Assembly: GCA_964016885.1 (NCBI GenBank)
Contig: CAXHJY010000264.1
Coordinates: forward strand, 310,001 to 374,000
Direction of reading: 5' to 3'
Origin: Eledone cirrhosa
Lineage: Eukaryota
DNA: 64,000 bases
Positions 1 to 64,000 of the stretch are shown in pieces; within the stretch, counting starts at the first letter, position 1, and each line of letters begins with the position of its first letter. The translations under genes and the position numbers were made by a program. Under the pieces are notes generated by a model, which saw nothing but the letters and a program-made list of their open reading frames with translations, did no database searches and was not told the origin of the DNA.

Positions 1-3000
1 TAGATGTGCCACTGGTACAGCCAGTCATTGGGGTGCCACTCTAGATGTGAGATTGGTACAGCCAGTCAATGGGGTGTCACTCTAGATGTGCCACTGGTAC
101 AGCCAGCCATTGGGGTGCAACTCTAGATGTGACATTGCTACAGCCAGTCATTAGGGTCCCACTCTAGATGTGCCACTGGTACAGCCAGCCATTGGGGTGC
201 CACTCTAGATGTGCCACTGGTACAGCCAGCCATTGGGGTGCCACTCTAGATGTGACATTGGTACAGCCAGCCATTGGGGTACCACTCTAGATGTGCCACT
301 GGTACAGCCAGTCATTGGGGTGCCACTCTAGATGTGCCACTGGTACAGCCAGTCATTAGGGTGCCACTCTAGATGTGCCACTGGTACAGCCAGTCATTAG
401 GGTGCCACTCTAGATGTGCCACTGGTACAGCCAGTCATTAGGGTGCCACTCTAGATGTGCCACTGGTACAGCCAGTCATTTGGGTGCCACTGGTACAGCC
501 AGTCATTGGGGTGCCTCTCTAGATGTGCCACTGGTACAGCCAGTCATTAGGGTGCCACTCTAGATGTGCCACTGGTACAGCCAGCCATTGGCGTGTCACT
601 CTAGATGTGCCACTGGTACAGCCAGTCATTGGGGTGTCACTCTAGATGTGCCACTGGTACAGCCAGTCATTAGGGTGCCACTCTAGATGTGCCACTGGTA
701 CAGCCAGTCATTTGGGTGCCACTGGTACAGCCAGTCATTGGGGTGCCACTCTAGATGTGCCACTGGTACAGCCAGCCATTGGGGTGTCACTCTAGATGTG
801 CCACTCTAGATGTGCCACTGGTACAGCCAGTCATTGGGGTGTCACTCTAGATGTGCCACTGGTACAGCCAGCCATTGGGGTGTCACTCTAGATGTGCCAC
901 TGGTACAGCCAGTCATTGGGGTGTCACTCTAGATGTGCCACCGGTACAGCCAGTCATTTGGGTGCCACTGGTACAGCCAGTCATTGGGGTGTCACTCTAG
1001 ATGTGCCACTGGTACAGCCAGTCATTGGGGTGTCACTCTAGATGTGCCACCGGTACAGCCAGTCATTTGGGTGCCACTGGTACAGCCAGCCATTAGGTAC
1101 CACTCTAGCTGTGCCACTGGTACAGCCAGTCCATGGGGTGCCACTCTGGATGTGCCACTGGTACAGCCAGTCATTGGGGTGTCACTCTAGATGTGCCACT
1201 GGTACAGCAAGTCATTGGGGTGTCACTCTAGATGTGCCACTGGTACAGCCAGTCATTGGGGTGCCACTCTAGATGTGGCACTGGTACAGCCAGTCATTGG
1301 GGTGCCACTCTAGATGTGACACTGGTACAGCCAGTCATTGGGGTGTCACTGTAGATGTGCCACTGGTACAGCCAGTCATTAGGGTCCCACTCTAGATGTG
1401 CCACTGGTACAGCCAGTCATTAGGGTGCCACTGGTACAGCCAGTCATTGGGGTGCCACTCTAGATGTGCCACTAGTACAGCCAGTCATTGGGGTGCCACT
1501 CTAGATGTGAGATTGGTACAGCCAGCCATTGGGGTGCCACTCTAGATGTGAGATTGGTACAACCAGTCATTGGGGTGCCACTCTAGATGTGCCACTGCTA
1601 CAGCCAGTCATTAGGGTGCCACTCTAGATGTGCCACTGGTACAGCCAGTCATTAGGGTGCCACTCTAGATGTGCCACTGGTACAGCCAGTCATTAGGGTG
1701 CCACTCTAGATGTGCCACTGGTACAGCCAGTCATTTGGGTGCTACTGGTACAGCCAGTCATTGGGGTGCCACTCTAGATGTGCCACTGGTACAGCCAGTC
1801 ATTAGGGTGCCACTCTAGATGTGCCACTGGTACAGCCAGTCATTAGGGTGCCACTCTAGATGTGCCACTGGTACAGCCAGTTATTGGGGTGCCACTCTAG
1901 ATGTGAGATTGGTACAGCCAGTCAATGGGGTGTCACTCTAGATGTGCCACTGGTACAGCCAGCCATTGGGGTGCAACTCTAGATGTGACATTGCTACAGC
2001 CAGTCATTAGGGTCCCACTCTAGATGTGCCACTGGTACAGCCAGCCATTGGGGTGCCACTCTAGATGTGCCACTGGTACAGCCAGCCATTGGGGTGCCAC
2101 TCTAGATGTGACATTGGTACAGCCAGCCATTGGGGTACCACTCTAGATGTGCCACTGGTACAGCCAGTCATTGGGGTGCCACTCTAGATGTGCCACTGGT
2201 ACAGCCAGTCATTAGGGTGCCACTCTAGATGTGCCACTGGTACAGCCAGTCATTAGGGTGCCACTCTAGATGTGCCACTGGTACAGCCAGTCATTAGGGT
2301 GCCACTCTAGATGTGCCACTGGTACAGCCAGTCATTTGGGTGCCACTGGTACAGCCAGTCATTGGGGTGCCTCTCTAGATGTGCCACTGGTACAGCCAGT
2401 CATTAGGGTGCCACTCTAGATGTGCCACTGGTACAGCCAGCCATTGGCGTGTCACTCTAGATGTGCCACTGGTACAGCCAGTCATTGGGGTGTCACTCTA
2501 GATGTGCCACTGGTACAGCCAGTCATTAGGGTGCCACTCTAGATGTGCCACTGGTACAGCCAGTCATTTGGGTGCCACTGGTACAGCCAGTCATTGGGGT
2601 GCCACTCTAGATGTGCCACTGGTACAGCCAGCCATTGGGGTGTCACTCTAGATGTGCCACTCTAGATGTGCCACTGGTACAGCCAGCCATTGGGGTGTCA
2701 CTCTAGATGTGCCACTGGTACAGCCAGTCATTGGGGTGTCACTCTAGATGTGCCACCGGTACAGCCAGTCATTTGGGTGCCACTGGTACAGCCAGTCATT
2801 GGGGTGTCACTCTAGATGTGCCACTGGTACAGCCAGTCATTGGGGTGCCACTCTAGATGTGACACTGGTACAGCCAGTCATTGGGGTGCCACTCTAGATG
2901 TGACACTGGTACAGCCAGTCCATGGGGTGCCACCCTAGATGTGCCACTGGTACAGCCAGTCATTAGGATGTCACTGGTACAGCCAGTCATTAGGGTGCCA

Positions 3001-6000
3001 CTCTAGATGTGCCACTGGTACAGCCAGTCATTAGGGTGCCACTCTAGATGTGCCACCGGTACAGCCAGTCATTTGGGTGCCACTGGTACAGCCAGTCATT
3101 GGGGTGCCACTCTAGATGTGCCACTGGTACAGCCAGCCATTGGGGTTTCACTCTAGATGTAACATTGGTACAGCCAGCCATTGGGGAGCCACTCTAGATG
3201 TGCCACTGGTACAGCCAGTCATTAGGGTGCCACTCTAGATGTGCCACCGGTACAGCCAGCCATTGGGGTGCCACTCTAGATGTGCCACTGGTACAGCCAG
3301 TCATTGGGGTGCCACTCTAGATGTGACATTGCTACAGCCATCCATTGGGGTGCCACTCTAGATGTGCCACTGGTACAACCAGTCATTGAGGTGCCACTCT
3401 AGATGTGCCACTGGAACAGCCAGTCATTGGGGTTCCACTCTAGATGTGCCACTGGTACAGCCAGTCATTGGGGTTCCACTCTAGATGTGCCACTGGTACA
3501 GCCAGTCAATGGGGTGTCACTCTAGATGTGCCACTGGTACAGCCAGTCATTAGGGTGTCACTCTAGATGTGCCACTGGTACAGCCAGTCATTAGGATGTC
3601 ACTGGTACAGCCAGTCATTAGGGTGCCACTCTAGATGTGCCACTGGTACAGCCAGTCATTAGGGTGCCACTCTAGATGTGCCACTGGTACAGCCAGTTAT
3701 TGGGGTGCCACTGGTACAGCCAGTCATTGGGGTGCCACTCTAGATGTGCCACTGGTACAGCCAGTCATTGGGGTGCCACTCTAGATGTGCCACTGGTACA
3801 GCCAGTCATTGGGGTTCCACTCTAGATGTGCCACTGGTACAGCCAGTCAATGGGGTGTCACTCTAGATGTGCCACTGGTACAGCCAGTCATTAGGGTGTC
3901 ACTCTAGATGTGCCACTGGTACAGCCAGTCATTAGGATGTCACTGGTACAGCCAGTCATTAGGGTGCCACTCTAGATGTGCCACTGGTACAGCCAGTCAT
4001 TAGGGTGCCACTCTAGATGTGCCACTGGTACAGCCAGTTATTGGGGTGCCACTGGTACAGCCAGTCATTGGGGTGCCACTCTAGATGTGCCACTGGTACA
4101 GCCAGTCATTGGGGTGCCACTCTAGATGTGACATTGCTACAGCCATCCATTGGGGTGCAACTCTAGATGTGCCACTGGTACAGCCAGTCATTGGGGTTCC
4201 ACTCTAGATGTGCCACTGGTACAGCCAGTCATTGGGGTTCCACTCTAGATGTGCCACTAGTACAGCCAGTCATTGGGGTGTCACTCTAGATGTGCCACTG
4301 GTACAGCCAGTCATTAGGGTGTCACTCTAGATGTGCCACTGGTACAGCCAGTCGTTGGGGTGCCACTCTAGATGTGCCACTGGTACAGCCAGTCATTGGG
4401 ATGTCACTCTAGATGTGCCACTGGTACAGCCAGTCATTGGGGTGCAACTCTAGATGTGACATTGCTACAGCCATCCATTGGGGTGCCACTCTAGATGTGT
4501 CACTGGTACAGCCAGTTATTGGGGTGCCACTCTAGATGTGCCACTGGTACAGTCAGTCGCTACGGTGCCACTCTAGATGTGCCACTGGTACAGCCAGTCG
4601 TTGGGGTGCCACTCTAGATGTGCCACTGGTACAGCCAGTTATTGGGATGTCACTCTAGATGTGCCACTGGTACAGCCAGCCATTGGGGTGCCACTCTAGA
4701 TGTGCCACTGGTACAGCCAGTCATTGGGTGCCACTCTAGATGTGCCACTGGTACAGCCAGTCATTGGGGTTCCACTCTAGATGTGCTACTGGTACAGCTA
4801 GTCATTGGGGTGTCACTCTAGATGTGCCACTGGTACAGTCAGTCATTGGGGTCCCACTCTAGAAGTGCCACTGGTACAGCTAGTCATTGGGGTGTCACTC
4901 TAGATGTGCCACTGGTACAGTCAGTCATTGGGGTGACACTCTAGATGTGCCACTGGTACAGCCAGTCATTAGGGTGCCACTCTAGATGTGCCACTGGTAC
5001 AGCCAGTCATTAGGGTGCCACTCTAGATGTGACACTGGTACAGCCAATCATTGGGGTCCCACTCTAGATGTGACACTGGTACAGCCAGTCATTAGGGTCC
5101 CACTCTAGATGTGCCACCGGTACAGCCAGTCATTGGGGTGCCACTGGTACAGCCAGTCATTGGGGTGCCACTCTAGATGTGCCACTGGTACAGCCAGTCA
5201 TTAGGGTGTCACTGGTACAGCCAGTCATTAGGGTGCCACTCTAGATGTGCCACTGGTACAGCCAGTCATTGGGGTGCCACTCTAGATGTGAGATTGGTAC
5301 AGCCAGTTATTAGGGTGTCACTGGTACAGCCAGTCATTAGGGTGCCACCCTAGATGTGCCACTGGTACAGCCAGTCATTAGGGTGTCACTGGTACAGCCA
5401 GTCATTAGGGTGACACCCTAGATGTGCCACTGGTACAGCCAGCCATTAGGTACCACTCTAGCTGTGCCACTGGTACAGCCAGCCATTGGGGTGCCACTGT
5501 AGATGTGCCACTGGTACAGCCAGTCATTGGGGTGCCACTCTAGATGTGCCACTGGTACAGCCAGTCATTAGGGTGTCACTGGTACAGCCAGTCATTGGGG
5601 TGCCACTCTAGATGTGCCACTGGTACAGCCAGTCATTGGGGTGCCACTCTAGATGTGACATTGCTACAGCCATCCATTGGGGTGCCACTCTAGATGTGCC
5701 ACTGGTACAGCCAGTTATTGGGTTGCCACTCTAGATGTGCCACTGGTACAGTCAGTCGCTACGGTGCCACTCTAGATGTGCCACTGGTACAGCCAGTCGT
5801 TGGGGTGCCACTCTAGATGTGCCACTGGTACAGCCAGTCATTGGGATGTCACTCTAGATGTGCCACTGGTACAGCCAGTCATTGGGGTGCAACTCTAGAT
5901 GTGCCACTGGTACAGCCAGTCATTAGGGTGCCACTCTAGATGTGCCACTGGTACAGCCAGTCGTTGGGGTGCCACTCTAGATGTGCCACTGGTACAGCCA

Positions 6001-9000
6001 GTTATTGGGGTGCCACTCTAGATGTGCCACTGGTACAGCCAGTCATTGGGGTGCAACTCTAGATGTGCCACTGGTACAGCCAGTTATTAGGGTGCCACTC
6101 TAGATGTGCCACTGGTACAGCCAGTCATTGGGGTGCCACTCTAGATGTGCCACTGGTACAGCCAGTTATTAGGGTGCCACTCTAGATGTGCCACTGGTAC
6201 AGCCAGTCATTGGGGTGCCACTCTAGATGTGAGATTGGTACAGCCAGCCATTGGGGTGTCACTCTAGATGTGACATTGGTACAGCCAGCCATTGGGGTGC
6301 CACTCTAGATGTGCAGCTGGTACAGCCAGCCATTGGGGTGCCACTCTAGATGTGCCACTGGTACAGCCAGCCATTGGTGTGCCACTCTAGATGTGCCACT
6401 GGTACAGCCAGCCATTGGGGTGTCACTCTAGATGTGCCACTGGTACAGCCAGTCATTTGGGTGTCACTCTAGATGTGCCACTGGTACAGCCAGTCATTGG
6501 GGTGCCACTCTAGATGTGACACTGGTACAGCCAGTCATTGGGGTGCCACTCTAGATGTGAAACTGGTACAGCCAGTCCATGGGGTGCCACCCTAGATGTG
6601 CCACTGGTACAGCCAGTCATTAGGATGTCACTGGTACAGCCAGTCATTAGGGTGCCACTCTAGATGTGCCACTGGTACAGCCAGTCATTAGGGTGCCACT
6701 CTAGATGTGCCACCGGTACAGCCAGTCATTTGGGTGCCACTGGTACAGCCAGTCATTGGGGTGCCACTCTAGATGTGCCACTGGTACAGCCAGTCATTAG
6801 GGTGTCACTCTAGATGTGCCACTGGTACAGCCAGTCATTAGGATGTCACTGGTACAGCCAGTCATTAGGGTGCCACTCTAGATGTGCCACTGGTACAGCC
6901 AGTCATTAGGGTGCCACTCTAGATGTGCCACTGGTACAGCCAGTTATTGGGGTGCCACTGGTACAGCCAGTCATTGGGGTGCCACTCTAGATGTGCCACT
7001 GGTACAGCCAGTCATTGGGGTGCCACTCTAGATGTGCCACTGGTACAGCCAGTCATTGGGGTTCCACTCTAGATGTGCCACTGGTACAGCCAGTCAATGG
7101 GGTGTCACTCTAGATGTGCCACTGGTACAGCCAGTCATTAGGGTGTCACTCTAGATGTGCCACTGGTACAGCCAGTCATTAGGATGTCACTGGTACAGCC
7201 AGTCATTAGGGTGCCACTCTAGATGTGCCACTGGTACAGCCAGTCATTAGGGTGCCACTCTAGATGTGCCACTGGTACAGCCAGTTATTGGGGTGCCACT
7301 GGTACAGCCAGTCATTGGGGTGCCACTCTAGATGTGCCACTGGTACAGCCAGTCATTGGGGTGCCACTCTAGATGTGACATTGCTACAGCCATCCATTGG
7401 GGTGCAACTCTAGATGTGCCACTGGTACAGCCAGTCATTGGGGTTCCACTCTAGATGTGCCACTGGTACAGCCAGTCATTGGGGTTCCACTCTAGATGTG
7501 CCACTAGTACAGCCAGTCATTGGGGTGTCACTCTAGATGTGCCACTGGTACAGCCAGTCATTAGGGTGTCACTCTAGATGTGCCACTGGTACAGCCAGTC
7601 GTTGGGGTGCCACTCTAGATGTGCCACTGGTACAGCCAGTCATTGGGATGTCACTCTAGATGTGCCACTGGTACAGCCAGTCATTGGGGTGCAACTCTAG
7701 ATGTGACATTGCTACAGCCATCCATTGGGGTGCCACTCTAGATGTGTCACTGGTACAGCCAGTTATTGGGGTGCCACTCTAGATGTGCCACTGGTACAGT
7801 CAGTCGCTACGGTGCCACTCTAGATGTGCCACTGGTACAGCCAGTCGTTGGGGTGCCACTCTAGATGTGCCACTGGTACAGCCAGTTATTGGGATGTCAC
7901 TCTAGATGTGCCACTGGTACAGCCAGCCATTGGGGTGCCACTCTAGATGTGCCACTGGTACAGCCAGTCATTGGGTGCCACTCTAGATGTGCCACTGGTA
8001 CAGCCAGTCATTGGGGTTCCACTCTAGATGTGCTACTGGTACAGCTAGTCATTGGGGTGTCACTCTAGATGTGCCACTGGTACAGTCAGTCATTGGGGTC
8101 CCACTCTAGAAGTGCCACTGGTACAGCTAGTCATTGGGGTGTCACTCTAGATGTGCCACTGGTACAGTCAGTCATTGGGGTGACACTCTAGATGTGCCAC
8201 TGGTACAGCCAGTCATTAGGGTGCCACTCTAGATGTGCCACTGGTACAGCCAGTCATTAGGGTGCCACTCTAGATGTGACACTGGTACAGCCAATCATTG
8301 GGGTCCCACTCTAGATGTGACACTGGTACAGCCAGTCATTAGGGTCCCACTCTAGATGTGCCACCGGTACAGCCAGTCATTGGGGTGCCACTGGTACAGC
8401 CAGTCATTGGGGTGCCACTCTAGATGTGCCACTGGTACAGCCAGTCATTAGGGTGTCACTGGTACAGCCAGTCATTAGGGTGCCACTCTAGATGTGCCAC
8501 TGGTACAGCCAGTCATTGGGGTGCCACTCTAGATGTGAGATTGGTACAGCCAGTTATTAGGGTGTCACTGGTACAGCCAGTCATTAGGGTGCCACCCTAG
8601 ATGTGCCACTGGTACAGCCAGTCATTAGGGTGTCACTGGTACAGCCAGTCATTAGGGTGACACCCTAGATGTGCCACTGGTACAGCCAGCCATTAGGTAC
8701 CACTCTAGCTGTGCCACTGGTACAGCCAGCCATTGGGGTGCCACTGTAGATGTGCCACTGGTACAGCCAGTCATTGGGGTGCCACTCTAGATGTGCCACT
8801 GGTACAGCCAGTCATTAGGGTGTCACTGGTACAGCCAGTCATTGGGGTGCCACTCTAGATGTGCCACTGGTACAGCCAGTCATTGGGGTGCCACTCTAGA
8901 TGTGACATTGCTACAGCCATCCATTGGGGTGCCACTCTAGATGTGCCACTGGTACAGCCAGTTATTGGGTTGCCACTCTAGATGTGCCACTGGTACAGTC

Positions 9001-12000
9001 AGTCGCTACGGTGCCACTCTAGATGTGCCACTGGTACAGCCAGTCGTTGGGGTGCCACTCTAGATGTGCCACTGGTACAGCCAGTCATTGGGATGTCACT
9101 CTAGATGTGCCACTGGTACAGCCAGTCATTGGGGTGCAACTCTAGATGTGCCACTGGTACAGCCAGTCATTAGGGTGCCACTCTAGATGTGCCACTGGTA
9201 CAGCCAGTCGTTGGGGTGCCACTCTAGATGTGCCACTGGTACAGCCAGTTATTGGGGTGCCACTCTAGATGTGCCACTGGTACAGCCAGTCATTGGGGTG
9301 CAACTCTAGATGTGCCACTGGTACAGCCAGTTATTAGGGTGCCACTCTAGATGTGCCACTGGTACAGCCAGTCATTGGGGTGCCACTCTAGATGTGCCAC
9401 TGGTACAGCCAGTTATTAGGGTGCCACTCTAGATGTGCCACTGGTACAGCCAGTCATTGGGGTGCCACTCTAGATGTGAGATTGGTACAGCCAGCCATTG
9501 GGGTGTCACTCTAGATGTGACATTGGTACAGCCAGCCATTGGGGTGCCACTCTAGATGTGCAGCTGGTACAGCCAGCCATTGGGGTGCCACTCTAGATGT
9601 GCCACTGGTACAGCCAGCCATTGGTGTGCCACTCTAGATGTGCCACTGGTACAGCCAGCCATTGGGGTGTCACTCTAGATGTGCCACTGGTACAGCCAGT
9701 CATTTGGGTGTCACTCTAGATGTGCCACTGGTACAGCCAGTCATTGGGGTGCCACTCTAGATGTGACACTGGTACAGCCAGTCATTGGGGTGCCACTCTA
9801 GATGTGAAACTGGTACAGCCAGTCCATGGGGTGCCACCCTAGATGTGCCACTGGTACAGCCAGTCATTAGGATGTCACTGGTACAGCCAGTCATTAGGGT
9901 GCCACTCTAGATGTGCCACTGGTACAGCCAGTCATTAGGGTGCCACTCTAGATGTGCCACCGGTACAGCCAGTCATTTGGGTGCCACTGGTACAGCCAGT
10001 CATTGGGGTGCCACTCTAGATGTGCCACTGGTACAGCCAGCCATTGGGGTGCCACTCTAGATGTGCCACTGGTACAGCCAGTCATTGGGGTGTCACTCTA
10101 GATGTGCCACTGGTACAGCCAGCCATTGGGGTTTCACTCTAGATGTAACATTGGTACAGCCAGCCATTGGGGAGCCACTCTAGATGTGCCACTGGTACAG
10201 CCAGTCATTAGGGTGCCACTCTAGATGTGCCACTGGTACAGCCAGCCATTGGGGTGTCACTCTAGATGTGCCACTGGTACAGCCAGTCATTGGGGTGTCA
10301 CTCTAGATGTGCCACTGGTACAGCAAGTCATTGGGGTGTCACTCTAGATGTGCCACTGGTACAGCCAGTCATTGGGGTGCCACTCTAGATGTGGCACTGG
10401 TACAGCCAGTCATTGGGGTGCCACTCTAGATGTGACACTGGTACAGCCAGTCCATGGGGTGCCACCCTAGATGTGCCACTGGTACAGCCAGCCATTGCGG
10501 TGTCACTCTAGATGTGCCACTGGTACAGCCAGTCATTAGGGTGCCACTCTAGATGTGCCACTGGTACAGCCAGTCATTGGGGTTCCACTCTAGATGTGAG
10601 ATTGGTACAGCCAGTCATTGGGATGTCACTCTAGATGTGCCACTGGTACAGCCAGTCATTGGGGTGCCACTCTAGATGTGCCACTGGTACAGCCAGTCAT
10701 TAGGGTGTCACTGGTACAGCCAGTCATTGGGGTGCCACTCTAGATGTGCCACTGGTACAGCCAGTCATTGGGGTGCCACTCTAGATGTGACATTGCTACA
10801 GCCATCCATTGGGGTGCCACTCTAGATGTGCCACTGGTACAGCCAGTTATTGGGTTGCCACTCTAGATGTGCCACTGGTACAGTCAGTCGCTACGGTGCC
10901 ACTCTAGATGTGCCACTGGTACAGCCAGTCGTTGGGGTGCCACTCTAGATGTGCCACTGGTACAGCCAGTTATTGGGTTGCCACTCTAGATGTGCCACTG
11001 GTACAGTCAGTCGCTACGGTGCCACTCTAGATGTGCCACTGGTACAGCCAGTCATTAGGGTGCCACTCTAGATGTGCCACTGGTACAGCCAGTCATTGGG
11101 GTGCAACTCTAGATGTGCCACTGGTACAGCGAGTCATTGGGGTTCCACTGGTACAGCCAGCCATTGGGGTGCCACTCTAGAAGTGCCACTGGTACAGCTA
11201 GTCATTGGGGTGTCACTCTAGATGTGCCACTGGTACAGTCAGTCATTGGGGTGCCACTCTAGATGTGACACTGGTACAGCCAGTTATTAGGGTGCCACTC
11301 TAGATGTGCCACTGGTACAGCCAGTCATTAGGGTCCCACTCTAGAAGTGCCACTGGTACAGCTAGTCATTGGGGTGTCACTCTAGATGTGCCACTGGTAC
11401 AGTCAGTCATTGGGGTGCCACTCTAGATGTGACACTGGTACAGCCAGTCATTGGGGTGCAACTCTAGATGTGCCACTGGTACAGCGAGTCATTGGGGTTC
11501 CACTGGTACAGCCAGCCATTGGGGTGCCACTCTAGAAGTGCCACTGGTACAGCTAGTCATTGGGGTGTCACTCTAGATGTGCCACTGGTACAGCCAGTCA
11601 TTGGGGTGCAACTCTAGATGTGCCACTGGTACAGCGAGTCATTGGGGTTCCACTGGTACAGCCAGCCATTGGGGTGCCACTCTAGAAGTGCCACTGGTAC
11701 AGCTAGTCATTGGGGTGCCACTCTAGATGTGCCACTGGTACAGCCAGCCATTGGGGTGTCACTCTAGATGTGACATTGGTACAGCCAGCCATTGGGGTGT
11801 CACTCTAGATGTGCCACTGGTACAGCCAGCCATTGGGATGTCACTCTAGATGTGCCACTGGTACAGCCAGTCATTGGGGTGCCACTCTAGATGTGCCACT
11901 GGTACAGCCAGTCAATGGGGCGACACTCTAGATGTGCCACTGGTACAGCCAGCCATTGGGATGTCACTCTAGATGTGCCACTGGTACAGCCAGCCATTGG

Positions 12001-15000
12001 GGTGTCACTCTAGATGTGCCACTGGTACAGCCAGCCATTGGGATGTCACTCTAGATGTGCCACTGGTACAGCCAGCCATTGGGGTGCCACTCTAGATGTG
12101 CCACTGGTACAGCCAGTCATTAGGGTGCGACTCTAGATGTGCCACTGGTACAGCCAGCCATTGGGGTGCCACTCTAGATGTGCCACTGGTACAGCCAGCC
12201 ATTGGGCTGCCACTCTAGATGTGCCACTGGTACAGCCAGCCATTGGGGTGCCACTCTAGATGTGCCACTGGTACAGCCAGCCATTGGGGTGTCACTCTAG
12301 ATGTGCCACTGGTACAGCCAGTCATTGGGGTGCCACTCTAGATGTGACACTGGTACAGCCAGTCCATGGGGTGCCACCCTAGATGTGCCACTGGTACAGC
12401 CAGTCATTTGGGTGCCACTGGTACAGCCAGTCATTGGGGTGCCACTCTAGATGTGAGATTGGTACAGCCAGCCATTGGGGTGCCACTCTAGATGTGCCAC
12501 TGGTACAGCCAGTTATTGGGGTGCCACTCTAGATGTGCCACTGGTACAGCCAGCCATTGGGGTGTCACTCTAGATGTGACATTGGTACAGCCAGCCATTG
12601 GGGTGCCACTCTAGATGTGCCACTGGTACAGCCAGCCATTGGGGTGTCACTCTAGATGTGACATTGGTACAGCCAGCCATTGGGGTGCCACTCTAGATGT
12701 GCCACTGGTACAGCCAGTCATTTGGGTTCCACTCTAGATGTGCTACTGGTACAGCTAGTCATTGGGGTGTCACTGGTACAGCCAGTCAATGGGGCGACAC
12801 TCTAGATGTGCCACTGGTACAGCCAGTTATTGGGGTGCCACTCTAGATGTGCCACTGGTACAGCCAGTCATTGGGGTACCACTCTAGATGTGAGATTGGT
12901 ACAGCCAGCCATTGGGGTGCCACTCTAGATGTGCCACTGGTACAGCCAGTTATTGGGGTGCCACTCTAGATGTGCCACTGGTACAGCCAGCCATTGGGGT
13001 GCCACTCTAGATGTGCCACTGGTACAGCCAGTCATTGGGGTACCACTCTAGATGTGCCACTGGTACAGCCAGTCATTAGGGTGCCACTGGTACAGCCAGT
13101 CAATGGGGCGACACTCTAGATGTGCCACTGGTACAGCCAGTCATTGGGGTGCCACTCTAGATGTGCCACTGGTACAGCCAGTCAATGGGGCGACACTCTA
13201 GATGTGCCACTGGTACAGCCAGTTATTGGGGTGCCACTCTAGATGTGCCACTGGTACAGCCAGTCATTAGGGTGCCACTCTAGATGTGCCACTGGTACAG
13301 CCAGCCATTGGGGTGTCACTCTAGATGTGTCACTGGTACAGCAAGTCCATGGGGTGCCACTCTAGATGTGCCACTGGTACAGCCAGTCATTGGGGTGTCA
13401 CTCTAGATGTGCCACTGGTACAGCAAGTCATTGGGGTGTCACTCTAGATGTGCCACTGGTACAGCCAGTCATTGGGGTGCCACTCTAGATGTGGCACTGG
13501 TACAGCCAGTCATTGGGGTGCCACTCTAGATGTGACACTGGTACAGCCAGTCATTGGGGTGTCACTGTAGATGTGCCACTGGTACAGCCAGTCATTAGGG
13601 TCCCACTCTAGATGTGCCACTGGTACAGCCAGTCATTAGGGTGCCACTGGTACAGCCAGTCATTGGGGTGCCACTCTAGATGTGCCACTGGTACAGCCAG
13701 TCATTGGGGTGCCACTCTAGATGTGAGATTGGTACAGCCAGCCATTGGGGTGCCACTCTAGATGTGAGATTGGTACAACCAGTCATTGGGGTGCCACTCT
13801 AGATGTGCCACTGCTACAGCCAGTCATTAGGGTGCCACTCTAGATGTGCCACTGGTACAGCCAGTCATTAGGGTGCCACTCTAGATGTGCCACTGGTACA
13901 GCCAGTCATTAGGGTGCCACTCTAGATGTGCCACTGGTACAGCCAGTCATTTGGGTGCTACTGGTACAGCCAGTCATTGGGGTGCCACCCTAGATGTGCC
14001 ACTGGTACAGCCAGTCATTAGGGTGCCACTGGTACAGCCAGTCATTAGGGTGCCACTCTAGATGTGCCACTGGTACAGCCAGTCATTGGGGTGCCACTCT
14101 AGATGTGAGATTGGTACAGCCAGTCAATGGGGTGTCACTCTAGATGTGCCACTGGTACAGCCAGCCATTGGGGTGCAACTCTAGATGTGACATTGCTACA
14201 GCCAGTCATTAGGGTCCCACTCTAGATGTGCCACTGGTACAGCCAGCCATTGGGGTGCCACTCTAGATGTGCCACTGGTACAGCCAGCCATTGGGGTGCC
14301 ACTCTAGATGTGACATTGGTACAGCCAGCCATTGGGGTACCACTCTAGATGTGCCACTGGTACAGCCAGTCATTGGGGTGCCACTCTAGATGTGCCACTG
14401 GTACAGCCAGTCATTAGGGTGCCACTCTAGATGTGCCACTGGTACAGCCAGTCATTTGGGTGCCACTGGTACAGCCAGTCATTGGGGTGCCTCTCTAGAT
14501 GTGCCACTGGTACAGCCAGTCATTAGGGTGCCACTCTAGATGTGCCACTGGTACAGCCAGCCATTGGCGTGTCACTCTAGATGTGCCACTGGTACAGCCA
14601 GTCATTGGGGTGTCACTCTAGATGTGCCACTGGTACAGCCAGTCATTAGGGTGCCACTCTAGATGTGCCACTGGTACAGCCAGTCATTTGGGTGCCACTG
14701 GTACAGCCAGTCATTGGGGTGCCTCTCTAGATGTGCCACTGGTACAGCCAGTCATTAGGGTGCCACTCTAGATGTGCCACTGGTACAGCCAGCCATTGGC
14801 GTGTCACTCTAGATGTGCCACTGGTACAGCCAGTCATTGGGGTGTCACTCTAGATGTGCCACTGGTACAGCCAGTCATTAGGGTGCCACTCTAGATGTGC
14901 CACTGGTACAGCCAGTCATTTGGGTGCCACTGGTACAGCCAGTCATTGGGGTGCCACTCTAGATGTGCCACTGGTACAGCCAGCCATTGGGGTGTCACTC

Positions 15001-18000
15001 TAGATGTGCCACTCTAGATGTGCCACTGGTACAGCCAGTCATTGGGGTGTCACTCTAGATGTGCCACTGGTACAGCCAGCCATTGGGGTGTCACTCTAGA
15101 TGTGCCACTGGTACAGCCAGTCATTGGGGTGTCACTCTAGATGTGCCACCGGTACAGCCAGTCATTTGGGTGCCACTGGTACAGCCAGTCATTGGGGTGT
15201 CACTCTAGATGTGCCACTGGTACAGCCAGTCATTGGGGTGTCACTCTAGATGTGCCACCGGTACAGCCAGTCATTTGGGTGCCACTGGTACAGCCAGCCA
15301 TTAGGTACCACTCTAGCTGTGCCACTGGTACAGCCAGTCATTGGGGTGCCACTCTAGATGTGCCACTGGTACAGCCAGCCATTGGGGTGTCACTCTAGAT
15401 GTGCCACTGGTACAGCCAGTCATTAGGGTGCCACTCTAGATGTGCCACTGGTACAGCCAGTCATTGGGGTGCCACTCTAGATGTGACACTGGTACAGCCA
15501 GTCATTGGGGTGCCACTCTAGATGTGCCACTGGTACAGCCAGTCATTGGGGTGCCACTCTAGATGTGACACTGGTACAGCCAGTCATTGGGGTGCCACTC
15601 TAGATGTGCCACTGGTACAGCCAGTCATTGGGGTGCCACTCTAGATGTGACACTGGTACAGCCAGTCATTGGGGTGCCACTCTAGATATGACACTGGTAC
15701 AGCCAGTCATTGGGGTCCCCCTCTAGATGTGACACTGGTACAGCCAGTCATTGGGGTGTCACTGTAGATGTGCCACTGGTACAGCCAGTCATTAGGGTGC
15801 CACTCTAGATGTGCCACTGGTACAGCCAGTCATTGGGGTACCACTCTAGATGTGCCACTGGTACAGCCAGTCATTAGGGTGCCACTGGTACAGCCAGTCA
15901 TTGGGGTGCCACTCTAGATGTGAGATTGGTACAGCCAGCCATTGGGGTGCCACTCTAGATGTGACACTGGTACAGCCAGTCATTGGGGTGTCACTGTAGA
16001 TGTGCCACTGGTACAGCCAGCCATTGGGGTGCCACTCTAGATGTGCCACTGGTACAGCCAGCCATTGGGGTGCCACTCTAGATGTGCCACTGGTACAGCC
16101 AGTCATTGGGGTGCCACTCTAGATGTGCCACTGGTACAGCCAGTCATTAGGGTGCCACTGGTACAGCCAGTCATTGGGGTGCCACTCTAGATGTGAGATT
16201 GGTACAGCCAGCCATTGGGGTGCCACTCTAGATGTGCCACTGGTACAGCCAGTCATTGGGGTACCACTCTAGATGTGCCACTGGTACAGCCAGTCATTAG
16301 GGTGCCACTGGTACAGCCAGTCATTGGGGTGCCACTCTAGATGTGAGATTGGTACAGCCAGCCATTGGGGTGCCACTCTAGATGTGACACTCGTACAGCC
16401 AGTCATTGGGGTGTCACTGTAGATGTGCCACTGGTACAGCCAGCCATTGGGGTGCCACTCTAGATGTGCCACTGGTACAGCCAGCCATTGGGGTGCCACT
16501 CTAGATGTGCCACTGGTACAGCCAGTTATTGGGGTGCCACTCTAGATGTGCCACTGGTACAGCCAGCCATTGGGGTGTCACTCTAGATGTGACATTGGTA
16601 CAGCCAGCCATTGGGGTGCCACTCTAGATGTGCCACTGGTACAGCCAGCCATTGGGGTGTCACTCTAGATGTGACATTGGTACAGCCAGCCATTGGGGTG
16701 CCACTCTAGATGTGCCACTGGTACAGCCAGTCATTTGGGTTCCACTCTAGATGTGCTACTGGTACAGCTAGTCATTGGGGTGTCACTGGTACAGCCAGTC
16801 AATGGGGCGACACTCTAGATGTGCCACTGGTACAGTCAGTTATTGGGGTGCCACTCTAGATGTGCCACTGGTACAGCCAGTCATTGGGGTACCACTCTAG
16901 ATGTGAGATTGGTACAGCCAGCCATTGGGGTGCCACTCTAGATGTGCCACTGGTACAGCCAGTTATTGGGGTGCCACTCTAGATGTGCCACTGGTACAGC
17001 CAGCCATTGGGGTGCCACTCTAGATGTGCCACTGGTACAGCCAGTCATTGGGGTACCACTCTAGATGTGCCACTGGTACAGCCAGTCATTAGGGTGCCAC
17101 TGGTACAGCCAGTCAATGGGGCGACACTCTAGATGTGCCACTGGTACAGCCAGTCATTGGGGTGCCACTCTAGATGTGCCACTGGTACAGCCAGTCAATG
17201 GGGCGACACTCTAGATGTGCCACTGGTACAGCCAGTTATTGGGGTGCCACTCTAGATGTGCCACTGGTACAGCCAGTCATTAGGGTGCCACTCTAGATGT
17301 GCCACTGGTACAGCCAGCCATTGGGGTGTCACTCTAGATGTGTCACTGGTACAGCCAGTCCATGGGGTGCCACTCTAGATGTGCCACTGGTACAGCCAGT
17401 CATTGGGGTGTCACTCTAGATGTGCCACTGGTACAGCAAGTCATTGGGGTGTCACTCTAGATGTGCCACTGGTACAGCCAGTCATTGGGGTGCCACTCTA
17501 GATGTGGCACTGGTACAGCCAGTCATTGGGGTGCCACTCTAGATGTGACACTGGTACAGCCAGTCATTGGGGTGTCACTGTAGATGTGCCACTGGTACAG
17601 CCAGTCATTAGGGTCCCACTCTAGATGTGCCACTGGTACAGCCAGTCATTAGGGTGCCACTGGTACAGCCAGTCATTGGGGTGCCACTCTAGATGTGCCA
17701 CTGGTACAGCCAGTCATTGGGGTGCCACTCTAGATGTGAGATTGGTACAGCCAGCCATTGGGGTGCCACTCTAGATGTGAGATTGGTACAACCAGTCATT
17801 GGGGTGCCACTCTAGATGTGCCACTGCTACAGCCAGTCATTAGGGTGCCACTCTAGATGTGCCACTGGTACAGCCAGTCATTAGGGTGCCACTCTAGATG
17901 TGCCACTGGTACAGCCAGTCATTAGGGTGCCACTCTAGATGTGCCACTGGTACAGCCAGTCATTTGGGTGCTACTGGTACAGCCAGTCATTGGGGTGCCA

Positions 18001-21000
18001 CTCTAGATGTGCCACTGGTACAGCCAGTCATTAGGGTGCCACTCTAGATGTGCCACTGGTACAGCCAGTCATTAGGGTGCCACTCTAGATGTGCCACTGG
18101 TACAGCCAGTCATTGGGGTGCCACTCTAGATGTGAGATTGGTACAGCCAGTCAATGGGGTGTCACTCTAGATGTGCCACTGGTACAGCCAGCCATTGGGG
18201 TGCAACTCTAGATGTGACATTGCTACAGCCAGTCATTAGGGTCCCACTCTAGATGTGCCACTGGTACAGCCAGCCATTGGGGTGCCACTCTAGATGTGCC
18301 ACTGGTACAGCCAGCCATTGGGGTGCCACTCTAGATGTGACATTGGTACAGCCAGCCATTGGGGTACCACTCTAGATGTGCCACTGGTACAGCCAGTCAT
18401 TGGGGTGCCACTCTAGATGTGCCACTGGTACAGCCAGTCATTAGGGTGCCACTCTAGATGTGCCACTGGTACAGCCAGTCATTAGGGTGCCACTCTAGAT
18501 GTGCCACTGGTACAGCCAGTCATTAGGGTGCCACTCTAGATGTGCCACTGGTACAGCCAGTCATTTGGGTGCCACTGGTACAGCCAGTCATTGGGGTGCC
18601 TCTCTAGATGTGCCACTGGTACAGCCAGTCATTAGGGTGCCACTCTAGATGTGCCACTGGTACAGCCAGCCATTGGCGTGTCACTCTAGATGTGCCACTG
18701 GTACAGCCAGTCATTGGGGTGTCACTCTAGATGTGCCACTGGTACAGCCAGTCATTAGGGTGCCACTCTAGATGTGCCACTGGTACAGCCAGTCATTTGG
18801 GTGCCACTGGTACAGCCAGTCATTGGGGTGCCACTCTAGATGTGCCACTGGTACAGCCAGCCATTGGGGTGTCACTCTAGATGTGCCACTCTAGATGTGC
18901 CACTGGTACAGCCAGTCATTGGGGTGTCACTCTAGATGTGCCACTGGTACAGCCAGCCATTGGGGTGTCACTCTAGATGTGCCACTGGTACAGCCAGTCA
19001 TTGGGGTGTCACTCTAGATGTGCCACCGGTACAGCCAGTCATTTGGGTGCCACTGGTACAGCCAGTCATTGGGGTGTCACTCTAGATGTGCCACTGGTAC
19101 AGCCAGTCATTGGGGTGTCACTCTAGATGTGCCACCGGTACAGCCAGTCATTTGGGTGCCACTGGTACAGCCAGCCATTAGGTACCACTCTAGCTGTGCC
19201 ACTGGTACAGCCAGTCATTGGGGTGCCACTCTAGATGTGCCACTGGTACAGCCAGCCATTGGGGTGTCACTCTAGATGTGCCACTGGTACAGCCAGTCAT
19301 TAGGGTGCCACTCTAGATGTGCCACTGGTACAGCCAGTCATTGGGGTGCCACTCTAGATGTGACACTGGTACAGCCAGTCCATGGGGTGCCACTCTGGAT
19401 GTGCCACTGGTACAGCCAGTCATTGGGGTGTCACTCTAGATGTGCCACTGGTACAGCAAGTCATTGGGGTGTCACTCTAGATGTGCCACTGGTACAGCCA
19501 GTCATTGGGGTGCCACTCTAGATGTGGCACTGGTACAGCCAGTCATTGGGGTGCCACTCTAGATGTGACACTGGTACAGCCAGTCATTGGGGTGTCACTG
19601 TAGATGTGCCACTGGTACAGCCAGTCATTAGGGTCCCACTCTAGATGTGCCACTGGTACAGCCAGTCATTAGGGTGCCACTGGTACAGCCAGTCATTGGG
19701 GTGCCACTCTAGATGTGCCACTAGTACAGCCAGTCATTGGGGTGCCACTCTAGATGTGAGATTGGTACAGCCAGCCATTGGGGTGCCACTCTAGATGTGA
19801 GATTGGTACAACCAGTCATTGGGGTGCCACTCTAGATGTGCCACTGCTACAGCCAGTCATTAGGGTGCCACTCTAGATGTGCCACTGGTACAGCCAGTCA
19901 TTAGGGTGCCACTCTAGATGTGCCACTGGTACAGCCAGTCATTAGGGTGCCACTGGTACAGCCAGTCATTTGGGTGCTACTGGTACAGCCAGTCATTGGG
20001 GTGCCACTCTAGATGTGCCACTGGTACAGCCAGTCATTAGGGTGCCACTCTAGATGTGCCACTGGTACAGCCAGTCATTAGGGTGCCACTCTAGATGTGC
20101 CACTGGTACAGCCAGTTATTGGGGTGCCACTCTAGATGTGAGATTGGTACAGCCAGTCAATGGGGTGTCACTCTAGATGTGCCACTGGTACAGCCAGCCA
20201 TTGGGGTGCAACTCTAGATGTGACATTGCTACAGCCAGTCATTAGGGTCCCACTCTAGATGTGCCACTGGTACAGCCAGCCATTGGGGTGCCACTCTAGA
20301 TGTGCCACTGGTACAGCCAGCCATTGGGGTGCCACTCTAGATGTGACATTGGTACAGCCAGCCATTGGGGTACCACTCTAGATGTGCCACTGGTACAGCC
20401 AGTCATTGGGGTGCCACTCTAGATGTGCCACTGGTACAGCCAGTCATTAGGGTGCCACTCTAGATGTGCCACTGGTACAGCCAGTCATTAGGGTGCCACT
20501 CTAGATGTGCCACTGGTACAGCCAGTCATTAGGGTGCCACTCTAGATGTGCCACTGGTACAGCCAGTCATTTGGGTGCCACTGGTACAGCCAGTCATTGG
20601 GGTGCCTCTCTAGATGTGCCACTGGTACAGCCAGTCATTAGGGTGCCACTCTAGATGTGCCACTGGTACAGCCAGCCATTGGCGTGTCACTCTAGATGTG
20701 CCACTGGTACAGCCAGTCATTGGGGTGTCACTCTAGATGTGCCACTGGTACAGCCAGTCATTAGGGTGCCACTCTAGATGTGCCACTGGTACAGCCAGTC
20801 ATTTGGGTGCCACTGGTACAGCCAGTCATTGGGGTGCCACTCTAGATGTGCCACTGGTACAGCCAGCCATTGGGGTGTCACTCTAGATGTGCCACTCTAG
20901 ATGTGCCACTGGTACAGCCAGTCATTGGGGTGTCACTCTAGATGTGCCACTGGTACAGCCAGCCATTGGGGTGTCACTCTAGATGTGCCACTGGTACAGC

Positions 21001-24000
21001 CAGTCATTGGGGTGTCACTCTAGATGTGCCACCGGTACAGCCAGTCATTTGGGTGCCACTGGTACAGCCAGTCATTGGGGTGTCACTCTAGATGTGCCAC
21101 TGGTACAGCCAGTCATTGGGGTGTCACTCTAGATGTGCCACCGGTACAGCCAGTCATTTGGGTGCCACTGGTACAGCCAGCCATTAGGTACCACTCTAGC
21201 TGTGCCACTGGTACAGCCAGTCATTGGGGTGCCACTCTAGATGTGCCACTGGTACAGCCAGCCATTGGGGTGTCACTCTAGATGTGCCACTGGTACAGCC
21301 AGTCATTAGGGTGCCACTCTAGATGTGCCACTGGTACAGCCAGTCATTGGGGTGCCACTCTAGATGTGACACTGGTACAGCCAGTCATTGGGGTGCCACT
21401 CTAGATGTGCCACTGGTACAGCCAGTCATTGGGGTGCCACTCTAGATGTGACACTGGTACAGCCAGTCATTGGGGTGCCACTCTAGATGTGCCACTGGTA
21501 CAGCCAGTCATTGGGGTGCCACTCTAGATGTGACACTGGTACAGCCAGTCATTGGGGTGCCACTCTAGATATGACACTGGTACAGCCAGTCATTGGGGTC
21601 CCCCTCTAGATGTGACACTGGTACAGCCAGTCATTGGGGTGTCACTGTAGATGTGCCACTGGTACAGCCAGTCATTAGGGTGCCACTCTAGATGTGCCAC
21701 TGGTACAGCCAGCCATTGGGGTGCCACTCTAGATGTGCCACTGGTACAGCCAGTCATTAGGGTGCCACTGGTACAGCCAGTCATTGGGGTGCCACTCTAG
21801 ATGTGAGATTGGTACAGCCAGCCATTGGGGTGCCACTCTAGATGTGACACTGGTACAGCCAGTCATTGGGGTGTCACTGTAGATGTGCCACTGGTACAGC
21901 CAGCCATTGGGGTGCCACTCTAGATGTGCCACTGGTACAGCCAGCCATTGGGGTGCCACTCTAGATGTGCCACTGGTACAGCCAGTCATTGGGGTGCCAC
22001 TCTAGATGTGCCACTGGTACAGCCAGTCATTAGGGTGCCACTGGTACAGCCAGTCATTGGGGTGCCACTCTAGATGTGAGATTGGTACAGCCAGCCATTG
22101 GGGTGCCACTCTAGATGTGCCACTGGTACAGCCAGTCATTGGGGTACCACTCTAGATGTGCCACTGGTACAGCCAGTCATTAGGGTGCCACTGGTACAGC
22201 CAGTCATTGGGGTGCCACTCTAGATGTGAGATTGGTACAGCCAGCCATTGGGGTGCCACTCTAGATGTGACACTCGTACAGCCAGTCATTGGGGTGTCAC
22301 TGTAGATGTGCCACTGGTACAGCCAGCCATTGGGGTGCCACTCTAGATGTGCCACTGGTACAGCCAGCCATTGGGGTGTCACTCTAGATGTGCCACTGGT
22401 ACAGCCAGTCATTAGGGTGCCACTCTAGATGTGCCACTGGTACAGCCAGTCATTGGGGTGCCACTCTAGATGTGAGATTGGTACAGCCAGTCAATGGGGT
22501 GTCACTCTAGATGTGCCACTGGTACAGCCAGCCATTGGGGTGCAACTCTAGATGTGACATTGCTACAGCCAGTCATTAGGGTCCCACTCTAGATGTGCCA
22601 CTGGTACAGCCAGCCATTGGGGTGCCACTCTAGATGTGCCACTGGTACAGCCAGCCATTGGGGTGCCACTCTAGATGTGACATTGGTACAGCCAGCCATT
22701 GGGGTACCACTCTAGATGTGCCACTGGTACAGCCAGTCATTGGGGTGCCACTCTAGATGTGCCACTGGTACAGCCAGTCATTAGGGTGCCACTCTAGATG
22801 TGCCACTGGTACAGCCAGTCATTAGGGTGCCACTCTAGATGTGCCACTGGTACAGCCAGTCATTTGGGTGCCACTGGTACAGCCAGTCATTGGGGTGCCT
22901 CTCTAGATGTGCCACTGGTACAGCCAGTCATTAGGGTGCCACTCTAGATGTGCCACTGGTACAGCCAGCCATTGGCGTGTCACTCTAGATGTGCCACTGG
23001 TACAGCCAGTCATTGGGGTGTCACTCTAGATGTGCCACTGGTACAGCCAGTCATTAGGGTGCCACTCTAGATGTGCCACTGGTACAGCCAGTCATTTGGG
23101 TGCCACTGGTACAGCCAGTCATTGGGGTGCCACTCTAGATGTGCCACTGGTACAGCCAGCCATTGGGGTGTCACTCTAGATGTGCCACTCTAGATGTGCC
23201 ACTGGTACAGCCAGTCATTGGGGTGTCACTCTAGATGTGCCACTGGTACAGCCAGCCATTGGGGTGTCACTCTAGATGTGCCACTGGTACAGCCAGTCAT
23301 TGGGGTGTCACTCTAGATGTGCCACCGGTACAGCCAGTCGTTTGGGTGCCACTGGTACAGCCAGTCATTGGGGTGTCACTCTAGATGTGCCACTGGTACA
23401 GCCAGTCATTGGGGTGTCACTCTAGATGTGCCACCGGTACAGCCAGTCATTAGGGTGCCACTGGTACAGCCAGTCATTGGGGTGCCACTCTAGATGTGAG
23501 ATTGGTACAGCCAGCCATTGGGGTGCCACTCTAGATGTGCCACTGGTACAGCCAGCCATTGGGGTGCAACTCTAGATGTGACATTGCTACAGCCAGTCAT
23601 TAGGGTCCCACTCTAGATGTGCCACTGGTACAGCCAGCCATTGGGGTGCCACTCTAGATGTGCCACTGGTACAGCCAGCCATTGGGGTGCCACTCTAGAT
23701 GTGACATTGGTACAGCCAGCCATTGGGGTACCACTCTAGATGTGCCACTGGTACAGCCAGTCATTGGGGTGCCACTCTAGATGTGCCACTGGTACAGCCA
23801 GTCATTAGGGTGCCACTCTAGATGTGCCACTGGTACAGCCAGTCATTAGGGTGCCACTCTAGATGTGCCACTGGTACAGCCAGTCATTAGGGTGCCACTC
23901 TAGATGTGCCACTGGTACAGCCAGTCATTTGGGTGCCACTGGTACAGCCAGTCATTGGGGTGCCTCTCTAGATGTGCCACTGGTACAGCCAGTCATTAGG

Positions 24001-25827
24001 GTGCCACTCTAGATGTGCCACTGGTACAGCCAGCCATTGGCGTGTCACTCTAGATGTGCCACTGGTACAGCCAGTCATTGGGGTGTCACTCTAGATGTGC
24101 CACTGGTACAGCCAGTCATTAGGGTGCCACTCTAGATGTGCCACTGGTACAGCCAGTCATTTGGGTGCCACTGGTACAGCCAGTCATTGGGGTGCCACTC
24201 TAGATGTGCCACTGGTACAGCCAGCCATTGGGGTGTCACTCTAGATGTGCCACTCTAGATGTGCCACTGGTACAGCCAGTCATTGGGGTGTCACTCTAGA
24301 TGTGCCACTGGTACAGCCAGCCATTGGGGTGTCACTCTAGATGTGCCACTGGTACAGCCAGTCATTGGGGTGTCACTCTAGATGTGCCACCGGTACAGCC
24401 AGTCGTTTGGGTGCCACTGGTACAGCCAGTCATTGGGGTGTCACTCTAGATGTGCCACTGGTACAGCCAGTCATTGGGGTGTCACTCTAGATGTGCCACC
24501 GGTACAGCCAGTCATTTGGGTGCCACTGGTACAGCCAGCCATTAGGTACCACTCTAGCTGTGCCACTGGTACAGCCAGTCATTGGGGTGCCACTCTAGAT
24601 GTGCCACTGGTACAGCCAGCCATTGGGGTGTCACTCTAGATGTGCCACTGGTACAGCCAGTCATTAGGGTGCCACTCTAGATGTGCCACTGGTACAGCCA
24701 GTCATTGGGGTGCCACTCTAGATGTGACACTGGTACAGCCAGTCATTGGGGTGCCACTCTAGATGTGCCACTGGTACAGCCAGTCATTGGGGTGCCACTC
24801 TAGATGTGACACTGGTACAGCCAGTCATTGGGGTGCCACTCTAGATGTGCCACTGGTACAGCCAGTCATTGGGGTGCCACTCTAGATGTGACACTGGTAC
24901 AGCCAGTCATTGGGGTGCCACTCTAGATATGACACTGGTACAGCCAGTCATTGGGGTCCCCCTCTAGATGTGACACTGGTACAGCCAGTCATTGGGGTGT
25001 CACTGTAGATGTGCCACTGGTACAGCCAGTCATTAGGGTGCCACTCTAGATGTGCCACTGGTACAGCCAGTCATTGGGGTACCACTCTAGATGTGCCACT
25101 GGTACAGCCAGTCATTAGGGTGCCACTGGTACAGCCAGTCATTGGGGTGCCACTCTAGATGTGAGATTGGTACAGCCAGCCATTGGGGTGCCACTCTAGA
25201 TGTGACACTGGTACAGCCAGTCATTGGGGTGTCACTGTAGATGTGCCACTGGTACAGCCAGCCATTGGGGTGCCACTCTAGATGTGCCACTGGTACAGCC
25301 AGCCATTGGGGTGCCACTCTAGATGTGCCACTGGTACAGCCAGTCGTGGGGTGCCACTCTAGATGTGCCACTGGTACAGCCAGTCATTAGGGTGCCACTG
25401 GTACAGCCAGTCATTGGGGTGCCACTCTAGATGTGAGATTGGTACAGCCAGCCATTGGGGTGCCACTCTAGATGTGCCACTGGTACAGCCAGTCATTGGG
25501 GTACCACTCTAGATGTGCCACTGGTACAGCCAGTCATTAGGGTGCCACTGGTACAGCCAGTCATTGGGGTGCCACTCTAGATGTGAGATTGGTACAGCCA
25601 GCCATTGGGGTGCCACTCTAGATGTGACACTCGTACAGCCAGTCATTGGGGTGTCACTGTAGATGTGCCACTGGTACAGCCAGCCATTGGGGTGCCACTC
25701 TAGATGTGCCACTGGTACAGCCAGCCATTGGGGTGCCACTCTAGATGTGCCACTGGTACAGCCAGTCATTGGGGTGCCACTCTAGATGTGCCACTGGTAC
25801 AGCCAGTCATTAGGGTGCCACTCTAGA
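1..25827. repeat. Satellite A: tandem array, 41-bp monomer (14-bp GTGCCACTCTAGAT + 27-bp GTGCCACTGGTACAGCCAGTCATTGGG); runs off the left edge
   Basis: TAGATGTG recurs at 1 and 42 (period 41). Both sub-units start with GTGCCACT. Frequent 27-bp-only units (e.g. ~483) and rare 14-bp doublings (~784-820). Almost every full monomer has an XbaI site (TCTAGA). Ends abruptly at CTCTAGA 25821-25827. Confidence 0.98.
3520..10040. repeat. ~3247-bp higher-order tandem duplication within satellite A
   Basis: Diagnostic variants recur at a 3247 offset: TTAGGATGTC 3591/6838, GTGCAGCTGG 6311/9558, identical ORFs at 4618/7865. Boundaries approximate. Confidence 0.9.
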
Positions 25828-25933
25828 AGCACTTGTACTCAAATGACTGGATTCTTTGTTCCATGTTTGCTTTGAGAGTCCAACTCTCACAGCCATACAA
25901 AGCAATTGAAGTTACTAAGGACTTATATAATTT
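25826..25933 (-). mobile_element. Short RTE/BovB-like LINE ORF fragment abutting satellite A
   Basis: Manual minus-strand translation gives KLYKSLVTSIALYGCESWTLKANMEQRIQSFEYKCF*, the post-RT motif (LYGCExWT...R.xFE) typical of RTE-clade LINEs. Too short for the ORF track. Confidence 0.8.
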
Positions 25934-26162
25934 GTGAATTTGAAGCAACAGGGCAGAGGATTCTATCATCAAACTTTATATTTACGATTCAAATTAATAT
26001 TTTTCCCTTTTTGCTGAAGTGAAATAAAGATATAAATTCAACCAGAATTGTTATTTGTCGTTTCATCATTTCTTCCACAACAAATAAAACTTCGCTTCAT
26101 ATATAACTATGTATAAATGTATGTGTGTTTACATATGAACAGATGCATGAGTACATATATAT

Positions 26163-28070
26163 ATCATCATCATCATCGTTTAACGTCCATCTTCCACACT
26201 AGCATGGGTTAGATGGTTTTGTTCCATTTGATGCGGAAATGGTTGGGAGACCGTGTTTCGCTCACACGGAAGCATCTCTGGCAGATTTTTTTTACAGCTG
26301 GATGTCCTTCCTAACACCAACCACATTTACAGTGTGGGTCTGGGAGGTTTTTACCGTGTTGCCTACACAACCACCTTACAGTGTGGACTGTTGTGTTATT
26401 GACACAGTGGACGGAACGGGAGAGGGAGGATGGGGTAGGGTGTGGCAGTGGGGTGTACATTGAGTTAAGAGGTGCTTACTGACTGTAGGTTTGTATGTAA
26501 TGGCAGTCCAGTCTTCTGTACAACTGCATGACGCCAAAGATCTCGATCCAGTGACATTGTTTTAGAGAAGTGTAGGTGCGCAGGGTCAGTTTTTATCACC
26601 GCGTCCCAGGTTTTCCTTGGTCTACCCACTCCGCAGCTTCCATCAATTTTCATTGCTCTGCACTTTTTTATACAGCTGCCGTCCATCATACACATCACAT
26701 GTCCATACCAACACAATCTCCTCTCCAGAACACATTTGATACCTCTTATGCTTAGTCTCCCTCTTAGTTCGTTTATGTTTTGCCATCCGCACACATTACT
26801 ATTACACATCCATCAGAGCATGCAAGCTTCATTTCTTTCTAATCTATGCAGGTCTTGAGCACACAACGCCCAAGTCTCACTACCATGTAATATCGCCATT
26901 CATATACACGCATCATACAACCTGCCTTTAACTTTTAGAGAAAAACCTCTTGTGGCTAACAGCAATATTAGCTCTCTGAACGTTTTCCATCCAGTTCTAA
27001 CTCTGGCTACTGTACTTTCAGAGCACCCTCCTCCACTGCTGATTTTGTCACCCAGGTAATGGAAGGTGTCTACTATTTCTGTAGAACCATCTGGGCAGTT
27101 GAAGGAAATATCATCCAGTGGGTCCTAGCTACTTATTGCACCAGAGCACCGGCCACATATAAAATCTATATTCTTAGTTAGCTTACCTGTGATCCCACTA
27201 CATCTTTTATGCACTCATATTTTGCATCTGGGACATAAAATGGAGTTTCTACCTACTCCTTTCTACCTACACTGAGCATGGCCATTTCCCAGAGGGGACC
27301 TGTGCCCTATTCTCCTTTCTACATACTAGAACCTTAGTCTTAGACAAGTTGACTCTAAGGCCTTTTGATTCTAGGCCATGCTTCCATGTTTGGAATTTCC
27401 TCTCTAGTTCAGCCATAGATTCAGCTATGAGAGTTAGATGATCTGCGTATAGAAGTTCCCATGGGCAGCCGGTCTTGAACTCCTCTGTTATAGCCTGAAG
27501 GGTAATAATGAACGGGAGCATAAGAACGGAGCCCTGGTGAATCCCTACCATTACGCTAAAATCACTATATTCTTCGTTAATTCTAACCTTGCTGACTGTT
27601 CCTCTATACATAGCTTGTATAACTCTCACAAGCCATTTATCTACACCTAGTTTTCTAAGAGCCCACCAGATTAAGGAGCGGGGTGGGCTCTGTCAAAGGC
27701 CTTCTCCAGGTCAACAAAAGCTAAGTAGAGGGGTTTACTGTTAGCCAGGTACTTCTCCTGCAATTGCCGTACAAGGAAAAGAGCATTTGTGGTACTTGTA
27801 CCTGACATAAACCCAAACTGCATTTCATCTAGATCAATTTGGTCTCTGATCAGTAGAGTAATAACTCTTCCTGTGACTTTCATGACTTGGTCAACTAATT
27901 TAATGCCTCTATAGTTTTCTCTATCCAGGGCGTCTCCTTTGCCCTTGAAACAGTTGATAATGATGCTGCTACGCCAGTCATTTGGTATGACCCCCATTCT
28001 GTATTACTTGGTTTACTATCCGGGTGACCATAGTGTGTCCCACCATTCCAGATGCTTTCAACATTTCATC
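26163..28070 (-). mobile_element. 5'-truncated, decayed RTE-clade LINE (RT + C-terminus + 3'UTR + (GAT)n tail)
   Basis: Frameshifted ORF pieces: 27671-27997 (PNDWRSS..KGKGD..NYRGIKL..QFGFM..AFVDLEKAFDR), 27267-27629 (HQGSVL..LLYADHL, i.e. YADD mutated) and 26465-26809 (RRLCWYGHV..GRPRKTW). (CAT)n at ~26164-26177 on + is the tail. Confidence 0.93.
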
Positions 28071-28074
28071 TTCC

Positions 28075-29150
28075 TACTGAATGATGTAATTTTGATGAAG
28101 CATACTCCTCTAGACCATAGCTCATAACACAAGAGGAACTCCATGACCTTGTCAGGGATCTACAACTACTTAAGAATAAGGCAGAGCTGCTGACCGTCAG
28201 CAGCAGGTCAGCAATTTCTTCATAATGGGAGGTGATTTATTGTCCTGCAACAATATGGTCTGATGGAAGCACTTGATATTGAATACGAACCCAGTCACTG
28301 GAGTCTGTTCATAGATTCATAACTTCCCATGGGCTACACATCACATATGAAAGAAACTTGTGAGAATATAAAGCATATGTTGCAATGAATAGGATGAACA
28401 TCAATGGCAGTTCCGTGGTGACTTAAAGGTTGTTGGTCTTGTGATGGGTTTGCACTCCCAAAGATTGATAGAGAGGAAGAGAGAATATGAGATAGAGGAT
28501 GAATCAACCCAAGTGCATTACTGGTACTTTATTTTATCAACCTCAAATGGATGAAAGACAAAGTTGAACTTCAGCAGGATTTGAACTCAGAAGTCAGCAG
28601 AAAGAACCAGAAGCAATACCACAAGGTATTCTATCTGTTGTGAATGGGAGAGCCATGCAGGAGGTTCCCATTATGGCCACCTCATCAATCACTGGAACCT
28701 AAATGTTGCTACCACCACTACACATAAATCTGGGGCTCATGAAAAACTTTGTAAAAGCTGTGGACAAATCTGACATGGGATATAACAATCAAAATTCCCC
28801 TCACTGATGCTAAGATAAAAGAGGGAGTCTTCATTGGTCCTCAGATTTGAGAGCTTCTTAAAGATGGTGACTTTAAATCAGCCCTTCATAGGAGAAAGTT
28901 GCTTGGAAAGCATTCAAGTTAGTGGCGAAGGGATTTCTCGGAACCAGAAGGGAAGGAAACTATGAAGAATTGGTGGAAAACCTCATGAAGGCTTACAAGA
29001 ATATGGGATGTAACAAGGTTTTAAGAATCAAATAAAACAATATCAAAAAGCATACAATGTTAAAGCAAGCTATTGGTTTCATAAGTTATGCAAAAGGAAT
29101 TTAAAAAAAACCATGTTTACCTGTGATTTTTAAGTTGTTAGATTGCAGTG
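28075..29150 (+). mobile_element. Decayed Chapaev3-like (CMC superfamily) DNA transposase remnant
   Basis: Manual translation across frameshifts: LITQEELHDLVRDLQLLKNKAELL (from 28121), LMEALDIEYEPSHWSLFIDS, HMKETCENIKHML, WQFRGDLKVVGLVMGL, CEWESHA, LLPPLHINLGLMKNFVKAVDK, DAKIKEGVFIGPQI, AWKAFKLVAKGFLG..NYEELVENLMKAYKNMGCN. These follow the motif order I recall for Chapaev3 transposases. Possible CAGTG terminus at 29146-29150 is uncertain. Confidence 0.8.
28498..28637 (-). mobile_element. tRNA-derived SINE remnant with Meta-like central domain, nested in the Chapaev remnant
   Basis: Minus strand has B-box GAGTTCAAATCC followed by CTTTCATCCATTTGAGGTTGATAAAATAAAGTACCAG (MetaSINE-like by recall). 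It interrupts the transposase between GDLKVVGLVMGL and CEWESHA. Confidence 0.7.
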
Positions 29151-29334
29151 AATGGGTTAATGTATGGTTTATTTATCTGGAGTTTTGCTATCGCTTGTCC
29201 TTATATAGGTAGGATGATGTTTGTTAATTCAGGTGTAAGACGTGTGTACAAAGCATTTGGCAGGTATATATAGGTAGTTAGAATAATATAAGAAATTATA
29301 TAAAAAAATACTAAAAGATATTGTATTTATAGCG

Positions 29335-29526
29335 AAATATATATGCATAGCAAATGTAGATATATTACATGTATATATGTGTATGTACACACACAGGTGG
29401 GCCACTTTTATATATAAATGGGTATGTGTGTGTATGAATATACACATGTAAGTGAGCCCATATAAAAGTGAGAACATGGGCAAATGAAGGGTATATGTAT
29501 ATATATGTATCTATCTAACTCTCTCT
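29335..29526. repeat. Degenerate (TA)/(TG)/(CA)/(TC) microsatellite-rich tract
   Basis: Low-complexity dinucleotide runs ending in CTCTCTCT immediately before the Tx1-like LINE. Confidence 0.75.
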
Positions 29527-32500
29527 AGAACCTGGATGTCAAAGTACAGCAAGTACACTTGGACCCGGGGGGGGGGTAGACTGGTAGTCCTAGACGTTAA
29601 CAGTATTGGAGGTGGAGCCTTCAGACTGGTGGCCGTTTATGCCCCGACCGGGCAATTGCAATCACGGCCAGACTTCTTTAAGCGTCTCGAGTCTTTTCTG
29701 GGAACATTTCGCTCCTTACTTTTAGTTGGGGACTGGAATGGTATCCTAGATGCACGATGGGACTATGTGGGAGCATGTCCCAGTAGAGCGGGGTGCAACA
29801 GCCTCAAAACTTTAATGGCCAATTCCAACTGGCCGATAGGTATCAACTGGATTTCCCGACTGCACCACAGTAGACGTGGGCAAACCGCAGTGGGACATCT
29901 AGATCGTATTTAGATAGGTTCTTCATTAGAAAAAGAGACAAGGAAATGTTAAGCAGTCCACGAATGCACATGGTTGCCTATTCAGATCACAAGTTAGTCG
30001 TCTGCTTAGTCAACCGTGATAGAACACATAGACAGGGACTCGGATACTGGAAGCTGAACGTGTCATTGCCGGCACGTAAAGCTTACAGTGAACGGATAAG
30101 TAGATTAGTCAAGCAACAGTTAATGGGAGCCATCGTCAACAATAGATGGTGGTACTCTCTCAAGAAAGCAATTGGAATAGAATCGATAGGGTATAGCAGA
30201 GAGTTAGCCTTAGAGAAAAACAAAATAGAAAGAGAACTAGTAGCCAAGGTAGAGGAGGTACTTAGAAGTGGCAACGCGGCTAGAGTGTTAGCGTCGAGAA
30301 CGGCACTGGACCAGTTCTTCGATGCGAAACACGAAGGCTGTGTGGTCAGAAGCAAAACACGTGCTCTAGGAAGCGAAGGAGCGAAAGCTGTCAGCTGGGC
30401 CCGAGTGGCGGAGGCGAAAAGTGGCAACAAGTCCACGATTCGGTCTTTGAAAGACCAAAACAGACGCATGCTACTTGACCTAAGCAAATGTGCACGGCCT
30501 TTCAGCGGCACTTTGCGTGACTGTTTGAGCAGATAGACGGTGAGCCGAACGGGGTAATAAACTTTAGTTCATACCTCGACGGCCTGCCGCATTTCTCGAA
30601 CACTGAGATACGGGACGCTCTGGGCCGCTGCGGGAAACGCAAGTCACCCAGTCTAGATGGTCTACCCTACGAGTTTTACATAGGCATGCCGGCCTTGTTC
30701 TCTGGCATCCTCGAAGCCATCTACTGCAATTGGCAGCAGAACGGGAGAATTCCCAGTTCTGCAGGCAAGGGCGTAGTAACGCTGATCAGGAAAGACGAGA
30801 ACAAGGGGGACGAAATTAACAACTTCAGGCCCATAACTCTGCTCAACACAGAGTTAAAGATTTTGGCCAAGGTGCTAGCGACGAGGTTGGCGCTTGTCGT
30901 CGAGAACCTGGTAGGGAAAGCGCAAACGTGTGCAATCCCGACCAGGTCCATACACGACAATCTCCACCTCATGTGATACATCATAGAGAGGGTAGGTAGT
31001 AAACCCGGCTTTGGTGGGGCTCTGATCAACTTGGATCAGTCTAAGGCATTCGATAGGGTTGACCATCGATACTTGGAAGCGGTTCTCAAGGCGGCCGGTT
31101 TCGGTCCCGTGTTCAGAGGCTGGATCGAGGCGATGCACACCAGCAACTACTTGAGGGTCAAGGTCAACAGCTAGTTATCGGAGCCGTTCGCAATCACGCG
31201 TTCCATTCGACAAGGGTGCCCTCTCTCCTCCATTCTGTATGTATTGACTCTAGAGCCATTACTGCGGAAATTTGAGCTGTTGCAGGGCATCCCTCTAGAA
31301 CCGGGACTGCGCAAAGTGGCGTCGGCTTATGCCAACGACGTGACGGTAATGGTGTCGAGTACCTCGGAAATCGGGGTGATCGGCAACTTACTGAAAGAAA
31401 CGCTGACGGGAGCAAAACTAAACCCAGACAAGTCTGTCGGTTTGCAACTCGGTACGTGGAGAGGCAAACCGATGACGTCCGACAGCGTCATTGGACGCTG
31501 GACGGACGGACCGGTGAAATTGCTTGGGGTCTGGTTCGGTTCAGACCTCCAAGTGGAGAAAAACTGGAACGAGGTTACGGCCAAGGTGTTTGCACTCACC
31601 CAGAAGTGGGCAGAGTGCAAACTGTCCTTGAAAGGTTGAGCGGAGGTGGCGAACACTTTCATAGCGTCCGTCATCTACTACCGCTTGACTGTCGTGCCTT
31701 GTCCCCGTGAACACCTCGCCAAGATGGAACGCATGCTCTTCCAGTTTCTGTAGAAGAAGCAGGCTCCGTTAGTGAGGAGATCCGTCTGCTGTCAGCACCT
31801 TTCCAATGGAGGGCTGGGAATGCCGTGGCTGATGATGCGCAAACATGCGCTGAGGCTGCGGCATCTCCAGGTATTCCTCACTGACCCCCAACCGGTGTGG
31901 GCACCGTTTGTGAGACAGGCTTTCCCACAGCTCGTTTCGCTGACGGAGCTGCAGTCCTGGGTCAAGAAAAGACTGAAAACGATGGGTGCCTGGCACATTG
32001 AATGCGCTCAGGCGCTCACAGTCCTCTGGCAAGCGGGCGCAGCAATCAGTGGAGACTCCACTTCTACATTCTATAGAGGGATTGTACGTTACGAGGGTGA
32101 CGACGTGCTCGGAGAGACTCTGGGCGTCGAAGACGATGAGCTCACCAGTCTGTTTGGTAGGACTTTCCGCCCGGGACCTATGGACAACTTCCAGAGGTCC
32201 CTGGCCTGGCAGTTCTACCGAGGAGCTCTACCGGTTCGTGACAAGATCTACAGGCATGGATGCCCCGGCAGGAATCCTTCAAAGAGGGCGTGTCCAAGAT
32301 GCGCGCAGGACATTGAAACAGTCCTGCACGCAATTGTACACTGCCTGGGCGTAACCGACCTGTGGAACTATGCAGAACAACTGCTGTCGCGTATGGGACA
32401 AATCCAGTTGACTGCCGAGTCCATAGTAAGGATCAAACCGCCAGCCTCTTTCAAAAACGAAAGAGAGGCGGTTTTCCTCTGTACGGTGGCTATGGTGAAA

Positions 32501-32707
32501 GAAGTTATAGGGTGGACAAGGTTGAGAGGACTGAGGACAGATGCCTTTCTCTCCGGACAACAATTGATTCCCTTCTTTAAGTATCACTTTAGAAGGAGAA
32601 TCAGGGTGGAGAGAGAGGCACTGCACCCCAGTAAATTTACTGAATGGTGGGTGAATGAAGCGAAAATGGCCCGAGTGATTGGGCCTTCTCTGTTTATAAG
32701 CCTGTAG
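29527..32707 (+). pseudogene. Disrupted ORF2 of L1/Tx1 LINE: AP endonuclease - reverse transcriptase - CCHC zinc knuckle
   Basis: APE motifs RLVAVYAP, LVGDWN, SDHKLV, then GYWKLN. RT motifs FRPITLLNTELKILAKVLATRL, DQSKAFDRVDH, RQGCPLS, SAYAND (YADD mutated), LLGVWF. Then GGLGMP and CPRCAQDIETVLHAIVHC. In-frame stops near 30974, 31172, 31637 and 31751, plus frameshifts including the G-run at 29567-29576. Confidence 0.92.
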
Positions 32708-32931
32708 GTTGAAGAAGAGAGCAAAAGGAAGAAAGGAGCACTTGCAGAACACGTTCCTGGAGTTGAGGGTTGTTCTATCGACGGGGTATTAAACAACACA
32801 TTTGTAACGCCTCCCCCCTATTTGGGATTTCGATTGTTGTAATTGTTTGTTTTTATATTTTTTACACGACTGTATGTAAAATCCCCGGCATGTCTTTGTA
32901 TTGTCCCCTTTTCTTGTGCGCTCTTGTGGCT

Positions 32932-32937
32932 AATAAA
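32932..32937 (+). promoter_or_regulatory. Polyadenylation signal of the L1/Tx1 element
   Basis: AATAAA ~225 bp after the ORF2 stop, right at the return to microsatellite flank. Confidence 0.65.
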
Positions 32938-32989
32938 GAAATATATCTATTTCTCTCTCACTCTCTTTCTCTATATATATGCATATAGT

Positions 32990-33160
32990 GCCAAGTCCAC
33001 ACTGTAAATGTGGTTGGCGGTAGAAAGGCCACTCAAAAGTAGAAAGCAAGCCAATATCTGCCCCGGGTGAGCTAAACATGATTCCCTGACCTGTTTCTCT
33101 CCTTAAGGGTCAATCCGTCCTACCCATGAAGCAGGACGTTAAACGACGAGGATGATGATA
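32990..33160 (+). mobile_element. Diverged solo RTE-type 3' tail
   Basis: CACACTGTAAATGTGGTTGG...ACCCATG...GGACGTTAAACGACGAGGATGATGAT is homologous to the reverse complement of 26163-26340. Confidence 0.75.
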
Positions 33161-33217
33161 TATATGTGGCTATATATATGATGTGTGTATGTGTATGTAT
33201 GATATGTGTATATATAT

Positions 33218-33360
33218 GGAGGCACATGGTTTAGTGGTTAGAGCATTGGCCTTGCAATCGAAAGGTTGTGAGTTCAATTCTCAGACCGGATGATGTGTTG
33301 TTTCCTTGAGCAAGACACTTTATTTCACATTGCTCCAGTTTACTCAGCTGTAGAAATGAG
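33218..33360 (+). mobile_element. tRNA-derived CORE-like SINE head (Pol III A and B boxes)
   Basis: A-box TGGTTTAGTGG (33227-33237), B-box GAGTTCAATTC (33270-33280), then GTGTTGTTTCCTTGAGCAAGACACTTTA resembling the CORE domain. Confidence 0.8.
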
Positions 33361-33384
33361 ATGATGGGGACTGGGGTCCATATC

Positions 33385-33630
33385 ATTCCACTCTAAAGTG
33401 GTCGTGGAGGTGCCACGGCAAAAAAGCACCAGCACTCACTGTAAATGAGGTTGGTGTTAGGAAGGGCATCCAGCTGTAGAAAACCAGCCAGACACAGTTC
33501 CTATATGAACAAGACACGGTCACCCGACCCAACTTGCCTCTAAATGGGACAAACCTGTCTAACCCATGCTAGCGTGAAAGATAGACGTTAAAACAATGAG
33601 GACGATGATGATGATGATGATGATGATGAT
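33385..33630 (+). mobile_element. RTE-type 3' tail with (GAT)n, directly following the SINE head
   Basis: GGTTGGTGTTAGGAAGGGCATCCAGCTGTAGAAA...TCTAACCCATGCTAGCGTGAAAGATAGACGTTAAA followed by about nine GAT repeats. Confidence 0.8.
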
Positions 33631-33664
33631 ATATATATATATACACACACACACGCACATATAT

Positions 33665-34478
33665 GACATAAGTTTTCCTCTTAAATTGAAGGGAAGACTA
33701 TATAATGGATGTCTACATACAGCAATGTTACATGGTAGTGAGACCTGGACACTGCGCGCAGACCTGATAAGATAGGAAAGAAATGAAGCCTGCATCCCCT
33801 GATGGATGTGTAATAGTAATATACATGAAGAGCAAAGCATAAATGAACTGAGAGAGAAATTGGGCATAAGAGGGATCAGATGCAGTATACTAGAGAGGAG
33901 ATTGTGTTGGTATGGACATGTGATCTGTTTGTAGGATGACAGCTGTATAAAAAGGTGCAGGGCAATCAATGTTGACAGAAGCTATGGAGTAGGAAGACCC
34001 AGGAAGACCTGGGATGAGGTGGTAAAAGCTGACCTTGCACAATTGCACCTCTCAAAGACAATGACACAGGAGCGAGATCTTTAGCGTTATGCAGTAATAC
34101 AGAAGACACGCCTTCCCATGTGCACGGACTCAAACATACATCTTGTAGGCACTTCTTAACCACTATACCCCCTTCCATACTCCACCCACACCCATTTCTG
34201 TTCACACCACCCTTACACTGTAAAGTGGTCATGTAGGTGTCACAACAAAAAGTATCGAGCACACACTATAAAGTGGCCGGGTAGCTGTCATGATAAAAAA
34301 CATCCAGCACGCACTATAACTGTGGTTGGCATTTTGAAGGACATGCGACTGTAGAAATCTAGCCAGAAACAGTTCTGTATGAGCAGGACACGGTCACCTG
34401 ACGCAACTTACCTCAGATGGGGCAACCAGTCTAACCCATGCTAGCATGGAAAGTGGATGTTAAACGATGATGGTGATG
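33665..34478 (+). mobile_element. 5'-truncated RTE LINE 3' fragment, same family as 26163-28070 but opposite orientation
   Basis: Plus-strand translation KLKGRLYNGCLHTAMLHGSETWTL..ERNEA..WMCNSN..INELREKLGIRGIRCSILERRLCWYGHV matches the 26465-26809 peptide. The 3'UTR ends TAAACGATGATGGTGATG. Confidence 0.88.
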
Positions 34479-34894
34479 TGTGTGTGTGTGTGTGTGCATG
34501 TGTGTAAGGAAGAAGAAATATAAAAAATACTGAAAGATATTGTATATATAGAGAAATATATATATATAGGTTGAGTAGATAATTACCGTTTTTTTTCTAA
34601 TCTGGTTTGGAAATTAAAATTAAATATTTCATTCTTTCTAGGAGGTATGGAATTGTATTTATTGTTCAAATTTCATCAACATTTTTGACATTTTTTAAAT
34701 ATTGGATTTTAAATGCTCTGCTACCTGAACTGCCCTGAACAGGATATTTAAACAGTTGATAATGTCCACTCTGTAATCCTGAAGAAGTGAGGACTGTAAT
34801 GGGCACTGAGCTTCTCTCATCTTACCAAAGAAAAACAGTGAAGTACTACACAATAATCACATATTTTATTTATTCACACATACACACATATATA

Positions 34895-35283
34895 TCATCA
34901 TCATTTTATGTCTGCTTTTCCCTGCTTGCAAGAGTGGGACAGGTCCTATTCAGCACAGCATCTCTCCACCTGTCATGGTCCTTCATCATCTCCAGCGATC
35001 TGAGGTCTGCTCTCACCACCTCTGCCCTTGTTTTTCGTGATCTTCCTCTCGGGGATTTCTTGGCACTTCTTTACCCAGCAGTCATCCTTCATGTGCATCA
35101 CATGTCCATACCACGCAGTCTTCTCTCCCACACACTACAACTTATCCCTCTTATATAGTTTCTCTCTCAACTCAAATATGCTTGGTCATTCACGCACATT
35201 GACATTGCACATCCATCGGAGCATGCTTGCTTCATTTCTCTCCAACCATTGCAAATCCTCTGCAGTTGCAGTTCATGTCTCAC

Positions 35284-35286
<3 letters not shown>
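34895..35286 (-). mobile_element. Short RTE LINE 3' fragment (related subfamily, short 3'UTR)
   Basis: Minus-strand translation SET*TATAEDLQWLERNEASMLRWMCNVNVRE, later WYGHV. (CAT)n on + at ~34895-34904 is the tail. Confidence 0.8.

Positions 35287-35343
<57 letters not shown>
35287..35343. repeat. (GA)n microsatellite followed by a G run
   Basis: About 23 perfect GA repeats then poly-G. On the minus strand this is a (C)n(CT)n tract starting ~25 nt downstream of the exon donor. Confidence 0.95.
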
Positions 35344-35361
35344 AGCAAGGAATTTAAATGT

Positions 35362-35367
35362 TCTTAC
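35362..35367 (-). promoter_or_regulatory. 5' splice donor
   Basis: GAG|GTAAGA, near consensus. Confidence 0.8.
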
Positions 35368-35438
35368 CTCAGCAGTATGATCAATCATTAATGTCAAATG
35401 AATTTCATTAGCAATATCATAATGACCTTTCTCAAGAG
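35368..35438 (-). CDS. SRA1: Internal coding exon (71 bp, phase 1 to 0) of a probable SRA1/SRAP orthologue, C-terminal SRA1/Sec31 domain
   Basis: Minus strand: TTTTTTTTTTTACTTTGCAG | CTCTTGAG...ACTGCTGAG | GTAAGA. Open frame (A)LEKGHYDIANEIHLTLMIDHTAE aligns with human SRAP [24 protein letters not shown] (recalled from memory). The ORF track piece 35167..35397 captures TLMIDHTAE. Confidence 0.8.
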
Positions 35439-35460
35439 CTGCAAAGTAAAAAAAAAAACC
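35439..35460 (-). promoter_or_regulatory. 3' splice acceptor with polypyrimidine tract
   Basis: Minus strand poly-T followed by ACTTTGCAG immediately before the exon. Confidence 0.8.
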
Positions 35461-35524
35461 ACAAAACTATTATTATTACTATGAGAATTAGTTAAGAGAA
35501 TTTGATGTTAAATAGTCATGAAGA

Positions 35525-35660
35525 TACCATTGGATAGGCTTCCAAGAATCTCTGTCTAACTAATTTAAAGAACAAGGAGTGGGTTGACAGAAGGCTACGG
35601 TAGAAGACATTTGACTAGTCCAGAAATTGAACACTGCAGAGTTAACAAGTAAACCGTTTG
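35525..35660 (-). mobile_element. Highly decayed SINE remnant (octopus CORE-type, by recall)
   Basis: GGCTTCCA..TCTGTCTAACTAATTT..AACAAGG..GGCTACGGTAGAAGACATTTG..ATTGAAC resembles the antisense of a common octopus tRNA-SINE as I remember it. Heavily deleted. Confidence 0.45.
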
Positions 35661-35738
35661 GGTGAGCTGGGTCAAGGTTCAACATATATAGGACAGTTAA
35701 TCCATTAACTAGATCTCATCTGACATGAATAATGACTC

Positions 35739-38700
35739 TAGATATACTGTCTAAAGGAACTATAGAACATGGTAGATGTCAACAGTGTGATATCTAACAT
35801 GGTAGATGTCAACAGAGTGATATTTAGCATGGTAGATATACCATCTAAAGGAACTATAGAACAGTGTGATATCTAACATGGTAGATGTCAACAGAGTGAT
35901 ATCAAACATAGTAGATATACTGTCTCAAGGAACTATACAACATGGTACAGGTCAACAGTGTGATATCTAACATGGTAGATATATATCTAAAGGTACTATA
36001 GAACATGGTACATGTCAACAGTGTGATATCTAATATGGTAGATGTCAACAGAGAGATATCTAACAAGGTACATATACTGTCTAAAGGTACTATAAAACAT
36101 GGTAGATGTCAACAGTGTGATATCTAACATGGTAGATATACTGTCTAAAGGTACTATAGAACATGGTAGATGTCAACAGTGTGATATCTAACATGGTAGA
36201 TATACTGTCTAAAGGTACTATAGAACATGGTAGATGTCAACAGTGTGATATCTAACATGGTAGTTATACTGTCTAAAGGAACTATAGAACATGGTACATG
36301 TCAACAGTGTGATATCTAACATGGTAGATGTCAACAGTGTGATATCTAACATGGTAGATGTCAACAGTGTGATATCTAACATGGTAGATGTCAACAGTGT
36401 GATATCTACCATGGTAGATGTCAACAGAGAGATATCTAACATGGTACATATACTGTCTAAAGGAACTATAGAACATGGTACACGTCATCAGTGTGATATC
36501 TACCATGGTAGATGTCAACAGAGAGATATCTAACATGGTACATATACTGTCTAAAGGAACTATAGAACATGGTACATGTCAACAGTGTGATATCTAACAT
36601 GGTAGATGTCAACAGTGTGATATCTAACATGGTAGATATACTGTCTAAAGGTACTATAGAACATGGTAGATGTCAACAGTGTGATATCTAACATGGTATA
36701 TATACTGTCTAAAGGTACCATAGAACATGGTACATGTCAACAGTGTGATATCTAACATGGTAGATATACTGTCTAAAGGAACTATAGAACATGGTACATG
36801 TCAACAGTGTGATATCTAACATGGTACATGTCAACAGTGTGATATCTAAAATGGTAGATATACTGTCTAAAGCAATTATAGAACATGGACATGTCAACAG
36901 TGTGATATCTAACATGGTAGATATACTGTCTAAAGGTACTATAGAACATGGTAGATGTCAACAGTGTGATATCTAACATGCTAGATGTCAACAGTGTGAT
37001 ATCTAACATGGTAGATATACTGTCTAAAGGAACTATAGAACATGGTTGATGTCACAGTGTGATATCTAACATGGTAGATGTCAACAATGTGATATCTAAC
37101 ATGGTAAATATACTGTCTAAAGGAACTATAGAACATGGTACATGTCAACATTGTGATATCAAACATGGTAGATATACTGTCTAAAGGAACTATAGAACAT
37201 GGTAGATGTCAACAGTGTGATATCTAACGTGGCAAATATACTGTCTAAAGGAACTATAGAACATGGTACATGTCAACAGTGTGATATCTAACATGGTAGA
37301 TGTCAACCGTGTGATATCTAACATGGTAGATATACTGTCTAAAGGAACTATAGAACATGGTACCAGTCAACAGTGTGATATCTAACATGGTAGATATACT
37401 GTCTAAAGGAACTATAGAACATGGTAGATGTCAACAGGGTGATATCTAACATGGTAGGTGTCAACAGTGTGATATCTAACATTGTAGATATACTGTCTAA
37501 AGGAACTATAGAACATGGTAGATGTCAACAGTGTGATATATAGCATGGTAGATATACTGTCTAAAGGTACTATAGAACATGGTACATGTCAACAGTGTGA
37601 TATCTAACATGGTAGATGTCAACAGTGTGATATCTAACATGGTAGATATACTGTCTAAAGGAACTATAGAACATGGTACATGTCAACAGTGTGATATCTA
37701 ACATGGTAAATATACTGTCTAAAGGAACTATAGAACATGGTAGGTGTCAACAGGGTGATATCTAACATGGTAGATATACTGTCTAAAGGAACTATAGAAC
37801 ATGGTAGGTGTCAACAGGGTGATATCTAACATGGTAGATATACTGACTAAAGGTACTATAGAACATGGTAGATGTGAACAGTGTGATATCTAACATGGTA
37901 GATATATTGTCTAAAGCACTCTAGAACATGGTACAGGTCAACAGTCTGATATCTAACATGGTAGATATACTGTCTAATGGTACTATAGAACATGGTAGAT
38001 GCAACACTGAGATATCTAACATGGTAGACATAGTGTGTAAATGTACTATAGAACATGGTAGGTGTCAACAGGGTGATATCTAACATGGTAGATATACAGT
38101 CTAAAGGTACTATAGAACTTGGTACATGTCAACAGTGTGATATATAACATAGTAGATATACTGTCTAAAGGAACTATAGAACATGGTACATGTCAACAGT
38201 GTGATATCTAACATGGTAAATGTACTGTATAAAGGTACTATAGAACATGGTACATGTCAACACTGTGATATCTAACATGGTAGATATACTGTCTAAAGGA
38301 ACTATTGAACATGGTAGATGTCAACAGTGTGATATTTAACATGGTAGATGTCAACAGTGTGATATCTAACATGGTAGATATACTGTCTAAAGGAACTATA
38401 GAACATGGTACATGTCAACAGTGTGTTTTATAACATAGTAGATATACTGTCTAAAGCACTCTAGAACATGGTACAGGTCAACAGTGTGATATCTAACATG
38501 GTAGATATACTGTCTAAAGGCACTATAGAACATGGTACAGGTCAACAGTGTGATATCTAACATGGTAGATATACTGTCTAAAGGTACTATAGCACATGGT
38601 AGATGCAACAGTGAGATATCTAACATGGTAAATATACAGTCTAAAGGAACTATAGAACATGGTAGGTGTCAACAGGGTGATATCTAACATGGTAGATATA

Positions 38701-41700
38701 CTGTCTAAAGGAACTATAGAACATGGTAGGTGTCAACAGGGTGATATCTAACATGGTAGATATACTGTCTAAAGGAACTATAGAACATGGTAGGTGTCAA
38801 CAGGGTGATATCTAACATGGTAGATATACTGTCTGAAGGAACTATAGAACATGGTACATGTCAACAGTGTGATATCTAACATGGTAGATATACTGACTAA
38901 AGGTACTATAGAACATGGTAGATGTGAACAGTGTGATATCTAAGATGGTAGATATATTGTCTAAAGCACTCTAGAACATGGTACAGGTCAACAGTCTGAT
39001 ATCTAACATGGTAGATATACTGTCTAATGGTACTATAGAACATGGTAGATGCAACACTGAGATATCTAACATGGTAGACATAGTGTGTAAATGTACTATA
39101 GAACATGGTAGGTGTCAACAGGGTGATATCTAACATGGTAGATATACAGTCTAAAGGTACTATAGAACTTGGTACATGTCAACAGTGTGATATATAACAT
39201 AGTAGATATACTGTCTAAAGGAACTATAGAACATGGTACAGGTCAACAGTGTGATATCTAACATGGTAAATGTACTGTCTAAAGGTACTATAGAACATGG
39301 TACATGTCAACACTGTGATATCTAACATGGTAGATATACTGTCTAAAGGAACTATTGAACATGGTAGATGTCAACAGTGTGATATTTAACATGGTAGATG
39401 TCAACAGTGTGATATCTAACATGGTAGATATACTGTCTAAAGGAACTATAGAACATGGTACATGTCAACAGTGTGATATATAACATAGTAGATATACTGT
39501 CTAAAGCACTCTAGAACATGGTACAGGTCAACAGTGTGATATCTAACATGGTAGATATACTGTCTAAAGGCACTATAGAACATGGTACAGGTCAACAGTG
39601 TGATATCTAACATGGTAGATATACTGTCTAGAGGTACTATAGAACATGGTAGGTGTCAACAGTGTGATATCTAACATGGTAGATATACTGTCTAAAGGAA
39701 CTATAGAACATGGTACACGTCATCAGTGTGATATCTAACATGGTAGATATACTGTCTAAAGGTACTATAGAACATGGTACATGTCAACAGTGTGATATCT
39801 AACATGGTAGATATACTGTCTAAAGGAACTATAGAACATGGTACATGTCAACAGTGTGATATCTAAAATGGTAGATATACTGTCTAAAGGAACTATAGAA
39901 CATGGTAGATGTCAACAGGGTGATATCTAACAAGGTAGGTGTCAACAGTGTGATATCTAACATGGTAGATATACTGTCTAAAGGAACTATAGAACATGGT
40001 AGATGTCATCAGTGTGATATCTAAAATGCTAGATATACTGTCTAAAGGTACTATAGAACATGGTACATGTCAACAGTGTGATATATAGCATGGTAGATAT
40101 ACTGTCTAAAGGTACTATAGAACATGGTACATGTCAACAGTGTGATATCTAACATGGTAGATGTCAACAGTGTGATATCTAACATGGTAGATATACTGTC
40201 TAAAGGAACTATAGAACATGGTACATGTCAACAGTGTGATATCTAACATGGTAGATATACTGTCTAAAGGAACTATAGAACATGGTAGGTGTCAACAGGG
40301 TGACATCTAACATGGTAGATATACCGTCTAAAGGTACTATAGAACATGGTAGATGTCAACAGGGTGATATCTAACATGGTAGGTGTCAACAGTGTGATAT
40401 CTAACATGGTAGATATACCGTCTAAAGGTACTATAGAACATGGTAGGTGTCAACAGGGTGATATCTAACATGGTAGGTGTCAACACTGTGATATCTAACA
40501 TGGTAAATATACTGTCTAAAGGAACTATAGAACATGGTACATGTCAACAGTGTGATATCAAACATGGTAGATATACTGTCTAAAGGTACTATAGAACATG
40601 GTAGATGTCAACAGTGTGATATCTAACATGGTAGATGTCAACAGTGTGATATCTAACATGGTAGATATATTGTCTAAAGCACTCTAGAACATGGTACAGG
40701 TCAACAGTGTGATATCTAACATGGTAGATATACTGTCTAAAGGTACTATAGAACATGGTAGATGTCAACAGTGTGATATCTAACATGCTAGATGTCAACA
40801 GTGTGATATCTAACATGGTAGATATACTGTCTAAAGGAACTATAGAACATGGTTGATGTCACAGTGTGATATCTAACATGGTAGATGTCAACAGTGTGAT
40901 ATCTAACATGGTAGATGTCAACAATGTGATATCTAACATGGTAAATATACTGTCTAAAGGAACTATAGAACATGGTACATGTCAACATTGTGATATCAAA
41001 CATGGTAGATATACTGTCTAAAGGAACTATAGAACATGGTAGATGTCAACAGTGTGATATCTAACGTGGCAAATATACTGTCTAAAGGTACTATAGAACA
41101 TGGTACATGTCAACAGTGTGATATCTAACATGGTAGATGTCAACCGTGTGATATCTAACATGGTAGATATACTGTCTAAAGGAACTATAGAACATGGTAC
41201 ACGTCAACAGTGTGATATCTAACATGGTAGATATACTGTCTAAAGGAACTATAGAACATGGTAGATGTCAACAGGGTGATATCTAACATTGTAGGTGTCA
41301 ACAGTGTGATATCTAACATGGTAGATATACTGTCTAAAGGAACTATAGAACATGGTAGATGTCAACAGTGTGATATATAGCATGGTAGATATACTGTCTA
41401 AAGGTACTATAGAACATGGTACATGTCAACAGTGTGATATCTAACATGGTAAATATACTGTCTAAAGGAACTATAGAACATGGTAGGTGTCAACAGGGTG
41501 ATATCTAACATGGTAGATATACTGTCTAAAGGAACTATAGAACATGGTAGGTGTCAACAGGGTGATATCTAACATGGTAGATATACTGTCTAAAGGAACT
41601 ATAGAACATGGTACATGTCAACAGTGTGATATCTAACATGGTAGATATACTGACTAAAGGTACTATAGAACATGGTAGATGTGAACAGTGTGATATCTAA

Positions 41701-44700
41701 GATGGTAGATATATTGTCTAAAGCACTCTAGAACATGGTACAGGTCAACAGTCTGATATCTAACATGGTAGATATACTGTCTAATGGTACTATAGAACAT
41801 GGTAGATGCAACACTGAGATATCTAACATGGTAGACATAGTGTGTAAATGTACTATAGAACATGGTAGGTGTCAACAGGGTGATATCTAACATGGTAGAT
41901 ATACAGTCTAAAGGTACTATAGAACTTGGTACATGTCAACAGTGTGATATATAACATAGTAGATATACTGTCTAAAGGAACTATAGAACATGGTACATGT
42001 CAACAGTGTGATATCTAACATGGTAAATGTACTGTATAAAGGTACTATAGAACATGGTACATGTCAACACTGTGATATCTAACATGGTAGATATACTGTC
42101 TAAAGGAACTATTGAACATGGTAGATGTCAACAGTGTGATATTTAACATGGTAGATGTCAACAGTGTGATATCTAACATGGTAGATATACTGTCTAAAGG
42201 AACTATAGAACATGGTACATGTCAACAGTGTGTTATATAACATAGTAGATATACTGTCTAAAGCACTCTAGAACATGGTACAGGTCAACAGTGTGATATC
42301 TAACATGGTAGATATACTGTCTAAAGGCACTATAGAACATGGTACAGGTCAACAGTGTGATATCTAACATGGTAGATATACTGTCTAAAGGTACTATAGC
42401 ACATGGTAGATGCAACAGTGAGATATCTAACATGGTAAATATACAGTCTAAAGGTACTATAGAACTTGGTACATGTCAACAGTGTGATATATAACATAGT
42501 AGATATACTGTCTAAAGGAACTATAGAACATGGTACATGTCAACAGTGTGATATCTAACATGGTAAATGTACTGTCTAAAGGTACTATAGAACATGGTAC
42601 ATGTCAACACTGTGATATCTAACATGGTAGATATACTGTCTAAAGGAACTATTGAACATGGTAGATGCCAACAGTGTGATATTTAACATGGTAGATGTCA
42701 ACAGTGTGATATCTAACATGGTAGATATACTGTCTAAAGGAACTATAGAACATGGTACATGTCAACAGTGTGATATATAACATAGTAGATATACTGTCTA
42801 AAGCACTCTAGAACATGGTACAGGTCAACAGTGTGATATCTAACATGGTAGATATACTGTCTAAAGGCACTATAGAACATGGTACAGGTCAACAGTGTGA
42901 TATCTAACATGGTAGATATACTGTCTAAAGGTACTATAGAACATGGTAGGTGTCAACAGTGTGATATCTAACATGGTAGATATACTGTCTAAAGGTACTA
43001 TAGAACATGGTACATGTCAACAGTGTGATATCTAACATGGTAGATATACTGTCTAAAGGAACTATAGAACATGGTACATGTCAACAGTGTGATATCTAAA
43101 ATGGTAGATATACTGTCTAAAGGAACTATAGAACATGGTAGATGTCAACAGGGTGATATCTAACAAGGTAGGTGTCAACAGTGTGATATCTAACATGGTA
43201 GATATACTGTCTAAAGGAACTATAGAACATGGTAGATGTCATCAGTGTGATATCTAAAATGCTAGATATACTGTCTAAAGGTACTATAGAACATGGTACA
43301 TGTCAACAGTGTGATATATAGCATGGTAGATATACTGTCTAAAGGTACTATAGAACATGGTACATGTCAACAGTGTGATATCTAACATGGTAGATGTCAA
43401 CAGTGTGATATCTAACATGGTAGATATACTGTCTAAAGGAACTATAGAACATGGTACATGTCAACAGTGTGATATCTAACATGGTAGATATACTGTCTAA
43501 AGGAACTATAGAACATGGTAGGTGTCAACAGGGTGACATCTAACATGGTAGATATACCGTCTAAAGGTACTATAGAACATGGTAGATGTCAACAGGGTGA
43601 TATCTAACATGGTAGGTGTCAACAGTGTGATATCTAACATGGTAGATATACCGTCTAAAGGTACTATAGAACATGGTAGGTGTCAACAGGGTGATATCTA
43701 ACATGGTAGGTGTCAACACTGTGATATCTAACATGGTAAATATACTGTCTAAAGGAACTATAGAACATGGTACATGTCAACAGTGTGATATCAAACATGG
43801 TAGATATACTGTCTAAAGGTACTATAGAACATGGTAGATGTCAACAGTGTGATATCTAACATGGTAGATATACTGTCTAAAGGAACTATTGAACATGGTA
43901 GATGTCAACAGTGTGATATTTAACATGGTAGATGTCAACAGTGTGATATCTAACATGGTAGATATACTGTCTAAAGGAACTATAGAACATGGTACATGTC
44001 AACAGTGTGATATATAACATAGTAGATATACTGTCTAAAGCACTCTAGAACATGGTACAGGTCAACAGTGTGATATCTAACATGGTAGATATACTGTCTA
44101 AAGGCACTATAGAACATGGTACAGGTCAACAGTGTGATATCTAACATGGTAGATATACTGTCTAGAGGTACTATAGAACATGGTAGGTGTCAACAGTGTG
44201 ATATCTAACATGGTAGATATACTGTCTAAAGGAACTATAGAACATGGTACACGTCATCAGTGTGATATCTAACATGGTAGATATACTGTCTAAAGGTACT
44301 ATAGAACATGGTACATGTCAACAGTGTGATATCTAACATGGTAGATATACTGTCTAAAGGAACTATAGAACATGGTACATGTCAACAGTGTGATATCTAA
44401 AATGGTAGATATACTGTCTAAAGGAACTATAGAACATGGTAGATGTCAACAGGGTGATATCTAACAAGGTAGGTGTCAACAGTGTGATATCTAACATGGT
44501 AGATATACTGTCTAAAGGAACTATAGAACATGGTAGATGTCATCAGTGTGATATCTAAAATGCTAGATATACTGTCTAAAGGTACTATAGAACATGGTAC
44601 ATGTCAACAGTGTGATATATAGCATGGTAGATATACTGTCTAAAGGTACTATAGAACATGGTACATGTCAACAGTGTGATATCTAACATGGTAGATGTCA

Positions 44701-47700
44701 ACAGTGTGATATCTAACATGGTAGATATACTGTCTAAAGGAACTATAGAACATGGTACATGTCAACAGTGTGATATCTAACATGGTAGATATACTGTCTA
44801 AAGGAACTATAGAACATGGTAGGTGTCAACAGGGTGACATCTAACATGGTAGATATACCGTCTAAAGGTACTATAGAACATGGTAGATGTCAACAGGGTG
44901 ATATCTAACATGGTAGGTGTCAACAGTGTGATATCTAACATGGTAGATATACCGTCTAAAGGTACTATAGAACATGGTAGGTGTCAACAGGGTGATATCT
45001 AACATGGTAGGTGTCAACACTGTGATATCTAACATGGTAAATATACTGTCTAAAGGAACTATAGAACATGGTACATGTCAACAGTGTGATATCAAACATG
45101 GTAGATATACTGTCTAAAGGTACTATAGAACATGGTAGATGTCAACAGTGTGATATCTAACATGGTAGATGTCAACAGTGTGATATCTAACATGGTAGAT
45201 ATATTGTCTAAAGCACTCTAGAACATGGTACAGGTCAACAGTGTGATATCTAACATGGTAGATATACTGTCTAAAGGTACTATAGAACATGGTAGATGTC
45301 AACAGTGTGATATCTAACATGCTAGATGTCAACAGTGTGATATCTAACATGGTAGATATACTGTCTAAAGGAACTATAGAACATGGTTGATGTCACAGTG
45401 TGATATCTAACATGGTAGATGTCAACAGTGTGATATCTAACATGGTAGATGTCAACAATGTGATATCTAACATGGTAAATATACTGTCTAAAGGAACTAT
45501 AGAACATGGTACATGTCAACATTGTGATATCAAACATGGTAGATATACTGTCTAAAGGAACTATAGAACATGGTAGATGTCAACAGTGTGATATCTAACG
45601 TGGCAAATATACTGTCTAAAGGTACTATAGAACATGGTACATGTCAACAGTGTGATATCTAACATGGTAGATGTCAACCGTGTGATATCTAACATGGTAG
45701 ATATACTGTCTAAAGGAACTATAGAACATGGTACACGTCAACAGTGTGATATCTAACATGGTAGATATACTGTCTAAAGGAACTATAGAACATGGTAGAT
45801 GTCAACAGGGTGATATCTAACATTGTAGGTGTCAACAGTGTGATATCTAACATGGTAGATATACTGTCTAAAGGAACTATAGAACATGGTAGATGTCAAC
45901 AGTGTGATATATAGCATGGTAGATATACTGTCTAAAGGTACTATAGAACATGGTACATGTCAACAGTGTGATATCTAACATGGTAAATATACTGTCTAAA
46001 GGAACTATAGAACATGGTAGGTGTCAACAGGGTGATATCTAACATGGTAGATATACTGTCTAAAGGAACTATAGAACATGGTAGGTGTCAACAGGGTGAT
46101 ATCTAACATGGTAGATATACTGTCTAAAGGAACTATAGAACATGGTACATGTCAACAGTGTGATATCTAACATGGTAGATATACTGACTAAAGGTACTAT
46201 AGAACATGGTAGATGTGAACAGTGTGATATCTAAGATGGTAGATATATTGTCTAAAGCACTCTAGAACATGGTACAGGTCAACAGTCTGATATCTAACAT
46301 GGTAGATATACTGTCTAATGGTACTATAGAACATGGTAGATGCAACACTGAGATATCTAACATGGTAGACATAGTGTGTAAATGTACTATAGAACATGGT
46401 AGGTGTCAACAGGGTGATATCTAACATGGTAGATATACAGTCTAAAGGTACTATAGAACTTGGTACATGTCAACAGTGTGATATATAACATAGTAGATAT
46501 ACTGTCTAAAGGAACTATAGAACATGGTACATGTCAACAGTGTGATATCTAACATGGTAAATGTACTGTATAAAGGTACTATAGAACATGGTACATGTCA
46601 ACACTGTGATATCTAACATGGTAGATATACTGTCTAAAGGAACTATTGAACATGGTAGATGTCAACAGTGTGATATTTAACATGGTAGATGTCAACAGTG
46701 TGATATCTAACATGGTAGATATACTGTCTAAAGGAACTATAGAACATGGTACATGTCAACAGTGTGTTATATAACATAGTAGATATACTGTCTAAAGCAC
46801 TCTAGAACATGGTACAGGTCAACAGTGTGATATCTAACATGGTAGATATACTGTCTAAAGGCACTATAGAACATGGTACAGGTCAACAGTGTGATATCTA
46901 ACATGGTAGATATACTGTCTAAAGGTACTATAGCACATGGTAGATGCAACAGTGAGATATCTAACATGGTAAATATACAGTCTAAAGGTACTATAGAACT
47001 TGGTACATGTCAACAGTGTGATATATAACATAGTAGATATACTGTCTAAAGGAACTATAGAACATGGTACATGTCAACAGTGTGATATCTAACATGGTAA
47101 ATGTACTGTCTAAAGGTACTATAGAACATGGTACATGTCAACACTGTGATATCTAACATGGTAGATATACTGTCTAAAGGAACTATTGAACATGGTAGAT
47201 GCCAACAGTGTGATATTTAACATGGTAGATGTCAACAGTGTGATATCTAACATGGTAGATATACTGTCTAAAGGAACTATAGAACATGGTACATGTCAAC
47301 AGTGTGATATATAACATAGTAGATATACTGTCTAAAGCACTCTAGAACATGGTACAGGTCAACAGTGTGATATCTAACATGGTAGATATACTGTCTAAAG
47401 GCACTATAGAACATGGTACAGGTCAACAGTGTGATATCTAACATGGTAGATATACTGTCTAAAGGTACTATAGAACATGGTAGGTGTCAACAGTGTGATA
47501 TCTAACATGGTAGATATACTGTCTAAAGGTACTATAGAACATGGTACATGTCAACAGTGTGATATCTAACATGGTAGATATACTGTCTAAAGGAACTATA
47601 GAACATGGTACATGTCAACAGTGTGATATCTAAAATGGTAGATATACTGTCTAAAGGAACTATAGAACATGGTAGATGTCAACAGGGTGATATCTAACAA

Positions 47701-50700
47701 GGTAGGTGTCAACAGTGTGATATCTAACATGGTAGATATACTGTCTAAAGGAACTATAGAACATGGTAGATGTCATCAGTGTGATATCTAAAATGCTAGA
47801 TATACTGTCTAAAGGTACTATAGAACATGGTACATGTCAACAGTGTGATATATAGCATGGTAGATATACTGTCTAAAGGTACTATAGAACATGGTACATG
47901 TCAACAGTGTGATATCTAACATGGTAGATGTCAACAGTGTGATATCTAACATGGTAGATATACTGTCTAAAGGAACTATAGAACATGGTACATGTCAACA
48001 GTGTGATATCTAACATGGTAGATATACTGTCTAAAGGAACTATAGAACATGGTAGGTGTCAACAGGGTGACATCTAACATGGTAGATATACCGTCTAAAG
48101 GTACTATAGAACATGGTAGATGTCAACAGGGTGATATCTAACATGGTAGGTGTCAACAGTGTGATATCTAACATGGTAGATATACCGTCTAAAGGTACTA
48201 TAGAACATGGTAGGTGTCAACAGGGTGATATCTAACATGGTAGGTGTCAACACTGTGATATCTAACATGGTAAATATACTGTCTAAAGGAACTATAGAAC
48301 ATGGTACATGTCAACAGTGTGATATCAAACATGGTAGATATACTGTCTAAAGGTACTATAGAACATGGTAGATGTCAACAGTGTGATATCTAACATGGTA
48401 GATGTCAACAGTGTGATATCTAACATGGTAGATATATTGTCTAAAGCACTCTAGAACATGGTACAGGTCAACAGTGTGATATCTAACATGGTAGATATAC
48501 TGTCTAATGGTACTATAGAACATGGTAGATGCAACACTGAGATATCTAACATGGTAGACATAGTGTATAAATGTACTATAGAACATGGTAGGTGTCAACA
48601 GGGTGATATCTAACATGGTAGATATACAGTCTAAAGGTACTATAGAACATGGTACATGTCAACAGTGTGATATATAACATAGTAGATATACTGTCTAAAG
48701 GAACTATAGAACATGGTAGATGTCAACAGTGTGATATCTAACATGGTAAATGTACTGTCTAAAGGTACTATAGAACATGGTACATGTCAACAGTGTGATA
48801 TATGACATAGTAGATATACTGTCTAAAGGAACTATAGAACATGGTACATGTCAACAGTGTGATATCTAACATGGTAGATATACTGTCTAAAGGAACTATT
48901 GAACATGGTAGATGTCAACAGTGTGATATCTAACATGGTAGATATACTGTCTAAAGGAACTATAGAACATGGTACATGTCAACAGTGTGATATCTAACAT
49001 GGTAGATATACTGTCTAAATGTACTATAGAACATGGTAGATGTCAACAGGGTGATATCTAACATGGTAGGTGTCAACAGTGTGATATCTAACATGGTAGA
49101 TATACTGTCTAAAGGAACTATTGAACATGGTACATGTCAACAGTGTGATATCTAACATGGTAGATATAGTCTATAGCACTCTAGAACATGGTACAGGTCA
49201 ACAGTGTGATATCTAACATGGTAGATATACTGTCTAAAGGTACTATAGAACATGGTACATGTCAACACTGTGATATCTAACATGGTAGATATACTGTCTA
49301 AAGGAACTATTGAACATGGTAGATGTCAACAGTGTGATATTTAACATGGTAGATGTCAACAGTGTGATATCTAACATGGTAGATATACTGTCTAAAGGAA
49401 CTATAGAACATGGTACATGTCAACAGTGTGATATATAACATAGTAGATATACTGTCTAAAGCACTCTAGAACATGGTACAGGTCAACAGTGTGATATCTA
49501 ACATGGTAGATATACTGTCTAAAGGCACTATAGAACATGGTACAGGTCAACAGTGTGATATCTAACATGGTAGATATACTGTCTAAAGGTACTATAGAAC
49601 ATGGTAGATGCAACAGTGAGATATCTAACATGGTAAATATACAGTCTAAAGGAACTATAGAACATGGTAGGTGTCAACAGGGTGATATCTAACATGGTAG
49701 ATATACTGTCTAAAGGAACTATAGAACATGATAGGTGTCAACAGGGTGATATCTAACATGGTAGATATACTGTCTAAAGGAACTATAGAACATGGTAGGT
49801 GTCAACAGGGTGATATCTAACATGGTAGATATACTGTCTAAAGGAACTATAGAACATGGTAGATGTCAACAGGGTGATATCTAACATGGTAGGTGTCAAC
49901 AGTGTGATATCTAACATGGTAGATATACTGTCTAAAGGAACTATAGAACATGGTAGATGTCAACAGTGTGATATATAGCATGGTAGATATACTGTCTAAA
50001 GGTACTATAGAACATGGTACATGTCAACAGTGTGATATCTAACATGGTAGATGTCAACAGTGTGATATCTAACATGGTAGATATACTGTCTAAAGGAACT
50101 ATAGAACATGGTACATGTCAACAGTGTGATATCTAACATGGTAAATATACTGTCTAAAGGAACTATAGAACATGGTAGGTGTCAACAGGGTGATATCTAA
50201 CATGGTAGATATACTGTCTAAAGGAACTATAGAACATGGTACATGTCAACAGGGTGATATCTAACATGGTAGATATACTGTCTAAAGGAACTATAGAACA
50301 TGGTACATGTCAACAGTGTGATATCTAACATGGTAGATATACTGACTAAAGGTACTATAGAACATGGTAGATGTGAACAGTGTGATATCTAACATGGTAG
50401 ATATATTGTCTAAAGCACTCTAGAACATGGTACAGGTCAACAGTCTGATATCTAACATGGTAGATATACTGTCTAATGGTACTATAGAACATGGTAGATG
50501 CAACACTGAGATATCTAACATGGTAGACATAGTGTGTAAATGTACTATAGAACATGGTAGGTGTCAACAGGGTGATATCTAACATGGTAGATATACAGTC
50601 TAAAGGTACTATAGAACTTGGTACATGTCAACAGTGTGATATATAACATAGTAGATATACTGTCTAAAGGAACTATAGAACATGGTACATGTCAACAGTG

Positions 50701-53700
50701 TGATATTTAACATGGTAGATGTCAACAATGTGATATCTAACATGGTAGATATACTGTCTAAAGGAACAATAGAACATGGTACATGTCAACAGTGTGATAT
50801 ATAACATAGTAGATATACTGTCTAAAGCACTCTAGAACATGATGCAACAGTGAGATATCTAACATGGTAAATATACAGTCTAAAGGAACTATAGAACATG
50901 GTAGGTGTCAACAGGGTGATATCTAACATGGTAGATATACTGTCTAAAGGAACTATAGAACATGGTAGGTGTCAACAGGGTGATATCTAACATGGTAGAT
51001 ATACTGTCTAAAGGAACTATAGAACATGGTAGGTGTCAACAGGGTGATATCTAACATGGTAGATATACTGTCGTGAAGGAACTATAGAACATGGTACATG
51101 TCAACAGTGTGATATCTAACATGGTAGATATACTGACTAAAGGTACTATAGAACATGGTAGATGTGAACAGTGTGATATCTAACATGGTAGATATATTGT
51201 CTAAAGCACTCTAGAACATGGTACAGGTCAACAGTCTGATATCTAACATGGTAGATATACTGTCTAATGGTACTATAGAACATGGTAGATGCAACACTGA
51301 GATATCTAACATTTTAGACATAGTGTGTAAATGTACTATAGAACATGGTAGGTGTCAACAGGGTGATATCTAACATGGTAGATATACAGTCTAAAGGTAC
51401 TATAGAACTTGGTACATGTCAACAGTGTGATATATAACATAGTAGATATACTGTCTAAAGGAACTATAGAACATGGTACATGTCAACAGTGTGATATTTA
51501 ACATGGTAGATGTCAACAATGTGATATCTAACATGGTAGATATACTGTCTAAAGGAACAATAGAACATGGTACATGTCAACAGTGTGATATATAACATAG
51601 TAGATATACTGTCTAAAGCACTCTAGAACATGGTACAGGTCAACAGTGTGATATCTAACATGGTAGATATACTGTCTAAAGGCACTATAGAACATGGTAC
51701 AGGTCAACAGTGTGATATCTAACATGGTAGATATACTGTCTAAAGGTACTATAGAACATGGTAGGTGTCAACAGTGTGATATCTAACATGGTAGATATAC
51801 TGTCTAAAGGAACTATAGAACATGGTACACGTCATCAGTGTGATATCTAACATGGTAGATATACTGTCTAAAGGTACTATAGAACATAGTACATGTCAAC
51901 AGTGTGATATCTAACATGGTAGATATACTGTCTAAAGGAACTATAGAACATGGTAGATGTCAACAGGGTGATATCTAACAAGGTAGGTGTCAACAGTGTG
52001 ATATCTAACATGGTAGATATACTGTCTAAAGGAACTATAGAACATGGTAGATGTCAACAATGTGATATCTAACATGGTAGATATACTGTCTAAAGGTATT
52101 ATAGAACATGGTACATGTCAACAGTGTGATATCTAACATGGTAGATATACTGTCTAAAGGTATTATAGAACATGGTACATGTCAACAGTGTGATATCTAA
52201 CATGGTAGATGTCAACAATGTGATATCTAACATTGTAGATATACTGTCTAAAGGAACTATAGAACATGGTACACGTCATCAGTGTGATATCTAAAATGCT
52301 AGATATACTGTCTAAAGGAACTATAGAACATGGTAGATGTCATCAGTGTGATATCTAAAATGCTAGATATACTGTCTAAAGGTACTATAGAACATGGTAC
52401 ATGTCAACAGTGTGATATATAGCATGGTAGATATACTGTCTAAAGGTACTATAGAACATGGTACATGTCAACAGTGTGATATCTAACATGGTAGATGTCA
52501 ACAGTGTGATATCTAACATGGTAGATATACTGTCTAAAGGAACTATAGAACATGGTACATGTCAACAGTGTGATATCTAACATGGTAGATATACTGTCTA
52601 AAGGAACTATAGAACATGGTAGGTGTCAACAGGGTGACATCTAACATGGTAGATATACCGTCTAAAGGTACTATAGAACATGGTAGATGTCAACAGGGTG
52701 ATATCTAACATGGTAGGTGTCAACAGTGTGATATCTAACATGGTAGATATACCGTCTAAAGGTACTATAGAACATGGTAGGTGTCAACAGGGTGATATCT
52801 AACATGGTAGGTGTCAACAGTGTGATATCTAACATGGTGGATATACTGTCTAAAGGAACGATAGAACATGGTACATGACAACAGTGAGATATCTAACATG
52901 GTAGATATACTTTCTAAAGGAACTATAGAACATGGTAGGTGTCAACAGGGTGATATCTAACATGGTAGATGTCAACACTGTGATATCTAACATGGTAAAT
53001 ATACTGTCTAAAGGAACTATAGAACATGGTACATGTCAACAGTGTGATATCAAACATGGTAGATATACTGTCTAAAGGTACTATAGAACATGGTAGATGT
53101 CAACAGTGTGATATCTAACATGGTAGATGTCAACAGTGTGATATCTAACATGGTAGATATATTGTCTAAAGCACTCTAGAACATGGTACAGGTCAACAGT
53201 GTGATATCTAACATGGTAGATATACTGTCTAATGGTACTATAGAACATGGTAGATGCAACACTGAGATATCTAACATGGTAGACATAGTGTATAAATGTA
53301 CTATAGAACATGGTAGGTGTCAACAGGGTGATATCTAACATGGTAGATATACAGTCTAAAGGTACTATAGAACATGGTACATGTCAACAGTGTGATATAT
53401 AACATAGTAGATATACTGTCTAAAGGAACTATAGAACATGGTAGATGTCAACAGTGTGATATCTAACATGGTAAATGTACTGTCTAAAGGTACTATAGAA
53501 CATGGTACATGTCAACAGTGTGATATATGACATGGTAGATATACTGTCTAAAGGAACTATAGAACATGGTACATGTCAACAGTGTGATATCTAACATGGT
53601 AGATATACTGTCTAAAGGAACTATAGAACATGGTACATGTCAACAGTGTGATATCTAACATGGTAGATATACTGTCTAAATGTACTATAGAACATGGTAG

Positions 53701-56700
53701 ATGTCAACAGGGTGATATCTAACATGGTAGGTGTCAACAGTGTGATATCTAACATGGTAGATATACTGTCTAAAGGAACTATTGAACATGGTACATGTCA
53801 ACAGTGTGATATCTAACATGGTAGATATAGTCTATAGCACTCTAGAACATGGTACAGGTCAACAGTGTGATATCTAACATGGTAGATATACTGTCTAAAG
53901 GTACTATAGAACATGGTACATGTCAACACTGTGATATCTAACATGGTAGATATACTGTCTAAAGGAACTATTGAACATGGTAGATGTCAACAGTGTGATA
54001 TTTAACATGGTAGATGTCAACAGTGTGATATCTAACATGGTAGATATACTGTCTAAAGGAACTATAGAACATGGTACATGTCAACAGTGTGATATATAAC
54101 ATAGTAGATATACTGTCTAAAGCACTCTAGAACATGGTACAGGTCAACAGTGTGATATCTAACATGGTAGATATACTGTCTAAAGGCACTATAGAACATG
54201 GTACAGGTCAACAGTGTGATATCTAACATGGTAGATATACTGTCTAAAGGTACTATAGAACATGGTAGATGCAACAGTGAGATATCTAACATGGTAAATA
54301 TACAGTCTAAAGGAACTATAGAACATGGTAGGTGTCAACAGGGTGATATCTAACATGGTAGATATACTGTCTAAAGGAACTATAGAACATGATAGGTGTC
54401 AACAGGGTGATATCTAACATGGTAGATATACTGTCTAAAGGAACTATAGAACATGGTAGGTGTCAACAGTGTGATATCTAACATGGTAAATGTACTGTCT
54501 AAAGGAACTATAGAACATGGTACATGTCAACAGTGTGATATCTAACATGGTAGATATACTGTCTAAAGGAACTATAGAACATGGTAGATGTCAACAGTGT
54601 GATATCTAACATGGTAGATATACTGTCTAAAGGAACTATAGAACATGGTAGATGTCAACAGTGTGATATATAACATAGTAGATATACTGTCTAAAGGCAC
54701 TATAGAACATGGTACAGGTCAACAGTGTGATATCTAACATGGTAGATGTCAACAGTGTGATATCTAACATGGTAGATATACTGGCTAAAGGAACTATAGA
54801 ACATGGTACATGTCAACAGTGTGATATCTAACATGGTAAATATACTGTCTAAAGGAACTATAGAACATGGTAGGTGTCAACAGGGTGATATCTAACATGG
54901 TAGATATACTGTCTAAAGGAACTATAGAACATGGTAGGTGTCAACAGGGTGATATCTAACATGGTAGATATACTGTCTAAAGGAACTATAGAACATGGTA
55001 CATGTCAACAGTGTGATATCTAACATGGTAGATATACTGACTAAAGGTACTATAGAACATGGTAGATGTGAACAGTGTGATATCTAACATGGTAGATATA
55101 TTGTCTAAAGCACTCTAGAACATGGTACAGGTCAACAGTCTGATATCTAACATGGTAGATATACTGTCTAATGGTACTATAGAACATGGTAGATGCAACA
55201 CTGAGATATCTAACATGGTAGACATAGTGTGTAAATGTACTATAGAACATGGTAGGTGTCAACAGGGTGATATCTAACATGGTAGATATACAGTCTAAAG
55301 GTACTATAGAACTTGGTACATGTCAACAGTGTGATATATAACATAGTAGATATACTGTCTAAAGGAACTATAGAACATGGTACATGTCAACAGTGTGATA
55401 TCTAACATGGTAAATGTACTGTCTAAAGGTACTATAGAACATGGTACATGTCAACACTGTGATATCTAACATGGTAGATATACTGTCTAAAGGAACTATA
55501 GAACATGGTACATGTCAACAGTGTGATATATAACATAGTAGATATACTGTCTAAAGCACTCTAGAACATGGTACAGGTCAACAGTGTGATATCTAACATG
55601 GTAGATATACTGTCTAAAGGCACTATAGAACATGGTACAGGTCAACAGTGTGATATCTAACATGGTAGATATACTGTCTAAAGGTACTATAGAACATGGT
55701 AGATGCAACACTGAGATATCTAACATGGTAAATATACAGTCTAAAGGAACTATAGAACATGGTAGGTGTCAACAGTGTGATATCTAACATGGTAAATGTA
55801 CTGTCTAAAGGTACTATAGAACATGCTACATGTCAACACTGTGATATCTAACATGGTAGATATACTGTCTAAAGGAACTATTGAACATGGTAGATGTCAA
55901 CAGTGTGATATTTAACATGGTAGATGTCAACAGTGTGATATCTAACATGGTAGATATACTGTCTAAAGGAACTATAGAACATGGTACATGTCAACAGTGT
56001 GATATATAACATAGTAGATATACTGTCTAAAGCACTCTAGAACATGGTACAGGTCAACAGTGTGATATCTAACATGGTAGATATACTGTCTAAAGGCACT
56101 ATAGAACATGGTACAGGTCAACAATGTGATATCTAACATGGTAGATATACTGTCTAAAGGTACTATAGAACATGGTAGGTGTCAACAGTGTGATATCTAA
56201 CATGGTAGATATACTGTCTAAAGGAACTATAGAACATGGTACACGTCATCAGTGTGATATCTAACATGGTAGATATACTGTCTAAAGGTACTATAGAACA
56301 TAGTACATGTCAACAGTGTGATATCTAACATGGTAGATATACTGTCTAAAGGAACTATAGAACATGGTACATGTCAACAGTGTGATATCTAACATGGTAG
56401 ATATACTGTCTAAAGGTATTATAGAACATGGTACAGGTCAACAGTGTGATATCTAACATGGTAGATATACTGTCTAAAGGTACTATAGAACATGGTAGGT
56501 GTCAACAGTGTGATATCTAACATGGTAGATATACTGTCTAAAGGTATTATAGAACATGGTACATGTCAACAGTGTGATATCTAACATGGTAGATGTCAAC
56601 AATGTGATATCTAACATTGTAGATATACTGTCTAAAGGAACTATAGAACATGGTACACGTCATCAGTGTGATATCTAAAATGGTAGATATACTGTCTAAA

Positions 56701-59700
56701 GGAACTATAGAACATGGTATATGTCATCAGTGTGATATCTAAAATGGTAGATATACTGTCTAAAGGTACTATAGAACATGGTACATGTCAACAGTGTGAT
56801 ATATAGCATGGTAGATATACTGTCTAAAGGTACTATAGAACATGGTACATGTCAATAGTGTGATATCTAACATGGTAGATGTCAACAGTGTGATATCTAA
56901 CATGGTAGATGTCAACAGTGTGATATCTAACATGGTAGATATACTGTCTAAAGGAACTATAGAACATGGTACATGTCAACAGTGTGATATCTAACATGGT
57001 AAATATACTGTCTAAAGGAACTATAGAACATGGTACATGTCAACACTGTGATATCTAACATGGTAGATGTCATCAGTGTGATATCTAACATGGTAGATAT
57101 ACTGTGTAAAGGAACTATAGAACATGGTACATGTCAACAGTGTGATATCTAACATGGTAGATATACTGTCTAAAGGAACTATAGAACATGGTAGGTGTCA
57201 ACAGGGTGATATCTAACATGGTAGATATACCGTCTAAAGGTACTATAGAACATGGTAGATGTCAACAGGGTGATATCTAACATGGTAGGTGTCAACAGTG
57301 TGATATCTAACATGGTAGATATACCGTCTAAAGGTACTATAGAACATGGTAGGTGTCAACAGGGTGATATCTAACATGGTAGGTGTCAACAGTGTGATAT
57401 CTAACATGGTAGATATACTGTCTAAAGGAACGATAGAACATGGTACATGTCAACAGTGAGATATCTATCATGGTAGATATACTTTCTAAAGGAACTATAG
57501 AACATGGTAGGTGTCAACAGGGTGATATCTAACATGGTAGATGTCAACACTGTGATATCTAACATGGTAAATATACTGTCTAAAGGAACTATAGAACATG
57601 GTACATGTCAACAGTGTGATATCAAACATGGTAGATATACTGTCTAAAGGTACTATAGAACATGGTAGATGTCAACAGTGTGATATCTAACATGGTAGAT
57701 GTCAACAGTGTGATATCTAACATGGTAGATATATTTTCTAAAGCACTCTAGAACATGGTACAGGTCAACAGTGTGATATCTAACATGGTAGATATACTGT
57801 CTAATGGTACTATAGAACATGGTAGATGCAACACTGAGATATCTAACATGGTAGACATAGTGTATAAATGTACTATAGAACATGGTAGGTGTCAACAGGG
57901 TGATATCTAACATGGTAGATATACAGTCTAAAGGTACTATAGAACATGGTACATGTCAACAGTGTGATATATAACATAGTAGATATACTGTCTAAAGGAA
58001 CTATAGAACATGGTAGATGTCAACAGTGTGATATCTAACATGGTAAATGTACTGTCTAAAGGTACTATAGAACATGGTACATGTCAACAGTGTGATATAT
58101 GACATAGTAGATATACTGTCTAAAGGAACTATAGAACATGGTACATGTCAACAGTGTGATATCTAACATGGTAGATATACTGTCTAAAGGAACTATTGAA
58201 CATGGTAGATGTCAACAGTGTGATATCTAACATGGTAGATATACTGTCTAAAGGAACTATAGAACATGGTACATGTCAACAGTGTGATATCTAACATGGT
58301 AGATATACTGTCTAAATGTACTATAGAACATGGTAGATGTCAACAGGGTGATATCTAACATGGTAGGTGTCAACAGTGTGATATCTAACATGGTAGATAT
58401 ACTGTCTAAAGGAACTATTGAACATGGTACATGTCAACAGTGTGATATCTAACATGGTAGATATAGTCTATAGCACTCTAGAACATGGTACAGGTCAACA
58501 GTGTGATATCTAACATGGTAGATATACTGTCTAAAGGTACTATAGAACATGGTACATGTCAACACTGTGATATCTAACATGGTAGATATACTGTCTAAAG
58601 GAACTATTGAACATGGTAGATGTCAACAGTGTGATATTTAACATGGTAGATGTCAACAGTGTGATATCTAACATGGTAGATATACTGTCTAAAGGAACTA
58701 TAGAACATGGTACATGTCAACAGTGTGATATATAACATAGTAGATATACTGTCTAAAGCACTCTAGAACATGGTACAGGTCAACAGTGTGATATCTAACA
58801 TGGTAGATATACTGTCTAAAGGCACTATAGAACATGGTACAGGTCAACAGTGTGATATCTAACATGGTAGATATACTGTCTAAAGGTACTATAGAACATG
58901 GTAGATGCAACAGTGAGATATCTAACATGGTAAATATACAGTCTAAAGGAACTATAGAACATGGTAGGTGTCAACAGGGTGATATCTAACATGGTAGATA
59001 TACTGTCTAAAGGAACTATAGAACATGATAGGTGTCAACAGGGTGATATCTAACATGGTAGATATACTGTCTAAAGGAACTATAGAACATGGTAGGTGTC
59101 AACAGGGTGATATCTAACATGGTAGATATACTGTCTAAAGGAACTATAGAACATGGTAGATGTCAACAGGGTGATATCTAACATGGTAGGTGTCAACAGT
59201 GTGATATCTAATATGGTAGATATACTGTCTAAAGGAACTATAGAACATGGTAGATGTCAACAGTGTGATATATAGCATGGTAGATATACTGTCTAAAGGT
59301 ACTATAGAACATGGTACATGTCAACAGTGTGATATCTAACATGGTAGATGTCAACAGTGTGATATCTAACATGGTAGATATACTGTCTAAAGGAACTATA
59401 GAACATGGTACATGTCAACAGTGTGATATCTAACATGGTAAATATACTGTCTAAAGGAACTATAGAACATGGTAGGTGTCAACAGTGTGATATCTAACAT
59501 GGTAGATATACTGACTAAAGGTACTATAGAACATGGTAGATGTGAACAGTGTGATATCTAACATGGTAGATATATTTTCTAAAGCACTCTAGAACATGGT
59601 ACAGGTCAACAGTCTGATATCTAACATGGTAGATATACTGTCTAATGGTACTATAGAACATGGTAGATGCAACACTGAGATATCTAACATGGTAGACATA

Positions 59701-62700
59701 GTGTGTAAATGTACTATAGAACTTGGTACATGTCAACAGTGTGATATATAACATAGTAGATATACTGTCTAAAGGAACTATAGAACATGGTACATGTCAA
59801 CAGTGTGATATCTAACATGGTAAATGTACTGTCTAAAGGTACTATAGAACATGGTACATGTCAACAGTGTGATATATGACATAGTAGATATACTGTCTAA
59901 AGGAACTATAGAACATGGTACATGTCAACAGTGTGATATCTAACATGGTAGATATACTGTCTAAAGGAACTATTGAACATGGTAGATGTCAACAGTGTGA
60001 TATCTAACATGGTAGATATACTGTCTAAAGGAACTATAGAACATGGTACATGTCAACAGTGTGATATCTAACATGGTAGATATACTGTCTAAAGGAACTA
60101 TAGAACATGGTAGATGTCAACAGGGTGATATCTAACATGGTAGGTGTCAACAGTGTGATATCTAACATGGTAGATATACTGTCTAAATGTACTATAGAAC
60201 ATGGTAGATGTCAACAGGGTGATATCTAACATGGTAGGTGTCAACAGTGTGATATCTAACATGGTAGATATACTGTCTAAAGGAACTATTGAACATGGTA
60301 CATGTCAACAGTGTGATATCTAACATGGTAGATATAGTCTATAGCACTCTAGAACATGGTACAGGTCAACAGTGTGATATCTAACATGGTAGATATACTG
60401 TCTAAAGGTACTATAGAACATGGTACATGTCAACACTGTGATATCTAACATGGTAGATATACTGTCTAAAGGAACTATTGAACATGGTAGATGTCAACAG
60501 TGTGATATTTAACATGGTAGATGTCAACAGTGTGATATCTAACATGGTAGATATACTGTCTAAAGGAACTATAGAACATGGTACATGTCAACAGTGTGAT
60601 GTATAACATAGTAGATATACTGTCTAAAGCACTCTAGAACATGGTACAGGTCAACAGTGTGATATCTAACATGGTAGATATACTGTCTAAAGGTACTATA
60701 GAACATAGTAGATGCAACAGTGAGATATCTAACATGGTAAATATACAGTCTAAAGGAACTATAGAACATGGTAGGTGTCAACAGGGTGATATCTAACATG
60801 GTAGATATACTGTCTAAAGGAACTATAGAACATGGTAGGTGTCAACAGGGTGATATCTAACATGGTAGATATACTGTCTAAAGGAACTATAGAACATGGT
60901 AGGTGTCAACAGGGTGATATCTAACATGGTAGATATACTGTCGTGAAGGAACTATAGAACATGGTACATGTCAACAGTGTGATATCTAACATGGTAGATA
61001 TACTGACTAAAGGTACTATAGAACATGGTAGATGTGAACAGTGTGATATCTAACATGGTAGATATATTGTCTAAAGCACTCTAGAACATGGTACAGGTCA
61101 ACAGTCTGATATCTAACATGGTAGATATACTGTCTAATGGTACTATAGAACATGGTAGATGCAACACTGAGATATCTAACATTTTAGACATAGTGTGTAA
61201 ATGTACTATAGAACATGGTAGGTGTCAACAGGGTGATATCTAACATGGTAGATATACAGTCTAAAGGTACTATAGAACTTGGTACAGGTCAACAGTGTGA
61301 TATATAACATAGTAGATATACTGTCTAAAGGAACTATAGAACATGGTACATGTCAACAGTGTGATATCTAACATGGTAAATGTACTGTCTAAAGGTACTA
61401 TAGAACATGGTACATGTCAACACTGTGATATCTAACATGGTAGATATACTGTCTAAAGGAACTATTGAACATGGTAGATGTCAACAGTGTGATATTTAAC
61501 ATGGTAGATGTCAACAGTGTGATATCTAACATGGTAGATATACTGTCTAAAGGAACTATAGAACATGGTACATGTCAACAGTGTGATATATAACATAGTA
61601 GATATACTGTCTAAAGCACTCTAGAACATGGTACAGGTCAACAGTGTGATATCTAACATGGTAGATATACTGTCTAAAGGCACTATAGAACATGGTACAA
61701 GTCAACAGTGTGATATCTAACATGGTAGATATACTGTCTAAAGGTACTATAGAACATGGTAGGTGTCAACAGTGTGATATCTAACATGGTAGATATACTG
61801 TCTAAAGGAACTATAGAACATGGTACACGTCATCAGTGTGATATCTAACATGGTAGATATACTGTCTAAAGGTACTATAGAACATAGTACATGTCAACAG
61901 TGTGATATCTAACATGGTAGATATACTGTCTAAAGGAACTATAGAACATGGTACATGTCAACAGTGTGATATCTAAAATGGTAGATATACTGTCTAAAGG
62001 AACTATAGAACATGGTAGATGTCAACAGGGTGATATCTAACAAGGTAGGTGTCAACAGTGTGATATCTAACATGGTAGATATACTGTCTAAAGGAACTAT
62101 AGAACATGGTAGATGTCAACAGTGTGATATCTAACATGGTAGATATACTGTCTAAAGGTATTATAGAACATGGTACATGTCAACAGTGTGATATCTAACA
62201 TGGTAGATATACTGTCTAAAGGTATTATAGAACATGGTACATGTCAACAGTGTGATATCTAACATGGTAGATGTCAACAATGTGATATCTAACATTGTAG
62301 ATATACTGTCTAAAGGAACTATAGAACATGGTACACGTCATCAGTGTGATATCTAAAATGGTAGATATACTGTCTAAAGGAACTATAGAACATGGTATAT
62401 GTCATCAGTGTGATATCTAAAATGGTAGATATACTGTCTAAAGGTACTATAGAACATGGTACATGTCAACAGTGTGATATATAGCATGGTAGATATACTG
62501 TCTAAAGGAACTATAGAACATGGTACATGTCAACACTGTGATATCTAACATGGTAGATGTCAACAGTGTGATATCTAACATGGTAGATGTCAACAGTGTG
62601 ATATCTAACATGGTAGATATACTGTCTAAAGGAACTATAGAATATGGTATATGTCATCAGTGTGATATCTAAAATGGTAGATATACTGTCTAAAGGTACT

Positions 62701-64000
62701 ATAGAACATGGTACATGTCAACAGTGTGATATATAGCATGGTAGATATACTGTCTAAAGGTACTATAGAACATGGTACATGTCAATAGTGTGATATCTAA
62801 CATGGTAAATATACTGTCTAAAGGAACTATAGAACATGGTACATGTCAACACTGTGATATCTAACATGGTAGATGTCATCAGTGTGATATCTAACATGGT
62901 AGATATACTGTGTAAAGGAACTATAGAACATGGTACATGTCAACAGTGTGATATCTAACATGGTAGATATACTGTCTAAAGGAACTATAGAACATGGTAG
63001 GTGTCAACAGGGTGATATCTAACATGGTAGATATACCGTCTAAAGGTACTATAGAACATGGTAGATGTCAACAGGGTGATATCTAACATGGTAGGTGTCA
63101 ACAGTGTGATATCTAACATGGTAGATATACCGTCTAAAGGTACTATAGAACATGGTAGGTGTCAACAGGGTGATATCTAACATGGTAGGTGTCAACAGTG
63201 TGATATCTAACATGGTAGATATACTGTCTAAAGGAACGATAGAACATGGTACATGTCAACAGTGAGATATCTATCATGGTAGATATACTTTCTAAAGGAA
63301 CTATAGAACATGGTAGGTGTCAACAGGGTGATATCTAACATGGTAGATGTCAACACTGTGATATCTAACATGGTAAATATACTGTCTAAAGGAACTATAG
63401 AACATGGTACATGTCAACAGTGTGATATCAAACATGGTAGATATACTGTCTAAAGGTACTATAGAACATGGTAGATGTCAACAGTGTGATATCTAACATG
63501 GTAGATGTCAACAGTGTGATATCTAACATGGTAGATATATTTTCTAAAGCACTCTAGAACATGGTACAGGTCAACAGTGTGATATCTAACATGGTAGATA
63601 TACTGTCTAATGGTACTATAGAACATGGTAGATGCAACACTGAGATATCTAACATGGTAGACATAGTGTATAAATGTACTATAGAACATGGTAGGTGTCA
63701 ACAGGGTGATATCTAACATGGTAGATATACAGTCTAAAGGTACTATAGAACATGGTACATGTCAACAGTGTGATATATAACATAGTAGATATACTGTCTA
63801 AAGGAACTATAGAACATGGTAGATGTCAACAGTGTGATATCTAACATGGTAAATGTACTGTCTAAAGGTACTATAGAACATGGTACATGTCAACAGTGTG
63901 ATATATGACATAGTAGATATACTGTCTAAAGGAACTATAGAACATGGTACATGTCAACAGTGTGATATCTAACATGGTAGATATACTGTCTAAAGGAACT
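35739..64000. repeat. Satellite B: tandem array, 64-bp monomer (34-bp AACATGGTAGATATACTGTCTAAAGGAACTATAG + 30-bp AACATGGTAGATGTCAACAGTGTGATATCT); runs off the right edge
   Basis: Both sub-units start with AACATGGTA(G/C)AT. The 30-mer is often repeated in tandem (four or more copies at ~36288-36437, giving the MLDITLLTST repeats). EcoRV site (GATATC) in most monomers. The first ~350 bp are more degenerate. Confidence 0.98.
39320..48400. repeat. ~4534-bp higher-order tandem duplication within satellite B
   Basis: Identical ORFs at a 4534 offset (40589/45123, 40788/45322, 41663/46197, 42233/46767) and the rare variant CTAGAGGTAC (GAGGT at 39631/44165). Boundaries approximate. Confidence 0.9.

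Follow-up and report, generated by a model that had tools for sequence, protein, structure and literature searches.

The finding of a single 71-bp exon between two large and different satellite arrays raised the question of whether a conserved gene could run through such DNA, and how its introns came to be filled with satellites. The exon lies in a stretch of 64,000 nucleotides from Eledone cirrhosa, hereafter the window, which corresponds to positions 310001-374000 of contig C291. The whole of this unplaced, 663,931-bp contig was included in the analysis.

Identity of the 71-bp exon

The segment at window positions 35368..35438 (contig 345368-345438, minus strand) contained one open frame, translated as (A)LEKGHYDIANEIHLTLMIDHTAE. 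It was preceded by a T-rich acceptor ending in TTTGCAG (poly-T tract and CAG, 35439..35463, minus strand; end of intron 4) and followed by a GTAAG donor (35358..35367, minus strand; start of intron 5), so the exon described in an earlier sequence-only reading of this DNA was confirmed, together with its acceptor, donor and open frame. The distance of 300 bp to satellite B given there was also correct, as the array begins at 35738, 300 bp off the acceptor. The same reading had noted a likeness to SRA1, which was upheld when the peptide was compared with protein databases. SRA1 was the sole Pfam family matched (E 4e-5; 23.8 bits versus a cut-off of 23.3), and the three PDB matches obtained at E<=10 were all SRA1 (E 0.05-0.09). 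Two proteins among the four candidates of the protein search, the SRA1 sequences of Argonauta hians and Octopus sinensis, were 100% identical to the peptide over the exon, and the SRA1 protein P0002 matched PF07304 with 91.8 bits. Consistently, tblastn placed the segment as coding exon 5 of SRA1. The gene itself is an ordinary SRA1 (SRAP, steroid receptor RNA activator protein, PF07304), and only its architecture is unusual. Mammalian SRA is active as a non-coding RNA as well. Weak PF07304 matches on contigs C7 and C2 were discarded as repeats or noise, and an Rfam scan of window positions 25000-37000 matched nothing.

Layout of SRA1 on the contig

The tblastn analysis and a genome-wide search recovered coding exons 2-6 of SRA1 on a single contig, on the same minus strand and in protein order. 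In addition to exon 5, they comprised exon 2 (contig 593541-593708), exon 3 (589294-589595), exon 4 (381704-381812) and exon 6 (278478-278732), each identified by tblastn and splice sites; the numbering counts an unlocated exon encoding MAAMKP as exon 1. All the junctions were GT-AG, and the joined frame remained open for 300 codons before a stop. The product of exons 2-6 was 80-81% identical to SRA1 of Octopus sinensis (237/296) and Argonauta hians (189/232). The exon in the window had been called lone, which holds within the window but not on the contig, where exons 2, 3, 4 and 6 lie past its two edges. The check for an intact SRA1 elsewhere did not reveal a second locus in the genome search, as five of the six matches were the known exons and the sixth had an E value of 4.3.

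The span of exons 2-6 was 315,231 bp, and introns 2, 3, 4 and 5 measured 3,945, 207,481, 36,265 and 66,635 bp, respectively. The minimum sizes previously proposed for the introns flanking exon 5 (more than 28.5 kb upstream and more than 35 kb downstream) were therefore both exceeded. Exon 1, which in P0001 and P0002 supplies the first five to six codons, had no fitting candidate within 70 kb on the upstream side of exon 2, and the genome-wide pattern search gave no exact match. The sole match with one mismatch, on C3, was dropped because it had no donor. Since exon 1 turned up neither in these 70 kb nor in the genome search, the complete gene probably exceeds 385 kb and is broken by the contig end. 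This end (C291:615000-663931) contained blocks duplicated at a spacing of 12-14 kb as well as long AT microsatellites, which are a likely cause of the break before exon 1.

Satellite arrays within the introns

In the assembly, the coding exons of SRA1 extend across 315 kb, as three successive introns each hold a different tandem array. Tandem arrays accounted for 276,117 of the 315,231 bp (88%), with a tandem repeat share of 94% in intron 3 (207 kb), 98% in intron 4 (36 kb) and 67% in intron 5 (67 kb). The satellite filling that had been suggested for both introns flanking exon 5 was thus found, and intron 3 added a third and larger example outside the window.

Satellite A occupies window positions 1..25827 and continues leftward to contig position 290,927, reaching 44.9 kb in total within intron 5. 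It is built of 41/27-bp units with 54% GC, and its end lies 9.5 kb from exon 5. For this family, 235 candidate places were counted across many chromosomes, and 38 of the places were scored. When five other satellite A loci were probed 10 kb away, none of the ten probes was still satellite A, which implies that those arrays are shorter than about 20 kb. The non-array part of intron 5 (25828..35367) combined microsatellites and short interspersed repeats with decayed LINE pieces that gave RVT_1 matches on both strands. Two decayed non-LTR retrotransposons with RVT_1 and zf-RVT matches were visible there, at window positions 29490-32707 (plus strand) and about 26600-28060 (minus strand).

Satellite B fills window positions 35738..64000 and extends rightward to contig position 381,346 (35.6 kb), with units of about 30/33 bp arranged in higher-order repeats of 4.5-6 kb and a GC content of 35%. 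It appeared private to intron 4, as all 82 genomic matches of an exact 30-mer, obtained in a pattern search, fell inside this intron. Without the array, intron 4 would measure 678 bp.

Satellite C, which lies in intron 3 outside the window (contig 392892-587307, 194 kb), has a 90-bp LINE-derived unit. Its left flank and first unit together formed one alignment (245/298 identities, 82%) with a copy of a dispersed repeat located in the window, and in translation the unit resembled a LINE reading frame in its 3' part. We take the LINE piece in question to be LINE/RTE. As the flank and the first unit form a continuous LINE copy, the array appears to have arisen and grown inside that element, and satellite C would represent a satellite caught at birth. 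The array contained 24 interruptions, mostly copies of one 645-bp piece at 97-99% identity, and the repetition of this piece within the array points to amplification in kb-sized blocks. The piece, together with two longer forms of 2.2 kb, comes from a different LINE-like element and occurs about 23 times at contig 402620-517804. An exact 112-mer of satellite C had 34 matches, 30 in the intron 3 array and four on two other contigs. The unplaced contig C955 carried the same satellite C variant, as did the unplaced contig C1504, where it lay at 319 kb and at 564 kb and where satellite A was present as well.

None of the satellites was exon-derived: when the five exons were searched against the contig with blastn at E<=0.01, they matched only themselves. 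The longest exact repeats in the arrays were 4.0, 4.6 and 7.1 kb. Unique 100-mers made up 7-17% of the arrays and were up to 14 kb apart in satellite C; inverted blocks were absent from the arrays. The long exact repeats suggest that the arrays are young, or that they were partly made by the assembly.

Splicing, transcription and strand signals

Of the 24 listed sequencing runs, four were compared with the exon region. The contigs of three of them (X12, X17 and X21, from organisms A, B and E and three studies, with the RNA type guessed) covered only positions 35364-35439, with one to two differences, apart from short, low-identity repeat matches. By eye, the loose ends of these contigs agreed with the 3' end of exon 4 in 28-29 of 30 letters and with the 5' end of exon 6 in 28 of 30. 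Since the loose ends match these exons, relatives have the exon 4-5-6 junctions, and the check for junctions was answered by spliced contigs of three organisms other than Eledone cirrhosa. The DNA run X23 covered a 426-bp stretch around the exon without a single difference; the assembly itself may derive from this run.

As SRA1 is intact and single-copy, we infer that transcription proceeds through the arrays in Eledone cirrhosa, where it is predicted to cross all three. Transcription elongation runs at 1-4 kb per minute, and at this rate the SRA1 transcript would need 1.5-5 hours.

Motifs resembling splice sites or AATAAA reached a density of at least two per kb in none of five sense array strands and in four of five antisense strands, with 12 of 42 background array strands at this level. 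The five arrays were those in or upstream of the mapped SRA1 exons; the fifth can be included only if exon 1 is located on its far side. The counts give a weak hint of a sense-strand filter against splice and poly(A) signals; the bias was not significant, because the motifs were crude and the arrays numbered five.

Controls and genomic setting

The intron sizes of SRA1 were compared with those of nine chaperonin and seven MCM genes (exon matches 65/70 and 30/32, respectively; seven single-match rows were left out). The 16 control genes contained 79 gaps with a median of 1.1 kb and a maximum of 17.9 kb, none of them above 18 kb. The control genes were all on placed chromosomes, and SRA1 had been chosen for its extremeness; for the latter reason the Fisher p value of 4e-5 for SRA1 versus controls was set aside.

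The background was sampled with 96 systematically placed 3-kb tiles, which were counted as tandem when at least 80% of the tile was tandem repeat. On the four largest chromosomes 1 of 35 tiles qualified, compared with 7 of 44 on the remaining chromosomes and 3 of 17 on unplaced contigs. The mean tandem cover of the sampled tiles was 0.40 on C5-C28 versus 0.13 on C1-C4. On C291, 147 of 221 tiles were tandem by the same threshold, including 85/104 inside the gene and 58/92 (63%) downstream of it. Around the five other satellite A loci, nine of 20 probes landed in other tandem arrays. The tile and probe counts indicate that satellite expansion is regional and not specific to SRA1. Thus, SRA1 is an outlier among genes, yet it lies within a satellite patchwork that recurs in the genome and continues past the gene end.

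Four further distinct arrays were seen on C291, at 19122-56791, 85789-153996, 199597-260538 and 601731-612031. They consisted of 23-bp, 24/50-bp, GTGTA and 30-bp units and measured 38, 68, 61 and 10 kb, respectively. A repeat-masked scan of the contig for splice sites and open frames, judged by eye, recovered only SRA1 exons 2-5, and no further gene was recognised by it in the 278 kb downstream of SRA1. The satellite patchwork offers a reason why conserved genes land on unplaced contigs in cephalopod assemblies.

Origin of the giant introns

The explanation that we consider probable is that of an intact, single SRA1 in which the arrays grew in place and are transcribed and spliced as ordinary, if costly, introns, with the satellites themselves being passive. 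The arrays probably grew in place owing to a proneness of the locus to tandem amplification. A short unit would first be duplicated locally, in the case of satellite C within a LINE copy and in that of satellite B within an intron of about 0.7 kb, while the unit of satellite A would come in from a dispersed family. Unequal exchange or rolling-circle steps could then multiply blocks of kb size. Selection would purge only those expansions that hit exons or equip the sense strand with splice or poly(A) signals. The exons, 71-302 bp in size, would be found by exon definition, and the arrays would have no dedicated regulatory role. The evidence for growth in place comprises the LINE-copy flank of satellite C, the co-amplified 645-bp pieces, the intron 4-private 30-mer of satellite B and the 678-bp remainder of intron 4. 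The three unrelated origins of the arrays argue against one conserved functional sequence. The passive model accounts for the extremeness of SRA1, in view of the control gaps all lying below 18 kb, only by its location.

We assign a low probability to the first alternative, in which SRA1 is genuine but its arrays were inflated or mis-joined during assembly, so that the true introns are much smaller. The unplaced status of the contig would fit such an error, as would a tandem block of 4.7 kb at 99.8% identity in satellite B and the 7.1-kb exact repeat in satellite C; moreover, the comparison with the DNA run covers 426 bp around exon 5, and that run is perhaps the source of the assembly. However, the contig contains no N across its 663,931 bp, and five exons keep the correct order and strand across three arrays. 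The arrays are also varied inside and free of inverted blocks, and their exact repeats (4.0-7.1 kb) are below the length of typical long reads.

The giant introns might instead have been recruited to act as a timer or RNA scaffold that delays or gates SRA1 output with the help of dedicated RNA-binding proteins, as in the Drosophila Y-loop genes. Three consecutive introns are affected, the predicted transcript would contain 276 kb of satellite, the control genes have small introns, and the available text of PMC6508621 provides a precedent. This alternative is nevertheless rather improbable, since arrays are nearly as common just beyond the gene, look young and have three unrelated origins. In addition, the Drosophila autosomal giant genes are less sensitive to splicing defects than the Y-linked ones, according to the accessible part of PMC11207136. 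A function of the SRA1 intron arrays is unsupported.

Introns that are very long for this genome might also be handled by trans-splicing of separate transcripts or by piecewise recursive splicing. The colinear exons on one strand and a simple YAG|GT scan, which was empty in introns 2-5 and gave three matches in repeats upstream of exon 2, make this very improbable. That exon 5 is an orphaned duplicate or belongs to a pseudogene, as the failure to find exon 1 might suggest, was rejected and has hardly any probability left, given the open frame across exons 2-6, their canonical splice sites, the presence of the remaining exons on the contig and a genome without a second locus.

Comparison with known systems

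SRA1 of Eledone cirrhosa shares with its SRA1/SRAP orthologues the PF07304 domain, 80-81% sequence identity and the exon 4-5-6 junctions found in the spliced contigs of relatives. Its introns 3-5 are far over the genome norm and mostly satellite, as in satellite intron gigantism in general. In O. vulgaris, the available text of PMC10700109 gives a median gene length of 20,288 bp and a median intron of 2,467 bp, versus a span of at least 315 kb for SRA1 of Eledone cirrhosa. The word 'satellite' occurred 0 times in the accessible text of the coleoid genome papers PMC10700109 and PMC13652810. The literature searched held no report of satellite-filled introns in any cephalopod; subscription journals lay outside it, and supplements might tabulate intron sizes. 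The SRA1 architecture is thus an extreme case of a known phenomenon, apparently unreported in cephalopods within that literature.

The sequence-only reading had drawn a parallel with Drosophila Y fertility genes. As described in the accessible part of PMC6508621, the Y-loop genes kl-3 and kl-5 are Y-linked and spermatocyte-specific, have megabase introns of simple satellite and require Blanks and Heph. The parallel held for the layout, with small conserved exons amid satellite-filled giant introns, but failed for size and repeat type, as the largest SRA1 intron (0.21 Mb) is about ten times smaller and the SRA1 arrays have complex units of 30-90 bp. Repeat-filled giant introns and gaps in the assembly are also known from the Drosophila autosomal genes Pzl, Myo81F and Mitf, which are non-Y genes; they differ from SRA1 in being insect genes and in being larger, comparable to Y genes (PMC11207136, available text).

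The SRA1 locus seems to work more like the 'sequence stuttering' of avian dot chromosomes than like the Y-loop genes. In the chicken, each intron carries its own locally expanded motif of tens of bases and the exons are left intact; the expansions also affect intergenic DNA, and the regions that hold the genes are hard to assemble (bioRxiv 10.1101/2025.09.16.676548, as far as its text was available). The avian exon-stuttering spans reported in the same text are 112-23,555 bp long and GC-rich, lack interspersed repeats and derive in some cases from exons. The SRA1 arrays, unlike these, measure 36-194 kb (about ten times larger), have 35-54% GC and higher-order repeats, are mixed with LINEs, and none is exon-derived. 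Intron-private repeats of the avian type were found for satellite B and, by origin, for satellite C (4 of 34 matches of the 112-mer elsewhere) but not for satellite A, which occurs on many chromosomes.

A broader reading, which we regard as doubtful, would have octopod genomes contain 'nursery' zones in which private satellites are born in introns and swell to hundreds of kb in single-copy genes, are filtered by strand alone, and burden somatic cells with pre-mRNAs of 300-400 kb of almost pure satellite. If true, this would amount to a Y-loop-scale burden outside the germline and to a cephalopod counterpart of avian stuttering, ten times larger.

Satellite-filled giant introns have been studied mostly in Drosophila germline genes. 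SRA1, with its three arrays and sequenced octopus orthologues, offers a test of special machinery versus mere tolerance. The locus likewise allows a test of how fast arrays grow and of whether sense-strand signals decide which satellites persist.

Two minor observations were made on repeats and gene copies elsewhere in the genome. A 65-bp tandem repeat in intron 3 (contig 385764-387324) resembled a 120-bp tandem array on C15 as well as dispersed single copies, and the segment shared by the two arrays may have become tandem more than once. Intronless MCM-like and chaperonin-like frames were present at C15:1713724-1714392 and C1:292685475-292686407, respectively, beside the intron-containing members of these families, and are possibly retrocopies or more distant paralogues.
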